A DNA stretch of 64,000 nucleotides from Candidatus Latescibacterota bacterium (GCA_965207885.1 OZ242311.1:5056001-5120000); one strand, 5' to 3'. Numbered from the stretch's first letter, positions 1-64,000 are shown. Notes: a model not told the origin generated them from the letters alone. Numbers and translations are program-made.

Positions 1-286
1 CTGCTTCAGCAGACGCAACCCGATTGTGCAATACGTACAAAGCCTCTTCAAGATGGTCAATGTGCGGATCGGATAACAAAACACCGGCATCAACCCCACC
101 CATTGTTTCCATGACCTGCACAAAATTTTGAGCATCAGAGACAGCATATTGCAGGGTCTCGCGCTTTGCCCCGCCATCATTGGCACCCACAGCCAGCACC
201 CACCGCCGCACGCCATCTACCGCATACAGATCTTGAACAATCAGAACACAGAGTACCATCATAAGAGCCAAAACGCGACCAAACAT
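1..286 (-). CDS. Caspase-family (peptidase C14) secreted protein, N-terminal part, runs off the window edge; paralogue of 2025-3593
   Basis: Manual translation from ATG at 286 (upstream GAGG): MFGRVLALMMVLCVLIVQDLYAVDGVRRWVLAVGANDGGAKRETLQYAVSDAQNFVQVMETMGGVD, which aligns with VRRFVLAAGANFGGEKRIPLRYAVSDAKHFARVLEMMGGVE of 2025-3593. Not in the ORF track. Confidence 0.85.
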   Translation of the reverse strand, partial: MFGRVLALMMVLCVLIVQDLYAVDGVRRWVLAVGANDGGAKRETLQYAVSDAQNFVQVMETMGGVDAGVLLSDPHIDHLEEALYVLHNRVASAEA

Positions 287-332
287 TGCAATTCTTCCTC
301 CTTTGGACCTCTCTCCTCATCCGTGATATAAT

Positions 333-2012
333 CTAAAACGCCCGCCGAAACCGCACCCAAACCCGCCAATCAACCGGACCGTTCGCATCCAGCGGCCGGG
401 CAAAAAACACGCGCAAATTATCGGTCTTTAATCCAAATCCCGCACTCGTTACAACCCGTGTTTCAACAGGCCCTCTATCCGAAAACCACGCCTTACCCGC
501 ATCAAAAAATACACCGATGCCAACATCATCTAAAGGCCAGTCATCCCTAAAATGAGCTTCGCCATCAACCCAATAAATCGCATTAAACAGCACCATGCGA
601 TCTCCCTCATAAGCATTCAATCCATAACCCCTAAGCGAAGAAGGACCTCCGAGACGATAGAGAAATTGCACGGGCACACGTCCTCGTCCAGTACCCGCGC
701 GAACGCGCAAATTCAATTGGGTCCCACGCCCCGCATACTGATAGCGGCGCACATCCAGGATATAGCGTTCAAAATCAAAATCGCCTCCCCAAATACCACC
801 TGCTTTCTCAGCCTGTGCCATTAAACGCCATCCCTGTCGAGACCGTTGGCTCGCACGACTATCTAACTGTAGTGTACCCATTACACTGTGCATTTGCCCG
901 GCCTCAATCTCTGGATTGGGTCGAAAATTCATCCGGCTGCCCCATCGATCGCCAAATAGATTCCAGGAAACGCTATTGGGCATCGACTCGAAAACATCTA
1001 CACCCACCTGTCCTCGAACCTCTACCATCCGATCAAAATCCCGAAAAATATAAGTACTGGCCCCCTCCCGACGATAATAGTCTCTAAAATCGCGTCGCAA
1101 CAAAAAGGCAAAAATCGAATTTTCTATCTCATCAATACGCCAATTATCTTGCGTATTTGTCAACCCGTGCAATTCAAAACCCAGCGCGACCATGTTGTCC
1201 TTTGACGCACCAGAAAAAGTAAAAAACTCAGCACCAGCCTGATAATCCCACCGATTACTCCCAAATCCATAACCCACTTCGCCATAGTGCGCCACCCCGC
1301 GCGAAGTGCGATATTTCAATGGCAAGCGCCAGCCAATAAAAACGCCATCCACCCGATTGTAACGCACCAAAAAATCTTCGTGATCAATGCGCCAAATATT
1401 CGAAAATGGGGCGATATGTGCCTTCCATGAACCCAGGCGGTGGTGTGCTATGTGGGAGACAGACGGTTTATATCCGGGCAATAAACGAGCAACGCGATCA
1501 AAAGCCTCCACCTCTAATTCCCGACCAACAGTTCCCATTTTATCAACTTGAACAACACCAACCACATTGACCAGCGTTAAAGTGGCAGCCTTGCGATCAT
1601 GGACCATTGCAAACAGACCAATAACAGCATCTGCTTCCTTCTGTAAATACACCGATACGCGCTCGCGTTTCTTCCGTGACTGAACGGTTATCTCCCAACC
1701 CATCGCATCTAAATATCGCGCAATTTTGTCCATACGCATTGCAATCTCATCAACCGACAGAACATGCACGCGCACCAGCTTCAGGTCTGATAAGGCCTCA
1801 CCAACTTTTTTATTTTTATTTTTGACCCTTTCAGCGACCTGCTGCAACATCAATTGTCCAATAGACACATCCGCAGTGACATCTTTGGACTCAAACACAT
1901 CCAGTGATCCAACCGCCACATAACCCAAATGACTGGAAATATCTTGCTGTGCATTCGCGATTCCATAAATGAAAAAACAAATGACACTCGCGCACAAAAT
2001 CATTCGGTACAT
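333..2012 (-). CDS. Outer-membrane protein: signal peptide, DUF4252-like N-terminal domain, Omp85/BamA-TamA-type C-terminal beta-barrel
   Basis: Signal peptide (..ANA|QQ); RYNRVDG motif; LGGPSSLRGY (Omp85 VRGY-loop-like); FFDAGKAW; amphipathic strands ending in terminal F. Confidence 0.7.
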   Translation of the reverse strand: MYRMILCASVICFFIYGIANAQQDISSHLGYVAVGSLDVFESKDVTADVSIGQLMLQQVAERVKNKNKKVGEALSDLKLVRVHVLSVDEIAMRMDKIARYLDAMGWEITVQSRKKRERVSVYLQKEADAVIGLFAMVHDRKAATLTLVNVVGVVQVDKMGTVGRELEVEAFDRVARLLPGYKPSVSHIAHHRLGSWKAHIAPFSNIWRIDHEDFLVRYNRVDGVFIGWRLPLKYRTSRGVAHYGEVGYGFGSNRWDYQAGAEFFTFSGASKDNMVALGFELHGLTNTQDNWRIDEIENSIFAFLLRRDFRDYYRREGASTYIFRDFDRMVEVRGQVGVDVFESMPNSVSWNLFGDRWGSRMNFRPNPEIEAGQMHSVMGTLQLDSRASQRSRQGWRLMAQAEKAGGIWGGDFDFERYILDVRRYQYAGRGTQLNLRVRAGTGRGRVPVQFLYRLGGPSSLRGYGLNAYEGDRMVLFNAIYWVDGEAHFRDDWPLDDVGIGVFFDAGKAWFSDRGPVETRVVTSAGFGLKTDNLRVFFARPLDANGPVDWRVWVRFRRAF

Positions 2013-2024
2013 ATTCCCCTCCGA

Positions 2025-3593
2025 TCAGAATAACAACAAACCCAACCCCACGCTGTACTCCATTCCACTATAATCCGTTTGCCCATCCACCGGCACAGCA
2101 AAAGGCTCGACAAACCGATTATAGCCTATGCGTCCACCCAGAACAAAAGACTTCAAAAACGGCACATCCAGTCCACCACCCCAATACAACCCATTCACTT
2201 CATCGACATTCTCATCCAATACTTTACCCGTGTACCGACCAACGCCTCCTTCGGCATAAGGGCGCAGAGGTGAACGCCACATATTCAAAGGCATATAAAT
2301 ACGCAGACTGACCAGCTCAGATGACACGCCTGCTTTTTTTTCATCGTCAGCAAACGAAAATCCCGAACGAGAATAATTGATCGAAACATGTTCTGTGGGC
2401 CAGAATCCAAAAATCCAGGCTTTGCTATCATCCCCCAGTTGCCATGCGCCCCTGCTGCGTTCAAGACGCCATCTGCCGGATAGCCTGTGTGGATAGCGGG
2501 CAGATGTCCCGGTTGTTGGCTTCCTCAACGCAGGCCCTCGGCTCGTGGTTTTTTCGCGCACTTGAGAGCGAAAATGCCGATTCTCAAGCAAAAACCGCTC
2601 ACCCTTTTTTAACGCGACCTTTGAATGCAACAATTGCATTCGGTGTTCAAAATGAATGTCATAAACCTCGGGTTCCAATCCCAACTCGAGCGTTTGCCCG
2701 GCGGTCTTGTCCAGCTCTGCCACCAGTTGCTCCTGCGAATTGCGCACAAAAAATCGGCCATTCAACTCATCCGACAAAATCAAACTCGCCGATGTCTCTC
2801 GCACATCGGTCATCACCACATCGCCTGTACCCGTCATCTTAATATCATAAGCCGGATGCTGCGCCCCTCCCTGAGTTTTTTCGGTTCGCTTCAGCGTATT
2901 GCGAAATGCAAACGCATACGCTTCGCTGAGTGTCACCTTGCCATCACCAGTCACATCTGCTGCACCCCGCAAGCCAGACACCAGATAATGCGTGAAAAAC
3001 GATCCGCGAATGCGATCCGATTCTTGTGCAGCCTCATTTTCGGAACTCGAAGTCAAAAACGCATACCCCCGCATATCCGACGACGTATCGACCATAAAGG
3101 CTTTTTGCCTTTGCCCGCCTTTCAGGCGCGTAATAGCGCCCGAAGCACACGCATCGAGCACAGTAATATGCACATCCGCCTGAACGCTATTCATTGCATC
3201 GCGCAAAGCGCGATAGGTCAACCGATCTTCTCCCAACAGCAACCCATTTTCATCGGCATGCCCCGAATAATACAGGACAACTTCGATGCGACTCGACGAT
3301 TGGGATGCTTTTATAACCCGAGATTGCAAATCCATCAAAACCCGTTTAAAATTTTCCAAACTCGGCTCGGCCAATAAAAATTGATCCTCAGATTCAACTC
3401 CCCCCATCATCTCTAAAACACGAGCAAAATGTTTTGCATCCGATACGGCATAACGCAGAGGTATGCGTTTCTCCCCACCAAAATTTGCGCCAGCCGCCAA
3501 CACAAAACGCCGCACAACCTGTGATGCCTCAATTCCCTGAGCACATAACAGCAGACCGATCCCCAACAGTACTACCCATCGGCGCAACATCAC
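2025..3593 (-). CDS. Signal-peptide caspase-family (C14) protease with C-terminal outer-membrane beta-barrel
   Basis: Intact His-Cys dyad motifs LYYSGHA and VLDACASG; SFFTHYLVSGLRGAAD; DG.VTLSEAY; C-terminus of alternating beta-strands ending GLGLLLF. Confidence 0.85.
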   Translation of the reverse strand: MMLRRWVVLLGIGLLLCAQGIEASQVVRRFVLAAGANFGGEKRIPLRYAVSDAKHFARVLEMMGGVESEDQFLLAEPSLENFKRVLMDLQSRVIKASQSSSRIEVVLYYSGHADENGLLLGEDRLTYRALRDAMNSVQADVHITVLDACASGAITRLKGGQRQKAFMVDTSSDMRGYAFLTSSSENEAAQESDRIRGSFFTHYLVSGLRGAADVTGDGKVTLSEAYAFAFRNTLKRTEKTQGGAQHPAYDIKMTGTGDVVMTDVRETSASLILSDELNGRFFVRNSQEQLVAELDKTAGQTLELGLEPEVYDIHFEHRMQLLHSKVALKKGERFLLENRHFRSQVREKTTSRGPALRKPTTGTSARYPHRLSGRWRLERSRGAWQLGDDSKAWIFGFWPTEHVSINYSRSGFSFADDEKKAGVSSELVSLRIYMPLNMWRSPLRPYAEGGVGRYTGKVLDENVDEVNGLYWGGGLDVPFLKSFVLGGRIGYNRFVEPFAVPVDGQTDYSGMEYSVGLGLLLF

Positions 3594-4348
3594 CTGCCCC
3601 CTTTATAAAGCGTAATGGCAAATTGCTCAAACCCTCTTCCCACTTGCAATGAATCGGGACCGCCCTTTGCCGCTTGTGCCACATCGCGCACGTCAAAAGA
3701 CATATCTGCTGTCAAAAAATAAAACCGTTCCCACTTTGGGGCATCATCCAGTTCGTAAGAATAATCCAGAGACACCGGATCGCCCTGTATCAAGCGCACG
3801 GCACTTGTTCCCGATGAGGGCAAATGCCGCGTCACAGTGCCGCGCCCATCCACAGACACAATCACCCCAAAAGGCTTGCCCGCCGCGCGATAAAAAATCT
3901 GAATCAAATCGCCTGTATAAGCCACACTGCTATCCGACAATTGTTCAATCTCAGACGCCCTTTTTCGATACAACAACAAATCCGGCTTTACGCCTTTTAA
4001 CCGAATGCCATCCATCCCTTTCCGATCCCAGGGTGGCGGCACTTCAGGCCCCGGTAAATAGATCGAAAAAACAACGGCGAGCAAAATCACAGCGGCCAAT
4101 GCCAAACGCGGACCGAACCGCGATATACTCGGCACCCCTCGCCTCTCCGACCGGCGCGCAACCTGCCGCGCAACCCACTCAGTCGGATAGGACGCGTGAA
4201 TTTCTCGATCTGACCCTTCCAATGCCTCCAGGCGCGCTCTCAAATCCGGGTCCTCATCCAGCGCCCTTTGAACAGCTCTCATTTCTTCTTCCGGCAATTC
4301 ATTCAGCCGAAAACGCTCCAGTTTCCAATCACCGCGTTGTCTCCTCAT
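3590..4348 (-). CDS. ActD-like putative anti-sigma factor (N-terminal helical domain, one TM helix, periplasmic DUF4384-like domain)
   Basis: DWKLERFRLNELP N-terminus, TM LALAAVILLAVVFSIYL and RLKG motif, as in myxobacterial 'ActD-like' proteins; overlaps the ECF sigma stop and the caspase start by 4 nt each. Confidence 0.7.
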   Translation of the reverse strand: MRRQRGDWKLERFRLNELPEEEMRAVQRALDEDPDLRARLEALEGSDREIHASYPTEWVARQVARRSERRGVPSISRFGPRLALAAVILLAVVFSIYLPGPEVPPPWDRKGMDGIRLKGVKPDLLLYRKRASEIEQLSDSSVAYTGDLIQIFYRAAGKPFGVIVSVDGRGTVTRHLPSSGTSAVRLIQGDPVSLDYSYELDDAPKWERFYFLTADMSFDVRDVAQAAKGGPDSLQVGRGFEQFAITLYKGGR

Positions 4349-4818
4349 AGATCCTCCAACTTCTCCAGCGATTCTCGCAACCCCCGCAACCGTTTTCGCA
4401 CTCCAGAAACCGACATACCAACCTCCCGAGCGACTTCCGCCAATGTGAAACCATCCACAAAATGTAAAACCGCAATTGTTCGCGTCGAATCTCTGTGCCG
4501 GGCAAAAAGCCGGTCGAGCATCGCCCGAGCATCCAACCGCGATTCCAGATCTTCAATCCCAGCAATGTGTATCAACTTCTCATCACCCGGCAGATCGAGC
4601 CGCTGATCGCGAATGCGATTCAAACACACATTGGTCGCAATGCGATATAGCAAACTCGACGGATAGGTCGCTTTCAGACGATCCCGGCGTTGCAATACCC
4701 GCACAAAAACATCTTGCATGGCATCCATGGCGCGATCTTCATCTCGCAACAACCGCCGACAGCGACGCAACACCATAGGACCGTATTTTTGATATAACAA
4801 TTCGACATTCATAAACAA
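4345..4818 (-). CDS. ECF-type RNA polymerase sigma factor
   Basis: Region 2 (AMDAMQDVFVRV..LLYRIATNVCLN) and region 4 HTH (GFTLAEVAREVGMSVSGVRKRL). Confidence 0.92.
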   Translation of the reverse strand: MFMNVELLYQKYGPMVLRRCRRLLRDEDRAMDAMQDVFVRVLQRRDRLKATYPSSLLYRIATNVCLNRIRDQRLDLPGDEKLIHIAGIEDLESRLDARAMLDRLFARHRDSTRTIAVLHFVDGFTLAEVAREVGMSVSGVRKRLRGLRESLEKLEDL

Positions 4819-5010
4819 CCCATCGCTTTATTTTTTAACACATCACACAGACCAAAATGTTACTTTTTTTTGGCAGGCACAAGATCGAGATGAATTTAAA
4901 CGCTCGCCTGAGAAGGAAAATTTGGTTGCTTATTTTTTTTATCCTTTATAGATTATCTGTTCTGTCTAACAACCCCCGTCCCTCAAAAACGATTCCACAG
5001 GTCATAAACT

Positions 5011-6288
5011 ATGAGCACCCCCGAAACAACACGCGAAACGGCTGGCGATACACCAGCCAATGCCCCTTCAGACGACGCGCCCACTGTCGAAGAACTCGAC
5101 AAAAAATACGCTGAAGACACACCTGATACCGAATTTGCCGCATTACTCGAAGAAAGCGATAAGCAGAGTCATCGCGAGGTCTCTACTGGCGACAAAGTCA
5201 CTGGAACCATCCGCGAAATCGGTGACTCCACAGCTTTTATCGACTTTGGCGGCCGCAGTGAAGCATCAATAGACATTCAAGAACTGCGCGACGAATCGGG
5301 CGAATTGAAATACAAGGCTGGCGATACCATCGAAGCCTTTGTCGCCAGCACCGATGGCGAAATACGCCTGGCATTTTCGTTGCGCGTTTCCAGTCGTCAA
5401 CTCCTGCGTCAAGCACATCAAAACGACATGCCCATCGCCGGCAAAGTCACCGGCTTCAATACCGGAGGCCTTGTGGTGAATATCGGCGGCCTTCGCGCAT
5501 TCTGCCCCATGTCACAAATCGACACGGGATATTGCGACGACCCGGCTTCGTATGCGGGCCAAACCCACAACTTCAAAATTGTTGAACTGCGAGGACGCAA
5601 CAATGTCGTCGTTTCACGCCGCGCTTATCTGGAAGAAGAAAATCGCAAAAAAGCCGACGAGATGCGCCAAAAACTCTCAGAAGGTGAAGAAAGAACGGGA
5701 ACCATTACACGCATAGAACGCTTCGGCTCTTTTGTTGACCTCGGAGGAGTTGAAGGTCTGGTACACGTCTCGGAAATCAGCCACACCCGTGTAGAAAATC
5801 CGCGCAGTGTCCTAAAAAAAGGCGAAGAAGTGCGCGTGAAAATAATCGGCCTCAAGAATCTGGGCAAAAAAAATGAGCGCATATCGCTCTCTATCAAAGC
5901 ACTGGAAAGAGATCCCTGGGATACGGTAGCAGAGCGCTACCAATCGGGCAGCATCATTACCGGCAAAGTCGTTTCAATCCAAAATTTCGGTGCCTTTGTC
6001 GAAATTGAACCCGGTATTGAGGGGCTGATCCACATCTCGCAGTTCGTCTCGGGAAAACGCATCTCAAACCCCAGCGAAGTCGTTTCAGTCGGTCAAGAAG
6101 TCAAAACCTTGATCCGCGAAATCGATTTGGGTAAAAAACGCATTTCACTCTCAATGCGCGCCGTTGAAGAACAAGATAGGCAAACGGCTGAAATTGAGGA
6201 CATGGCCGCATTCAAATCCAAGCAAACGCAAGAGTCTCAAAGCGACAATGCCATGGCCGACGCCCTTCGCCGTGCAGGACTCGCCTGA
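5011..6288 (+). CDS. rpsA: 30S ribosomal protein S1-like protein (four S1 domains)
   Basis: Repeated S1 motifs (FGSFVDLGGVEGLVHVSEIS, FGAFVEIEPGIEGLIHISQ, RISLS); 425 aa, shorter than a six-domain S1, so possibly a secondary paralogue. Confidence 0.75.
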   Translation: MSTPETTRETAGDTPANAPSDDAPTVEELDKKYAEDTPDTEFAALLEESDKQSHREVSTGDKVTGTIREIGDSTAFIDFGGRSEASIDIQELRDESGELKYKAGDTIEAFVASTDGEIRLAFSLRVSSRQLLRQAHQNDMPIAGKVTGFNTGGLVVNIGGLRAFCPMSQIDTGYCDDPASYAGQTHNFKIVELRGRNNVVVSRRAYLEEENRKKADEMRQKLSEGEERTGTITRIERFGSFVDLGGVEGLVHVSEISHTRVENPRSVLKKGEEVRVKIIGLKNLGKKNERISLSIKALERDPWDTVAERYQSGSIITGKVVSIQNFGAFVEIEPGIEGLIHISQFVSGKRISNPSEVVSVGQEVKTLIREIDLGKKRISLSMRAVEEQDRQTAEIEDMAAFKSKQTQESQSDNAMADALRRAGLA

Positions 6289-6304
6289 GAGGCCGTTAAA
6301 ATTC

Positions 6305-6369
6305 AGCGGTCAGTTTTGCGCCATCACGTCTCATTGGGTGATCGTTAAAAACTGACCGCTTATTTTTTT
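6305..6369 (+). terminator. Long hairpin followed by a U-tract (probable intrinsic terminator)
   Basis: 13-bp perfect inverted repeat AGCGGTCAGTTTT/AAAACTGACCGCT with an inner ATCAC/GTGAT stem, followed by TATTTTTTT. Confidence 0.6.
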
Positions 6370-6377
6370 ATGTTAAA

Positions 6378-6719
6378 ATGTCTAAAAACACCGACAACAA
6401 CGCGCTCCTGAAGGATGTCCGATTTCAAACTATGCGCGGGTCTGGCCCCGGCGGTCAACATCGCAACAAAGTTGAAACCGCCGTACGCGCGACCCACATA
6501 CCCACGGGTATTGCGGTCATCGCCACAGAACACCGCTCACAACACCGCAACAAACAACTCGCCCTCGAACGTTTGCAAAACCGCTTGAACGAGCGCAACA
6601 AAAAGCGCAAACCGCGCATCAAAACCCGCCCCAACCGATCTTCGATCGAGAAACGCCTGGAAAAAAAACGCCAGCGTGCAGAAAAAAAACGCCAGCGACA
6701 ACGCGTGGTCAACAATTAG
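6378..6719 (+). CDS. Short class-I release-factor-like peptidyl-tRNA hydrolase (ArfB/YaeJ-like ribosome rescue factor)
   Basis: [21 protein letters not shown] motif, RSQ..N motif and long basic C-terminal tail ([16 protein letters not shown]); no codon-recognition domain. Confidence 0.8.
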
Positions 6720-7711
6720 CTCCCAAAATGATCATATCCCAACTGCTCCAATAGCACGCGCTTGCCATCCTCATCTTCTATCATCACACGACCATCGCCA
6801 GCCACAACCTCGCCAATGCGACAAATAGAATACTGTTCTGCCAGTGCTTCGACCTTATCGACCTGTGTGTGAGACACAGAAAATAGCAACTCAAAATCTT
6901 CCCCTCCAGTGAGAGCAAGATCCAATTTTTCTTTCTCACTCACTTCACAAAATTTCACAAACGCCAGCGACATGGGAATCGTCGCTGCCCGAATCACAGC
7001 CGACACGCCACTTTGCTGGCAAACATGGCTCAAATCCGAAGCCACCCCATCCGACACATCGATCATCGCTGTCACCGCACCTGTCTCCGCCAATACCTGC
7101 CCCAAATCCAACCGAGGCTCAGGCCGATAATGCCTTTGTAACAACGCGGTTCGCACCTCACCTGGCAGATCGACATCACCCAATACCAGCCCCAAACCAC
7201 CTGCAGCATCGCCCAATGTCCCCGATACATAGACAGCATCACCCACTTGTGCGCCAGACCGATAACACACCTGGTCTCGCGCCATCTCACCCGTAAGCGT
7301 CAAACTCAAAACCAGCGCACCAGACGTGCGCGTTGTATCACCGCCCACAACAGCCACATCAAACCGATCTGCACAGGCAAAAAGCCCGTTGTAAATACGC
7401 TCCACATAACCCACATCACAATCACCCGATGCGCTGACCGCCACAACCGCATCCGTTGGTTTCCCTCCCATAGCAGCCACATCGGACAAACTCGCAGCCA
7501 GTAATTTGTACCCCACACCTTCTGGCGGTGCCTGTGACACAAAGTGTACGCCCTCAACCATCGCATCAACCGTCACCAATCGCACGCGCGCCTGCCCGGC
7601 AGCCATAACAGCGCAATCATCTCCAATCCCACACAGAACCCGATTGCGCTGTGCGTGCGCGGCAATGCGATCAATAAAATCGAACTCTCCGATATCCTTA
7701 AACCGATCCAT
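6716..7711 (-). CDS. thiL: Thiamine-monophosphate kinase
   Basis: [37 protein letters not shown] and GGEDFELLF motifs; start moved to MDRFK at 7711. Confidence 0.95.
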
Positions 7712-7712
7712 C

Positions 7713-8477
7713 TCACTTTTCCCCCCACGCCCACGCCACAACATCTCGATACGCCACATCGCCCCCAAAAATATCCAGCGCACTGCCAATAGTCAGATCT
7801 ACCCGCCCCTGGCCCAGCACATTGACGCGGTGCATATCCGATAGCTCTCGCACCCCGCCTGCATAAGTTACCGGCACGGGTGACCATTTGCCCAATAATT
7901 CCACCAGAGGTTCTTCTACACCTGCTCGTTTGCCCTCAACATCAACCCCATGCACCAAAAACTCAGCACAATAGCCGGCCAACGCACTCAAAGTCTCCTC
8001 GCCGACAGTCACATCCGTAAATCTTTGCCAGCGATCCGTTACAACAACATAATCATCACCGCGCCTTCGACAACTCAAATCCAGAACCAAACGCCCTCTA
8101 CCCACAGTCTGTATCATCTCATCCAACCGCCTCATATCAATTTGCCCATCTCGGAAAACATAAGACGTCACAATTACATGGCTTGCACCCGCACGCAAGA
8201 ATTTTTTCGCATTATGTGGCGTGATACCCCCACCCATATGCAGACCCTCGGGAAACGCCTCCAGAGCCTCCAACGCCGCCGCTTCATTGCCCGGCCCAAG
8301 CGCAATCACATGGCCGCCCCAAAATCCATCCTCGCGATACAGCCGTGCATAATCCGCAGGAGAGCGTTCGGTCTCAAAATTTGTCACCGTGTGCTGGGCA
8401 TCCCCATCGCGCAACGTGCCCCCCACGATTTGTACAACCCGACCATCTTTCAAATCAATACACGGTCTGAATTTCAT
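7713..8477 (-). CDS. hisA: ProFAR isomerase HisA, eukaryotic (His6) type
   Basis: MKFRPCIDLKDGRVVQIVGGTL, GGHVI, LVLDLSCR, EFLVHGVDVEG and VDLTIGSALDIFGG are His6-type motifs. Confidence 0.92.
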   Translation of the reverse strand: MKFRPCIDLKDGRVVQIVGGTLRDGDAQHTVTNFETERSPADYARLYREDGFWGGHVIALGPGNEAAALEALEAFPEGLHMGGGITPHNAKKFLRAGASHVIVTSYVFRDGQIDMRRLDEMIQTVGRGRLVLDLSCRRRGDDYVVVTDRWQRFTDVTVGEETLSALAGYCAEFLVHGVDVEGKRAGVEEPLVELLGKWSPVPVTYAGGVRELSDMHRVNVLGQGRVDLTIGSALDIFGGDVAYRDVVAWAWGEK

Positions 8478-8609
8478 GTGATCTACCCAACGGGCGGGCA
8501 CGGGAACACCGCCCCTACAACTTTCTGTAAAAAATATGGATTACAAACATATTATGTGTTATTTTTCTATTTATATCAACATCAACCGCGATCATCCCAA
8601 GGAAACTTT

Positions 8610-9728
8610 ATGCAAGATCCCCGACTTGAAAAACTCGCCGATGTCCTAATTCGCCATTCCACAAAGTTACAAGCGGGCGAAACCGTCCTCATTCAAGGCT
8701 ACGACATGCCCGAAGACATGATCATTGCACTCATTCGCAAAGTGCGCGAAGTCGGCGGCATTCCCCTGGTATCCATGAAAAACAACCGCATCCAACGCGA
8801 ACTCATCCATACAGGAGATGTCGCCACCATGCAACAAGCAGGCGATTACGAAGCCTTCCGAATGAAGCGCGTACAGGCCTATATCGGTCTGCGCGGTAGC
8901 CGCAACATCTCAGAATTATCAGATGTATCCAGCACCGCGATGAATATTTACGAAAAACACTGGCTCAAACCCGTGCATTTTGCTATCCGCGTGCCGCATA
9001 CCAAATGGGTAGTCTTGCGATGGCCCACACCTTCTATGGCACAACAGGCGCAACAAAGTACTGAAGCTTTTGAAGATTTTTACTTTGACGTCTGCACGCT
9101 CGACTATGGCAAAATGGCCGAAGCGGTTGTACCCCTCCAAAAACGCATGGAACAAACCGAGCGCGTGCGCATCACCGGAGTCGATACCGATCTATCCTTT
9201 AGCATCAAAAACATACCAGTCAGACCCTGTACGGGACTTCGCAACATCCCCGATGGCGAGTGTTTTACCGCACCGGTGAAATACTCAGTAAACGGTCACA
9301 TCCATTTCAACGTTCCCACTATCTATCGCGGTACAACATTTTCAGATATCAAACTGACCTTTCAAGCGGGCAAAATCATCGACGCGATCGCAAATGACAC
9401 CGATAAACTCAACGATATTCTCGACACCGATAAAGGCGCGCGTTATATTGGTGAATTTGCCATCGCATTCAACCCCTATATCACATCGCCTATGCTCGAT
9501 ATCCTCTTCGACGAGAAAATAGCGGGCTCATTCCACTTTACACCCGGAAATGCCTATCCCGATGACGCCGACAACGGCAACCGCTCTGCCGTACACTGGG
9601 ACATGGTATTTATCCAAACACCCGAATACGGCGGAGGAGAAATCTACTTCGACGACGAGTGCATTCGCAAAGACGGGCATTTTGTCGTAGAAGACCTCAA
9701 AGGGCTAAACCCCGAAAACCTCAAATAA
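8610..9728 (+). CDS. Aminopeptidase, M29 (AmpS/AmpT thermophilic metalloprotease) family
   Basis: MQDPRLEKLA start; NIPDGECFTAP, GEFAIA, LFDEKIAGSFHFTPG and SAVHWDMV motifs; the N-terminal extension in the ORF track is antisense to hisA. Confidence 0.93.
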   Translation: MQDPRLEKLADVLIRHSTKLQAGETVLIQGYDMPEDMIIALIRKVREVGGIPLVSMKNNRIQRELIHTGDVATMQQAGDYEAFRMKRVQAYIGLRGSRNISELSDVSSTAMNIYEKHWLKPVHFAIRVPHTKWVVLRWPTPSMAQQAQQSTEAFEDFYFDVCTLDYGKMAEAVVPLQKRMEQTERVRITGVDTDLSFSIKNIPVRPCTGLRNIPDGECFTAPVKYSVNGHIHFNVPTIYRGTTFSDIKLTFQAGKIIDAIANDTDKLNDILDTDKGARYIGEFAIAFNPYITSPMLDILFDEKIAGSFHFTPGNAYPDDADNGNRSAVHWDMVFIQTPEYGGGEIYFDDECIRKDGHFVVEDLKGLNPENLK

Positions 9729-9753
9729 ACTAAAATAGCTTTCACAACTGCCC

Positions 9754-11940
9754 ATGACAAAAACCGAACATCCCATACAAACTCTGACCCTCTCCATCAA
9801 AGGCATGAGTTGTGCCGCATGTGTGGCACGGGTTGAAAATGCCCTCAGAACCATCTCCGGCGTCGCAGATGCCCAGGTCAACTTTGCCACCCATCAGGCC
9901 ACGGTTCATCACAAAGCAGTCCTGACAGATGTGCTCCTGAACGCCGTCTCCAATGCCGGCTACGAAGCCTCTCCTCACATTTCCGAAGACGCCGAACAAA
10001 TCGAACGCACAATCGAATATCGCAAGTTGCGTTATCTGTTCACAGTCGCCGCAATCCTCTCTGCACTCATCATGGCAACGGGCATGACCCGCACTCTGTG
10101 GGGTGCAAACATCCCCCCCCATCACATTCACATATTGCTCTTTGCATTGACCACACCAGTACAATTCTTCTGTGGCTGGCATTTTATCAAAGGGGCATGG
10201 GCTGCACTGCGCCATCGCACAGCCGACATGAACAGCCTGGTAGCTGCGGGAACCCTCGCCGCTTATTTTTACAGCACCGCGGTAACCTTTGCCCCACTCG
10301 GTACTCAGAATATCCAGACCTACTTCGACACCTCTGCCATGATCATTACACTCGTCCTGCTCGGTCGTCTGCTCGAAACGCGCGCCAGAGGTCAAACATC
10401 ATCCGCCATCCGAAAACTCCTCGACCTGCGCCCCAAAACCGCCCTCATCGTTCGCGACGGTCGGGATGTTGAAACGCCCGTTGAACACATCCAGGTCGGC
10501 GATCACATTCGCGTTCGGCCCGGTGAAAACATCCCTGTTGATGGCCTCATACAAAATGGACAATCCGCAATTGACGAATCCATGCTCACGGGCGAATCCC
10601 TACCCGTTGACAAACAATCAGGCGACACAGTCACAGGCGGCACGCGCAACACAACCGGTAGTTTTATCTTCCGAGCAACACAGATCGGCGCCGATACAGT
10701 CTTGTCTCAAATCATCGACCTCGTGCGCCGGGCACAGGGGTCCAGAGCACCTATACAACACCTCGCCGACCGCGTCGCCCGCATCTTTGTCCCGATAATC
10801 TTTGCCATCGCCCTGCTGACCTGCGCCCTGTGGTGGATCTTTGACTTTGGGATCGAAACCGCCCTCATCAATGCCGTGGTCGTCCTCATCATCGCATGCC
10901 CTTGTGCAATGGGATTGGCCACCCCCACTGCCATCGCGGTCGGCACAGGACGGGGCGCGCAACTCGGCATCCTCATAAAAGGAGGCGATGTGCTCGAAAA
11001 TGCACACCGCCTCAATGCCATTGTCCTGGACAAAACAGGCACGCTAACAGAGGGCAAACCCACTGTCACCGATATTGTCCCCGCAGAAAATTATCACCGC
11101 GATCACATACTCAAACTCGCAGCCTCTGCAGAAAAAGGATCGGAACACCCTCTCGGCGAAGCCATTGTTCGCGCCGCGCAAGAAGCCAACCTTTCCCTGC
11201 ATCCAACCACAGATTTTGAAGCCAGACCAGGCGTTGGCGTCGCCGCCACAATTGACGGACAGCGCGTCGTGCTCGGCAATCCACGCACCATATCTGACCG
11301 CGCAAAATATCCAGCCGAAAAACTCGAAGCCGAGGGCAAAACCGCCGTATTCGTCACCGTCAATGATCAGCCCGCGGGCCTCATCGCCATTTCAGACAAC
11401 CTGAAAGCCGACGCCGCGCAAGCCGTTCATGACCTCCAGCACCTGAGCCTTGAAGTCTCCCTCGTGACAGGCGACAATGAGCGCACGGCCAAAGCCATTG
11501 GGCAACAGCTCAACATCAATCAGGTCTTTGCCGAAGTTCTACCCCAGGACAAAGCTCACAAAATCGCACAACTCCAGGACCAAAATATAAACGTGGGCAT
11601 GGTTGGCGATGGCATCAACGACGCTCCTGCACTCGCCCAGGCCAATGTCGGCATCGCCCTGAGTTCGGGCACAGACATCGCCATAGAAAGCGCGGGCATG
11701 ATCCTCATGTCGGGCAACCTATCGGCCATAGCCACATCTATCCGGCTATCGCGGCAAACCATGCGCGTCATTCGCCAAAACCTCTTCTGGGCATTTGCCT
11801 ACAACACCCTTCTAATTCCCGTTGCTGCGCTGGGCCTGCTCAATCCCCTGGGTGGTCCCATGCTCGCCGCAGCTGCTATGGCCCTCTCTTCTGTCTCCGT
11901 TGTCACCAATGCCCTGCGCCTAAAGCGATTTTCTCCGTAA
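9754..11940 (+). CDS. copA: Cu(I)-translocating P1B-type ATPase
   Basis: GMSCAAC HMA domain, [33 protein letters not shown] and M..SS Cu+ motifs. Confidence 0.95.
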
Positions 11941-11944
11941 TATC

Positions 11945-13399
11945 CTAATACCTCTTCGCGTAATTTAATATCCCGCGAAAAATGCGATCCGCATCTGAAT
12001 CGCGTATCTTGTGAGAACGCAATGCCCATGCTTCGTCTTTATGGTGTACATTGCGTATCTCCACCAGAATTTCTGCCTGCGCCAGATTGCCCCGCAACAC
12101 CGCCAGATTCCGCCCCCCAATTTGAGCGGGCACATCTGGCAGATCGAGTGCCCTTTCCATAATCCGCGCAAATGACCGGGACCGGGAATCGATCTTCCCG
12201 CGCCTGCTCCAATAAATAACCAGAGGACCCTCTGGACGATTGGGAGTGTTGTCTGCATGCAGGGATATAAACAGAGTCTTCCCGCGCCTTGCAAAGAAAC
12301 GGTTGGCTATTTTTACCCTTTGTACAATATTGTCAAGCCCCGGACGCACTGAAAAACTATTTCTTCTGTTGACACTTACATCGTTATAGACTTCGTTTTG
12401 TTCGTGTACAAACGTCCTTGCAGGCGGATTATTTTCCCGAATGAGATGATTTGGACTAATCACCGTCATCTCCACCTCGGCACCTGCAAGCCTCAGTTTT
12501 TGGTACAAACGCAACGCAATATCGTAAACAAATTCGTCTTCGACCACATAAACCGAACGATTATTGCCATCTAAATTGGAAACAATAGCACCCGGGTCGC
12601 GTCCACCGTGCCCCGGGTCGAGCACAATGCGCCAGCCTTTCAATGATCTGCCATCTCGACGCATATCAGAATTAATACTAGCATTGAACACGCCCATCAA
12701 ATTTCGGGCACTCCGATAATCTTCAATCGGCTTTTTGGGGGGCACTTCTCGATATCTCCGACTGCGTTGCACAGCGGCTTTGGGACGAGAAAAATAATAC
12801 GGCCCATTATCCATCGCGATCTTTGTTAACCGAGTCTGTATCTTTAACCTCTGGCCCACATAAATGCGATCCGACCGGATACCATTGCTCCGCTTGAGTT
12901 CGGTCAGGCCCATAGAATATTGTGCGGCAATTTTAGAAAGCGTATCCCCCCTTCTCACCACATAGTCCATTTCTACGTAGCCAGAAGATGGACGGGAGCG
13001 AGCCGATTGAACAGTATAAGAACGCGTGCGAAGCCTTTGTCCGGGATAAATATTATTCGACCTCAACCCATTGATCCGCTTCAGTTCGGTCACACTCATA
13101 GAAAATCGTGCGGCAATTTTAGAAAGCGAATCTCCCCTTCTCACCACGTATTCTACCCCACTGGAGGAGCGCGTGGGAAGCCTTTGTGAGCGAATGAACA
13201 GTCTTTGTCCCGGGTAAATGTGATGCGACTTTAACCCATTGCTCCGCTTGAGTTCGGTCACACTCATGGAAAACTGATCGGCAATTTCCCACAGAGAATC
13301 CCCTCTTTGCACCACATAAGTCTCTGTTAAAGCAGGCGCATGTGCCGCACACGACAAAAGGAAGCAGGCCAATAAAGACACTCGGATATATCGAAGCAT
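11945..13399 (-). CDS. Lipoprotein with three LysM domains and N-acetylmuramoyl-L-alanine amidase (Amidase_3)
   Basis: Lipobox-like LLSC; three YVVxRGDxL..IA..GQRL LysM repeats; LDPGHGGRDPGA, FISLHAD and ILVE amidase motifs. Confidence 0.92.
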   Translation of the reverse strand: MLRYIRVSLLACFLLSCAAHAPALTETYVVQRGDSLWEIADQFSMSVTELKRSNGLKSHHIYPGQRLFIRSQRLPTRSSSGVEYVVRRGDSLSKIAARFSMSVTELKRINGLRSNNIYPGQRLRTRSYTVQSARSRPSSGYVEMDYVVRRGDTLSKIAAQYSMGLTELKRSNGIRSDRIYVGQRLKIQTRLTKIAMDNGPYYFSRPKAAVQRSRRYREVPPKKPIEDYRSARNLMGVFNASINSDMRRDGRSLKGWRIVLDPGHGGRDPGAIVSNLDGNNRSVYVVEDEFVYDIALRLYQKLRLAGAEVEMTVISPNHLIRENNPPARTFVHEQNEVYNDVSVNRRNSFSVRPGLDNIVQRVKIANRFFARRGKTLFISLHADNTPNRPEGPLVIYWSRRGKIDSRSRSFARIMERALDLPDVPAQIGGRNLAVLRGNLAQAEILVEIRNVHHKDEAWALRSHKIRDSDADRIFRGILNYAKRY

Positions 13400-13520
13400 A
13401 AAAAACTCAGTATATAGAGTGAAAAAGTGATGACATTTGAAACCGACTTGCGAAAAACCGATAGATAATAGACCTTTTAGAAAAAAAAGACAAGATATGA
13501 CTCTCTAAAAATGGAAAATT

Positions 13521-13557
13521 TGGTCTCTTTCGCCAGCACACATGGCGATTTTTACCA
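13521..13557. promoter_or_regulatory. Candidate paired enhancer (UAS) sites for a sigma-54 activator
   Basis: TGGTCTCTTTCGCCA (13521-35) and TGGCGATTTTTACCA (13543-57): two TGG-N9-CCA boxes in inverted arrangement, 22 bp apart, about 110-130 bp upstream of the predicted sigma-54 start. Confidence 0.5.
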
Positions 13558-13632
13558 ACTTTATCAATCCACCCCATTTCTCAAAAACATCTATGTATAT
13601 AAAAAACAACATTTAAGATCACATCGCACTCA

Positions 13633-13648
13633 TGGCATAGACTTTGCA
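13633..13648 (+). promoter_or_regulatory. Sigma-54 (-24/-12) promoter of pspA
   Basis: TGGCATAGACTTTGCA matches TGGCAC-N5-TTGCW with exact GG-N10-GC spacing, 70 bp upstream of pspA. Confidence 0.85.
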
Positions 13649-13717
13649 TAAAAAGAGTGCGACAACAAAAAACATCAGAATCCCCATAAATGCAGCACCT
13701 TGTGAAAGGAGAAGATC

Positions 13718-14395
13718 ATGGCACGCGGAATTTTTTACAGAATGGCCGACATCGTCAAAGCCAACGTCAACGACCTGATCACCCGCGCAGAAGACCCGGA
13801 AAAAATGATCCGCCAGATGATTCTGGAAATGGAAGAAGCCGTCAACAAAGCCACAGCCTCAGTCGGCACGGCTGTAGCCAATGAAAAACGCCTGGAAAGA
13901 CAATATCTCGAAAAACAAGATCAAATCGAAGCATGGCAAAAAAAAGCCGAATTAGCCGTTGAAGCTGGCGAAGACGACCTTGCACGCCGCGCCCTCGAGC
14001 GCAAAGCTGCAAATCAGGAAGCCACGCACGACCTTGAAGTCGCCCTCGAAGAAAGCCGTAAAACCTCGTCCCAACTCAAACAACAACTCACCCAACTCAA
14101 AGCCAAACTCGACGAAGCCCGCACCCGCCAGGGCACCCTGATTGCTCGCCGCCGTGCAGCCGAAGCCCGCAAGCAAATCGCCAGGGGCCTCTCAGGAGTG
14201 GGTGAAGATGCTTTTTCGAGCTTTGAACGATTCCGTCAGCGCATCGAATCCGAAGAAGCAGAAGCAGAAGCCCATCAAGAAATGGCGAGTGCCGACCCCT
14301 CTCTGGAAGAAGAATTTTCCAAACTCGAGCGCAAAAGCACAGTAGAAGACGAACTCAGTGCGCTAAAAAAGAAAATGGGACAAAAAGATGCGTGA
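13718..14395 (+). CDS. pspA: Phage shock protein A (PspA/IM30)
   Basis: GIFYRMADIVKANVNDLI..AEDPEKMIRQMILEME, A..A..AG.DDLARRAL, FERF..RI, VEDELSALK; RBS AAGGAG. Confidence 0.95.
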   Translation: MARGIFYRMADIVKANVNDLITRAEDPEKMIRQMILEMEEAVNKATASVGTAVANEKRLERQYLEKQDQIEAWQKKAELAVEAGEDDLARRALERKAANQEATHDLEVALEESRKTSSQLKQQLTQLKAKLDEARTRQGTLIARRRAAEARKQIARGLSGVGEDAFSSFERFRQRIESEEAEAEAHQEMASADPSLEEEFSKLERKSTVEDELSALKKKMGQKDA

Positions 14396-15056
14396 CCTGG
14401 AAAAACTCGCCGATGAAATCGCCAGCAAAATTGACCGCGCGGTCAACGACGCGGAGCGAAAAATAAAAAAGAAATGGAAGGGAAATTGGGAGGCGCGCGT
14501 TCACAGTGCGAGCAGCGATTTCCAAACCGCAACCAATTCATTTAAGCGCGTGCCCGACCGCCTCTCTGACCTCGCCACCGATGGGAGTTGTGCCATGCGT
14601 TATCTCTTCGCTTATGGCTTAATAGGAATGGCTGCACTTATGGGATTTTGCGGCCTCATGCTCGTACTCATTACACTGGTAGAACATCCCCCCTGGGCAG
14701 ACACAAACCCATTCAGGCACGAAGAACTCAGTGCTGGCCTCTTTATAATCGTATTCTCTCAACTTATATGGTGGGCAGGTCGCAGGATCAAAAGATCGGG
14801 AGACAAAAAAGCACATGCCAAAAATCAGCACCGCATACTCCGTCTCGCCCGGGAAAAAGGGGGCAGCCTCACCGTGACAGAAGCCGCCATGGACACCAGA
14901 ATAACAGTTGAAAAAACCGAAGAAATCCTGCGGGAATTAACCATAAGTGGTCATGCGGAAATGCGAATCTCAGATTCCGGGCTGGTCGTTTACCATTTTC
15001 CGGAAATCGAACGCTGGGATGAAAAACACCGCGCGAGACCCGTGGATGAACTCTAA
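14388..15056 (+). CDS. Membrane protein: N-terminal coiled coil, two TM helices, C-terminal winged-helix-like domain
   Basis: Overlaps the pspA stop; two hydrophobic segments; ILRLAREKGGSLTVTEAAMDTRITVEKTEEILREL..GLVVYHF has a wHTH pattern. Confidence 0.75.
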   Translation: MRDLEKLADEIASKIDRAVNDAERKIKKKWKGNWEARVHSASSDFQTATNSFKRVPDRLSDLATDGSCAMRYLFAYGLIGMAALMGFCGLMLVLITLVEHPPWADTNPFRHEELSAGLFIIVFSQLIWWAGRRIKRSGDKKAHAKNQHRILRLAREKGGSLTVTEAAMDTRITVEKTEEILRELTISGHAEMRISDSGLVVYHFPEIERWDEKHRARPVDEL

Positions 15057-15077
15057 TGTGTGTGGGAGGACAAAATA

Positions 15078-15275
15078 ATGTTTGAAATTGGAATCATGGT
15101 AGCAATAATCATTCTCGCATCAGCGGCATACAAATACGTTGAGCGCCGAACCCGAGGATCCGTCCCCAGCGATGCAGAAGAACGTATAAACGCCAGAATG
15201 GACGAACTCGACCGCAGGCTCACAGATATTCAGGACGTCATGATCACCATCGACGAAAAACTCAGCAGGAGATAA
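15078..15275 (+). CDS. Small PspB-like membrane protein (one TM plus coiled coil), copy 1
   Basis: RBS GGAGGA before ATG 15078; TM followed by RMDELDRRLTDIQDVMITIDEK. Confidence 0.7.
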   Translation: MFEIGIMVAIIILASAAYKYVERRTRGSVPSDAEERINARMDELDRRLTDIQDVMITIDEKLSRR

Positions 15276-15286
15276 GGAGGGGTAAA

Positions 15287-15520
15287 ATGACTAATGTTAT
15301 CGGTGTCACAGTTGGTGGCATATTGATGATCATAATTGTAGGAGCCATTGCATCAGCAGTACACAAATACATTGATCGTCGCACCAAAGGATCCATCCCC
15401 AGCGATGCGGAAAAACGCTTGAATGAGCGAATGGACGAACTCGACCGCAGGCTCACGGACATTCAGGACATCCTCATCACCATTGACGAAAAATTCGACC
15501 GGTCACCCATCACGCGCTAA
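15287..15520 (+). CDS. Small PspB-like membrane protein, copy 2
   Basis: RBS AAGGAGG; near-identical C-terminus RMDELDRRLTDIQDILITIDEK; DNA-level similarity to copy 1. Confidence 0.75.
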   Translation: MTNVIGVTVGGILMIIIVGAIASAVHKYIDRRTKGSIPSDAEKRLNERMDELDRRLTDIQDILITIDEKFDRSPITR

Positions 15521-15543
15521 TTTAAACTAACAGGGAGGACACC

Positions 15544-15906
15544 ATGCGTATCTTTCTTACAATCGTAGTTGGTATTAGCTTGATGACTCTTGCAAGCGGT
15601 ACAGTCGCCTATATTCTCCATGACCCAACATTTGGAGGAGGTCTCGTCCTTGCAGCAGCTTGGGGTGCTATGGCGTTCATTACCTTTTTTGCCATCACAT
15701 TCACATTTGGATCAGAACAAGAAGAAAGAAACAGATCGACAAAAAACAACAACCTGTCTGAAAAACTTTCAAAACGCGTGAAAGAACTCGAAAAACGCCT
15801 CATCGACCTTCAAGACATCGTCATCACCAACGACGATAAACTCGAGCGTCTTAACAACCAATCATCCGTTGCGCCATCTCCACCTCCGCGGACCATCTCG
15901 GATTGA
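15544..15906 (+). CDS. PspB-like membrane protein with two TM helices, copy 3
   Basis: RBS GGAGG; C-terminal RVKELEKRLIDLQDIVITNDDK is the same motif as copies 1 and 2. Confidence 0.7.
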   Translation: MRIFLTIVVGISLMTLASGTVAYILHDPTFGGGLVLAAAWGAMAFITFFAITFTFGSEQEERNRSTKNNNLSEKLSKRVKELEKRLIDLQDIVITNDDKLERLNNQSSVAPSPPPRTISD

Positions 15907-15942
15907 TGGACAGCCTCACACCTCCTGAAAAAAGGACACCCC

Positions 15943-16113
15943 ATGTTGGCAAAACTCATCGGCATCGTGCTCATCATAATCGGCGGCATTTTCGCCATCC
16001 AGGTTCTCTTTCCGCTCATCGGCTCTCTATTTGAGCTAATCTTTCTCCTGCTCAAACTCGCCATCGCCGTTATATGTATTGGGATCGGTTATCGCTTGAT
16101 CAAAAGAGACTGA
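15943..16113 (+). CDS. 56-aa two-TM hydrophobic protein (PspG-like size and topology)
   Basis: Manual translation MLAKLIGIVLIIIGGIFAIQVLFPLIGSLFELIFLLLKLAIAVICIGIGYRLIKRD with AAAGGA RBS; below the ORF-track cutoff. Confidence 0.75.
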   Translation: MLAKLIGIVLIIIGGIFAIQVLFPLIGSLFELIFLLLKLAIAVICIGIGYRLIKRD

Positions 16114-16171
16114 CGGAAAAATCCGTCTTGTCACAAACAAAAGAATAGTAATAAACGAATTACCTTAACGA

Positions 16172-16762
16172 ATGGAGAAAAAAGTGAAAACACAGGATCA
16201 AAACCTGATTCGCGCATCCCTCTCGGGTGACCGCCGGGCATTTGAAACGCTCTACCACAAATATCAAAGTCAGATCTACGGCACCCTCGCACAGCGCATT
16301 TCAGACCGCGACACCATTGACGACCTGATGCAAGACACATTTTTTCGCGCCTATCGCTCGCTCCACACATTCAAAGGCCAGGCGGCATTTTCGACCTGGC
16401 TCACGCAAATTGCCCTCAATGTCTATCGCTCGTACCTGCGCTCGCAGCAAGTGCGGCAAAACTGGGTCTATCAAACCGAAGACCCCGAAGTCGTACACAA
16501 CGTCCTCCGCGACCTCATACCCGGCGCGCTACCAGACCAGATTGTAGAAAAACGCGAACGCATACAATTGGTCCACAAAAGCATACAAAACTTGCCCGAA
16601 CGCTATCGCAAAGCCATGTGGCTGCGCTACGTCATGGACTGGTCCTACGAAGAAATCACACAGGCGCTTCGCGTTCCGCTTGGAACCGTAAAAACCTGGC
16701 TGTGCCGCGCCCGCCGCCAACTCAAAAGCGAATTTCGCAAACTCGGTTTACAACCCGGATAA
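16172..16762 (+). CDS. ECF sigma factor (RpoE/SigW-like)
   Basis: GDRRAFETLY, DLMQDTFFRAY..F.GQAAFSTWL..IA.N, SYEEI..L.VPLGTVKTWL.RAR. Confidence 0.93.
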   Translation: MEKKVKTQDQNLIRASLSGDRRAFETLYHKYQSQIYGTLAQRISDRDTIDDLMQDTFFRAYRSLHTFKGQAAFSTWLTQIALNVYRSYLRSQQVRQNWVYQTEDPEVVHNVLRDLIPGALPDQIVEKRERIQLVHKSIQNLPERYRKAMWLRYVMDWSYEEITQALRVPLGTVKTWLCRARRQLKSEFRKLGLQPG

Positions 16763-16862
16763 GAAATAACTCTTGCTTTTCGTCCCTTGCATGGACAAAT
16801 TTAGGAACGTAAAGATCCGTTGATGGAACGCGCAACTCTCGGTCCGATTTCTGGAGGTTAAC

Positions 16863-17465
16863 ATGCAGGCATGGTGGTCAGAACTCGCGCCTCTCACTCA
16901 GGTATTCTATGGCTGTGCCGTCTTCTTCACCCTTTTGTTTCTCTGGCAATTTATCACGACACTCATGGGCCTGGGTGATTCCGCGGACGTCATGGACCAT
17001 GACAGCTTCAATGCCAACGATGCGGGGCCAGATGTCGATAATAGTCCTTATGATCACGGTACCGCCACCTTTCAACTGCTCTCACTGCGCTCTGTGATCG
17101 CCTTTGGCATGCTCTTTGGATGGGCAGGCGCACTCTATCTCGACTCGGGACATTCAACCGAAGATTCGGTTCTTCGCGGCCTCATATGGGGCGGCGCGGG
17201 GATGGTCCTGGTTGCATATTTCTTCTACAAAGTGCAACAACTCTCCGAATCGCATAACCGAAACCTATCGTCCTGCATCGGCAATGAAGGCGAAGTCTAT
17301 ATCGACATTCCCGAAAATGGCGCCGGTCAAATCCGCGTGATGGAAAGCGGGGCTGTCAACTACATCTCTGCGCGCAGCAGAGACGGGCAACCCATCCAGA
17401 ACAAAACGCCGGTTCGCGTACTGCGAACACTCGACATAACCACAGTTGAAGTCGAACCCATTTAA
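16863..17465 (+). CDS. NfeD-like (YuaF-type) membrane protein
   Basis: N-terminal TM helices, C-terminal OB-fold pattern IGNEGEVYIDIPENGAGQIRV; immediately upstream of flotillin. Confidence 0.85.
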   Translation: MQAWWSELAPLTQVFYGCAVFFTLLFLWQFITTLMGLGDSADVMDHDSFNANDAGPDVDNSPYDHGTATFQLLSLRSVIAFGMLFGWAGALYLDSGHSTEDSVLRGLIWGGAGMVLVAYFFYKVQQLSESHNRNLSSCIGNEGEVYIDIPENGAGQIRVMESGAVNYISARSRDGQPIQNKTPVRVLRTLDITTVEVEPI

Positions 17466-17487
17466 TCCTGAACTTAAAGGAGGGACA

Positions 17488-19074
17488 ATGCCCACCGAAT
17501 TCATTCTCACCGTACTCCTGGCAGCCGTTGTACTTCTGCTATTCCTCACATTCATCTCGCGTTACAAGCGCTGTCCATCCAACAAAATCCTCGTCATCTA
17601 CGGAAAAACGGGAGGTGGCACAGCCGCAAAATGTGTACACGGCGGCGCAGCTTTTGTCCTGCCCTTATTGCAGGCCTACGACTACCTCGACCTCGAACCC
17701 TTTGTCGTACCCATTGACCTGGACAACGCGCTTTCACAGGAGAACATCCGCGTATCCGTCCCCACCACAGTCACAGCAGCCATCTCTAATCAGCCCGGCG
17801 TCATGCAAAACGCGGCCATCCGCCTTTTGGGCCTGTCCCGCGATCAAGTTCAGAGCCAGGCACAGGACATCATCCTCGGCCAGATGCGCGCAGTCATTGC
17901 AACCATGCAAATTGAAGAAATCAATCAGGACCGACAGGCATTCATGACCAAAGTAAATGATGCCGTCTCCACTGAAATGGAAAAAATTGGTCTGGCCGTT
18001 ATCAACGTCAACATCAAAGACCTCGACGACGAAAGCGGCTACATCAAAGCCATCGGTCAAAAAGCAGCAGCCGAAGCCGTGAACCAGGCATCTATCGACG
18101 TGGCCGAACAAGAACGACACGGACAGGTCGGCGTGGCCGAACGCGCACGCGACCGCCGTCGGGATGTCGCCGCAGCCGAATCAGAAGCCGAAGTTGGCGA
18201 AGCAGAAGCCGCGCGAAACAGACGGCGACAGGTCGCCGCACTTGAATCAGAAGCTGAAATCGGCGAATCAGAGGCCGCGCGAGATAGACGACGACAAGTT
18301 GCCGCACTCGAATCAGAAGCCGAAATTGGCGAAGCACAGGCCGGGCGAGACAAACGCCAAAATGTCGCCGCTCTCGAAGCAGAAGCCGTACAATCAGAAA
18401 CAGAAGCAGAAGCAAAAACAGCGGGCTATCGCGCGGGACAACGCGTTGCAGAAGAAGAAGCGCGCAGAAAATCAGAAGAAGCGACCAAAGCCACAGACGG
18501 TGCCATTCGCGTTGCCCAGGAAACCGCTGAAAAAGCAGCCGAAGACGCCCGAGCACTGCGCGAAGAAGCGCGCTTACGCGCAGAAATCGTCGTCCAGGCA
18601 GAAGCCGAAAAACAGCGCCAGGTCGTTCAAGCAGAAGCCGAAAAAGAACAGCTACGGCTTATTGCCGAAGGTGAAGCCGCCGCTATCCTCGCACAAAAAC
18701 AGGCCGAAGCCGAAGGGACTCAGGCCATTCTCAACGCCAAAGCCGAAGGATACAGACAACTCGTTGAAGCCTGTGGCAGCAACGACCAGGCAGCAGCAGC
18801 CTTTCTGATCATCGAACGCCTCACCGAAGTCGCCAACATCCAGGCCGAGGCCATTAGCAACTTGCCCATCGACAAAGTGATGGTCTGGGACAGCGGCAAT
18901 GGCGAGAGTGGCATGTCCAACCTGGGACAACGCCTCATGGGTGCCATACCGCCCATGCACGATCTGGCGCGCCTGGCCGGGCTTGAATTACCCGAATTTT
19001 TGGGCAAAATGAACGGCGAACAAACGGCAGGGGAAAACGGCAAATCCGACACCTCAGAAGACGCAGAGGCGTAG
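17488..19074 (+). CDS. Flotillin/SPFH-domain protein (FloT-like)
   Basis: TM, RYKRCPSNKILVIYG, SPFH domain (GQMRAVIATM.IEEIN.DR..F), EA-rich coiled coil; RBS AAGGAGG before ATG 17488. Confidence 0.93.
   Translation: MPTEFILTVLLAAVVLLLFLTFISRYKRCPSNKILVIYGKTGGGTAAKCVHGGAAFVLPLLQAYDYLDLEPFVVPIDLDNALSQENIRVSVPTTVTAAISNQPGVMQNAAIRLLGLSRDQVQSQAQDIILGQMRAVIATMQIEEINQDRQAFMTKVNDAVSTEMEKIGLAVINVNIKDLDDESGYIKAIGQKAAAEAVNQASIDVAEQERHGQVGVAERARDRRRDVAAAESEAEVGEAEAARNRRRQVAALESEAEIGESEAARDRRRQVAALESEAEIGEAQAGRDKRQNVAALEAEAVQSETEAEAKTAGYRAGQRVAEEEARRKSEEATKATDGAIRVAQETAEKAAEDARALREEARLRAEIVVQAEAEKQRQVVQAEAEKEQLRLIAEGEAAAILAQKQAEAEGTQAILNAKAEGYRQLVEACGSNDQAAAAFLIIERLTEVANIQAEAISNLPIDKVMVWDSGNGESGMSNLGQRLMGAIPPMHDLARLAGLELPEFLGKMNGEQTAGENGKSDTSEDAEA
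18148..18390 (+). repeat. About 3.7 copies of a 66-bp (22-aa) tandem repeat within flotillin
   Basis: RDRRRDVAAAESEAEVGEAEAA / RNRRRQVAALESEAEIGESEAA / RDRRRQVAALESEAEIGEAQAG / RDKRQNVAALEAEAV. Confidence 0.85.
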
Positions 19075-19096
19075 GCGACAACGCGCAAGTACAGCC

Positions 19097-20335
19097 ATGT
19101 CCAACACCCTGAACATAGCCACAGACATAGAATCTCGTTTCCAAATGGCGCTGCAACACGCACGCGGGGCAGCGCCAGGCTCGGGCGACTACAAAAAAGC
19201 GGTTGAACACCTCGAATACATTTTGTCTGTCGATGACCAGAGCGAGGAAATGGACCGCGTCTGTTTTTTGTTGGGCAGCCTGCTCGACGACTTTCCAGAA
19301 AACGCATCTCGAGCCATTGCCGTTTACCGCCGGGGTTTGGAAGCCGATCCCCTCTTTGCGCCCGGGCACAACAACCTGGGCGTTTTGCTCATGCAAGATG
19401 GGCAAATCCTATCGGCTCTTGGCGAATTTAAAATCGCCGTACACCTCGAACCCGATTACATGCTCCCCTATCGCAACCTCGCCCGATTGCTCTTTCAACA
19501 CATGAGCCCGGCACAAATGGAACGCGAATACGCAAGCATCACCGAAGAATTTGGCGTTAGAGCATCGCGCATTCTCGCCCGCCTATCTCTCGAACTCATA
19601 GACCTTGGGCGCGCACAGGTCTATGAAAGCCTCTACACGCACGGCCATCGCATCAAAAACCTGATGGGTCTCTCCGGCAGCCGAATGCGTCGCGCCATAC
19701 GCAATTTACCGCCAAATACCGACGGTTTGGATGATCTGAAAGACATCGCAAACGAACAAGAACACATCTACAGCCAATGGGTTGCCTACTTGCGGTCTAT
19801 GAAACAAGACACTATGAATCCCGCGCTGGTCGATGTGTCCCAACTCATTGAAAAAATGACCCACAGACTCTCTGCACAAGCAGGGGACAAAGAACTCATC
19901 TTTGCCGCCGAACCTCATGTGCCTCAGGTAAAAGCGGACGCTGGCATGTTATCTGAAGCCGTCACAAACCTGACCCTCAACGCCATCGAAGCCGTTGAAA
20001 ATAATGGCGTGGTGAGAGTACAGGTCGGTGCCGATACAGAGCGCAGTTCGGTTTATATTGAAGTGGAAGACAATGGCCCCGGCATTCCCGAAAATTTGCA
20101 AACCCGCATATTTGACCCCGGATTTTCAACGCGAGAAAGGGGCAATGGCTATGGGCTGAGTATATGCTCTCGCATTGCAGCGGCACACCGCGGTACGTTG
20201 CGCGTGATCAGTCGTCCGGGTGCAGGCGCGGTTTTTCGCATTGACCTACCCATCGATTTTGAAGTCTCAACACAACACGACAGCATTGGCCTGCAACACA
20301 ACGTACCCGATACCTCGCGCGATCCAAATAGCTGA
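19097..20335 (+). CDS. Soluble TPR-containing sensor histidine kinase
   Basis: TPR helices (AIAVYRRGLEADP..HNNLGVLL..AVHLEP), H-box GHRIKNLMG, N-box NLTLNAIEA, DNGPGI, G.GYGLSI; no TM segment. Confidence 0.88.
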   Translation: MSNTLNIATDIESRFQMALQHARGAAPGSGDYKKAVEHLEYILSVDDQSEEMDRVCFLLGSLLDDFPENASRAIAVYRRGLEADPLFAPGHNNLGVLLMQDGQILSALGEFKIAVHLEPDYMLPYRNLARLLFQHMSPAQMEREYASITEEFGVRASRILARLSLELIDLGRAQVYESLYTHGHRIKNLMGLSGSRMRRAIRNLPPNTDGLDDLKDIANEQEHIYSQWVAYLRSMKQDTMNPALVDVSQLIEKMTHRLSAQAGDKELIFAAEPHVPQVKADAGMLSEAVTNLTLNAIEAVENNGVVRVQVGADTERSSVYIEVEDNGPGIPENLQTRIFDPGFSTRERGNGYGLSICSRIAAAHRGTLRVISRPGAGAVFRIDLPIDFEVSTQHDSIGLQHNVPDTSRDPNS

Positions 20336-20362
20336 AGAATTTATTCAATAAGACCCTCTCCC

Positions 20363-21772
20363 ATGACTGAAATTATCGTTGCTGACGACCAGATAGAAGT
20401 CCTCGACATGCTGATTCGAAGCCTGCGGGAAGACACGCGCAAGGTCCATGCCTTCTCTACCGGACGCGAAGCTCTGGCATATCTGCAACAGCATCCCAAT
20501 CAGATTGGCCTGGCCATTCTCGACCTCGATTACGGACCCGATGAACCCGATGGCCTCGAAATTTTGCCACAAATGCTCGAATCGGTTCCCGACCTGCCCG
20601 TCATTATGCTCACCGGACAAGGCACAATAGACACTGCCGTGGCTGCACTGCGATTGGGCGCAACAGACTTTATTGAAAAAGACTTTTATATCGAAGACAA
20701 AATCGAACTCAGCCTTGAAAAACTCGACCGCGTGTATCAAGCACTTAAGGAAAACGCCCAACTGCGGGCCGAAGTTCAGGACCTGGGGCGCGAAAACCAA
20801 TTCTACCGAGACGAATTTGGCAAGCGTTATCAAATCATCGGCTCCAGCCCCAAACTCCAGCAAATCCTCCAGCGAGCGCAAACCGTAGCTCCCATCCCCC
20901 GGCCCGCGCTCATCACGGGAGAACCCGGCACGGGCAAAGAACTCGTCGCCGCGGCCATCCACTATGGCAGTGACCGCAAAGACCGTCCCTTTGTCAAAGT
21001 CAATTGCGCCGCCATTGCCGACCAATTGCTCGAAAGCGAACTCTTTGGACACGAAAAAGGGGCTTATACAGGCGCGACAGAAGCCCGCACGGGCAAATTT
21101 GAAGCCGCGAGTGGCGGCACCCTGTTCCTCGATGAAATCGGCAACACCACCCCCGAATTTCAGCAAAATGTGTTGCGAGCCATTGAATATAGCGAAATTC
21201 AGCGCGTGGGCAGTGCGACACCCATCTTTGTCGATGTTCGCGTTATTGCCGCCACGAATACCGACCTCGAAACGGAAATTGCCGAAGGTCGATTCCGCCA
21301 GGACCTCTACGACAGATTGCGCTTTGAAGTCTTGCACATGCCCCCGTTGCGCGAACGCCGAGAAGACATTCCCGCATTAGCCGATTATTTTGTCGCACAA
21401 ATCGTCGAAGAAGTACCAGGCCTGCAAAAACGCGATTTTTCCGATGCGGCAACAGAACGCCTGATGACATATAGCTGGCCGGGCAATGTGCGCGAACTCA
21501 AATTTGCGGCCGAACGCGCGGCCTGTGTCGCCCGAGGGACAGAGATTGAACCGGGCGATTTGCCCCCCGAAGTTTCTCAACAAGCGCCCCAATCACCCGA
21601 ATTGAACGACGGTTTTGAATCACAAGTGCAATCCTATGAACTGAGTCTATTGCGGCGCATTCTCGATAAAGTCTCCTGGAACCAGCGCGAAGCCGCCAAA
21701 CAACTCAAACTCAGCTACGACCAATTTCGCCACCTGTACCGCAAATATAAACTCAACAAAGAAAAACCCTGA
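20363..21772 (+). CDS. Sigma-54-dependent response regulator: receiver domain, PspF-like AAA+ domain and HTH
   Basis: Receiver ADD..LDL..T..K; GEPGTGKE, ELFGHEKGAYTGA, LFLDE, WPGNVREL; PspF-like DLYDRLRFEV and NQREAAKQLKLSYDQFR. Confidence 0.93.
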   Translation: MTEIIVADDQIEVLDMLIRSLREDTRKVHAFSTGREALAYLQQHPNQIGLAILDLDYGPDEPDGLEILPQMLESVPDLPVIMLTGQGTIDTAVAALRLGATDFIEKDFYIEDKIELSLEKLDRVYQALKENAQLRAEVQDLGRENQFYRDEFGKRYQIIGSSPKLQQILQRAQTVAPIPRPALITGEPGTGKELVAAAIHYGSDRKDRPFVKVNCAAIADQLLESELFGHEKGAYTGATEARTGKFEAASGGTLFLDEIGNTTPEFQQNVLRAIEYSEIQRVGSATPIFVDVRVIAATNTDLETEIAEGRFRQDLYDRLRFEVLHMPPLRERREDIPALADYFVAQIVEEVPGLQKRDFSDAATERLMTYSWPGNVRELKFAAERAACVARGTEIEPGDLPPEVSQQAPQSPELNDGFESQVQSYELSLLRRILDKVSWNQREAAKQLKLSYDQFRHLYRKYKLNKEKP

Positions 21773-22208
21773 TTGCTATGGCTCTCGACATCCCTGTTCG
21801 GGCAAATCTCCAATTCTTTCGTTGTCTCAACGACAGCATATCTTCCTGGGCGAGCCACCTGCCCATTTTGTTCCTCGCTTCATTTTTGGCAATACTCCTG
21901 AGTGCGGTATCGGGCACTTTGCTCCTGGGCAGCTTATATGCTGGCTTTGCCATCATGACCTTGCGCGCGCAGCAAGGAGCAAAACCCCGCATGCGAGATC
22001 TATTTGGGCAGATCATTCGTTTCGTCCGTTTTTTCTCGATGAATATTTTCATCTTCCTATTTTTTATTATCGGTTTAGTCATCATTGCGGTACTGGTTTT
22101 TATGAGCAGCGATTTCTTTGCATTTCTGCTCAATGCATTCAAACAGGTCATTGCCCAGGAAACGCCTTGGGCTATCCCCTTTGGCTCAGAACACATTGGA
22201 AAATTCTT

Positions 22209-23406
22209 CATAGTACACGACAAAAAATAAAAGACCTGTGAAAAAAGCTAAAAAGAGTTAGGTTTGAATGTCCCAAGACAAACCTTTCTCATCTTAACAA
22301 GGCACAGGTCTATGTCTCCTGAAACTATTGAACTTCAAACGATTATGCAAGGATATTTTCACTGGCATAAAGCCCGAATAACGTTTACCGCTGCGTTCAT
22401 ATTGTCGCTGATAAAATTGCGTAGCGTCAATTTTATGAAACTGGCAAACGCACTCAATGGAACCGTCAAGCAGAAATCTAATTATCGTCGTATCCAACGC
22501 TTCTTTGCCCACTTTGCCTTACCCTATGCGTGTGTGAGACAATTGATCTTGCACTTATTACCTATAAAGTCGGATTTTATAGTCTCAATAGATCGCACCA
22601 ATTGGAAGTTGGGAAAATTCAATATCAACATCCTAACCGCAGGCATTATCTATGAAGGGGTCGCCTTTCCTATCTGTTGGCACTTGTTAAAAAAACGGGG
22701 CAATTCCAATAGTGATGAGCGTATCCATTTGATGCAAGAAATGCTCAACTGCATCTGCAAATCGCATATCCGCGTTGTCGTCGCAGACAGAGAATTTATT
22801 GGAAGAGAATGGTTTAGGTGGTTAGACACACAAAATATACCCTTTGTTATTCGCATCAAGGAAAACGCTCTTGTCTCATCAGGCGGTAGAGAGATCCCCA
22901 TAAGAAAACGGTTTGAAAATCTTAATATCCATCAGCAGGTCAACTTGTGCAAACGCCACCGCGTTTATGACCTGCCTGTATATCTGTCTGCACTAAGATT
23001 GAAGGACCAATACCTCATTCTTGCCAGCAACCAAAAAGGTCAAGCCGCATTGGATACCTATAAAAAACGATGGGGCATTGAAGTCCTTTTTGCCAATCTT
23101 AAAAGTCGAGGATTTAATCTGGAAGAGACCCATCTTATACATCAAGACCGCATTGAGAAACTCATCGCGCTTTTGGCCATTGCCTGCATCTGGGCGCATA
23201 TCATCGGCGAATGGATAGCAAAAACAAATCCTTTGACGATCAAAAATCACGGGCGGATGGAGAAAAGTCTCTTCCGATATGGGTTGGACTATTTGCAGTA
23301 TGTCCTGCTCAATATAAACCAACAAACCCAACAGTTCCTCATATGCATTCGTTTACTGAGTAATCCGCCACTGTTTAAAACAATTTAAGTTTTGTCGTGT
23401 ACCATG
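22209..23406 (+). mobile_element. IS4-family insertion sequence, copy 1 (1198 bp)
   Basis: TIRs CATAGTACACGACAAAA / TTTTGTCGTGTACCATG; 9-bp TSD AAAATTCTT (22200-22208 and 23407-23415). Confidence 0.93.
22312..23388 (+). CDS. IS4-family DDE transposase
   Basis: IDRTNW, ADREF and YKKRWGIEVLF (YREK-type) motifs; ATG at 22312 is conserved in copy 2. Confidence 0.93.
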   Translation: MSPETIELQTIMQGYFHWHKARITFTAAFILSLIKLRSVNFMKLANALNGTVKQKSNYRRIQRFFAHFALPYACVRQLILHLLPIKSDFIVSIDRTNWKLGKFNINILTAGIIYEGVAFPICWHLLKKRGNSNSDERIHLMQEMLNCICKSHIRVVVADREFIGREWFRWLDTQNIPFVIRIKENALVSSGGREIPIRKRFENLNIHQQVNLCKRHRVYDLPVYLSALRLKDQYLILASNQKGQAALDTYKKRWGIEVLFANLKSRGFNLEETHLIHQDRIEKLIALLAIACIWAHIIGEWIAKTNPLTIKNHGRMEKSLFRYGLDYLQYVLLNINQQTQQFLICIRLLSNPPLFKTI

Positions 23407-24558
23407 AAAATTCTTAGAAGAAAAAAATCTCTTTTGGGCCGTCATTCTGGTAGCTTGTCTCTTATTTTTGCCAGGCCTCGTTTTTGTTGTCAAATGCTTC
23501 TACATCTATCTTCTGGCAGCAGACCGGGGGGTACACATCGATGAAGCTTATGTCGAAAGTCGCAAAGCCGTAGAACGCTACGGTTTCTTTCGCCACTGCG
23601 CGCTTATACTCACCGCGCTCGGAATTCTTGTCGGCTCAGTGATACTCGTCGAGAACATCGTCGATAATACCTTCGCCACATTCTGTGTCTTTGTTCTCTT
23701 TCAACCCCTCGCGCTCGGGATTTTTGCATCGGCCTACAACCAGACCCTCTGCGAAGAAGCGCGACAGTGGGAAAGCTACAAACAACAATTTTCGGAAATG
23801 CGCGATGAATTGCAAACAGCGCACGACATGCAAATGGGTCTATTGCCGCAATCCAGTCCCGACCTGCCGGGTTTTGCACTCGACGGAACCTGTATTCCCG
23901 CCAACAGCGTCGGCGGGGATTACTATACGTACCGCTGGTTGGATGAAGACAAAACAAAACTCGGCATCGTCGTTGCCGATGTCTCTGGCAAAGCCATGGA
24001 AGCAGCCGTGACCGCCGTGCGTTTCAATGAAATGCTCCGCTATGAATGCCAAAATCGCGTTGTACCAGCCGATATTCTCGACGGTCTTAATGACTCACTG
24101 GAAGGTCAGATTGACCAGGCCACATTTATTACCTGCTGCATCGCTGTGCTCGACGTACCCACCGGCGAAGTCACGCTTGCAAGTGCAGGACACTGTCCAC
24201 CGATCCATCTATCCAATCAATCTCAATTTATCGACCTCGCGGGATATCCCCTTGGCATCCCGGCACTTATACGCCCCCAAACTCCCTATCGAGTTGAGCA
24301 TTTAACACTCGCGCCCGGTGATCGCCTCATATTATACTCCGATGGTGTCGTCGAAGCCCAAAATGCCAAACGCAACTTCTTTGACGACGACCGATTTATA
24401 CGTTGCCTTGAACGCGCATCCATAGACCGGACACCCACAGACCTGATTGCCGATCTCGTCGCCGATGTCAAATCCTTTATTGGCAAAGCGCGGCGCACCG
24501 ACGACATAACCCTCGTTATTCTCCAGCGCGATTTATCCCTTAACTCCTGACCCATCTC

Positions 24559-25728
24559 ATGATGACCAACGCCCGCTTCATACTCATACACTATCACGAA
24601 ATTGGCCTCAAAGGCAAAAATCGGGGCAAATTTGAACGGCGTCTGATGACCAACATCAACCGCGCACTCAAAGACGTACCCTGCGGAAAGCTCGAGCGTC
24701 TATCGGGCCGCATGATGCTCGCACTCACCTCAGAATCGCCGATAGATGTAATCCGAGAACGACTCTCAACAGTCTTTGGCATCGCCAACTTTTCCGAAGC
24801 AGTGGTCGCCAAACGCAATATCGAAGCCATTCGAGAAACAGCCTGGACACTCGCACAAAAAACCGACTTTCAATCATTCAAAATTGTCACCAGGCGCGGC
24901 GACAAAACCTTTCCCATCAATTCGGATCAAATCAACCGGGATGTGGGCAAGCATATTCAAACCCTGTCCGGTGCCCGCGTCCTGATGGACAACCCAGACC
25001 TCACCTGCTTTATTGAAATTGCCCCACAACGCATATTTATCTACGCTGAAAAAATTCCGGCACCAGGGGGTTTGCCCGTCGGTTCCAATGAAAGCGCTGT
25101 AAGCCTCATCTCCTCGGGCATTGACTCACCCGTGGCTTCTTACAAAATTATGAAACGCGGTGTCAAACTGACTTATGTGCATTTTCACAGTCAGCCCTAT
25201 ACCAATCGCAATTCCCAGCGCAACACCGAAGACCTCGTGCGACTCCTCACCCGGCATCAATACGTGTCGGACCTGTACCTGGTGCCATTTGTCGAAATTC
25301 AACGCCACATCATGATGCGAGCACCTGCGAGCTATCGCGTCATTCTCTACCGCCGCGCCATGCTGCGCATAGCAGAAGCCGTTGCCCAAAAAGTCAATGC
25401 CCTCGCACTTGTCACTGGCGAAAACGTCGGGCAGGTCGCCTCGCAAACCCTGTCGAACATGCGCGTCATCGAAGAAGTGACCCCGCTACCCATCTTGCGT
25501 CCATTAGCCGGTGACAACAAAGAAGAAATCATCAATGAAGCACGGCGCATTGGCACATATCATATCTCCATCGAACCCTATGAAGATTGTTGTTCTGTCT
25601 TTGTACCCAAACACCCCGAAACGCGCGCCAATTTGGAAAAAGTCCGCGAAATCGAATCCGCGCTCAACCTCGCCCCCCTCATCGAACAAACCCTTGAACA
25701 AACCGAACGCAAAACATTCAAATTTTAG
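24559..25728 (+). CDS. thiI: tRNA 4-thiouridine synthase ThiI (no rhodanese domain)
   Basis: YHEIGLKGKNR, THUMP domain, PGGLPVG, SSGIDSPVA PP-loop, GQVASQT, EDCC. Confidence 0.95.
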   Translation: MMTNARFILIHYHEIGLKGKNRGKFERRLMTNINRALKDVPCGKLERLSGRMMLALTSESPIDVIRERLSTVFGIANFSEAVVAKRNIEAIRETAWTLAQKTDFQSFKIVTRRGDKTFPINSDQINRDVGKHIQTLSGARVLMDNPDLTCFIEIAPQRIFIYAEKIPAPGGLPVGSNESAVSLISSGIDSPVASYKIMKRGVKLTYVHFHSQPYTNRNSQRNTEDLVRLLTRHQYVSDLYLVPFVEIQRHIMMRAPASYRVILYRRAMLRIAEAVAQKVNALALVTGENVGQVASQTLSNMRVIEEVTPLPILRPLAGDNKEEIINEARRIGTYHISIEPYEDCCSVFVPKHPETRANLEKVREIESALNLAPLIEQTLEQTERKTFKF

Positions 25729-25733
25729 CATAC

Positions 25734-26657
25734 TCATTTTGTACCTCCCACCTTCTCTTGCCAGACCTCCAGCCCCTGGTATGCTTCAAAAATCGCCTCA
25801 ATCAAATACCGAATCGCCGCACTAAAATAGCGCCCTCGCCGCCACGCCACACCGATCTCGCGGCTAAATGCCACCCTCTCCACATCCACCACCTTTAACG
25901 CCCCGGCACTTAGGGACTCCTGCACAGTTAGCATAGGCAAAAACGAAATCCCAACACCGACCTCCACCAGCTTACGCATTGCCTCCGGGCTTCGCATCTC
26001 CATCACCACGCCGGGAGACACGCCCGCTTCTGCAAATCGCTCATCCACAATTTTGCGCGATATGGAATCCGTGTGAAACAGGATCAAAGGCTCTTGCACC
26101 ACCTCTTGCAAAGTCGCGCTTTCTCGCGCGGCAAAAGGATGAGATGCCCCCACCACAAGCGGCATAGAATCCCGATAAATCGACACCGTCTCCACGCGCG
26201 GATGATCATAAGGCAGCGAAATAACCGCAAACTCAGAGCGATTCATCAGCAGATCATCTACCAGATAGCGCGATGGTGCTACCTGTGCAGACAGAGAAAC
26301 ACTGGGATAAGCACGCCTGTAATCCTTCAAAATATCCGGCAACAAATACGTCACAGCCGCATCAATCGCGCCAAACTGAAACCCCTCCCCCGGCAACACA
26401 TCGCGCCGCTGCAAGTGGTCTTCTACCTCTTCGACCAGATCCTGAATCTGCATCGCATAGTTCACCAGCGTGCGCCCTTCCATTGTCAGCGCCACGCGCT
26501 TACCACCCCGGTTAAAAAGCCTCACCCCCATTGTCTTTTCCAATTCAGCAATACCACTGCTCACCGTTGGCTGAGTCACATGCATCTCCCGTGCTGCCTG
26601 ACTAAAACTCCCGGTTTGTGCAACAGACAAAAAATAGCGCAAATGATAAAGATTCAT
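25734..26657 (-). CDS. LysR-family transcriptional regulator
   Basis: MNLYHLRYF..GSFSQAAREMHVTQPTVS..I..LE..G..LF.R; GGAG RBS before ATG 26657. Confidence 0.93.
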   Translation of the reverse strand: MNLYHLRYFLSVAQTGSFSQAAREMHVTQPTVSSGIAELEKTMGVRLFNRGGKRVALTMEGRTLVNYAMQIQDLVEEVEDHLQRRDVLPGEGFQFGAIDAAVTYLLPDILKDYRRAYPSVSLSAQVAPSRYLVDDLLMNRSEFAVISLPYDHPRVETVSIYRDSMPLVVGASHPFAARESATLQEVVQEPLILFHTDSISRKIVDERFAEAGVSPGVVMEMRSPEAMRKLVEVGVGISFLPMLTVQESLSAGALKVVDVERVAFSREIGVAWRRGRYFSAAIRYLIEAIFEAYQGLEVWQEKVGGTK

Positions 26658-26683
26658 ATCTCGCTCCAATTCAAAATACAATC

Positions 26684-26700
26684 TATAGATTTTATCTATA
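26684..26700. promoter_or_regulatory. Palindromic LysR-type operator between lysR and ino1
   Basis: TATAGAT-TTT-ATCTATA (ATAG-N7-CTAT, contains T-N11-A) in the divergent intergenic region. Confidence 0.65.
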
Positions 26701-26796
26701 AATAATATAGCAATTATTGATTTGTCTAATAAGAAAAAATCACAGACATTTGTCCGACAATATTTTATGAACTCTTTTCACGCAAGGAGAAGAATC

Positions 26797-27882
26797 ATGT
26801 CCTCCAAAGTCCGAGTCGCCATCATCGGTGTAGGCAACTGTGCATCCTCCCTTGTACAGGGCGTCGAATACTACAAAAACGCTTCTGAAGATGATTTCAT
26901 ACCCGGATTGATGCACCCCAACCTGGGCGGCTATCACATCCGCGACATTGAATTTTCCGCAGCCTTTGACGTCAATGCGAAAAAAGTGGACAAAGACTTG
27001 AGCGAAGCCATCTTTGCCCATCCCAACAACACCATCAAATTTGCCGATGTCCCCCACCTCGACGTTCCCGTTTACCGCGGCATGACCCACGATGGACTGG
27101 GCAAATACCTCGATCAAGTCATAACAAAAGCCGAAGGCGACACCGTTGACATCGCCGAAATCCTCAAAGCCACGCGCACAGATGTCGTCGTCAATTACCT
27201 GCCCGTGGGCAGCGAACAGGCCACCAAGTGGTATGTGGAACAAGTCCTGCAAGCCGGATGTGCCTTCGTCAACTGCATGCCCGTCTTTATCGCCAGTGCC
27301 GGACACTGGCCCGAGCGTTTTGAAAAACGCGGCCTGCCTCTCATCGGAGACGACATCAAATCACAGGTCGGCGCCACCATCACCCACCGCGTGCTCACCC
27401 GCCTGTTCCGCGAACGCGGCGTCAAACTCAGCAAAACGTATCAACTCAATTTTGGCGGCAACACCGACTTTTACAACATGCTCGAACGCGAACGCCTGGA
27501 ATCCAAAAAAATCTCCAAAACACAAGCCGTCACCTCTCAGCTCGACTACGACCTGGGCGAAGACAATATTCACGTTGGTCCCAGCGATCACATTCCCTGG
27601 CTGGAAGACCGCAAATGGTGTCATATCCGCATGGAAGGCGAAACCTTTGGCGGCGTGCCCCTCAACCTGGAACTCAAACTCGAAGTCTGGGACTCACCGA
27701 ACTCAGCGGGCGTGGTCATCGACGCAGTCAGGCTCTGCAAACTCGCCCTCAACCACGGCCTCAAAGGTCCCTTGATGGGACCATCGTCTTACCTCATGAA
27801 ATCGCCACCCAAACAATTTAGCGACGATCAAGCTCGCGAAATGACGAGTGACTTTATTCGCCAGTACCGCATAAAAGAGTAA
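26797..27882 (+). CDS. ino1: myo-inositol-1-phosphate synthase
   Basis: [52 protein letters not shown]; RBS AAGGAG before ATG 26797. Confidence 0.96.
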
Positions 27883-27894
27883 AATCTCTCTCCC

Positions 27895-27981
27895 ACACAG
27901 TGTTTGCCATTTGGCAGGCACTGTGTTTATCTTATATTTTAAGCGACCCTGGGCTTTGTGCCCCTGGTCGCTTATTTTTTT
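27895..27981 (+). terminator. Two consecutive hairpins after ino1; the second is followed by a U-tract
   Basis: ACACAGTGTTTGCCA/TGGCAGGCACTGTGT (27895-27926) and TAAGCGACC..GGGC/GCCC..GGTCGCTTA followed by TTTTTTT. Confidence 0.6.
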
Positions 27982-28019
27982 AACAATACAATCCACCAGA
28001 AAGACAACCAATGGAAAAT

Positions 28020-28505
28020 ATGCAAAAGTTAAAACATCACGACATTGAGGCATATACAGAACGGACCAGAAACGGACCCTGCTTTATATGCGAAATGCTG
28101 GCGGGTAAAAACCCCCATCACATAGTCTATCAGGACGACTTTGCAGTTGCATTCATGAACAAATACACGCGGCTCTACGGATATGTCCTGGTGTCTCCCA
28201 TCAGACATAGAGAGCATGTAACGAGCGACTTTACAAAAGACGAATATTTGAGAATCCAGTCTCTTATATACGACATTTCAGAAGCTATCAAAAAAGTCGT
28301 CAGCACGGAACGGATGTATATCCTATCTCTTGGGAGTAAACAAGGAAACGCGCATGTACATTGGCATATAGCTCCATTGCCCCCTGGCGTTCCCTATGAG
28401 AAACAACAGACTAAGGCCATCAGCCCACGCGAAGGAATTTTGGATATTTCTGAAAGTGAAATGGAAGCCCTCGCTAACCAAATACGAAAGGCGATGGAGA
28501 GGTAA
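28020..28505 (+). CDS. HIT-family hydrolase
   Basis: CFIC, GYVLVSPIRH and HVHWH triad; start could also be 28011. Confidence 0.88.
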   Translation: MQKLKHHDIEAYTERTRNGPCFICEMLAGKNPHHIVYQDDFAVAFMNKYTRLYGYVLVSPIRHREHVTSDFTKDEYLRIQSLIYDISEAIKKVVSTERMYILSLGSKQGNAHVHWHIAPLPPGVPYEKQQTKAISPREGILDISESEMEALANQIRKAMER

Positions 28506-28662
28506 ACTGTACAAGTTTTCTACGCTCACCCATCCAAAACATTGCGACAAAAATCATTTGATTTCTATTTCTAAGGGACTAATTTACCCGGTACCTGTCC
28601 CGTAATCTCAGAGGGCCAAGAGGAAATCATCCCCTGAACCATTTAGAACACGAGAAAAAATA

Positions 28663-29466
28663 ATGCACGCAAACCCACACCAAATGAGGCGTTTTGAAAA
28701 TAAGATCGCCCTCATCACAGGTGGCGCTTCTGGCATTGGTCGGGCAACGGCAAATCGCCTCGCAGACGAAGGCGCACACGCAATCATCGCAGACCTGAAT
28801 GTAGAGATGGGCAATCGCGCCGTATCTCAGATCCGAGAAGCCGGTGGCGAAGCCACATTTTTACAAGTCGATTTGTCAGACGATACATCCGTCAGAAAAG
28901 CGGGTCGGATCGTCTCGGAAACATTCCCCACACTTCACATACTCGTGAACAACGCCGCCATATTGAGACAAGGCAATATTGAAGACGGCGAATGGCGGCA
29001 AAACTGGGAACCCGAAACGAGAATTGTAAGAGGTTGGGTGCTGCTAACCGAAGTCCTCTTGCCCCTGTTAAAAAAACAGGGCGGCGCAATCGTCAACACC
29101 TCCTCTGAAGGGGGATTCCTCGGGCGCAAGAACATGCTGGTCTATGATGCGATCAAAGCAAGCCTGGTTTCGATGACAAAAACAATGGCCTATGAGTTCG
29201 TTGATTACTGCATTCGCGTCAATGCCGTGGCACCGGGCTGGGTCGTCACAGAAATGCACTTTGGCAATGCCCCAGATCCGCAGGCGCGCAGAAAAGAACT
29301 GGAAGAAACACCGATCTCATCCTGCATCATGGGGCGACGCGCACAACCCGAAGAAGTCGCCTCTGTCATCGCCTTCCTCCTCAGTGAAGACGCCTCCTAT
29401 ATCACAGCCCAAACCATCCATATTGACGGTGGACGCTGGGGCATGAACTTGCCGAAAAAAAAATAA
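28663..29466 (+). CDS. Short-chain dehydrogenase/reductase (SDR)
   Basis: TGGASGIG, NNAA, YDAIK, IRVNAVAPG, IDGG. Confidence 0.93.
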   Translation: MHANPHQMRRFENKIALITGGASGIGRATANRLADEGAHAIIADLNVEMGNRAVSQIREAGGEATFLQVDLSDDTSVRKAGRIVSETFPTLHILVNNAAILRQGNIEDGEWRQNWEPETRIVRGWVLLTEVLLPLLKKQGGAIVNTSSEGGFLGRKNMLVYDAIKASLVSMTKTMAYEFVDYCIRVNAVAPGWVVTEMHFGNAPDPQARRKELEETPISSCIMGRRAQPEEVASVIAFLLSEDASYITAQTIHIDGGRWGMNLPKKK

Positions 29467-29556
29467 AAAATCGCAACCGCCGACGCCATCGTGCGATCTG
29501 CTCAGGAGCATAAAACCCGTCGATATATAAACCCATCACCTTCTAAGGAGACCGTC

Positions 29557-30147
29557 ATGGACAAAGTACTCATCATCGTAGGAGACGCCACAGAAACCGT
29601 CGATACGCTATACCCATTTCTCAGAATACAGGAAGACGGATTCACCCCCGTTGTCGCCGGGCCAGACAAGCGACGCTATCAAATGGTACTCCACGAAATC
29701 TCCCCCGGCTGGGACATCACCGAAGAATGGAAAGGGTATTCGATCAACGCCGACATCGCCTTTCGAGACGTTGACCCCTCCGAATACGTCGGCATCTTCT
29801 TCTCTGGTGGTCGCGCCCCCGAATACATTCGCGACGACCCCGATCTCATTCGCATCACGCGTTATTTCTTTGAACACAACAAACCCGTTGCCAGCGTCTG
29901 TCACGGCGTTGAAATCCCGTGTCGCGCAGGCGTAGTAAAAGGGCGTCGCATGGCCTGCGTTTGGAAATGTCAATTTGACCTCGAAGTCTGCGGCGGCATC
30001 TTCGTTGATGAACCGTGCGTCATCGACGGCAATCTGGTCAGTGGCCGCGTGTGGAACGACCACGGACAGTACATGAAACACTGGATGAACCTGCTCATCG
30101 AAGAACGCGAAAAAATGAAAACCCGCGAAACAGTCGCCGCCGATTAG
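29557..30147 (+). CDS. DJ-1/PfpI family protein
   Basis: SGGRAPEYIR, ASVCHG nucleophile elbow, DGNLVSGR; RBS AAGGAG. Confidence 0.9.
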   Translation: MDKVLIIVGDATETVDTLYPFLRIQEDGFTPVVAGPDKRRYQMVLHEISPGWDITEEWKGYSINADIAFRDVDPSEYVGIFFSGGRAPEYIRDDPDLIRITRYFFEHNKPVASVCHGVEIPCRAGVVKGRRMACVWKCQFDLEVCGGIFVDEPCVIDGNLVSGRVWNDHGQYMKHWMNLLIEEREKMKTRETVAAD

Positions 30148-30186
30148 ACGGAGCGGGGTAAAACTGGTCGTTTCTCAGACCAGTTC

Positions 30187-30247
30187 ATAGACGAATCCCA
30201 TCCCGCCACCCAAAGTCAGTGCGAATCTCGATTCGTTGATTCGTTGA
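30187..30247. repeat. Intergenic octamer-arm element, copy A
   Basis: ATAGACGAAT ... CCACCCAAAGT ... GATTCGTTGATTCGTTGA; same layout as 37298-37390. Confidence 0.65.
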
Positions 30248-30260
30248 GAGGAGTAAGTGT

Positions 30261-30701
30261 ATGATCATCTCAGACCTGCGCGAGATTGAAGGCCGACAAT
30301 TTCCCGCACGCAGAAGAACACAGCCTGTTGCAGGTACTGGCACCCCCATCCCTACCGAGGAATTCTCCGTTGGATTCGTCACCTTCGAACCCAACGGAGG
30401 GCAGGTACCCTGGCACAATCAGGCACAGGAAGAAATCTACTTCGTCATAGAAGGCGAAGGCGAAATGTGTCTTGGAACCGAAAGACAAACCCTGAAAGCC
30501 GGTCAGGCCGTGTACATTCCCCCGGGAGAATATCATCAACTCACCAACCTGGGAGACGTACCCCTGAAAATGATCTACTGCTGTGCCGCTGGCTTTATTG
30601 CGCACCCGCAGCAGGAAATGACCGGCACCCTGCCGAAGGCAGGCATCGACGTACCTCCCCTACCCGATGGCGCGCAACCACAACAGACAGCCCCGCCATA
30701 A
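30261..30701 (+). CDS. Cupin-domain protein
   Basis: PWHNQAQEEIYFVIEGEG and GQAVYIPPGEYHQLTN cupin motifs. Confidence 0.9.
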   Translation: MIISDLREIEGRQFPARRRTQPVAGTGTPIPTEEFSVGFVTFEPNGGQVPWHNQAQEEIYFVIEGEGEMCLGTERQTLKAGQAVYIPPGEYHQLTNLGDVPLKMIYCCAAGFIAHPQQEMTGTLPKAGIDVPPLPDGAQPQQTAPP

Positions 30702-30722
30702 ACGCGAACAAGGACGGACCAA

Positions 30723-32303
30723 ATGCCAACTTCACAAACATCATCCCCACATCTGGGCGGCTTGCAACCCCGTGGCACGCGCCGTCTCATCTACGTCAGC
30801 GACCCTTCAAACACCACCAGCCACCTCAGCGTCCCGGCGGCCAAACCCGAAGAACTGCGTCAGATCGTTCGCAATTACGCCTCCGCGGGCAGTATCGACA
30901 CCCTCGTACAGGAAATCTTCGCCGAAGCAATGACCATGTTCTGGCGAACCGACAAATGCCCTTACGACATCCGGCACCAGCACCAGCGCCTGATACCCAT
31001 AATGGACAGCGGAATCATGCCCGTCGAAGTCTATATCGACGAATGCCATAAGCAGGGCATGGAGTTTATCGCTGGTTTTCGAATGAACGACCGCCACGGC
31101 CACCACACGGAATTCTTCAAAAAACTCTGCGACGAAAAACCCGAATGGGTACTCAGAGAATACAAACCCTCCACCAGACGCGCATCGCCCGAAAGCCGCA
31201 AATACGGGTGCTCCTTAAACTACGCCATACCAGAAGTGCGCGCCTATCTACTCGCCATCATGGAAGAAGTCGCCAACCGCTTCGACATCGACGGCATGGA
31301 ATTTAACTTCACCCGCCTTGCAGAATGTTTTCCCCGAGCCGAACTATCACACAGTCACAGCACCATGAACGGCTTTATTCGACAAGTCCGCAACATGCTG
31401 GACAGTGCCCATTCCCCAACAGGCAGAGACCGAAACCTCATCCTCGGCGTACGCGTACCCCAGCAAATGGCGGGCTGCAAAAACCTGAGCTTGGACGTAC
31501 CCACCTGGATCAAAGAGGGCCTGATCGACTATGTCGCACCCGGAGATTTTGGATTCACTGACTTCAACGAAAAATACGAAGACTTTGTATCAATAGCCCG
31601 GCAGCACAACTGTTATGTCTATCCTCAAGTACAACCCAGACTCAGTATAGATACAGAATTTCTCATGGACATGTCCCAATACCGCGCCGCATTGCAAAAC
31701 TTCTATGCCGCAGGTGCCGATGGCTTTTCGACCCAGAATTACTTCTTTCACTGGGGCCCTCAGTTTGAACCCCCGGGAACTAATGGCGCAAAAAACCCCA
31801 TAATGTATCCAGCAGCGATGAACGACCTCGTAGAATTAAAAGACCCGCAAAACATCGGCCCGGACCGACACTACACATTCCGTTCACTCTGGGCAAATAG
31901 CAAAAGTTTGGGCGAAGTCTATGTAAAAGAAGAACTCGTCCTCTCCCGCCAAAAAACGGGACAACGAGATACCTTCAGATTTCGCCTGTGTGAACATCTC
32001 CCCTCAGAACCCATCCCTTCAGAAAACACCCTGACGTTCTATGCCCAAGGCTTGTCAAAAGAGGACGCCCTCACAGTTGACATCAACGGCACCAAAATCC
32101 CATCTCAAGATCTGAAATGGACCTGGCCTGATAACGACCAACCCCCATCGTGTACAATCGCGTTATCAAACCCGCCATTTATTTATGGCGACAACCACCT
32201 GGGACTGACCATCTCAAAATCTGCGGAGAACATCAAAGAAGATATCGTCGTTGATCACATAGAATGCGGGATCCGATCTCATTCCCAGACAGACGACCAA
32301 TAG
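30723..32303 (+). CDS. Glycoside-hydrolase-like TIM-barrel protein (GHL10/DUF187-like)
   Basis: FRMNDRH, LNYAIPEVR, FDIDGMEFNF and DVPTWIKEGLIDY pattern. Confidence 0.6.
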   Translation: MPTSQTSSPHLGGLQPRGTRRLIYVSDPSNTTSHLSVPAAKPEELRQIVRNYASAGSIDTLVQEIFAEAMTMFWRTDKCPYDIRHQHQRLIPIMDSGIMPVEVYIDECHKQGMEFIAGFRMNDRHGHHTEFFKKLCDEKPEWVLREYKPSTRRASPESRKYGCSLNYAIPEVRAYLLAIMEEVANRFDIDGMEFNFTRLAECFPRAELSHSHSTMNGFIRQVRNMLDSAHSPTGRDRNLILGVRVPQQMAGCKNLSLDVPTWIKEGLIDYVAPGDFGFTDFNEKYEDFVSIARQHNCYVYPQVQPRLSIDTEFLMDMSQYRAALQNFYAAGADGFSTQNYFFHWGPQFEPPGTNGAKNPIMYPAAMNDLVELKDPQNIGPDRHYTFRSLWANSKSLGEVYVKEELVLSRQKTGQRDTFRFRLCEHLPSEPIPSENTLTFYAQGLSKEDALTVDINGTKIPSQDLKWTWPDNDQPPSCTIALSNPPFIYGDNHLGLTISKSAENIKEDIVVDHIECGIRSHSQTDDQ

Positions 32304-32372
32304 CCTGCGGACAAATACAGAATGCAAAACGCCCCGGTAGAAGTGTTTCTTTTTTTCCACAAGAGATGTATC

Positions 32373-32401
32373 TTGACTTCAAGAAATTTTAATAATATCC
32401 T
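32373..32401 (+). promoter_or_regulatory. Sigma-70-like promoter
   Basis: TTGACT-N17-TATCCT, about 55 bp upstream of ATG 32457. Confidence 0.45.
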
Positions 32402-32456
32402 GAAGAAAGACCCATAGATCCTGCAGTCATCTGCGCCACAACAGAAAGGACAAGAC

Positions 32457-32876
32457 ATGGATACACAACCAGGCAGACAAGATCGGACTACATACCCGAT
32501 ACAAGACGATGTGCGATTGGAAGTCTATTGGCGGAACGACCGCGCGGGTTACGGTCCCGCGGCGTCTGTGTATGCTTACAACCAGGAGGTTTTGCGTCTG
32601 GACTGCTTTGGAGAGGCAAAAAAACACGGCGGGAAAGGTCACTGCCACATCAACCTGAAACAGACCCGGGCAAGGCAATGGATGTACCCTCCCGGAACGG
32701 TTCGAGACCATATCGGGCACGCGATGCACGATCTGACACACAACCTGCGTTTTTGTCTCACGACAAATGTGGATGAAAGGATACAGCAAATCGAGATCGA
32801 CCAGGAAACACTACAACCGATTGCCCAGGAGGTTGAAGCAAAAATGCTGGCATTTGCAGACAAGCTCGACTTATAA
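32457..32876 (+). CDS. Hypothetical protein (LRLDCF..GHCH motif)
   Basis: RBS AAAGGA; 139-aa ORF with its own promoter-like sequence and a downstream hairpin. Confidence 0.75.
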   Translation: MDTQPGRQDRTTYPIQDDVRLEVYWRNDRAGYGPAASVYAYNQEVLRLDCFGEAKKHGGKGHCHINLKQTRARQWMYPPGTVRDHIGHAMHDLTHNLRFCLTTNVDERIQQIEIDQETLQPIAQEVEAKMLAFADKLDL

Positions 32877-32922
32877 TCAGGCGTTCCTTGCGGCTCTGAG
32901 AGGGGCTGCAAGGAATATTTGA
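32877..32922. terminator. Long GNRA-capped hairpin (terminator or processing stem)
   Basis: TTCCTTGCGGCTCT-GAGA-GGGGCTGCAAGGAA, extended by TCAGG/TTTGA; no clear U-tract. Confidence 0.45.
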
Positions 32923-32974
32923 TCGAATTCTCGAAACGCTATTGCAGAAACATCTCGAATAACCGGAGCGTACG

Positions 32975-34420
32975 ATGGGCACCCTGCACGGACATATTAT
33001 TGACAGCGCGACCGGCGAACACATCAACGCCAAAGTACACGTCCTGACCGCCAACGGTCGTTTTTGTCACCCGCGCGATGCCATGCTCAAACGCGGCCCC
33101 GGCACACCCTTCTTCTTCTGCGATGGCGAATTTGAAGTTCAAGCCTCGCGCGGGCGCACCGACATATTGGTCGAACGCGGCACGGAATACGAACCCGTCC
33201 GCACCGTGGTCGAAATGCCGGAAAACGGCGTCAAAGACGTCGAAATCACCCTCAACCGCTGGTATATCCCGCAGGAAAACAACTGGTATCCGGGCAACAC
33301 ACACATCCACTACGACGAAAAAGAAACCCGCCCCGACGACCGACTCGCCATTGACTGTAGCGTGGAAGGCTACAACGTCACCGTCGTAAGCGTCCTCGAC
33401 AGAAGACAACTCCCCTACGCCAGCAACAAATATCCCATCGGCGTGATGAACGAATTTACCACCGCACATCACGTACTCGACATCGGCGAAGAAAACCGCC
33501 ACTACGGCGAAAACTCGCCCTGGGGGTTCGGATATGGACACGTCATGTTCCTCAACATCCGCAACCTCATCCAACCCGTCAGCCGCGGCCACATCCTCAC
33601 AGCGCAATTCGACCCCGACTATCCCCCCCTGTGCTTTTGCTGTGACGAAGCCCGCGATCAGGGCGGCATTGTGATATGGTGTCACAATGGTCGCGGCATG
33701 GAAGCCCCCATTGCCGCGGCACTGGGCAAACTGGACGCCTTCAACCTCTTCGACCCCTTCTGGATGGACCCCGAATACGACCTGTGGTACAAACTGCTCA
33801 ACTGCGGCATCGCCTTGCCCGCCTCTACCGGCACCGACTGGTTCGTCTGCTCCAACAACCGCGTCTATGTCAACACCAGAGGCGCGTTCTCCTACGAAAA
33901 CTGGATAACCGGTATGAAATCGGGCAACACCTTTATCACCAATGGTCCCGCTATTGACCTGAACGTAAACGACCACCCCATGGGCGCCACAGTTGAATTG
34001 CCCTCTGGCGGCTCGCTCGACATAGAATCCACATTCACGTCCTATTACCCCATTCACTGCGCCGAAATCGCGATGAATGGCCGCATCATTCATAGGGAAA
34101 ACTATCCCGAAGGCAAACGCGAAGGCGCCATTCGCCATCGGGTCAATATCGACCGCGACGGCTGGGTCGCAGCCCGGCTCTGGGGCAACCAGCGCGACAG
34201 CTTTGACCAATCGATCTACGCACACAGCAGTCCGGTTTATTTTGCCTGCGGCCGTCCACCTGCCGAACGCAACGAATCCGCACAGTATTTTCTCAACGGT
34301 ATCGAAGACGCGCTCAAATGGATCGACACCTATGGTCGTTACAACACCGACCAGCAACGTGAAGAAGTCATAGACCTGTTCCGACAAGGACGAGAGGCGT
34401 ATGCGAGTCTGATAAATTGA
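32975..34420 (+). CDS. CehA/McbA-family (PHP-like) metallohydrolase
   Basis: VERGTEY, WYPGNTHIH, GEE, YGHV, WCH, WYKLLNCG, STGTD, RVYV, FITNGP, AHSSPVY. Confidence 0.85.
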   Translation: MGTLHGHIIDSATGEHINAKVHVLTANGRFCHPRDAMLKRGPGTPFFFCDGEFEVQASRGRTDILVERGTEYEPVRTVVEMPENGVKDVEITLNRWYIPQENNWYPGNTHIHYDEKETRPDDRLAIDCSVEGYNVTVVSVLDRRQLPYASNKYPIGVMNEFTTAHHVLDIGEENRHYGENSPWGFGYGHVMFLNIRNLIQPVSRGHILTAQFDPDYPPLCFCCDEARDQGGIVIWCHNGRGMEAPIAAALGKLDAFNLFDPFWMDPEYDLWYKLLNCGIALPASTGTDWFVCSNNRVYVNTRGAFSYENWITGMKSGNTFITNGPAIDLNVNDHPMGATVELPSGGSLDIESTFTSYYPIHCAEIAMNGRIIHRENYPEGKREGAIRHRVNIDRDGWVAARLWGNQRDSFDQSIYAHSSPVYFACGRPPAERNESAQYFLNGIEDALKWIDTYGRYNTDQQREEVIDLFRQGREAYASLIN

Positions 34421-34447
34421 AAACCCCGAACAAGAAACCACAACACC

Positions 34448-35248
34448 ATGACCGAAGACGAAAAATATCTCTTTGACCTCAACGGGTATCTCGTCGTTGA
34501 AAACGTTTTAACCGAAGACGAACTCGCCCTGGCTAACGAAGCGGTTGATCGCCACCTCGACAAGGGGCGTATCCGCCCGAGAGAACAGCGTCTTGACGGC
34601 GACTCACCAGCCCTTGAAGGCACGCATGGTCGCGGCGAACTCGGCAGCCTCATCCACTGGGACGAACCCTGGTGCAACCCCTTCCGCGACATGCTGGCGC
34701 ATCCCCTCATTGTGCCCTATCTCAACGAAATACTCGGCAAAGGCTTTCGCATCGATCACCAGATGTTCCTGCTCTGGATGAACAAAGGTGCCGAAGGCCA
34801 TCGCTTCCACGGCTCCTCTGGACCCGGATTTGACCCCAACCAATATTACATATTCAAAGATGGCAAAATGCACAACGGCCTCACCGTCGTCTCCATCCAG
34901 CTCACAGATGTCAACGCAGGCGACGGCGGCCTCTCCCTCATCCCGGGATCGCACAAAAGCAATTATCCCTGTCCTCAAGAAATGCGCCTGTATCAAAAAC
35001 ACCAGGAACACATCCGCCAGATCACCTGTAAGGCAGGCGACGCAATCATCTTCACCGAAGCCGTCACACACGGCACCCTGCCCTGGAAAGCGGATCATCC
35101 GCGACGGTCAACGCTTACCCGCTACACCGCCGGCAACATGGCGTATGTACGCGCCTACGACATACCCGAATGGGCAAACGAACGGCAACGCGCAGTCATG
35201 GAACCGCCCTATCACACGCGGCTAAATCGCCCAACACTCGAAGAATGA
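34448..35248 (+). CDS. Phytanoyl-CoA dioxygenase (PhyH) family protein
   Basis: YLFDLNGYLVVENVL, GG..IPGSHK, KAGDAIIFTEAVTHG. Confidence 0.9.
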   Translation: MTEDEKYLFDLNGYLVVENVLTEDELALANEAVDRHLDKGRIRPREQRLDGDSPALEGTHGRGELGSLIHWDEPWCNPFRDMLAHPLIVPYLNEILGKGFRIDHQMFLLWMNKGAEGHRFHGSSGPGFDPNQYYIFKDGKMHNGLTVVSIQLTDVNAGDGGLSLIPGSHKSNYPCPQEMRLYQKHQEHIRQITCKAGDAIIFTEAVTHGTLPWKADHPRRSTLTRYTAGNMAYVRAYDIPEWANERQRAVMEPPYHTRLNRPTLEE

Positions 35249-35284
35249 TCAAGTCTGGGCATCCTGCGAAAGAGCACATCCCGT

Positions 35285-36607
35285 ATGAAACCAATCACGA
35301 GAAGAGCACTCATCCGTTCCGGCCTTGCCTGTTGTGCGATCGCCCCATGGTTAAAAACTCTGATAGCGAGCGCCAACACTGGCCAGCTTGAACCACAAAC
35401 AAGGAGGCACACCATGACACGGACATCATCTGGCGTCACCGACACCGAGATCATACTCGGTGTATCCGCCGCGTTCTCTGGTCCATCCCGGGGGTTGGGC
35501 ATCGAACTGTATCGCGGTGCCAGTGCGTATTTCACACACATCAATCAGCAGGGAGGCATATCGGGACGCAAAATAGTTCTCAAAACCTATGACGACGGCT
35601 ACCAGCCCGACCCCTCCGTCAAAAACACCTTGCAATTGATGTTGGAAGACGAAGTGTTTTTGCTCTTCGGTTATGTCGGAACGCCCACCGTAACCCGCGT
35701 GCTCCCCATGCTCAAAAAGTTCCAGGACAAAGACATCTTTTTATTCTTTCCATTCACTGGCGCGCAACCCCAGCGAGAACCGCCTTATGGCGACTTCGCC
35801 TTTAATCTGCGCGCCTCCTACCGCCAGGAAACCGCTGGTCTCGTGGATAATTTTATCCGCATCAACCGAAAACGCATTGCCGTATTCTATCAAGCCGATG
35901 CTTATGGTCGCAGTGGATGGGCAGGCGTAAGAAGTGCCTTAAAGCGTCACGGAGAACAAATAGTGGGCGAAGCCACGTACCGCCGCGGAGAAAAATTCAC
36001 CGGCAGCATGCGAAAACAGGTCGAAATACTGAAAGCATCAGACCCAGAAGCTGTGATCTGCATCGGAGCCTATGCGGCTTGTGCGGCCTTTGCGCGCGAC
36101 GCCGTCAACCTCGGCCTGCGGGTTCCAATTGCCAACCTGTCCTTTGTCGGAAGCGAAAACCTCTTAAAACTCCTCACCGAAGGACAGGACAACAGCGACT
36201 CATACACGCAACTGCTCGTAAACTCCCAGGTCGTGCCCAGTTATGAAGAAACATCCACGCCAGCGATCCAGGAGTACCGCGAAATGATGCAACAATACGC
36301 CCCACAACCACCCGAAGAACTGGTAAAAGAAGACTACACACCCTTCGCGCACAGCTTTGTTAGCCTCGAGGGATTTCTCAACGCCAAATTAATGGTTGAA
36401 ATTCTGCGACGCCTCGACGACAACCCGCAGCGAAACCAGCTCGAAGACGCGGTCTTCAGCATTCAGGATTTCGATCTGGGCATCGGCGAACAGGTCTCTT
36501 TTGGTCCAGACCGACGGCAGGGCCTACAGCGAGTCTATTACACAGTTGTCGAAAACGGCCGTTTTGTCACACTGGATAACTGGGAAGACAGGTTTGGCAT
36601 AAAATGA
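35285..36607 (+). CDS. Periplasmic ligand-binding protein (branched-chain amino acid/ANF type) with Tat-like signal
   Basis: TRRALIR signal; SAAFSGP, GGISGRKI, DDGYQP, GYVGTPT, NLRASY, DAYG. Confidence 0.88.
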   Translation: MKPITRRALIRSGLACCAIAPWLKTLIASANTGQLEPQTRRHTMTRTSSGVTDTEIILGVSAAFSGPSRGLGIELYRGASAYFTHINQQGGISGRKIVLKTYDDGYQPDPSVKNTLQLMLEDEVFLLFGYVGTPTVTRVLPMLKKFQDKDIFLFFPFTGAQPQREPPYGDFAFNLRASYRQETAGLVDNFIRINRKRIAVFYQADAYGRSGWAGVRSALKRHGEQIVGEATYRRGEKFTGSMRKQVEILKASDPEAVICIGAYAACAAFARDAVNLGLRVPIANLSFVGSENLLKLLTEGQDNSDSYTQLLVNSQVVPSYEETSTPAIQEYREMMQQYAPQPPEELVKEDYTPFAHSFVSLEGFLNAKLMVEILRRLDDNPQRNQLEDAVFSIQDFDLGIGEQVSFGPDRRQGLQRVYYTVVENGRFVTLDNWEDRFGIK

Positions 36608-37323
36608 AAATCAAAAAACTCTTTCAAAAAACGCGGTTCGGCATCTTCGCGCTATTTGGTATAATCAGCCTGTCAACATCCGCCTTGTGTATTTATACGG
36701 TCGATACGCACTTGTCGGAGGAATACGAGAACAACAGCAAGAACATCGCGAAGACCATCGCCGACTCCAGTGTCGATATTCTCTTAAATCGGGACCTCGC
36801 AGCTCTGCAGTCGCTCATTGATCAATTTGTCGAAATCCAGAGCATCAAATACATCTATATTACAGATGAATCAGGTGAATTTCTCGCCCACACATTTGTG
36901 CCTGGCATTCCCGAAGTCATTCGAACAGACGACCCATTTAAGACAGAAGCCATAGAACGCAACCTGCCCGGAATGGGCGATTTCGTGGAAGTGGGCAGTC
37001 CGATTCTGGCGGGCATTGCCGGCACGGTTCACGTGGGCATGGACACGGGGCTGATTGCGCTTAAAATTCAAAGAGCAATCGGAAGGCAGGTCTATCTCAT
37101 CTGCATCATACTCGTGGTCGGCTTCTTTGCTGCGATATGGCTCGTCAACCTCGCGGCGAATCCCCTCGGCGATCTCCTCGCTTATGCAGTGGGTCGCGCG
37201 CGCGGTGAAGAAGGGACCTCGGACGAAAAATTGCTATCGCGCGACGACGAGGTCGGATACCTCGCCAACCTCTTCTTCTATGTTTCTGAGGGTAAAGAGA
37301 CGAATAGACGAATAGACGAATAG
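36604..37323 (+). CDS. Two-TM periplasmic-sensor protein with HAMP-like end and no output domain
   Basis: TM, periplasmic domain, TM, then ANPL..SRDDEVGYLA (HAMP) and stop; 4-nt overlap with the upstream binding-protein gene. Confidence 0.75.
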   Translation: MKIKKLFQKTRFGIFALFGIISLSTSALCIYTVDTHLSEEYENNSKNIAKTIADSSVDILLNRDLAALQSLIDQFVEIQSIKYIYITDESGEFLAHTFVPGIPEVIRTDDPFKTEAIERNLPGMGDFVEVGSPILAGIAGTVHVGMDTGLIALKIQRAIGRQVYLICIILVVGFFAAIWLVNLAANPLGDLLAYAVGRARGEEGTSDEKLLSRDDEVGYLANLFFYVSEGKETNRRIDE

Positions 37324-37390
37324 ACGAACTCCGCCCTACCACCCAAAGTTGTTACAAACTCCGTCGTTGATTCGTTGATTCGTTGATTCG
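37298..37390. repeat. Intergenic octamer-arm element, copy B
   Basis: About four AGACGAAT units (37298-37329), core CCACCCAAAGT, about three TTCGTTGA units (37364-37390). Confidence 0.75.
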
Positions 37391-37407
37391 CCACTGGACA
37401 CATAAAA

Positions 37408-38709
37408 ATGGCAAAACGGGAAATACAGATTCCGCGTTCAGTCATCGCGCTCTTATGCACGCTCCTGCAACTCTGTTTCGGCACCGTGTACGCGTGGAGC
37501 TTCTTTCAAACGCTTCTGGTCAGACAACTCGGCTGGACGTTCACAGAAACCGCATGGGCTTTTAGTATCGCGATCTTTTCACTCGGCACATCCGCAGCCT
37601 GGGCAGGTGCGACGCTACCGCGGTTCGGACCCCGAAAACTCGCAGTCGCGGGCAGCATCATGTTTTCCGGTGGTTATATGATCGCAAGCCTTGCCCTTCA
37701 TCTGGACTTTATCCCACTCTTTTACCTGGGATACGGCGTTATCGGCGGTGCCGGAATTGGACTTGGCTATGTGACGCCGGTTGCAACTGCGGCAAAATGG
37801 TTTCCCGATCGCAAGGGTCTGGTGACAGGCATCGTCGTGATGGGATTTGGCGTGGGTGCATTTCTCTTGAGCAAAATTTTGGCACCCTTTCTCGTACTGC
37901 GCACAGAATCGGATCTGCCCCTTGTCTTCTTGTGGCTCGGCATAGTATTTGCCTGTATCCTCTTGCCCTCCAGCTTTGTGTTGAGCGATCCCAAAACCGC
38001 AGCTATACCCGCTGTTGCCGACGATGACCCCATGGAATTCGAAGACACCGTCGCGCCCTATCTGCGGTCTTCTGAATTTGTCCTCATGTGGATCGTATTT
38101 TTTTGCAACATCGCCGCGGGCATCTCTGTCATCAGCTTTCAGTCAGAACTCCTGCAAGAAGTTTGGGGATTTGCAGATCCATCTCTGGAACCGATGACAC
38201 TCGCCGAATATGGAGCAACTTTGATCGCCGTCAGTTCTCTGTGCAACGGCGTGGGGAGGCTGTTCTGGGGATTGCTATCGGATCGCATCGGTCGCGTTGG
38301 CGTCTTCAGAATCTTACTCGCCAGCCAAATGATCGTCTTCGGTATCTTGATGACGGAGCGCAACCCCTGGATCTTTTCCGCGCTCGTTTGTTATGTTCTC
38401 TTGTGCTTTGGCGGCGGCTTTGCCACAATGCCATCTTTTGTTCTCGACGTTTTTGGCAGCAAAAAAATGTCCACAATCTACGGGGCAATCCTAACCGCCT
38501 GGGCAGCAGCGGGAATCTTTGGACCGCTCTACGTGGGATACCTGAAAGACGAATACCCCGACCGCGCAGTCATCTATTGCTTCTTAATCGGAATTTTTAT
38601 GCTCGGCCTCGGGTACGTCTTCTCCTATTTGTTAAACGACGACCACATTCGCCTTAGTAGGCCAACGCTGGAAAGCACCCTGCGCCAGTATGGCATCTTA
38701 CCCCGATAA
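37408..38709 (+). CDS. MFS transporter, oxalate:formate antiporter (OFA) family
   Basis: GTVYAWS, GLGYVTPVA..KWFPDRKGLVTG..VMGFG, GR..WG.LSDRIGR, FGGGF. Confidence 0.92.
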   Translation: MAKREIQIPRSVIALLCTLLQLCFGTVYAWSFFQTLLVRQLGWTFTETAWAFSIAIFSLGTSAAWAGATLPRFGPRKLAVAGSIMFSGGYMIASLALHLDFIPLFYLGYGVIGGAGIGLGYVTPVATAAKWFPDRKGLVTGIVVMGFGVGAFLLSKILAPFLVLRTESDLPLVFLWLGIVFACILLPSSFVLSDPKTAAIPAVADDDPMEFEDTVAPYLRSSEFVLMWIVFFCNIAAGISVISFQSELLQEVWGFADPSLEPMTLAEYGATLIAVSSLCNGVGRLFWGLLSDRIGRVGVFRILLASQMIVFGILMTERNPWIFSALVCYVLLCFGGGFATMPSFVLDVFGSKKMSTIYGAILTAWAAAGIFGPLYVGYLKDEYPDRAVIYCFLIGIFMLGLGYVFSYLLNDDHIRLSRPTLESTLRQYGILPR

Positions 38710-38721
38710 TGAGGAATACAC

Positions 38722-39711
38722 ATGTCTGAACTTCCACAACCAACCGAAGACCTCGCACAGGTCAAAACACAACTCGACACCTACGGGTATGGCCTGCTCG
38801 CCAACGCGCTCGATGCAGAAGACCTCTCAAAAATAAAAACCCGTCTAAAAGAACAAGCCCTTGCCGAAAAACAACGCGGGCTTGCATTTGAAGACGGAGG
38901 TGCAAAACAAAACTGGGGGGATTTTAGGAATAAAAACGGGCAGGTACGCGCAGGGGCGTTTACACAATCGGCGGGAGGTATCAACCAGCGCGTGTGGATG
39001 CTAATCAACAAAGGTCGGGTATTTCAAGACATGCTATTACACCCAGGGGTTCGCAACATCATAGATCACGCACTGGGCAATGATTATTTGCTATCGAGCC
39101 ATTCGGCCAACATCGCCAAACCCGGCGGCGTTCCCATGCGCCTGCACACAGACCAGTGGTGGATGCCCATGCCAACGCGCGCAGACCGAATGCATTTGCC
39201 CGCAGGCTCTATCACCCGCGAACAAACAGACGAAACCGATACCGCATCCATCTGGCCCCGCGTCGTCATCAACGTAGTATGGATGATCGGCGACTTCACA
39301 GCAGAAAACGGCGGCACCCGCATCGTCCCCGGCAGCCACCTGTGGGGACGACGCCCAGACAACCCCGATGACAACGCCATCGAAACAGTCGCCCTCGAAG
39401 GTCCAGCCGGCACAGTTGGATTCCTCGACGGACGCATCTGGCACGGCACGGGAGCCAATATAAGCGATCAACTGCGCTGGGCCATACTCACCACATTCTG
39501 CGGTCCCCAATTCCGTCCGCAGGAAAATTTTACCATAGGCACAGTTCCCGAAGTCCTCGCCGAGGCATCGCCCGATCTTCTCTCTTTACTCGGATTCAAA
39601 GTGTGGAATGCCTACGGGCGTGTCGAAAGCCCAGCCGTAGAATATATCCAACCTGGAGAACAATCCCTGGGAGAACTGCGCCCCAACCTCACATCTGGGA
39701 GAAACCCTTAA
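38722..39711 (+). CDS. Phytanoyl-CoA dioxygenase (PhyH) family protein
   Basis: LHTDQ (HxD), DFTAENGGTRIVPGSH, WHGTGAN, RPQEN. Confidence 0.92.
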   Translation: MSELPQPTEDLAQVKTQLDTYGYGLLANALDAEDLSKIKTRLKEQALAEKQRGLAFEDGGAKQNWGDFRNKNGQVRAGAFTQSAGGINQRVWMLINKGRVFQDMLLHPGVRNIIDHALGNDYLLSSHSANIAKPGGVPMRLHTDQWWMPMPTRADRMHLPAGSITREQTDETDTASIWPRVVINVVWMIGDFTAENGGTRIVPGSHLWGRRPDNPDDNAIETVALEGPAGTVGFLDGRIWHGTGANISDQLRWAILTTFCGPQFRPQENFTIGTVPEVLAEASPDLLSLLGFKVWNAYGRVESPAVEYIQPGEQSLGELRPNLTSGRNP

Positions 39712-39735
39712 ACGCGCAGCTTTGTCAAAATAGGT

Positions 39736-39822
39736 AGGGGGCGAACGGTTCGTGGTGGGCCGCCTGACATTGGTCGGTGGTGCGGGCAACCGCACAGGGT
39801 TCGAGTCCCTCGCCCTCTGCCA
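39736..39822 (+). ncRNA. tRNA-like RNA 1 (8/4 allo-tRNA/tRNA-Sec-like fold, 4-nt anticodon loop)
   Basis: AGGGGGCG/CGCCCTCT acceptor (8 bp), CGGTTC/GGGCCG D-stem, CTGAC-ATTG-GTCGG, GTGCGG-GCAA-CCGCAC variable arm, AGGG-TTCGAGT-CCCT T-arm, G-CCA end. Confidence 0.8.
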
Positions 39823-39843
39823 AAAAAATAACAGCATAAATGC

Positions 39844-39936
39844 AGGGGGTGAACGGTCCAAGGTGGGCCGCGGGCAGCAAAACACAAGCCCGCGTGCGAA
39901 TTTTCGCATGGGGTTCGAGTCCCCCTCCCTCTGCCA
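39844..39936 (+). ncRNA. tRNA-like RNA 2 (8/4 fold, 12-nt anticodon loop)
   Basis: AGGGGGTG/CTCCCTCT acceptor, CGGTCC/GGGCCG D-stem, CGGGC-AGCAAAACACAA-GCCCG, GTGCGA-ATTT-TCGCAT variable arm, GGGG-TTCGAGT-CCCC T-arm, G-CCA end. Confidence 0.8.
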
Positions 39937-39938
39937 GC

Positions 39939-40712
39939 CTACCCAAACATCTCTTTTGCAAACGCCAAATTCTTCTCTCCCGATGCGATAGGATCAGCAC
40001 CTCCGGGCGTTTCAAAAATCAGCCAACCCTCATAACCGATCTGTGCAATCGCATCTCGACACGCGGGAAAATCCACATCGCCCTCGCCCAGATCAGAACG
40101 CCGCGTATCTTTAATATGAATCAATTGTGTGTGTTCAGGTAAAGTAACGAGCATATCTACCGAATCGTACCCGTATTGCAGTGCATTCGCCGTATCTTGA
40201 TACACCCCCACCATCTCAGACCCCACACCATCGCAAATCGTTCTCAACAACCCCGGTGAAAAACTCGTCTCCAGAGCAACCTTAATACCCTCGTCTTCAG
40301 CGACAGGGGCACATCGTTTCATATCCTCAATCAACAATTCTGCATGCGCGCTCGACATATCGAGATTCTCCCCATCGAAATACGGGAGTAAAATACCGAC
40401 TCCCCCCATCCCCTTACATGCGCGAATCGCCTTTTGTACAAGCTCCACCACGCGATCGCGCACAGCCTCATCTTCCTCATTCCCCTTGTATTCTCGAAAC
40501 AGGGCAAAACTGATAGAACACGCTTGCGCGCCCGTCTCCTCAACCCATCGTCCAACCTCCTCCCGGCCCGCCGCGCTCAAAAGCCAATCCAACCGCTCCT
40601 CCTCTCGCAGCACAATCTCCACCCCATCAAACCCGATATCCCCTGCTGTGGCAAAAGCATCTTTTCCCCAATCCATATTCAGACTCGCATTGCGAATCCC
40701 GTACAAAAACAT
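39939..40712 (-). CDS. Sugar-phosphate isomerase/epimerase (AP endonuclease 2 TIM barrel)
   Basis: GFDGVE, ALE, YQDTAN, IHIKD, LGEGDVDF, GYEGWLIFE. Confidence 0.88.
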   Translation of the reverse strand: MFLYGIRNASLNMDWGKDAFATAGDIGFDGVEIVLREEERLDWLLSAAGREEVGRWVEETGAQACSISFALFREYKGNEEDEAVRDRVVELVQKAIRACKGMGGVGILLPYFDGENLDMSSAHAELLIEDMKRCAPVAEDEGIKVALETSFSPGLLRTICDGVGSEMVGVYQDTANALQYGYDSVDMLVTLPEHTQLIHIKDTRRSDLGEGDVDFPACRDAIAQIGYEGWLIFETPGGADPIASGEKNLAFAKEMFG

Positions 40713-40751
40713 AGCAAATCCTTTCGTGAATGTTGTGTGTAGTATCAACCT

Positions 40752-41663
40752 CTACGCCTCATACGGCACCCCGGTGCGCCGCAACTCCTTGGTCACTGCA
40801 ATCTGACACGTAACATAGCCACCCATATAGCCCGTAGCATAGCCGGGCCGCGCATCGCCAATCGTGCCCACAATCATATTGGCGTATTCATACGTCGTAT
40901 CGTAGCGATCAATAATCAGCGCCACCATCTCCAGCCATGCCAGCCTGAGAGCCTCACCCCATTCAGCCGCCCGGGCACTCGTCAGATACTCCTCAGCGGC
41001 CTCTACCACCGTAGTCGTCTCCACCACCGGACTGCTATTGGGAAACCCGGGAGAGCGATCCGCCTTTATAGTAACCGCCGCATCGATCTCCACACCAGCA
41101 CCTGTCAACTCGCCATCGCCCATCCGAGCATGGACATCGCCCAGAGAGAGCAACCCCCCGGGCTTTTGGGCGCGAATATGCACAGTACTGCCCGGCTGCA
41201 CCGCATTAAAATCCATATTGCCGCCGTGATCAATCGAATGGGCAGCCCACGGTTCCAACTGAACCACGCCAACCATGGGACGCACCGGCACCACAAAATC
41301 CGGCGGAAAGTGGATCAACCCATCGCGCACTGGCGCAACGCAGCGCCAATTGCCCCAGTTTGGCCCTCCGTTGCGATAAAAACCGTAAGGACCCACCTCA
41401 ATATCGATAATCTCAATAGCGACCCAGTCATCAGGCGCAATCTCCTCAATGCGAAAAGGACCACCACGACGGGCATAGCGGCGGTGGCTTTCCCCGGAAG
41501 TAATCATCCCCGCACGAACCTCACCAGCAGCCTCAAAATCATTGTCGGCTCCACCAATCGTCTCAATAACAACAGTTTCACCCAGGGCAAGCGTACCCCG
41601 CACCTCGCCAATAGCCGGATCATCCGGACCGCTGTAATAAGGCGTTCGCGTAAAGCGACGCAT
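40752..41663 (-). CDS. Acetamidase/formamidase family protein
   Basis: GPF.IE, RPMVGV, HGGNMD, LSLGDVHARMGDGEL. Confidence 0.88.
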   Translation of the reverse strand: MRRFTRTPYYSGPDDPAIGEVRGTLALGETVVIETIGGADNDFEAAGEVRAGMITSGESHRRYARRGGPFRIEEIAPDDWVAIEIIDIEVGPYGFYRNGGPNWGNWRCVAPVRDGLIHFPPDFVVPVRPMVGVVQLEPWAAHSIDHGGNMDFNAVQPGSTVHIRAQKPGGLLSLGDVHARMGDGELTGAGVEIDAAVTIKADRSPGFPNSSPVVETTTVVEAAEEYLTSARAAEWGEALRLAWLEMVALIIDRYDTTYEYANMIVGTIGDARPGYATGYMGGYVTCQIAVTKELRRTGVPYEA

Positions 41664-41691
41664 AGAAAATCTCCTTATGTAATAGGTACTT

Positions 41692-42813
41692 TTACCGTGG
41701 ATCCCCCGGTCGCCAGCGGTGCTTCTCAACACCGTCCATATCGAGTTCTATACCCCAGCCCGGTCCCTGTGGCAGCAATATACACCCGGCTTCAATTCTC
41801 AGCGGCTCAGTGATAATCTCATCCCGCCATTCAATACCCGTGACCAGTTCCATAGGCGCGACATTGGGTATAGACGCCATCAGATGAGTTGCCGCGGCAA
41901 TGCCCACCGGACCCTTGGTATTGTGCGGCGAAATGGGAACGTGGTACGTATCGGCAATCGCAGCAATCTTCCGAACCTCCGTAATCCCCCCGGCATACAT
42001 CAGATCCGGCTGGGCAATATCGACACCATCCAGATCCAACAACTGGCGGAACTGGCTCCTCGTATTGAGCCGCTCCGACCCCATCACCGGAATATTAATA
42101 GCGTGTCGCACCTTGGGATAAGCACTTAAATCGTCTGGCGGCACCGGATCCTCAAACGCGTACAGACCAAAAGGCTCCAATACTCGTGCCAGACGAATAC
42201 AACCGGACACAGTCAAACGCCCGTGACAATCGATAAACAGCTTGACATCGGGACCCACTGCCTGGCGCACCGCCTCAAAACGGGCGGCTGTTTGTCTGGG
42301 ATCGCCCGTCTCGACATACGGATCAAATTGATCATCACTATCGCTACCCATACCGCCTTTAAGTGCCCGAAAACCGAGTTCCACCAGCCGTTGCGCATGC
42401 GCCGCAGCCGTCTCCGGCGTACTCCCGCCAAAATGGGTGTACACCTCGACCCGATCGCGGAACACACCGCCCAATAACTCCACAACCGGCATACCCGCCA
42501 CCTTGCCCTTTATATCCCACAAAGCCTGATCAATACCGGATAACGCACTCATCCATACAGGCCCGCTCATGCGCCAGATACCGCTCAGCGAAGACTGCCG
42601 AAACAAATAGTACCACAGATACTCAATCCGCGCGGGATCACAACCGATGAGTTCTTGTTTCATATGCTCGACCGCAGCGCAGACCACGGGTTCCTTATTC
42701 GAATACGTGGCCTCACCCAAACCCATAAGCCCCTCATCGGTATGGACCCGAACAATCGTCCACTTGCGGCCAGGAGAATTAATCATAATAGTATCTATAT
42801 CGACGATCTTCAT
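41692..42813 (-). CDS. Mandelate racemase/galactonate dehydratase-like enolase-superfamily enzyme
   Basis: TDEGLMGLGE, SGIDQALWDIKGK, DCHGR, EDP, ERL, QPD, PHN. Confidence 0.9.
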   Translation of the reverse strand: MKIVDIDTIMINSPGRKWTIVRVHTDEGLMGLGEATYSNKEPVVCAAVEHMKQELIGCDPARIEYLWYYLFRQSSLSGIWRMSGPVWMSALSGIDQALWDIKGKVAGMPVVELLGGVFRDRVEVYTHFGGSTPETAAAHAQRLVELGFRALKGGMGSDSDDQFDPYVETGDPRQTAARFEAVRQAVGPDVKLFIDCHGRLTVSGCIRLARVLEPFGLYAFEDPVPPDDLSAYPKVRHAINIPVMGSERLNTRSQFRQLLDLDGVDIAQPDLMYAGGITEVRKIAAIADTYHVPISPHNTKGPVGIAAATHLMASIPNVAPMELVTGIEWRDEIITEPLRIEAGCILLPQGPGWGIELDMDGVEKHRWRPGDPR

Positions 42814-42835
42814 ACCGCGATCCAAACCCAAAAAA

Positions 42836-43783
42836 TCATTCCAATTGACCTTTATGTCCCGCCTCAATCGCTTCGCACAACCTCATCGTCTTGATCGCAT
42901 CCTCAAGCGTGCTCCAAGGCTGCGTATCGTTTTGTATGCACGCCACGAAATGCCGGGTCTCGTTAAAGTCGGGACCGCCGACCGATTCCAGATCCAGTTC
43001 GCCCTCGAACGGCCCTCCGTCAGCATAGATCTCACACCTGGGGCCACTTGTGAGATCCACATACGCGCTGAAATCTTCCGCATGCGCTTCAAACCGCTGA
43101 ATGCGGTATCCAACAGCGTAGTGGCTCATCATCACGCCCCGGCAGCCGCTTTCGAACTTGATCACGGCATTGTGGCGCATCTCGGCAGGGTGGGAAGGCG
43201 CAGACCACGCCTCTGAGTAAACCTCGACAGCATCACCTGCCAGCCACCGCAACAGATCCACATGGTGGATCGCGTCCAATCGGATAAGATGGCCGACATC
43301 CCGGACCTTGTCCCCAATATGCGGCTTGTTGTACGTCGCCGCCACATGAACGGGTCCACCTCGATCTTGCAGCATGGCCCGAATCGCCAGCACTTCTGGA
43401 ATGTACCGCCGGTTTACCGAAACAATCGCCCTGGCGCTGGATCGCCGTTCGGCCTCCATCATCCGTCGGGTCTGATCCGAACTGATGCCCGGCGGCTTCT
43501 CGACCGAAGTGTGCAGCCCGGCCTCCAGACAGTCGATCACAATGTCGGGCAGTGGCCCCGGAAAGGTCACAACATAGACCACGTCTAATTGCACCTTCTC
43601 GATCATCTCCCGGTAATCCGTAAAAAGGGACGTCACGCCGTGCGTTTCTCGCGTGTGCGCCAATCTTTCTGGATCCAGGTCTGCAACCGCAACCAACGCC
43701 ATTTCCGGCTCGTCATGGATCATCCTGAAGTGGCTCTGTGCATGACCCCCCGCACCGATAATCCCCACTCTTAGCTCTGACAT
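42836..43783 (-). CDS. Gfo/Idh/MocA oxidoreductase
   Basis: VGIIGAGG, EKP, NRRY, IHHVDL. Confidence 0.92.
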   Translation of the reverse strand: MSELRVGIIGAGGHAQSHFRMIHDEPEMALVAVADLDPERLAHTRETHGVTSLFTDYREMIEKVQLDVVYVVTFPGPLPDIVIDCLEAGLHTSVEKPPGISSDQTRRMMEAERRSSARAIVSVNRRYIPEVLAIRAMLQDRGGPVHVAATYNKPHIGDKVRDVGHLIRLDAIHHVDLLRWLAGDAVEVYSEAWSAPSHPAEMRHNAVIKFESGCRGVMMSHYAVGYRIQRFEAHAEDFSAYVDLTSGPRCEIYADGGPFEGELDLESVGGPDFNETRHFVACIQNDTQPWSTLEDAIKTMRLCEAIEAGHKGQLE

Positions 43784-43798
43784 CGTTGTACCTCTCTT

Positions 43799-44614
43799 TC
43801 AAATACAATGAGACCCAAACTCGCGGTATTCTCGCACCGGCAACTCGTGATACTCGCGCACCAGCTTTTCCAGGCGTTCACAGGCCAGTTCAAAAATGCG
43901 CGCACCCTTTTCCGCACTCGCAGCAAACGCATCGCCCATAATACCCGTATCCTTTTTCGTATCCCGCCTCCGCTCGGCAAACTCCGCAAACGACAGATCA
44001 TCGCTAAACGGCCTTGTCCCTGTCACATCGCTATCAATACGGTTCTTATCAACCAGATGTTCGCGCAAGTGAAGCTGCACAGCCGTCTCCCACTCCCCGG
44101 CGTGTCCCACGCCTTCATTTGTCGCACTCCATTCCCTCAACTCCTTATCCACCATATCCCACCAGCTAAATGAAAGCGTAAAAATATTCTCCTCTGCCAC
44201 CTGCCAGGAAACAGCGCGACAGGGCGCGGCATTGCCCCCGTGTCCATTCACGGAAATAATCCGCTTGAACCCATTGGCATAAATACTCCGAAAAATATCC
44301 GCCAGCAAATTCTGAAACGTCTCCAAACGCAAATTAATCGTACCGGGAAATCCCATATTATAATGCGTAAACCCCGACCACACCGGCGGCGCGACAATCA
44401 CGGGAAAATCATCCACGCGCTGGGCCACAGCCACCGCCATATAGAACGGCGCCGAAATATCCACATCCATCGGGCAATGCGGCCCGTGCTGCTCCACGGA
44501 TCCCACCGGCACAATCACCACAGGATCGCGCTCCAAAGCGTCCTCAAACTCATGCCGCCACATCTCCTGCCACATCACCTTCTTATTGCTACCATCATAA
44601 GAAACTCTATACAT
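43799..44614 (-). CDS. Creatininase-family amidohydrolase
   Basis: PVGSVEQHGPH.P.D.D, NGHGGN, HAGEWET. Confidence 0.92.
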   Translation of the reverse strand: MYRVSYDGSNKKVMWQEMWRHEFEDALERDPVVIVPVGSVEQHGPHCPMDVDISAPFYMAVAVAQRVDDFPVIVAPPVWSGFTHYNMGFPGTINLRLETFQNLLADIFRSIYANGFKRIISVNGHGGNAAPCRAVSWQVAEENIFTLSFSWWDMVDKELREWSATNEGVGHAGEWETAVQLHLREHLVDKNRIDSDVTGTRPFSDDLSFAEFAERRRDTKKDTGIMGDAFAASAEKGARIFELACERLEKLVREYHELPVREYREFGSHCI

Positions 44615-44633
44615 AACTAATCCTCCCAGAAAC

Positions 44634-46403
44634 TCACCCCATCGCAAACCGCAAACAGAAATCTTGCGATAGTTCTTCCGGTGTAAAAATTACGCGCGTG
44701 ACCACCTCATCTGTGCGCCCTTCTTTTGACTCCTCTTCAAATCGCTTGACCGAAAACGCGCCCGGTGTATCCACTGCAGAAAGTGTAACACCCTCGCCTT
44801 CGGGACCAATCTGAACCAAATCCCCGTCAACCTGCACATCCTCAAACGTAATAAACCCTTCCTCAAGCGTCTGCGGCACACTGCTAAACACATAGCGATC
44901 TTCTATTGTCAGAACATTCCCATCCAGCACAAAGGTGCGCGTCAGACTCTTCACCGTACCTTCGGGATACGCGTGTGTCATATCTATCACCGCGCGTTTT
45001 TCGCCCTCACCATTCAAATTCTCTACCTCCAGCGTACCGAAATACTCCCCGCCGGGCTGCTGCAACTGCCCGTCGATCACGGGCACAGAATGACCCAGCG
45101 CATTGCAAAACAGAATATCGTAGCGATCGGGACCAAAGGTCTTCTGGCTATAAACAGGACCCGCGGGATCCGTCAACCAGAGCGCATCCCCGCGATGCAC
45201 AATAAAACTGCCGATATCGTTGTGATTGTGCGGCACTCCATTATTACCCGCCAGACACATCAGCGTCAACTGCTCTTTCCCGGGCGTCCCCCGCAACTTC
45301 GCCTGTCCCAAATCGGGCAAAACATAATCCCGGTCATCCGTCTCTACCTCCACCTCAAATCCGGAATACATCGCCATGCTGTGCATATCTCGCACCTTCA
45401 AAGTATTATCCGAATGCTTGTCGCACAGGGCGTATAGTTCGGGCATATCAAAAAACGCATTGACAATCATCGCAGACCGCGCACCCGTATATCCGTGGCT
45501 CGAATCCGCAAACGTCGAGCGCAACGCACCCTGAATATGCGCCGCGAGCGGATACTGGCATATCCGATGAATTTTACCAGTCTCATCCACCATCAAATTC
45601 AATTCCCCATTGGTCTTCAAATACAGCGCATAGGCAACGTACAAAAAATGCCCAAAACCGTATTCCCAATACCCCGGCCCCTCTTCGCACCCGCCATCAT
45701 CTGTAAAGCCATCCAGCGCATACGTCAAATTCACAATCGCCGCGTGGGTCATATGAGCCAGCACATCGGGATCCTGGATCTGATACAGCGCGGCGCGAAT
45801 AATCTCGCCATTGCAAACGTGATTCCAATTCATCCGCACGGTCTTCCAAAAATCCAGATGTCTATAATTCCAGAACGGCTCAAAAATATGCTCCTCAATC
45901 TTCCGCGAAACGCGCGCTACCACTTCTTCTTCGAGTTGATCACCCAGAACATGTAAAATTTCTGCAAACGCAGCCCCCAATGCAGCCGATCCCAGATCAA
46001 TAGCCCGACCTTCGTGCGCGGCCATCACCCAGGTATGATCGTCGCAATACGCCCAGAGCAAATCCTGCAAATAATCCACATCGGCATTGGGATGTCCCAG
46101 CCACAAAGCCATCGCTGCCCGCTCCAACTCGCGTCTGCGATTGCCTGCCACAGCCTGTGGCAAATTGCGATCTCCAACCCGCTGATAATTGCGAAAAGCC
46201 GACCGCTTCAACACGGGAATCTCACGGCTCCCATCCAGATTCTCGCTCAAATCATCCCACACCTCATTCTTCTTCGCCAATTCCCTCGCCCGCTCCACCG
46301 CCTCTGCATCCTTGAGATACGGCGCGGGTGATTGATCTGCATTTCTCTCGTAAATCTCCGCCAGATCGGACATCGCAACATCCCTCAGCAACATCTTCAC
46401 CAT
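44634..46403 (-). CDS. Heparinase II/III-like protein
   Basis: NWNHVC, DGGCEEGPGYWEYG, HNHNDIGSF, HSVPVIDG. Confidence 0.85.
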   Translation of the reverse strand: MVKMLLRDVAMSDLAEIYERNADQSPAPYLKDAEAVERARELAKKNEVWDDLSENLDGSREIPVLKRSAFRNYQRVGDRNLPQAVAGNRRRELERAAMALWLGHPNADVDYLQDLLWAYCDDHTWVMAAHEGRAIDLGSAALGAAFAEILHVLGDQLEEEVVARVSRKIEEHIFEPFWNYRHLDFWKTVRMNWNHVCNGEIIRAALYQIQDPDVLAHMTHAAIVNLTYALDGFTDDGGCEEGPGYWEYGFGHFLYVAYALYLKTNGELNLMVDETGKIHRICQYPLAAHIQGALRSTFADSSHGYTGARSAMIVNAFFDMPELYALCDKHSDNTLKVRDMHSMAMYSGFEVEVETDDRDYVLPDLGQAKLRGTPGKEQLTLMCLAGNNGVPHNHNDIGSFIVHRGDALWLTDPAGPVYSQKTFGPDRYDILFCNALGHSVPVIDGQLQQPGGEYFGTLEVENLNGEGEKRAVIDMTHAYPEGTVKSLTRTFVLDGNVLTIEDRYVFSSVPQTLEEGFITFEDVQVDGDLVQIGPEGEGVTLSAVDTPGAFSVKRFEEESKEGRTDEVVTRVIFTPEELSQDFCLRFAMG

Positions 46404-46430
46404 ATTTCACCTCTCAAAAAATAACACAGC

Positions 46431-47687
46431 CTACCCAAACCGATCCACTTTCAGTGCAGACAGATCAATAGAAGGCACTTCATCGGAAACCAATTCTGCC
46501 ACCAACTTCCCAGTAACAGGCCCCAGAGAAATGCCAATCATCGCATGACCGGCAGCGACAATCACATTCCCAACCCCGGGAGCGCGACCGAGAAATGGCA
46601 CCCCATCGGGCGTACAGGGCCGCAAACCGCACCAGATTTCTATCATATCGAGATAATCGGGACTCAAATCGGGAAAATACTCGGGCACAGCCCTGAGAAT
46701 AGCCTGCACGCGCCGCTGATTGATCGAAAAATCGAGACCCGCCAATTCGAGCGTACCCGCAAACCGTAGCATATCACCCATAGGCGTAATACCGACCTTT
46801 GCTTCCCCCAGAGAAAATGGCGTTGTCGGACAAGCATCAGGTCGCTTAAAAGTAATACTATACCCCTTGGCAGGTTGAATCGGCAGATTGATACGAAGAT
46901 CCTTGGCAATCACAGGCGACCAGGATCCACCCGCCAATATGATATGCTCCGCCTGGAAATCCCCCCGAGTAGTCTTCACAGTAACCACGCGACCGCGCGA
47001 AATTTCAAACCCCAGAACCTCTGTCTCCCTGTGAATGCGAACGCCCTTTCCACCAACGTAATCCGCCAGCCCACACACAAAGCGATGTGGCACGAGATGG
47101 GCATCCTCGGGAAAAAATATCCCCCCAAGCACCCGTATCCGAATACCCGGATTTAATGCCACAATCTCATCGGCATTGAGAACCCGTGTCTCAACCCCCA
47201 TTTCCGACAAAAAACGCGCGTCTTTAACCGCCTTTGCCAAACCCTTCTCGGTTCTATACGCCGTGATCGTCCCCCTCTTCTCAAACCCAAAATCCATGCC
47301 CTCGAGCGATGCCATATCTTCAAACAACGCCACACTCGCCATATTCATCGCCCGAATAACAGGCGTAGCCCGTACAACATGCTTCTCATTACATGCACGG
47401 CGAAAATGCCACAACCAGGAAATCAAATCCCGGTCCAAACGCGGCTTAATATAAAACGGACTCTCTGGATTCAACATCCACTTCAGGCTTTGAGACACCA
47501 CCCCCGGAGCGGATAGAGGTATGCTGTGACTCGGCACAACAAGCCCCCCATTCCCATACGAACACCCCGAACAAATATCGCCTTTATCAACCAGCGCGAC
47601 ATCTCTACCCGCAGCATTCAAATAATAAGCCGAGCAAACACCGATTGCTCCACCGCCAACAATCAATATCTCTGCCTGTTCACTCAT
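46431..47687 (-). CDS. FAD-dependent D-amino acid dehydrogenase (DadA-like)
   Basis: GGGAIG, CSYGNGG, PAKGYS, WCGLRPCTPDG.P.LG, GHAMIG. Confidence 0.9.
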   Translation of the reverse strand: MSEQAEILIVGGGAIGVCSAYYLNAAGRDVALVDKGDICSGCSYGNGGLVVPSHSIPLSAPGVVSQSLKWMLNPESPFYIKPRLDRDLISWLWHFRRACNEKHVVRATPVIRAMNMASVALFEDMASLEGMDFGFEKRGTITAYRTEKGLAKAVKDARFLSEMGVETRVLNADEIVALNPGIRIRVLGGIFFPEDAHLVPHRFVCGLADYVGGKGVRIHRETEVLGFEISRGRVVTVKTTRGDFQAEHIILAGGSWSPVIAKDLRINLPIQPAKGYSITFKRPDACPTTPFSLGEAKVGITPMGDMLRFAGTLELAGLDFSINQRRVQAILRAVPEYFPDLSPDYLDMIEIWCGLRPCTPDGVPFLGRAPGVGNVIVAAGHAMIGISLGPVTGKLVAELVSDEVPSIDLSALKVDRFG

Positions 47688-47698
47688 CTGTACAGACC

Positions 47699-49138
47699 TC
47701 AACCTGCGCGGTGGTCCAAAACGACCGCTTTGAGCTGAGCCACAACCTCCCCATAGGCGGGATCTTCCACACAATTATTCAACTCGCCCGGATCTCTCGC
47801 CAGATCGTACAACTCACAGGGCGTCTCCGTTGGAACATGCAACGTAAAGCGATAGCCTTCATTTCGCACTCCGGTCCAATCCTCAATCGTCGAAAACACG
47901 TACTCATATCCGCCAGAACCGTGTTCCAACATCGGCAACAGTGATTGTCCGCGGGCACCTTCGGGCGGTGCCACCTGCCCAATCTCTGCAATTGTCGAAA
48001 CCACATCGATCAACTGCGTGAAATCGCTACAAACCCCTCGGCTCTTGCGATCCGGCGGACTGACAATCAGCGGAACCTGAACCGAACCCTCGTAAAAACA
48101 GTGCTTTGCCCACAAATGGTGTTCGCCGAGCATCTCGCCGTGGTCCGCGCTGTAAATAATCCACGTATTGTCCAGTTCCCCCAACTTATCCAGCGTATCA
48201 ATCACCTCGCCAATCTTCTGATCGACCAGAGAAACAGCACCCAGATAATGCCTGATACCTTCGCGCACAAAATCATCCGTCATCGTCTGAACCTGAGAAT
48301 GCGCCTTGAGCCGTTTGACCTTTCCAGCCCAAACCTCATTCGTGGCTCGCGGCATCGTCATATCCGGCAATTCGATATCCGCATCTGCATAATAAGCCGC
48401 CCAAATCGGATCATCCATCAGCGGAACATGCGGCTGCACAAAACCCAGATGAAGATAAAACGGCTTCTCGGAATCGCGCGACTGCAACCAATCCATCGCG
48501 TGATCGGCAATAAAACTGGACAACTCGCATTCTTGCGGCAACACACTCGTCTCGCCCCGCCAGTGCGTGGGCGTAAGCCTGTAAATCCCCTGGATCTGTT
48601 CCTGATGCGCCTCCAGAAGACCCCGCGCATCGAGAAAATCCATATACGGACTTTTCACATGGCTCTGAACATGTCCATACCGATCGTATTCCTCCATCAC
48701 ATAATCCCACCCAAAATCCTTCACAAAATCCCCAAACTGCCGCGTATCGAAATTTTCCCCGCGTTCTCCCGCCTCCTGAGAACCGGGCCGCCCGTGATAG
48801 TGCGTCTTGCCAATCGACGCGGTCTCATACCCCCCGCCCTGCAACTGCTTCATAACCGTCGGCCATGCGGGTTTAAAAGGACTATCATCAACCGTATCCC
48901 CGCGATCAGCCGTAACATTGGACGTAAATCCCAACTCATGAGTATATCGCCCCGTAATCATCGTAGCCCTGCACGGCATACAAACCGGACACTGCGTCCA
49001 CGTCCGCTCAAAACGCATGCCCCAATCCGTTAGTCGATCCAGATTCGGCGTCTGGACCAGCGAATGCCCGGCACAGCCCAGCACATCGTGGCGGTGTTGA
49101 TCGCTAAAAATGAACAGAATATTGGGCTTCTTTGCCAT
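47699..49138 (-). CDS. Sulfatase (formylglycine-dependent, Cys type)
   Basis: PNILFIFSDQHR, CMPCR (CxPxR), GKTH, PHVP, ADHGEMLGEH, ELYDL..DP.E. Confidence 0.93.
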   Translation of the reverse strand: MAKKPNILFIFSDQHRHDVLGCAGHSLVQTPNLDRLTDWGMRFERTWTQCPVCMPCRATMITGRYTHELGFTSNVTADRGDTVDDSPFKPAWPTVMKQLQGGGYETASIGKTHYHGRPGSQEAGERGENFDTRQFGDFVKDFGWDYVMEEYDRYGHVQSHVKSPYMDFLDARGLLEAHQEQIQGIYRLTPTHWRGETSVLPQECELSSFIADHAMDWLQSRDSEKPFYLHLGFVQPHVPLMDDPIWAAYYADADIELPDMTMPRATNEVWAGKVKRLKAHSQVQTMTDDFVREGIRHYLGAVSLVDQKIGEVIDTLDKLGELDNTWIIYSADHGEMLGEHHLWAKHCFYEGSVQVPLIVSPPDRKSRGVCSDFTQLIDVVSTIAEIGQVAPPEGARGQSLLPMLEHGSGGYEYVFSTIEDWTGVRNEGYRFTLHVPTETPCELYDLARDPGELNNCVEDPAYGEVVAQLKAVVLDHRAG

Positions 49139-49151
49139 CGACCTTCCTCCC

Positions 49152-50048
49152 TCACACAGGCATCTGCCTGCCCGAAATTGCACGACCAATTCTCGCCTGA
49201 TCTTCTCCGCCGCCAGAGAGAATCCTGACGCCCCAATCCATCAAAAACCGAATATTTTCCTCCGTACTCTTTGAAGAATCCTTCCACGAACACAAAAAAT
49301 GAATCCCATTCTCATCACACGCACCCTTCACAATACTTCGAGCCTCCTCCATAACCGGCGGATACGGTGGATCGTGGGCATCGGCAAAACCGTAGGACAT
49401 GCCCATATCCCCCGGTCCCCACTCCGCGAATGCCAGACCCGGGACCTTGCATATATACTCGGCATTCGCAACACACTCCCTATCCTCAATTTTAAGCCCC
49501 AGCATCAACTCGCCATCTGGATTCAGCGGCCATGGATCCGCTACCTGCGTGTACTCCGGTCCTTTAAGCCCCCAGATACCCGCAGCATATCCCTGTCCCC
49601 CCGCCCCGCGCTGCCCCTGCACCAATCCGCGATCCAGTCCAGCTGTTTGAAAAGGATACCTGCACTCCTCGACAAACGCCCTCACTGCATCCGCCTGCCG
49701 CGCGTGCGTATGCAAAATACCGTGAACCCCCGAACTCAAAACATGCCTGACCTGCCACGCATTGGCGCGAACCTCATGCACAGTGCGACAATTGGACGGC
49801 AGCGTCGCAAACACAGTCGGCGTGCGATGCCCCGAATTTGTGGGACCGCCATCCACCAGCCCTTGCATAAACGCGCGAAGACCAACCACATCAAACGGAC
49901 TGTGCTCGTAATCCACCATCAAAAAATCCGCCCACGTCTTTGCCTGCTTCTTCCCATTCTCATACGTAAGAGGGCCAGCACCCGTATAATAGAGATACTC
50001 GCCCTGTTCGAGAAGCTCAATACATCTGTTAATCCGTTTCTTTCCCAT
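49152..50048 (-). CDS. HpcH/HpaI aldolase family protein
   Basis: DYEH, GQRG, LKIE, WGPGDMGMS. Confidence 0.85.
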   Translation of the reverse strand: MGKKRINRCIELLEQGEYLYYTGAGPLTYENGKKQAKTWADFLMVDYEHSPFDVVGLRAFMQGLVDGGPTNSGHRTPTVFATLPSNCRTVHEVRANAWQVRHVLSSGVHGILHTHARQADAVRAFVEECRYPFQTAGLDRGLVQGQRGAGGQGYAAGIWGLKGPEYTQVADPWPLNPDGELMLGLKIEDRECVANAEYICKVPGLAFAEWGPGDMGMSYGFADAHDPPYPPVMEEARSIVKGACDENGIHFLCSWKDSSKSTEENIRFLMDWGVRILSGGGEDQARIGRAISGRQMPV

Positions 50049-50083
50049 TATTCGCTCCTATTGGTTATAGAGATCCCTTGTCC

Positions 50084-52063
50084 TCAAAAATCATGCACGA
50101 CGTGACCGTGCCCATAAAAAAAGAGATGATCGATCAAAGTCGAAAAAAACACCGCAAAAGCATAGCCCACCATCAAACCAATAAAAAACGGCTGCCCCCT
50201 GCGGTACATTGCAACGCCCCCAAACTTCAGAATAAGCGACTTATAAACCCACACCATAAAAACCGGAAACACCAGACGACGCGCCATATACATACCTTGC
50301 AGCGCCAGACCAACAGCGGGCAAAGGCCACCAGATAAAATTGTACCGCAAAAAAGTCAACAACAACACAATCGCCATCCCAGACCCGGCAAACGTGAGCC
50401 TGTCCCAATCCGGCGGTTGGGGATTTCTGATCCACGTCACGGCTTTTTGATAATTATTCCGAACGCCTGCCACCCTCGTCAACCCCCCCAGATTATATCC
50501 GCCGTGCCGATAGGCAGTATAAACCGTATCGCCGATGGATACGAAAAACCCCAACACCAATGCAATTGCAATCGCACCGATCAAGCGATTCCGCCGAAAC
50601 TTCAACCCACTCGTCAGCTTCAGTGCCTGTGCCAGAGGCGGACCGAGAAACCCGCGCGTCGTGGCAAAAAGCGCATAGATAAACCCCTGACTCACCATAG
50701 AAGGCGCTGAAATCGCACGCGATCCCAAAATATAAATAGGCGCAAAATTCAGCGCCGTATCCGAGATATTCGCATAGGGCAACCCCATCTCAGCCACAAT
50801 CCGGGACAGTCCGATATAAGCTGCCACAGCAAAAAACATATACAGCACCAGCACCTTCAATTCCATACCCGCCAGATGCAACCATCCACCCACAAAAAGA
50901 AGTCCAATTCCCAGACCAAACACCGCCGTGCGATAAGACAACACCTCGCGCGAATCATCCACCTCAGCATCACCCTTAAATGCCTTCCGAAACACCGCCT
51001 TCAAATGACCCCGCGACATCCACAAACTCACCAGCACAATCATCACAAACGCGCCAAAACTCTGAGACCGAACCGCCTCCAGCCCCCCTTGCCCAACAGA
51101 AGACCCCACGCCAAGACGGTCAAACACAGACATCTCTATACCCGTCAAAACAAAAAACACCCAAAAACTGAACAGAGCCTCCACACGCGCAAAATAGGCA
51201 AAACCAATAATATAAATACTGATCTGCACCCAAAACGTCGGCGCGCCATCCATCCAGCGCAACCAACTGGCGGCATTTGGCGTTGTGGGCAAACGCGGTA
51301 TCAAAGGATAAAAAAACGTCACAATATTCCACAAAACAGCTATAGCACCTAAGAAACAGCCAATCTTAAACCCCCGCTGCCGAACCATATGCGCCATACC
51401 CTCCGCATCATCTGACCCGGCAGCCATCTTAATGCTCACATTCATCAGTGGATATTCCAACCGCTCATTTTCCACCCACTGCTTCCGCAAAATCACCATA
51501 ATACACAACGTCAGCCAACCAATTGCAAAAATCAACGACCCCCACCAGAAAATCGGCACCACCCACGCACCCCACGGAATCGGTTGATGCGGTGCAAGCC
51601 CCTCGTAAAACAGCGTAGCCGCCCCATCTTCATTGTGCAAAACAATCCACCTGGGAATATGCTCGTGCAAAAGCTCGCGCCAGCCATTCTCCGGCGTATC
51701 CAGATAAAAGGGCGCCGCAATCACCGTAGGCAAAAAACTCGCCAGACCAAAAAATGGGAAAAACGCCCCAATCAATCCCATACCGAGCGCAACCTGCAAC
51801 TCAGCCTGAGAAAGAGCCCACCTGCTCTTTGCCCGATCAAACGCGATATTTGCCAACACCAGAACCACATACACAAAAAACAGCCCCATCGGCAGATAGG
51901 ACTTATTCATACGAGAAGCCAGATGCAACATGCCCCATGTGATATAGGCATCAGATAGCAGAATGACCACAATACCCACCAAAATAGACTTCAGCGTAAC
52001 AGCTTCTCTTACAAACCGGGTGGGTTCAACAGATGGATGTCTTTCTTGTGCCATAGTAATCAA
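50084..52063 (-). CDS. Polytopic membrane protein (DUF6785/DUF6784-like, putative transporter)
   Basis: Many TM helices; RKQWVENERLEYPL, SRIVAEMG and WWPLPAVG motifs. Confidence 0.7.
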   Translation of the reverse strand: MITMAQERHPSVEPTRFVREAVTLKSILVGIVVILLSDAYITWGMLHLASRMNKSYLPMGLFFVYVVLVLANIAFDRAKSRWALSQAELQVALGMGLIGAFFPFFGLASFLPTVIAAPFYLDTPENGWRELLHEHIPRWIVLHNEDGAATLFYEGLAPHQPIPWGAWVVPIFWWGSLIFAIGWLTLCIMVILRKQWVENERLEYPLMNVSIKMAAGSDDAEGMAHMVRQRGFKIGCFLGAIAVLWNIVTFFYPLIPRLPTTPNAASWLRWMDGAPTFWVQISIYIIGFAYFARVEALFSFWVFFVLTGIEMSVFDRLGVGSSVGQGGLEAVRSQSFGAFVMIVLVSLWMSRGHLKAVFRKAFKGDAEVDDSREVLSYRTAVFGLGIGLLFVGGWLHLAGMELKVLVLYMFFAVAAYIGLSRIVAEMGLPYANISDTALNFAPIYILGSRAISAPSMVSQGFIYALFATTRGFLGPPLAQALKLTSGLKFRRNRLIGAIAIALVLGFFVSIGDTVYTAYRHGGYNLGGLTRVAGVRNNYQKAVTWIRNPQPPDWDRLTFAGSGMAIVLLLTFLRYNFIWWPLPAVGLALQGMYMARRLVFPVFMVWVYKSLILKFGGVAMYRRGQPFFIGLMVGYAFAVFFSTLIDHLFFYGHGHVVHDF

Positions 52064-53130
52064 TTCTTATTCAGACAATCGGCGAGGATTGAAAGGATCT
52101 CCGCAACAGCGTCGCGCCTGCGCCAATCAGACATGGACTGACGCAACACATCGCTTTGATCGCACAAATCGCGAATCGCTTTGCAAAGCACATCCGGCGT
52201 AAGCCCCTCTTCTGAAAGCACGAGACTATAACCGGCATTTCGAAAAGCCTCGGCATTCTCGATTTGATCTCCGCGACTGGCTTGCAGGGAAAGGGGGATC
52301 AAAAGCGCGGGTTTTTGAAGCGAGAGAAATTCAAAAAGTGCGGTAGCACCTGCGCGAGAAACAATAAAATCGGCCGCCGCAAAAAGATGAGGCAAGTCAT
52401 CCGCGACATATTCAAACTGCGCGTAGCCTTCGGTCTGTTCAAGAGCCGGGTCGAGATTGCCCTGCCCGCACAGATGACAAATCTGGTAATCGACAAGCAA
52501 CTCGGGGAGAGCAGCGCGAACTGCCGCGTTAATCGCACGCGACCCCAGACTCCCCCCCATAATGAGAATAACGGGTTTCCCAGACGCAAACGCGCACAAA
52601 TCTCGCCCTCCTTGGGCATCTCCATCTCCCAACTCTGCGCGAACGGGAATACCCGTATGAACCGCTTTTTCAGCAGGCAAATATCTGGCTGTCTCCGCAA
52701 AAGCGTAACAAATACGCCGGGCAAATGGAAGAGCGAGCTTATTGGCCAAACCCGGCGTGAGATCCGATTCGTGACACACCACGGGAATACCCAGCAACCA
52801 CGCAGCCCAAATAATAGGCGGCGTAACAAATCCCCCCTTACTAAAAACAATATCGGGTCTAATACGGGCGAGAAGCAACAGCGACTTGAGAAACCCAAAC
52901 TTGATGCGGGCCAGATCAGTAAAATTTTGCCAATCCAGATAGCGGCGGAGTTTGCCTGCGGGAACCGCGTAATAGGGAATGCCCTCCCGCGCGATCAATA
53001 CTTGCTCAATACCGTCCCGCGTGCCGATATAATGCACATCGTATCCAGCATCGCGCAAAGCGGGCAACAGCGCGATATTGGGCGTAACATGCCCGGCAGT
53101 ACCGCCGCCAATGAGGACAATAGTAGGCAA
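52060..53130 (-). CDS. murG: Undecaprenyl-PP-MurNAc-pentapeptide GlcNAc transferase
   Basis: GGGTAGHVTP, KGGFV, HESD..PGLAN, TGIPVR, GGSLG, SRAGA, DQ.ENA. Confidence 0.93.
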   Translation of the reverse strand: MPTIVLIGGGTAGHVTPNIALLPALRDAGYDVHYIGTRDGIEQVLIAREGIPYYAVPAGKLRRYLDWQNFTDLARIKFGFLKSLLLLARIRPDIVFSKGGFVTPPIIWAAWLLGIPVVCHESDLTPGLANKLALPFARRICYAFAETARYLPAEKAVHTGIPVRAELGDGDAQGGRDLCAFASGKPVILIMGGSLGSRAINAAVRAALPELLVDYQICHLCGQGNLDPALEQTEGYAQFEYVADDLPHLFAAADFIVSRAGATALFEFLSLQKPALLIPLSLQASRGDQIENAEAFRNAGYSLVLSEEGLTPDVLCKAIRDLCDQSDVLRQSMSDWRRRDAVAEILSILADCLNKN

Positions 53131-53159
53131 GAAAAACTCCTATATGGTCGGAATCGTTA

Positions 53160-54110
53160 TCACGCAAAAATATCGGCCATGGCATTTGGTTCGTGCCACT
53201 GGCGTTGTTCTTCGATCCACTTGTGCGGCTTAAACGCCCTGGCAACATCTTCTATAGCAGTTCCGAGAATATTGATATTGTTGAGATCGGTCACACCAAT
53301 GCCGAGTTGATTGGCATAATAGAGCAACCCCTGCTTGGCGGGTTCAAAACCCATAACACTGGTCATAACCGCATCCACAGCAAAAACATCTACACTCGCC
53401 GCGGCAACGCCCAGATCAACCGAATCCGTCCCCCCGGGACCATTGCCCTGCAAACCGACAGTACCATCGATCACGCCGATATCCGGTGCCAGATATTTGG
53501 CGAGCCGAATAAGATTGACATTGAGTCGTTTGGACTCATTGGGACGCAAGCGTTCTGGATGCGAGGGAAACCCGTGCATCTTAACGCGGTCCACTTTGCG
53601 TATCGTACCCATAATCATATTCTTGAGCGCGAGCGTAACAACCGTGACATCGTGTGTCTTAGCTACCGCCATTGAAATCGTACAGGGACACTCCAGCACG
53701 GTCTTGGGCATGTGTATATCGTATTCAGTGCGGTCATCGAGGAAAATCGGCACAGACTCCCATCGGGTCTCAGAATTGAGATCAATGAGCCGAATGGGAA
53801 CATCGTATTCCTCTATCAAAGCGTGATACCCAAAATTGTCAAAAGCCTCTCCCGGAATATCTTCATTACCCCCCTCGGCAATGAGAATCTCATCCGGAGG
53901 ATTGGGCGTGGTAAGCAAAAAATCAATAGCCCCTCGCATCGCATCGGGATGAGAAGACGCCAGTTGATTTTTAGATGAAAGAAAATTGGGCTTGAGCATC
54001 ACCTGCTCAGCCAGCTTGGGAATTACATCATCGCGGATGAGATCGAGAGAGCCAAATACATTCTGGCGGTGATTCTCGCGGCGGGCAAGACCAACATTAA
54101 TTCTGGACAT
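53160..54110 (-). CDS. DUF362-domain protein
   Basis: LKPN, AEG, KTH..VTLALKN, IDG..G.QGNGP, AVD. Confidence 0.85.
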   Translation of the reverse strand: MSRINVGLARRENHRQNVFGSLDLIRDDVIPKLAEQVMLKPNFLSSKNQLASSHPDAMRGAIDFLLTTPNPPDEILIAEGGNEDIPGEAFDNFGYHALIEEYDVPIRLIDLNSETRWESVPIFLDDRTEYDIHMPKTVLECPCTISMAVAKTHDVTVVTLALKNMIMGTIRKVDRVKMHGFPSHPERLRPNESKRLNVNLIRLAKYLAPDIGVIDGTVGLQGNGPGGTDSVDLGVAAASVDVFAVDAVMTSVMGFEPAKQGLLYYANQLGIGVTDLNNINILGTAIEDVARAFKPHKWIEEQRQWHEPNAMADIFA

Positions 54111-54138
54111 AAGAAACTCCTTTTATTGATTGCTGAAT

Positions 54139-55881
54139 CTATCTCTCCCATGGAAACGCAAAAGTGGGCGAATTGACATAGCGTTCTGTTTTAAGTGCAA
54201 ATCGCGCGCCACAGCCGGGACCAAGGCGAACGGACATCCACGATGCGTCGAGATCAGATGTACTGCCATCGACCTCCGCAGCAATAATCTGGTGTTCGGC
54301 ATAAGCACCGCCCTGGATAATGAGATCGCGGTATTCGGTCTGATTGACATTCACGAGTGATAACACAACACCATCCGCGGTCAGCGACTCGACGAGAGCA
54401 GCCACATCAGACGGCAACCCGGGACGGCGATTTTCGGGATCAAAATAACGCACGCGACAATGCAGGGGTTCGCCGTGACGCGGTGCCAGACCACCCAGTT
54501 GGAGTTGGATAAGCGCATTCACAGTAGTTGCGGGATTGTACGGCAATGGATCGTCGGACAACCGGGTATCCGTAGAAGACGTATCATTGCGCACATTTTC
54601 CATCTTCCCGCGAATCGCGCTCAACGCATTTCGCAAGGTACGCGCAGGATGATCGGGATTATCTCCTCGCAGATAGTCTATCCATGGATCTGCGGAAATG
54701 TACTCAAGATCGGCATCATCCATTGTCCAGTAATACACATCGAGCGCACCCTGATTAAAGGGCTGGGAGCTATAGCTATACCAACCATCGTCCCCGTGCA
54801 TATGCGGATATTGTATTTCCCCATCGACATCCTTGCTATTGCTATTCACCGCATTGATCATAGTGCGCCAGACAATGGGATATTTCTGATCACCCGTCAT
54901 AAGCAAAGCATTGCCAAACCCCGCAACACCGCGTGCTATGGAATTGCGGTTAGCCAGATCCCCCGTTTGCGGCACAACCACGGTAAATCCCCATCCGTAA
55001 CAGCCGCCATACCATTTGCCATCACATGCACCGCCAATCGTACCGTCAAGACCGATATTGGACGGGATAATACCATTATTCTCAGCCGCACGCTCAGCCC
55101 ACGCATCCACGTATCCCAGCAACCATGAGCGGTATTTCTCCTCACCAGCCAGCGCAAAAGCATTGAGACCCAGCGTAGTCGCCGCCAGATTCAGGGGATG
55201 ATCGCCAATCACATCGGTATAATCTTCAAAATGCATAAGCATCTCTTCAAAATTGCGCTCACCGTGGCGCGGCGCGGGAAAGCGCCCCTCGACCTCAAAG
55301 GGATCCCCTGCCCAATCCAGCCCCGTGGCTTTCCGCAACAAAGGTCCCCGACTGCCATTGAAAAGACTACGGATTACTTTGTGCTCGGGATCGTAATTCT
55401 TCGCCTGTGGATCTTCATCCATATAAAAACCAGCGTACCGACGCACGCGATGACCAAAAGTAACCTCATGCGGATCGGACAGACCCTGCAAATTAAAAAT
55501 AGTGAGCGATTCCCCGTGATGGAACCAATCGAAGCATGCGGGAAACTCCTTGTAATACATACCGTCACGCCCGATAGGCACAACCTCGGTCTTCGCCTCG
55601 GAATACTGTTCGATATGCCCTTCCCACGCCTGCTTGTAAAGATCGAGAATATGCGTTGGTCCACCCAGCGTATGTACCATCGAATACCCGGTAAGATTTT
55701 CTATCGCATCATCTGGCCCATCATTACCCCCCCACCGCGGAATGCACTTGAGATACCCCCGACTATCGAAATACCGATGATAAAAAACCTCGCACGCCGT
55801 AGCCTGCGCGCGCATCAGTTCGCGTTGCAAAAGTGCCCACTCAGGAGGGGCAACAGGTGACGTAATATGTAAAACAGACAT
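54139..55881 (-). CDS. Conserved hypothetical protein (about 580 aa)
   Basis: Long ORF in operon with GAGGAG RBS; WGGNDGPDDAIE, DWFHHGE and RRPGLP.DVAALV motifs; function not recognised. Confidence 0.8.
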   Translation of the reverse strand: MSVLHITSPVAPPEWALLQRELMRAQATACEVFYHRYFDSRGYLKCIPRWGGNDGPDDAIENLTGYSMVHTLGGPTHILDLYKQAWEGHIEQYSEAKTEVVPIGRDGMYYKEFPACFDWFHHGESLTIFNLQGLSDPHEVTFGHRVRRYAGFYMDEDPQAKNYDPEHKVIRSLFNGSRGPLLRKATGLDWAGDPFEVEGRFPAPRHGERNFEEMLMHFEDYTDVIGDHPLNLAATTLGLNAFALAGEEKYRSWLLGYVDAWAERAAENNGIIPSNIGLDGTIGGACDGKWYGGCYGWGFTVVVPQTGDLANRNSIARGVAGFGNALLMTGDQKYPIVWRTMINAVNSNSKDVDGEIQYPHMHGDDGWYSYSSQPFNQGALDVYYWTMDDADLEYISADPWIDYLRGDNPDHPARTLRNALSAIRGKMENVRNDTSSTDTRLSDDPLPYNPATTVNALIQLQLGGLAPRHGEPLHCRVRYFDPENRRPGLPSDVAALVESLTADGVVLSLVNVNQTEYRDLIIQGGAYAEHQIIAAEVDGSTSDLDASWMSVRLGPGCGARFALKTERYVNSPTFAFPWER

Positions 55882-55891
55882 AAGACACTCC

Positions 55892-56821
55892 TCATTTTTC
55901 CCACGCGAGAGAATAATCGCGTTCTTCGGGCCTGGGATGACCCCCAGGACCATATCCCGCGTTAGATTGCGATTCTTCAGTTAGAGGAATAAATGTATGG
56001 GTTATACCAGCGTCTGTCACGTCAAAACGATAGAAGCCCAACGTAGGATCGCCATCATCCCATCGGTCAGCCGCCTGGGGCATCGCTATACCCGCGCAGC
56101 GGTAAAAGGAAATCCCCTCAACAACCTGGGGCGGACGGCGGCAGTGAATATGTCCACTCAAAACAATGGACACATCGGACTCTTTAAAAGCCTCAAAAAT
56201 GCGCTGTCTGTGCGGCGGATCAATCGAAAAATACCAGTCCCGGTACTCGTCCGCTTTTGTAATATCCCACTTGGGTTCGTCAAGCGTATCCATAAAAAGA
56301 GTATAATGCATCGTCACAACGTGATGCGCCGCACGAGGCAGAGACGGCAACTCACTTTCGAGCCAGTGCCACATGCGCGCCTCATGGGGCAATTCCGAAC
56401 CAGCCACAGCAGCATAAAATCCGCTAAAGCGCACATTCTTATGAATAAAGCTCCAGGGAAAATCGCCGAAAAAGGGCACAAACCGATCCAGCTGCTCGGC
56501 GGTGACATTCAGGCGAATATCTTCGCGCCCGGTAGCACCATTTTTATCGGTATGCTTGTTGCACGTATCCATATTGCCGGGAATCGCATAATACGGATAA
56601 GACAAAGCATCGAGCTCGCGCTTGGCAACTTCATACTCAAAGTCGTGGAGCGCCCCATCCCGCGTGAGATCGCCACCTACGAGCATCAGATCGACATCGG
56701 TAATACCTTGAATCTGTCGGTAAGCCGTCTGCCAATTGTCCATATTTCGCTGATTGAAGCGAAAAGACCGGGGCGAACCGGGCTGCATATCGCAGATATG
56801 GAGAAAAGACCAGGGTTCCAT
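55892..56821 (-). CDS. Calcineurin-like metallophosphoesterase
   Basis: HICDMQ, GGDLT, PGNMD, MHY, LSGHIH. Confidence 0.88.
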   Translation of the reverse strand: MEPWSFLHICDMQPGSPRSFRFNQRNMDNWQTAYRQIQGITDVDLMLVGGDLTRDGALHDFEYEVAKRELDALSYPYYAIPGNMDTCNKHTDKNGATGREDIRLNVTAEQLDRFVPFFGDFPWSFIHKNVRFSGFYAAVAGSELPHEARMWHWLESELPSLPRAAHHVVTMHYTLFMDTLDEPKWDITKADEYRDWYFSIDPPHRQRIFEAFKESDVSIVLSGHIHCRRPPQVVEGISFYRCAGIAMPQAADRWDDGDPTLGFYRFDVTDAGITHTFIPLTEESQSNAGYGPGGHPRPEERDYSLAWEK

Positions 56822-56935
56822 GGTGTCTCCTTTGGATAACTATTTGTAACGTTTCGCGTTCACGGATCAAAATTATGAATGGCTCTCCAGCCTTGTCAAC
56901 GACTTTCACGCACGCGGTCGCAAACAGCTATTAAT

Positions 56936-56974
56936 AAAAATGCCCCGGCATCAACTATGCCAGGGCATTTTTTT
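56936..56974. terminator. Intrinsic terminator hairpin (bidirectional type)
   Basis: AAAAATGCCCCGGCAT-CAACT-ATGCCAGGGCATTTTTTT. Confidence 0.8.
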
Positions 56975-57025
56975 ATGCGTGAGTGGCAAACCTCTTTGAC
57001 TCAAACGTGTAAAACAGGCAGAAAA

Positions 57026-57274
57026 TCACTCCTCATTTTGTTCCTCTTCTCGAATGGCTTCAAGTTCTGAAATTGCTTCGAGATCTTTGGGTCTGCCTGC
57101 CGCTCGCTTAACACGACGCCCGGCTTTTCTCAACTCCTGTGCAAAACGTTGGAGCTCCATCGCATTTTGCAGCCGTTCTTCATGAGAAAGTTTGAGATTC
57201 TTGCGAATAAGTGTTCGATCAACGTCCTTTTTGTACAACTCTATAACAGGATCGAGTCCGCTCGAATGGTTCAT
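57026..57274 (-). pseudogene. Probable fused relic of a small partner gene and a nucleotidyltransferase gene (TA-like pair)
   Basis: N-terminal DVDRTLIRKNLKLSHEERL resembles small NTase-partner proteins; C-terminal KRAAGRPKDLEAISELEAI resembles the end of MNT-like nucleotidyltransferases. Confidence 0.55.
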
Positions 57275-57291
57275 CTTTTTCCCCTTTTGTG

Positions 57292-57354
57292 GATTGTGAC
57301 TCTTCCGGCAGCAAAATAAATGTAGGGATTATACCAGCATCTGTCACGGCAAAA
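57292..57354 (-). repeat. Degenerate 63-bp copy of the 3' part of the metallophosphoesterase gene (55965-56027)
   Basis: AATAAATGTAGGGATTATACCAGCATCTGTCACGGCAAAA versus AATAAATGTATGGGTTATACCAGCGTCTGTCACGTCAAAA (36/40), extending ungapped to GATTG.GA.TCTTC. Confidence 0.8.
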
Positions 57355-57423
57355 GGTGATTCTAAAATTCAAGTTGTGAACAACGGCGCAATACTGCGTA
57401 ACATCCGTTTAAGCTGTTGTAGT

Positions 57424-58206
57424 TTATGAATATTTTGTACCAAAAATTCTGGCAAAGATAAGGAAATCGAAAAAATTAATAATACCATCCCCGCTCATAT
57501 CCATACGGGCATCGTAATTGGCATCTGATGAAGACACGCCAAAAACGCCAACAAAGGCGAGAAAATCGGCAAAATCAACGTTGAGGTCGCCATCGAAATC
57601 GCCCAAATAGGATGTAGGGACAGTCGAAACATTCCACAGCAGAACGGTGTTATCATTACTCCCACTGGCAAGAATGCTACCATTGGGCGAAAAAGACACG
57701 GAACCGACACTCCTCCCATGTCTATGTGTTGCCTTGAGTTGGCCGGTATTCACATCCCAAAATTGAGTGGTGGAATCACTACTCGCGCTGGCGAGGGTAC
57801 TACCATCAGAAGAAAAAGACATGGAATAGACACCACCAGTATGCCATGTGAGTATTGTTCTGGTTTTTCCTGTGAGTGTATCCCACAACCGAACGGTTTT
57901 ATCCTCACTCCTACTGGCGATGGTGCTACCATCAGGAGAAAAGGACACAGAATAGACTTTACCAGTATGCCCTGTACCTGTAAGTAAGTGGATTTCGGCA
58001 CCGGTCCGTGCATCATATAGCCCAATACCGGCTTCACCTGCTACTGCGAGCCAGGTGCCATCTGGCGAATACGCGATATCAGATACACGGCCAAGGCCAA
58101 GACCGAGGCATCCTTTTGCCCCTTCAGGCAATTGGACATGGTCGGCATGGGCAGTTGTGAGACACAGCATGGAAATGATAGCAGCTAAAAATGGCAGACG
58201 TTTCAT
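57424..58206 (-). CDS. Secreted WD40-repeat protein with C-terminal EF-hand/dockerin-like module
   Basis: Signal peptide MKRLPFL..AHA; about four GH..V.SVSFSPDG..ASxSxD.T..W repeats; GDFDGDLNVDFADFL..DMSGDGIINFFDFL. Confidence 0.88.
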   Translation of the reverse strand: MKRLPFLAAIISMLCLTTAHADHVQLPEGAKGCLGLGLGRVSDIAYSPDGTWLAVAGEAGIGLYDARTGAEIHLLTGTGHTGKVYSVSFSPDGSTIASRSEDKTVRLWDTLTGKTRTILTWHTGGVYSMSFSSDGSTLASASSDSTTQFWDVNTGQLKATHRHGRSVGSVSFSPNGSILASGSNDNTVLLWNVSTVPTSYLGDFDGDLNVDFADFLAFVGVFGVSSSDANYDARMDMSGDGIINFFDFLIFARIFGTKYS

Positions 58207-59863
58207 AATGTGATTCTCCGCGCAACTTGCACTACTTTTGAGACTTAAAAAACCGCAACGTATCTGCTGGCGTATTGGGCGCAACACCTTCGGGCAGAAC
58301 GAGAGTGACAGCCCCATCAGAAGTATCGGCAATACCGCTCCGCAAATTCACAGTATGCGCGGCAACTTCTGCAGGCGTGATAAAGTCCCGCGACGGTTTA
58401 CCTATACTTTTCATAAACGCAGCCCATATCGGTGCAGCACCACTCCCGCCGGTAATCTGGCGTCTGCTCCTCTTCTCGATCAGCCTGCGGCCACCCTCGC
58501 GGTTGTCAAAACCAATCCACACACTGGCGACCAGGTCGGGTGTAAAACCCGTGAACCAGGCATCCGTATTGTCATTTGTAGTCCCAGTTTTCCCCGCAGC
58601 AGCACCCTGAAACCCAAACGCGCGAATCGCGCGACCCGTGCCGTGGTTGACAACATGCTGCATCAAATTGACCATAATCACCGCATGTTCGGGATCGACA
58701 ACGAGCATGGGATTTGGTCGATGCTCATAGTGTATTTCCCCTGTAGTATCCTCAATCCGCGCAATAAACGTCGGCATCACGCGAAAACCGTAAAGGGCAA
58801 TCGCGCCATAGGCAACCGCCATATCGAGCAACGTAACTTCCTGTGCGCCCAGGGCAATACTGGGATACGGTCTGAGCCGACTCTGAATACCCAGACGCTG
58901 AGCCAGATCGACAATGCGTTCGGGACCTATCTCCATTGCAATTTGCACACTCGTCGCATTTGCCGACTTGACCAGTGCATTCGCCGCAGTGGTAAGCCCC
59001 AGATACTGGTCTGCAAAATTCCTGGGCGACCAGTCCTCATCGTTTACGCGATAGGTGCGCAACGTATCATTAAAAAGAGAAACCGGCGAAAAAGCACCGC
59101 TTTCAAAAGCCGCCAGATACACAAAAGGCTTAAAACCCGAACCCGGTTGACGCCGCGCTTGCGTGGCCCGGTTGTAATAACTGATAAAAATATCGCGCCC
59201 ACCCACCATCGCTTTGACATATCCAGTGCGCGGATCCAGGCAGATCAACGCACCCTGGACATAATCGGCGCGCTGATCAGATGATGCACTGCCATACTCT
59301 GAAAAACCCAGACGCGCATCCAGATCCGCCAAACCCCTGGCCACGGCTCGTTCGGCAGCCTGTTGCATAGACAAATCGAGCGTCGTATAAATATTCAAAC
59401 CGCCAAAACTCAGCGCCGACGCCCCCCACAGGCGTGTAACCTCGGCTTTAATCGTCTCGACAAAGTACGGAGTCCGATTCTGGGGCATACGTCCAGAAAC
59501 GAGTTTCAAATCCGAAGCCAGTGCATCCTGGACTTCCTCTGAACGAATAAAACCCAATGCCTGCATGCGGTTTAAAACGAGCGTAGCACGCGCCAGAACG
59601 CGAGATTGGTCTTTGCGAAAAGGATTGAGCACACTCGGCGCATTGGGAAGCCCTGCAAGTATTGCAGATTCGAGAAGCGTAAGATCCGCGGCGCGCTTGC
59701 CAAAATAAGTCTGCGCTGCATCGGCAATACCATAAGCATTGGCACCGTAAAAACTGCCATTGATATAAATCTCGAACAATCGGTCTTTATAGCCCGCACC
59801 ATAGTGGCGTTCAAAAAGGGCTTCGAGTTGTGTAGCGAGAAGAATTTCTTTTAACTTTCGCAC

Positions 59864-61060
59864 TAAAGTACACGACAAAAAATAAAAGACCTGTGCAAAA
59901 CGTGAAAAAGAGTTAGGTTTGAATGTGTGAAAACGAACCTTCTCATCTCAACAAGGCACAGGTCTATGTCTCGTCAAGTTATACAACTTCACCATGTATT
60001 GCAAGGCCATTTTGGGTGGCATAAAGCACGCATCACTTTCACAGCGGCCTTCATCTTGTCTTTGGTCAAGCTGAGCAGGGTCAACTTCGCCAAATTGGCT
60101 AATGCGCTAAATGGACAGGTCAAACCGCAATCAAATTACCGCAGGATACAGCGTTTTTTCGCTGAGTTTGACATTCCTTATGAAGCCGTGACGCGACTGA
60201 TCTTGCACTTATTACCTATAAAGACCGATTTTGCAGTCTCAATAGATCGCACTAATTGGAAGTTAGGCAAATTCAATATCAACATCCTAACCGCAGGCAT
60301 TATCTATGAAGGGGTCGCCTTTCCTATGTGTTGGCACTTGTTAAAAAAACGAGGCAATTCCAATAGTGATGAGCGTATCAATTTGATGAAACAGGTGCTT
60401 ACGCGCATTCCCAAGTCTCATATCCGCGTTGTATTGGCAGATAGAGAATTCATTGGAAGAGAATGGTTTGCGTGGTTAGACACACAAAACATCCCTTTTG
60501 TCATCCGCATCAAGGAAAATGCCCTTGTCTCAAGGGCAGATAGAGAGATACCCATAAAAAAACTCTTTGAAAATTTGCACATCCATCAGCAGGTCAGCCT
60601 ACAAAGACCTCGCCGCGTTTATGACCTACCTGTGTATGTGTCTGCGCTAAGATTGAAGGATCAATACCTCATTCTTGCAAGCAACCAACAACGTCAAGTC
60701 GCATTGGAGGTGTATAAAAAACGTTGGGGCATTGAAGTCCTTTTTGCAAATTTGAAAAGTCGAGGATTTAATCTGGAAGAGACCCACCTTATACATCAAG
60801 ATCGCATTGAAAAACTCATCGCGCTTTTGGCTATTGCCTGCACCTGGGCCCATATCATCGGCGAATGGATCGCCCTTACAAAACCTTTGAAGGTCAAAAA
60901 CCACGGACGGATGGAAAAAAGTCTCTTCCGATATGGGTTGGACTATTTGCAGTATGTCCTGCTCAATATACACCAACAAGCCCAGCAGTTCCTCAAATGC
61001 ATTCGTTTACTGATTAATCCGCCAGATTTTAACCCGATTTAGGTTTTGTCGTGTACTATG
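59864..61060 (+). mobile_element. IS4-family insertion sequence, copy 2 (1197 bp)
   Basis: TIRs TAAAGTACACGACAAAA / TTTTGTCGTGTACTATG; 9-bp TSD CTTTCGCAC (59855-59863 and 61061-61069). Confidence 0.93.
59966..61042 (+). CDS. IS4-family DDE transposase (diverged paralogue of 22312-23388)
   Basis: IDRTNW, ADREF, YKKRWGIEVLF; collinear with copy 1 but with many substitutions. Confidence 0.93.
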   Translation: MSRQVIQLHHVLQGHFGWHKARITFTAAFILSLVKLSRVNFAKLANALNGQVKPQSNYRRIQRFFAEFDIPYEAVTRLILHLLPIKTDFAVSIDRTNWKLGKFNINILTAGIIYEGVAFPMCWHLLKKRGNSNSDERINLMKQVLTRIPKSHIRVVLADREFIGREWFAWLDTQNIPFVIRIKENALVSRADREIPIKKLFENLHIHQQVSLQRPRRVYDLPVYVSALRLKDQYLILASNQQRQVALEVYKKRWGIEVLFANLKSRGFNLEETHLIHQDRIEKLIALLAIACTWAHIIGEWIALTKPLKVKNHGRMEKSLFRYGLDYLQYVLLNIHQQAQQFLKCIRLLINPPDFNPI

Positions 61061-61494
61061 CTTTCGCACATAAAACTTTTCTCGCGTGAGAAAAATATTT
61101 TTCACAATCTGCTGCGTGATCGTGCTGCCGCCCCGCACCCTGCCCCAGTGTCGAATATTGCCCAAAAAAGCACCGGCCATACCTTTAATACTGTACCCGC
61201 GGTGATGATAAAAATCCGCATCTTCAATAGATAGCACAGCCTGAACAAAATGCGGATGCACCTCGTCGAGACCAACGCGCCCCACGCGTTGATTAACAGT
61301 ATAGAGCAACTCTCCAGAAGCCGCATAAATATTGATCCCGGACTCCGCCAATAAGCTATCGGGATCCTCGGGCAACCTCGGCAGGGTAATCACAAGCCAG
61401 CATGCTGCGCCCAACACAATCAGCAAAACATCGGCAATGATCAAAAGAGCGAGAAAGACGCCGCGATGTGAGATTAATTTCATAAGATACGCCA

Positions 61495-62349
61495 TTACTC
61501 CACAATTTCGGAAACAGCACCCGCCTCAATTTCAAAAACAACAGGTACCCGACTTCCCTCGCGGAAAAGTTCACCCCGAAAACGACCGAGATCGCGATAC
61601 AAGAAAATTTGCGCAATCTGCCCATTTTGATACGCAGTGATCAAGGCGTCTTTTTCACGCAGTCTCAAATCGGGAATAACCGCGGTGGCGAATTCGGAAA
61701 AAACAGCAGCCTTGAGCGAATCGGGATCGGTTACGCCCAGCGTGTCTGGCGCAACAGCCTCAATATCGCCAACCTGGGCGTACAGGTAATCGATCTGTTT
61801 GCGTACTTCCGCATGGAAATACACATCCGGCAAATACAATGCTTTGACAATCGCAAGCCCCTGGCGGTAAACGCGCAAACTGGCAATCACATCGCCGAGC
61901 GGTCTGGTATTGAGATCAACGCTGGGCAGTGGTATCTTGTAAATCGCGACATAGCCTGGAACACCAGATTCGGGCACGCGCGACCCCTCAAAACGACTGC
62001 GTATAACCGCATCGGGCAAACCCGCTCGTGGCACAGGCACAGGATCGGCTGTATCAATAGCTTGCTGGGTTCTCACCTGTGCTTGAATATCTTTCCAAAG
62101 TGCACCACTTTCTGGACGCAACGCATTGATCGAAAGCAAAAAGGCCCCAAGGCGTCGCGCAAACCAATTGGTCTGATATTCGCTCCAGGCAACGCCTGCA
62201 CCGAGCAAAGCGATGAGAACCAATGTCACCATCAACGAACGCAGATACCTTACGCGACGCAAAGCCACACGCACATCTCTGAGCCAGCGCTGAAAACACG
62301 CGCAAAAATAAAAAAATGCCGCCTTGATATTTTCGGGAAGTCGAATCAT
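61495..62349 (-). CDS. Hypothetical single-pass membrane protein, translationally coupled to PBP1A
   Basis: TM LMVTLVLIALLGAGVAW; stop overlaps the PBP start (TAATG); start uncertain (62349 or 62421). Confidence 0.7.
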   Translation of the reverse strand: MIRLPENIKAAFFYFCACFQRWLRDVRVALRRVRYLRSLMVTLVLIALLGAGVAWSEYQTNWFARRLGAFLLSINALRPESGALWKDIQAQVRTQQAIDTADPVPVPRAGLPDAVIRSRFEGSRVPESGVPGYVAIYKIPLPSVDLNTRPLGDVIASLRVYRQGLAIVKALYLPDVYFHAEVRKQIDYLYAQVGDIEAVAPDTLGVTDPDSLKAAVFSEFATAVIPDLRLREKDALITAYQNGQIAQIFLYRDLGRFRGELFREGSRVPVVFEIEAGAVSEIVE

Positions 62350-62502
62350 GTGAAAACTAAAATGGCACTCGAAAGTCGGCAAGTCAAAGAAAATGTAGCA
62401 CAGTACAATGTCTTGCTTCAAACCAAAGATGTATTACATTAAGTCATACGTGGTTTTAGGAAGAGAACTGCCCCCCAACAGCTAACAAACAGGAGCCATA
62501 CC

Positions 62503-63174
62503 ATGATAAAAATAGCAAAGGTCGAAAAGCGTTTCAAGAGTCCAGGTCCCCAGCCCAATGGTCTGCAAGCTGCGCCAGATGGCCTGTGGATTATCGACCA
62601 GGTAGATCTAAAAATATACAAAGTAGATTGGGAAACCGGCGACGTGCTATTTGAGGCGCAAACAGACACAGAGCATTCAAGTGGAATTACAGTCGGTGGC
62701 GGATATGTGTGGATTGCATCTACATTTGAATTGCAAATAGCAAAAGTCGATATGAAAACCGGCAAAACCATTGCAAAATACGACTCCCCAGGTGTTGGTG
62801 TCGCATCCTGGCGCGAGGGCCTGCCAGGAGCCTCAGAAACCGGCGCACACGGATTGGAATGGCGCAATGAAAAAATTTACATTGCGTCTCCCCCCTCCCA
62901 ATTTGTACATGTGGTAGATGCCGAAACCTGGACAGAAGAACACGCATTTCGAACACCTGGCCTCCGCAACCACGGATTGGCCTGGCAAGACGACAAACTA
63001 TGGGTAGCGGACACATCCGCAGGCACGGTAAACTTACTGGGCACGGCAGATGGCCGCGTGTACGACGTCATACGCGTAGAAGCACCCGACGAAGTCCATG
63101 GCATGACCATGTACGACGGCGTCCTGTGGTACTGCGACGCTCACAACTGCGATATCGGTCGATTAATCGTATAA
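62503..63174 (+). CDS. Beta-propeller protein (glutaminyl cyclase/NHL/SMP-30-like)
   Basis: Repeated PNGL, SSGIT, AHGLEW, NHGLAW..LWVAD and VHGMT blades; RBS AGGAG. Confidence 0.75.
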   Translation: MIKIAKVEKRFKSPGPQPNGLQAAPDGLWIIDQVDLKIYKVDWETGDVLFEAQTDTEHSSGITVGGGYVWIASTFELQIAKVDMKTGKTIAKYDSPGVGVASWREGLPGASETGAHGLEWRNEKIYIASPPSQFVHVVDAETWTEEHAFRTPGLRNHGLAWQDDKLWVADTSAGTVNLLGTADGRVYDVIRVEAPDEVHGMTMYDGVLWYCDAHNCDIGRLIV

Positions 63175-63189
63175 CAAAGAGAGATCAAA

Positions 63190-64000
63190 ATGACCTCCAA
63201 AGACTGCGAAGTTGCGGATATTGAACACATCCTTCTGCACGTCCCATTTCATCCGCGGTGTGCAAAAGTAAAACAAACTCGGGTACCGTTTTGGTCACTC
63301 GTGGATGTGTGCAAAATAACCACCTCTGCGGGCGTAACCGGATATGGCGAAACCCTGACGCGATATACCTGGGGACAATCAAATGAAAAGCAATTTGCCC
63401 GAGTACGCGGAAAGAATATATTCGATCATTTGTGGGATGACAGCCTGGGCGCCGGCTTGCAAATGGCACTCTTTGACGCAGCGGGAAAAACACTCGGTGT
63501 GCCGTGTCACAAACTGCTGGGCGCGCAATATCGAGACTCGTGCCCCGTATCGTGGTGGTCGCAAGACCGCACCCCTGAAGAATGGGCCATGGAAGCACAG
63601 GCAGCGATAGACCACGGATTCACCACAATGAAAGTAAAGACACGCCCCTGGTTTTATCCCGAAGAACAATTTGAAGCCATAAGAAGATCCGTACCGAATT
63701 ATTTCAAAATCGATGCAGACTTCAATGGCCTATTGCTCGGCGCAGACTACGCCGCACCCTTAATTCGGCGATTAGAAGATATGAACAGCCAACTTGCAAT
63801 GGTCGAAACACCAATCCCGCAAAACGACGTAGCGGGCAACGCCCTATTGCGGCAAAAAATCGCCAGTCCAATTGCCATGCACTTTGGCAACCCACCCTTT
63901 ATGACAGCCGTGCGCGAGGGCGTATGCGACGGATTTGTCGTAGGTGGTGGTGCGAATCGCGTGATGAAACAGGGCACCCTCGCCGCAGAAGCCAACATGC
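63190..64000 (+). CDS. Mandelate racemase/muconate lactonizing enzyme family protein, truncated by the window end
   Basis: Manual translation MTSKDCEVADIE..GVTGYGET..LQMALFDAAGKTLGVPCHKLLG..GFTTMKVK..DADFN..VETP; not in the ORF track. Confidence 0.88.
   Translation, partial: MTSKDCEVADIEHILLHVPFHPRCAKVKQTRVPFWSLVDVCKITTSAGVTGYGETLTRYTWGQSNEKQFARVRGKNIFDHLWDDSLGAGLQMALFDAAGKTLGVPCHKLLGAQYRDSCPVSWWSQDRTPEEWAMEAQAAIDHGFTTMKVKTRPWFYPEEQFEAIRRSVPNYFKIDADFNGLLLGADYAAPLIRRLEDMNSQLAMVETPIPQNDVAGNALLRQKIASPIAMHFGNPPFMTAVREGVCDGFVVGGGANRVMKQGTLAAEANM

Follow-up and report, generated by a model that had tools for sequence, protein, structure and literature searches.

By what means is a phage-shock operon controlled when its sigma-54 activator carries a receiver domain and follows a soluble histidine kinase? 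The textbook PspF, an enhancer-binding protein, lacks a regulatory domain and is subject to control in trans by PspA, for which Trp56 of canonical PspF is the docking site. The locus considered here lies in a 64,000-nt stretch of DNA (the window) from an uncultured Candidatus Latescibacterota bacterium (GCA_965207885.1 OZ242311.1:5056001-5120000), and a preliminary description of it proposed that inhibition by PspA might have given way to a two-component relay. On the strength of a computational analysis we think it probable, though by no means assured, that this psp operon is run by a dedicated two-component system and not by the PspA-PspF anti-activator mechanism of E. coli.

The Latescibacterota psp locus

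The features of the locus, all on the + strand, are as follows.

13521..13535, +, candidate upstream activator site 1, dyad TGGTC-N5-CGCCA (exact TGGY-N7-RCCA match)
13543..13557, +, candidate upstream activator site 2, spaced 22 bp from the first (dyad TGGCG-N5-TACCA)
13604..13616, +, weak IHF-like A/T-rich motif between enhancer and promoter (relaxed pattern)
13633..13648, +, predicted sigma-54 (-24/-12) promoter of pspA, TGGCATAGACTTTGCA (69 nt upstream of the start codon)
13718..14395, +, pspA, PspA/IM30 family, ESCRT-III-like effector (PF04012)
14388..15056, +, membrane protein with two TM helices and a C-terminal winged helix (core operon member)
15060..15275, +, small membrane protein, single-pass, cytoplasmic helix conserved (resembles PspB in architecture only)
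15287..15520, +, small membrane protein, paralogue of the 15060 product (63% identity)
15544..15906, +, two-TM protein, third paralogue with the same C-terminal helix motif (accessory)
16172..16762, +, ECF sigma factor, accessory insertion outside the conserved core (Pfam Sigma70_r2, r4_2)
16863..17465, +, NfeD-like membrane protein, flotillin partner, accessory (weak Pfam NfeD match)
17446..19074, +, flotillin/SPFH protein, accessory (PF01145, E 3.1e-27)
19097..20335, +, soluble TPR-DHp-CA histidine kinase (His184), 412 aa
20363..21772, +, REC-AAA+-HTH sigma-54 activator of the PspF-like clade, 469 aa
21778..22230, +, small multi-TM protein 3' of the regulator, uncertain system member (present in close relatives)

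The kinase and activator reading frames are 27 nt apart, and a 266-nt gap (15906-16172) separates the third paralogue from the ECF sigma gene. A scan of the window for generic sigma-70 promoters and terminators gave nothing above shuffled expectation, and no rpoN gene lies within it.

The sigma-54 activator

The N-terminal receiver that the preliminary description had recognized is a clear Pfam Response_reg match (residues 4-111, E 2.5e-17); the AAA+ domain matches Sigma54_activat (PF00158, residues 158-321, E 4.5e-65), and the protein also matches AAA_lid_14 (E 2.5e-24). Asp54 is the predicted phospho-acceptor: in alignment with NtrC, the DD pair, Asp54, Thr and Lys fall opposite D11/D12, D54, T82 and K104, and each of the 9 Latescibacterota rows keeps all of these residues, so that, judged by its residues, the receiver retains a complete phospho-acceptor pocket. 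The sigma-54-contacting loop reads GAYTGA in the window activator and one close relative, and GAFTGA in the remaining 7 Latescibacterota rows.

BLASTP aligns the activator with E. coli K-12 PspF through the HTH at 43% identity (138/321, E 3e-86), pairing SSRWQGP of PspF with SDRKDRP exactly as the preliminary description had it; Trp56 of PspF thus corresponds to Lys. The C-terminal HTH has no Pfam HTH_8 match at E <= 0.001; BLASTP pairs residues 432-464 with the PspF HTH, and several homologues of the activator bear PF02954. JGI and NCBI label homologues generically, as "NtrC family response regulator" or "ATP-binding protein".

Placement of the AAA+ domain and polarity of the receiver

The preliminary description took the AAA+ and HTH regions to be of PspF type and proposed a phylogeny against the PspF, NtrC and AtoC clades. 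For the tree (76 rows by 251 AAA+ columns, IQ-TREE careful mode), 141 of 174 sequences were kept after tandem-AAA+ proteins and fragments had been dropped, and representatives (the 45 best-scoring kept ones and all 12 short ones) were picked by similarity to the query. A clade of 37 rows unites the window activator and the 9-row Latescibacterota clade around it with E. coli PspF, at UFBoot 100 and SH-aLRT 100, in a bootstrap that stopped short of full convergence (correlation 0.980). The remaining E. coli activators, 10 in number (NtrC, AtoC, ZraR, GlrR, NorR, FhlA, HyfR, TyrR, PrpR and RtcR), all fall outside it. By this phylogeny the AAA+ domain is a member of the PspF-like clade and not of a generic NtrC/AtoC group.

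The curated profiles qualify this placement. TIGR02974 (PspF) is the best NCBIfam match of the activator, at 344.8 bits, but lies below its cut-off of 443.55, and NF008622 (also PspF) gives 284.4 bits against a cut-off of 529; by these curated cut-offs the activator is no PspF equivalog. TIGR02974 is listed for all 11 other receiver-bearing clade members that were scored and tops the list for 8 of them; it is absent at E <= 1e-95 from all 11 representatives outside the PspF-like clade, and 5 of 6 canonical short representatives pass its cut-off. Raw similarity ranks differently: by phmmer, ZraR (259.0 bits) and PspF (259.4) are tied; a PDB search gives ZraR 269.9, NifA 253.9 and PspF 243.3; and the best 150 of 1.84 billion representatives form a plateau at ~265 bits across all architectures, with tandem-AAA+ proteins at the top of that summed-score list. 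As a guide to the affiliation of this sequence, raw-similarity ranking is uninformative.

Could the kinase and activator be a generic NtrC-family pair that merely adjoins pspA and regulates unrelated genes? We disfavor this reading and hold it to be very improbable. The generic naming of the homologues, together with whole-protein NCBIfam scores for NtrC and AtoC that come near the score for PspF, would fit it; the position of the AAA+ domain in a clade supported at 100/100 would not, and the promoter and gene-order evidence given below tells against it further.

Within the tree, all 7 canonical PspF rows, which have no receiver, carry Trp56, and none of the 30 other clade rows and none of the 39 outside rows does; the docking position lacks Trp in every one of the clade's 27 receiver-bearing rows, as would be expected if PspA docking and the receiver were alternatives. 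This distribution bears on the idea of dual control, in which the receiver would gate assembly while PspA, as in E. coli, also inhibits the AAA+ domain directly, here through a surface independent of Trp56; membership of the AAA+ domain in the PspF-like clade and the good conservation of the PspA N-terminal region with E. coli PspA are compatible with such an arrangement, which the confinement of the docking Trp to the 7 receiver-less canonical rows nevertheless renders improbable.

The receiver is present in 27 of the 37 rows of the clade, and a loop extension after the phospho-acceptor Asp is common to 26 of these 27; the receiver-less E. coli type is accordingly more likely the derived one. 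The preliminary description spoke of a phage-shock system "apparently rewired to phosphorylation"; the polarity is probably the reverse, with the receiver ancestral in the PspF-like clade and E. coli PspF derived.

The promoter and enhancer of pspA

The PspA domain (PF04012) spans residues 4-220, the full length of the product (E 1.4e-46). The protein is 38% identical to E. coli PspA, with the N-terminal region well conserved, and scores 180.8 bits against TIGR02977, below the cut-off of 242.95.

Upstream of pspA lies the sigma-54 site at 13633 to which the preliminary description had drawn attention. Across the window the sigma-54 pattern as such shows no enrichment (26 matches with <=2 mismatches against 36.8 expected), and since its count does not exceed chance, a conservation test was used in its place. 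The site itself is real, and a GG-N10-GC site stands 47-94 nt from the start codon in 75/75 pspA upstream regions, and in 73 of the 75 at least 9 of 11 specified positions are matched. The weight of the 13633-13648 site as a predicted promoter comes from this conservation and not from the pattern match itself.

The enhancer is conserved in a similar way. One dyad or more occurs in 63/73 upstream regions and two dyads 21-22 bp apart in 40/73, ~60-fold over a background of 0.024 per 130 nt; an exact match is missing in 10/73. Relative to the promoter, the dyad of related loci has its place near -112. A matrix made from the Latescibacterota sites ranks the E. coli psp enhancer site TGATGAAATTCGCCA 5th of 120,357 positions; the second E. 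coli site ranks only 162nd. The dyads at 13521-13557 are candidate binding sites of the activator HTH. A relaxed IHF-like pattern is found in 34/73 upstream regions (background 0.006 per 80 nt), and is a lead only, because the pattern was chosen after the sequences had been viewed. The promoter and enhancer before pspA are the sole conserved pair of their kind found in the locus, which is not what a pair devoted to unrelated genes would predict.

Gene order in related loci

Synteny was followed in 78 loci with kinase identities of 44-97% (16 close, 30 mid and 32 far); all come from essentially one phylum, so that the counts are not independent events. The pspA gene lies upstream on the same strand in 75/78, the 3 misses all being cut by contig ends, and the regulator follows the kinase in 77/78, the single miss being again a contig end. 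The 32 farthest loci span ~3.4 kb and hold nothing beyond pspA, two membrane-protein genes, and the genes of the kinase and its regulator. Association with pspA that holds down to 44% kinase identity and includes this compact five-gene form is hard to reconcile with fortuitous adjacency of a generic pair. The preliminary description had named two computable findings that would speak against its own proposal, a grouping with NtrC/AtoC and an absence of synteny with pspA elsewhere; neither was found.

The membrane proteins of the core are of the 14388-15056 type, which precedes the kinase in 76/78 loci, and of the small 15060-15275 type, present in 74/78. The remaining genes are less widespread. 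The ECF sigma factor is present in 46/46 close and mid loci, and the NfeD-like protein and flotillin in 36/46 each; all three are absent from the 32 far loci and, on this distribution, are lineage-specific insertions and not core. The third paralogue is found (by tblastn) in 16/16 close, 15/30 mid and 1/32 far loci, and the 21778..22230-type protein follows the regulator in 15/16, 6/30 and 0/32, respectively.

The 14388-15056 protein has no family in Pfam or NCBIfam. Its AlphaFold2 model (pLDDT 75.3) has a winged-helix C-terminus; a Foldseek search with the protein gave weak matches only, none at E <= 0.001, and a protein atlas search gave weak leads only. The small 15060-15275 protein has a conserved motif in alignment and shares the layout of PspB, in which a TM helix at the N-terminus precedes a short helix in the cytoplasm. 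The preliminary description called such proteins PspB-like; the likeness does not extend beyond architecture, for there is no Pfam match at E <= 10, the BLASTP E value is 21, 0/18 members of the family match Pfam PspB (PF06667) and the hhalign probability is 19.8%. The 16863-17465 product was considered as an anti-sigma factor and ruled out in that role: it is NfeD-like (Pfam NfeD, E 0.0024, a weak match) and co-occurs with flotillin.

The kinase

The kinase fits its earlier description as a TPR protein with no transmembrane segment: it contains no 19-residue hydrophobic window, and its N-terminal 201 residues, scanned alone, pass three TPR profiles (TPR_11, 29.0 against a cut-off of 26.8; TPR_2, 28.8 against 27; TPR_17, 26.4 against 24.4). 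Pfam HATPase_c covers residues 281-386 (E 1.4e-23); Pfam HisKA gives no match. An AlphaFold2 model (mean pLDDT 80.1) comprises seven helices (residues 4-135), two long DHp helices (138-233) and an alpha/beta domain (243-385), and its best Foldseek matches are the kinase cores of cytoplasmic ZraS, CckA and HK853. By sequence (NCBIfam) the core is closest to AtoS and ZraS. His184 and the residues of the N, G1, F and G2 boxes (N291/N295, D325/G327/G329, F339, G349/G351/G353) are invariant in 25/25 aligned sequences.

What the TPR domain may sense

Complex modeling covered one pair, PspA with kinase residues 1-160, and 3 controls. The pair scores 0.66 and the best control 0.00; the runs agree in >=96% of contacts, and partner pLDDT is >=81. 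In calibration, 116 of 157 solved complexes attained that mark, as did 2 of 215 mismatched pairs, counts that are only a rough guide here because our own alignments were used. On both partners the predicted interface lies on residues invariant within the clade: conservation is 0.91 on PspA against 0.71 elsewhere (permutation p 0.0004), and 0.79 on the TPR domain against 0.58 elsewhere (p 0.0018). The model supports, as a prediction, the binding of PspA to the kinase TPR domain. Positions of the structural TPR consensus could also account for conservation at such an interface, and conserved columns may be favored by the model.

The preliminary description had offered PspA, the PspB-like proteins and flotillin as states that the TPR domain might read. 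PspA gains from the model; flotillin falls away, since a protein absent from 32/32 distant loci cannot be the conserved input. This leaves a reading, somewhat unlikely in our estimation, in which the psp operon does answer to the two-component pair, the input of the TPR domain is not PspA (candidates being an unlinked ligand, the cytoplasmic helix of the small single-pass proteins and the winged-helix tail of the 14388-15056 protein) and PspA is only an output. In the core operon the two membrane proteins equal PspA in conservation, both have conserved cytoplasmic parts, and there is precedent in the Lia system of Bacillus, whose kinase is controlled by a membrane protein and not by the PspA homologue. 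Against it stand the PspA-TPR model, which passed while all controls remained at 0.00, and the clade-invariance of the residues on both sides of the predicted contact.

The proposed circuit

The favored two-component reading can be drawn as follows. The kinase would autophosphorylate on His184 and pass the phosphate to Asp54 of the activator, which would then assemble on the two dyads and open the sigma-54 promoter of pspA. Promoter opening would raise PspA together with both conserved membrane proteins; the kinase and regulator would rise as well, provided that transcription continues past the 266-nt gap. PspA is predicted to bind the TPR domain of the kinase, and its feedback would consequently act at the kinase and not at the AAA+ ring. 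Membrane stress, by drawing PspA to the membrane, would release the kinase, with an effect that could be of either sign. The original proposal that a relay replaces inhibition by PspA is in this measure partly supported by sequence comparison, that is, by the loss of Trp56, the synteny and the conserved promoter and enhancer.

A further, evolutionary reading is offered tentatively, as possible and short of probable: that the canonical receiver-less PspF of Proteobacteria is an offshoot of an older receiver-bearing family; that a circuit of ancestral type, with PspA acting on a TPR kinase, survives in Latescibacterota; and that the E. coli lineage lost the receiver and evolved Trp56, so that PspA now docks on the AAA+ ring. 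If this were so, PspA would be the first ESCRT-III-family protein known as a direct ligand of a histidine kinase.

Comparison with known systems

With the PspF-PspA-PspBC system of E. coli and Yersinia the Latescibacterota locus shares a sigma-54 promoter and an upstream tandem enhancer before pspA, enhancer half-sites of similar sequence, an AAA+ domain in PspF's own 100/100 clade, an HTH that aligns with that of PspF, a PspA that is 38% identical and small membrane proteins encoded after pspA. It differs in that its activator has a receiver predicted to be phosphorylatable, lacks Trp56 and scores below the PspF cut-off; in that the activator gene comes last in the operon, in the same orientation, and is not divergent; in the presence of a soluble TPR histidine kinase; and in that no PspB or PspC was detected in the locus.

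Like NtrB-NtrC, AtoS-AtoC and ZraS-ZraR, the pair combines a REC-AAA+-HTH regulator with an adjacent kinase, whose core is most similar in sequence to AtoS and ZraS and closest in fold to cytoplasmic ZraS; ZraSR is also an envelope-stress system. Unlike NtrC, AtoC and ZraR, the regulator has an AAA+ domain outside their groups, a receiver with a clade-specific loop extension and, presumably, pspA as its target; unlike kinases of the NtrB, AtoS and ZraS type, its kinase has a TPR domain only, with no membrane, PAS or HAMP input.

A PspA-family effector placed under a kinase/response-regulator pair is also the arrangement of Bacillus LiaFSR-LiaIH and of the actinobacterial PspC-kinase systems. 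Those systems use membrane kinases, REC-wHTH regulators and sigma-70-type promoters, whereas the Latescibacterota kinase is cytoplasmic and its regulator a sigma-54 activator. Two-component operons with a PspA-family effector are catalogued in PMC11237479 and PMC9239133; in one supplement of PMC11237479, all 11 "REC+" occurrences are of the REC+wHTH kind, and a receiver is missing from all 3 NtrC-AAA entries. In the sections of the full-text literature covered, those of PMC11237479, PMC3041696, PMC4641369 and PMC9239133 included, there is no description of a PspF fused to a receiver or of a TPR kinase beside pspA, and the online data of PMC11237479 and PMC9239133 may list such neighborhoods. 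A pspA apparently switched on by a soluble TPR kinase and a receiver-bearing relative of PspF would be an undescribed phage-shock wiring.

The same type of promoter and enhancer and the same AAA+ lineage, here gated (we infer) by phosphorylation, would make up a coherent and conserved alternative to PspA-PspF. The restriction of Trp56 to proteins without a receiver provides a testable account of the origin of the PspA-PspF anti-activator, and the predicted TPR-PspA contact is a concrete candidate for the way in which a cytoplasmic kinase might read the state of a membrane-repair protein. Sigma-54-dependent Psp regulation, known from E. coli and Yersinia, would in this way be extended to a candidate phylum without a cultured model.

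The pspA gene cluster and its conserved core

Open reading frames and profile searches delineate a cluster of genes around pspA, all on the + strand:

Gene cluster around pspA (13.4-22.3 kb of the window)
13718-14395, +, pspA
14388-15056, +, two-TM protein of no known family
15060-15275, 15287-15520 and 15544-15906, +, three small membrane proteins with a common C-terminal helix motif
16172-16762, +, ECF sigma factor
16863-17465, +, NfeD-like protein
17446-19074, +, flotillin
19097-20335, +, histidine kinase
20363-21772, +, sigma-54 activator
21778-22230, +, small membrane protein

A kinase-alignment scan of 185,579 species genomes yielded 78 related loci (kinase identity 44-97%), and the synteny with pspA that the preliminary description anticipated is borne out: 75 of the 78 have pspA upstream of the kinase in the same orientation, and in 77 the regulator follows the kinase, the exceptions (L016, L024 and L073 for pspA; L041 for the regulator) being loci at contig ends. 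In the 32 most distant loci the genes form a compact unit (pspA, two-TM protein, small TM protein, kinase, regulator), with a median pspA-to-kinase distance of 2150 nt. Genes for the ECF sigma factor, NfeD and flotillin are each found in 0 of these 32, and in 46, 36 and 36, respectively, of the 46 closer loci. The conserved core thus comprises five genes; flotillin, which had been put forward as a protein state sensed by the TPR domain, lies outside it.

In all 46 close and mid-distance loci the ECF sigma gene sits between the small membrane protein genes and the kinase; no anti-sigma factor is recognisable adjoining it. An IS4-family element (22200-23407) directly follows the psp/two-component cluster; locus L001, which is 97% identical, lacks it and has uninterrupted flanks. 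A related element (59867-61060; 84% identity over 1200 nt) interrupts the gene of a class A penicillin-binding protein: 61007-61495 encodes the N-terminal portion of its transglycosylase domain, and 58232-59878 encodes the remainder of that domain with the transpeptidase domain. At the other end of the window, on the - strand, a caspase-domain (Peptidase_C14) protein (2025-3593) adjoins an Omp85-family protein (333-2012), and a further sigma-70 family (ECF-like) gene (4345-4818) lies upstream of the pair. Strand asymmetry throughout the window (G+C ~52%) is strong and independent of gene orientation: GC skew ranges from -0.02 to -0.32, with positive AT skew in nearly all 2-kb bins.

Architecture of the kinase and activator

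The preliminary description of a receiver-fused activator paired with a TM-less TPR kinase is correct. Profile search places a receiver at residues 4-111 of the activator and a sigma-54 interaction domain at 158-321, and also detects an AAA lid. The alignment of the activator with E. coli PspF extends through the HTH, and in alignment the receiver retains both residues of the acidic pair as well as Asp54, Thr and Lys. No hydrophobic segment is found in the kinase, which has TPR profile matches within its first 200 residues and a HATPase_c domain. Its AlphaFold2 model (mean pLDDT 80.1) has seven helices at the N terminus, then a DHp hairpin (138-233) and the catalytic domain, with the cytoplasmic cores of ZraS, CckA and HK853 as best Foldseek matches; all 25 homologues keep His184 and the ATP-lid boxes unchanged. 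Homologues of both proteins belong to Latescibacterota MAGs, part of them labelled Gemmatimonadota. Most kinase relatives have ~542 amino acids, with additional N-terminal TPRs, and the window's close clade has ~415. The window kinase ends at 412 amino acids, as compared with 417-420 in 95-99% identical relatives, and its last few residues differ, probably a harmless terminal change. The sigma-54 contact loop of the activator (residues 233-238) reads GAYTGA in the window protein and one close relative, and GAFTGA in the remaining seven Latescibacterota proteins of the tree described below.

Descent of the activator

Whether the activator is PspF-type is undecidable from raw similarity: among E. 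coli proteins, PspF (259.4 bits) and ZraR (259.0) tie, a PDB search returns ZraR, NifA, NtrC4 and PspF near one another, and in a search of 1.84 billion representatives the scores level off near 265 bits for all architectures. The decision comes from a maximum-likelihood tree of the AAA+ domain (76 rows by 251 columns; 13 Latescibacterota-type homologues, 11 E. coli activators and 52 representatives). A 37-row clade (UFBoot 100/SH-aLRT 100) unites the window protein with E. coli PspF, the grouping proposed at the outset, and leaves all ten other E. coli activators outside; nested within it are a 9-row Latescibacterota clade that includes the window protein (100/93) and a 7-row canonical PspF clade that includes the E. 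coli protein (100/99). The PspF profile TIGR02974, which gains no score from the receiver, is the top NCBIfam match for the window protein and for 8 of 11 other receiver-bearing clade members, and gives no match at E <= 1e-95 in any of the 11 representatives outside the clade. Its cut-off (443.55) is passed by 5 of 6 canonical short members and not reached by the window protein (344.8), so that the suggested profile test supports the family and not the equivalog. Tree and profile thus agree in pointing to an activator that is PspF-like by descent, yet no PspF equivalog.

The loop equivalent to PspF SSRWQGP reads SDRKDRP, as first proposed. All 7 rows of the canonical clade, which lacks receivers, have Trp at the position of Trp56, the PspA-docking residue of E. 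coli PspF; none of the 30 other PspF-like or 39 outside rows does. Receivers are found in 27 of the 37 PspF-like rows, and in 26 of these 27 the loop directly after the acceptor Asp is longer than in NtrC (by two residues in 25), as it is in only 1 of 19 receivers outside. Confinement of this extension almost wholly to the clade argues that the receiver co-evolved with the PspF-like AAA+ lineage. In a tree that does not fix the root within the clade, the simplest reading is a probably ancestral receiver, with loss of the receiver and acquisition of Trp56 in the E. coli type. In five rows of one subclade (P0271, P0275, P0278, P0281 and P0290) the receiver fold is kept and the acceptor Asp lost; these pseudo-receivers may be intermediates toward receiver-independent control.

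Promoter and enhancer of pspA

A GG-N10-GC site lies 47-94 nt before the pspA start codon in all 75 upstream regions (the window and 74 loci; L069, with pspA 47 nt from a contig end, was dropped), matching at least 9 of 11 consensus positions in 73. Approximately 90-125 nt upstream of this sigma-54 site is a dyad, TGGY-N7-RCCA, with at least one exact copy in 63 of 73 regions, two copies 21-22 bp apart in 40, and no exact copy in 10 (background 0.024 per 130 nt). The window has two copies near pspA, its other four matches in 64 kb being scattered:

Candidate enhancer dyads (pattern match)
13521-13535
13543-13557

The E. coli pspF-pspA intergenic region contains TGATGAAATTCGCCA and TAGTGTAATTCGCTA at 100 and 80 nt, respectively, upstream of its sigma-54 promoter, with a spacing of 20 bp. 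Among 120,357 positions of the E. coli loci examined, a Latescibacterota matrix (45 distinct sites) ranks them 5 and 162. This ranking suggests conserved DNA specificity between the two sets of psp enhancers but is supportive only, since the matrix inherits its search pattern. An IHF-like A/T-rich motif (13604-13616) lies between enhancer and promoter; a relaxed pattern, picked after the data were viewed, occurs in 34 of 73 regions (background 0.006 per 80 nt).

Input to the kinase

The input of the cytoplasmic TPR kinase is most likely a protein. A complex model of PspA with kinase residues 1-160, built on alignments of 20 and 25 sequences, respectively, scores 0.66, against 0.00 for the best of 3 controls; 116 of 157 solved complexes attain this mark, as do 2 of 215 mismatched pairs, counts that are only approximate here because custom alignments were used. 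At least 96% of contacts agree between runs, with partner pLDDT of at least 81. The modelled interface (PspA 8-10, 41-62 and 105-123; kinase 53, 78-87, 103-119 and 151) shows higher conservation than the remaining residues of either protein (0.91 vs 0.71 for PspA, p 0.0004; 0.79 vs 0.58 for the kinase TPR, p 0.0018). The model supports, and does not show, binding of PspA to the TPR domain; such binding would locate PspA feedback, whether positive or negative, at the kinase.

In its model (pLDDT 75.3), the two-TM protein directly after pspA starts with a helix at the N terminus, continues as a TM hairpin and ends in a winged helix at the C terminus. The Foldseek matches of this protein are weak (E ~3e-3), human ESCRT-II (2zme_A; E 2.8e-3, TM 0.26) leading and MarR-type proteins next; none reaches E <= 0.001, and its protein-atlas matches are unnamed clusters. 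Since PspA is ESCRT-III-like, a membrane adaptor with a winged helix is an intriguing idea, though an unsupported one.

Comparison with known phage-shock systems

The small membrane proteins of the window, initially called PspB-like, resemble PspB in architecture only. Full-text literature searches found no description of a receiver-bearing PspF with a TPR kinase at pspA. The available portions of PMC3041696 do not mention receivers; those of PMC11237479 leave PspF and two-component systems out of dedicated analysis, its supplement placing next to pspA only REC+wHTH regulators and receiver-less PspF. PMC4641369 lists Desulfovibrio PspF as a single-component regulator. The comparative evidence argues strongly that the Latescibacterota variant of the phage-shock circuit is real and conserved: a PspF-like activator with a receiver would, together with a soluble TPR kinase, control the sigma-54 pspA promoter through predicted phosphotransfer and promoter activation.
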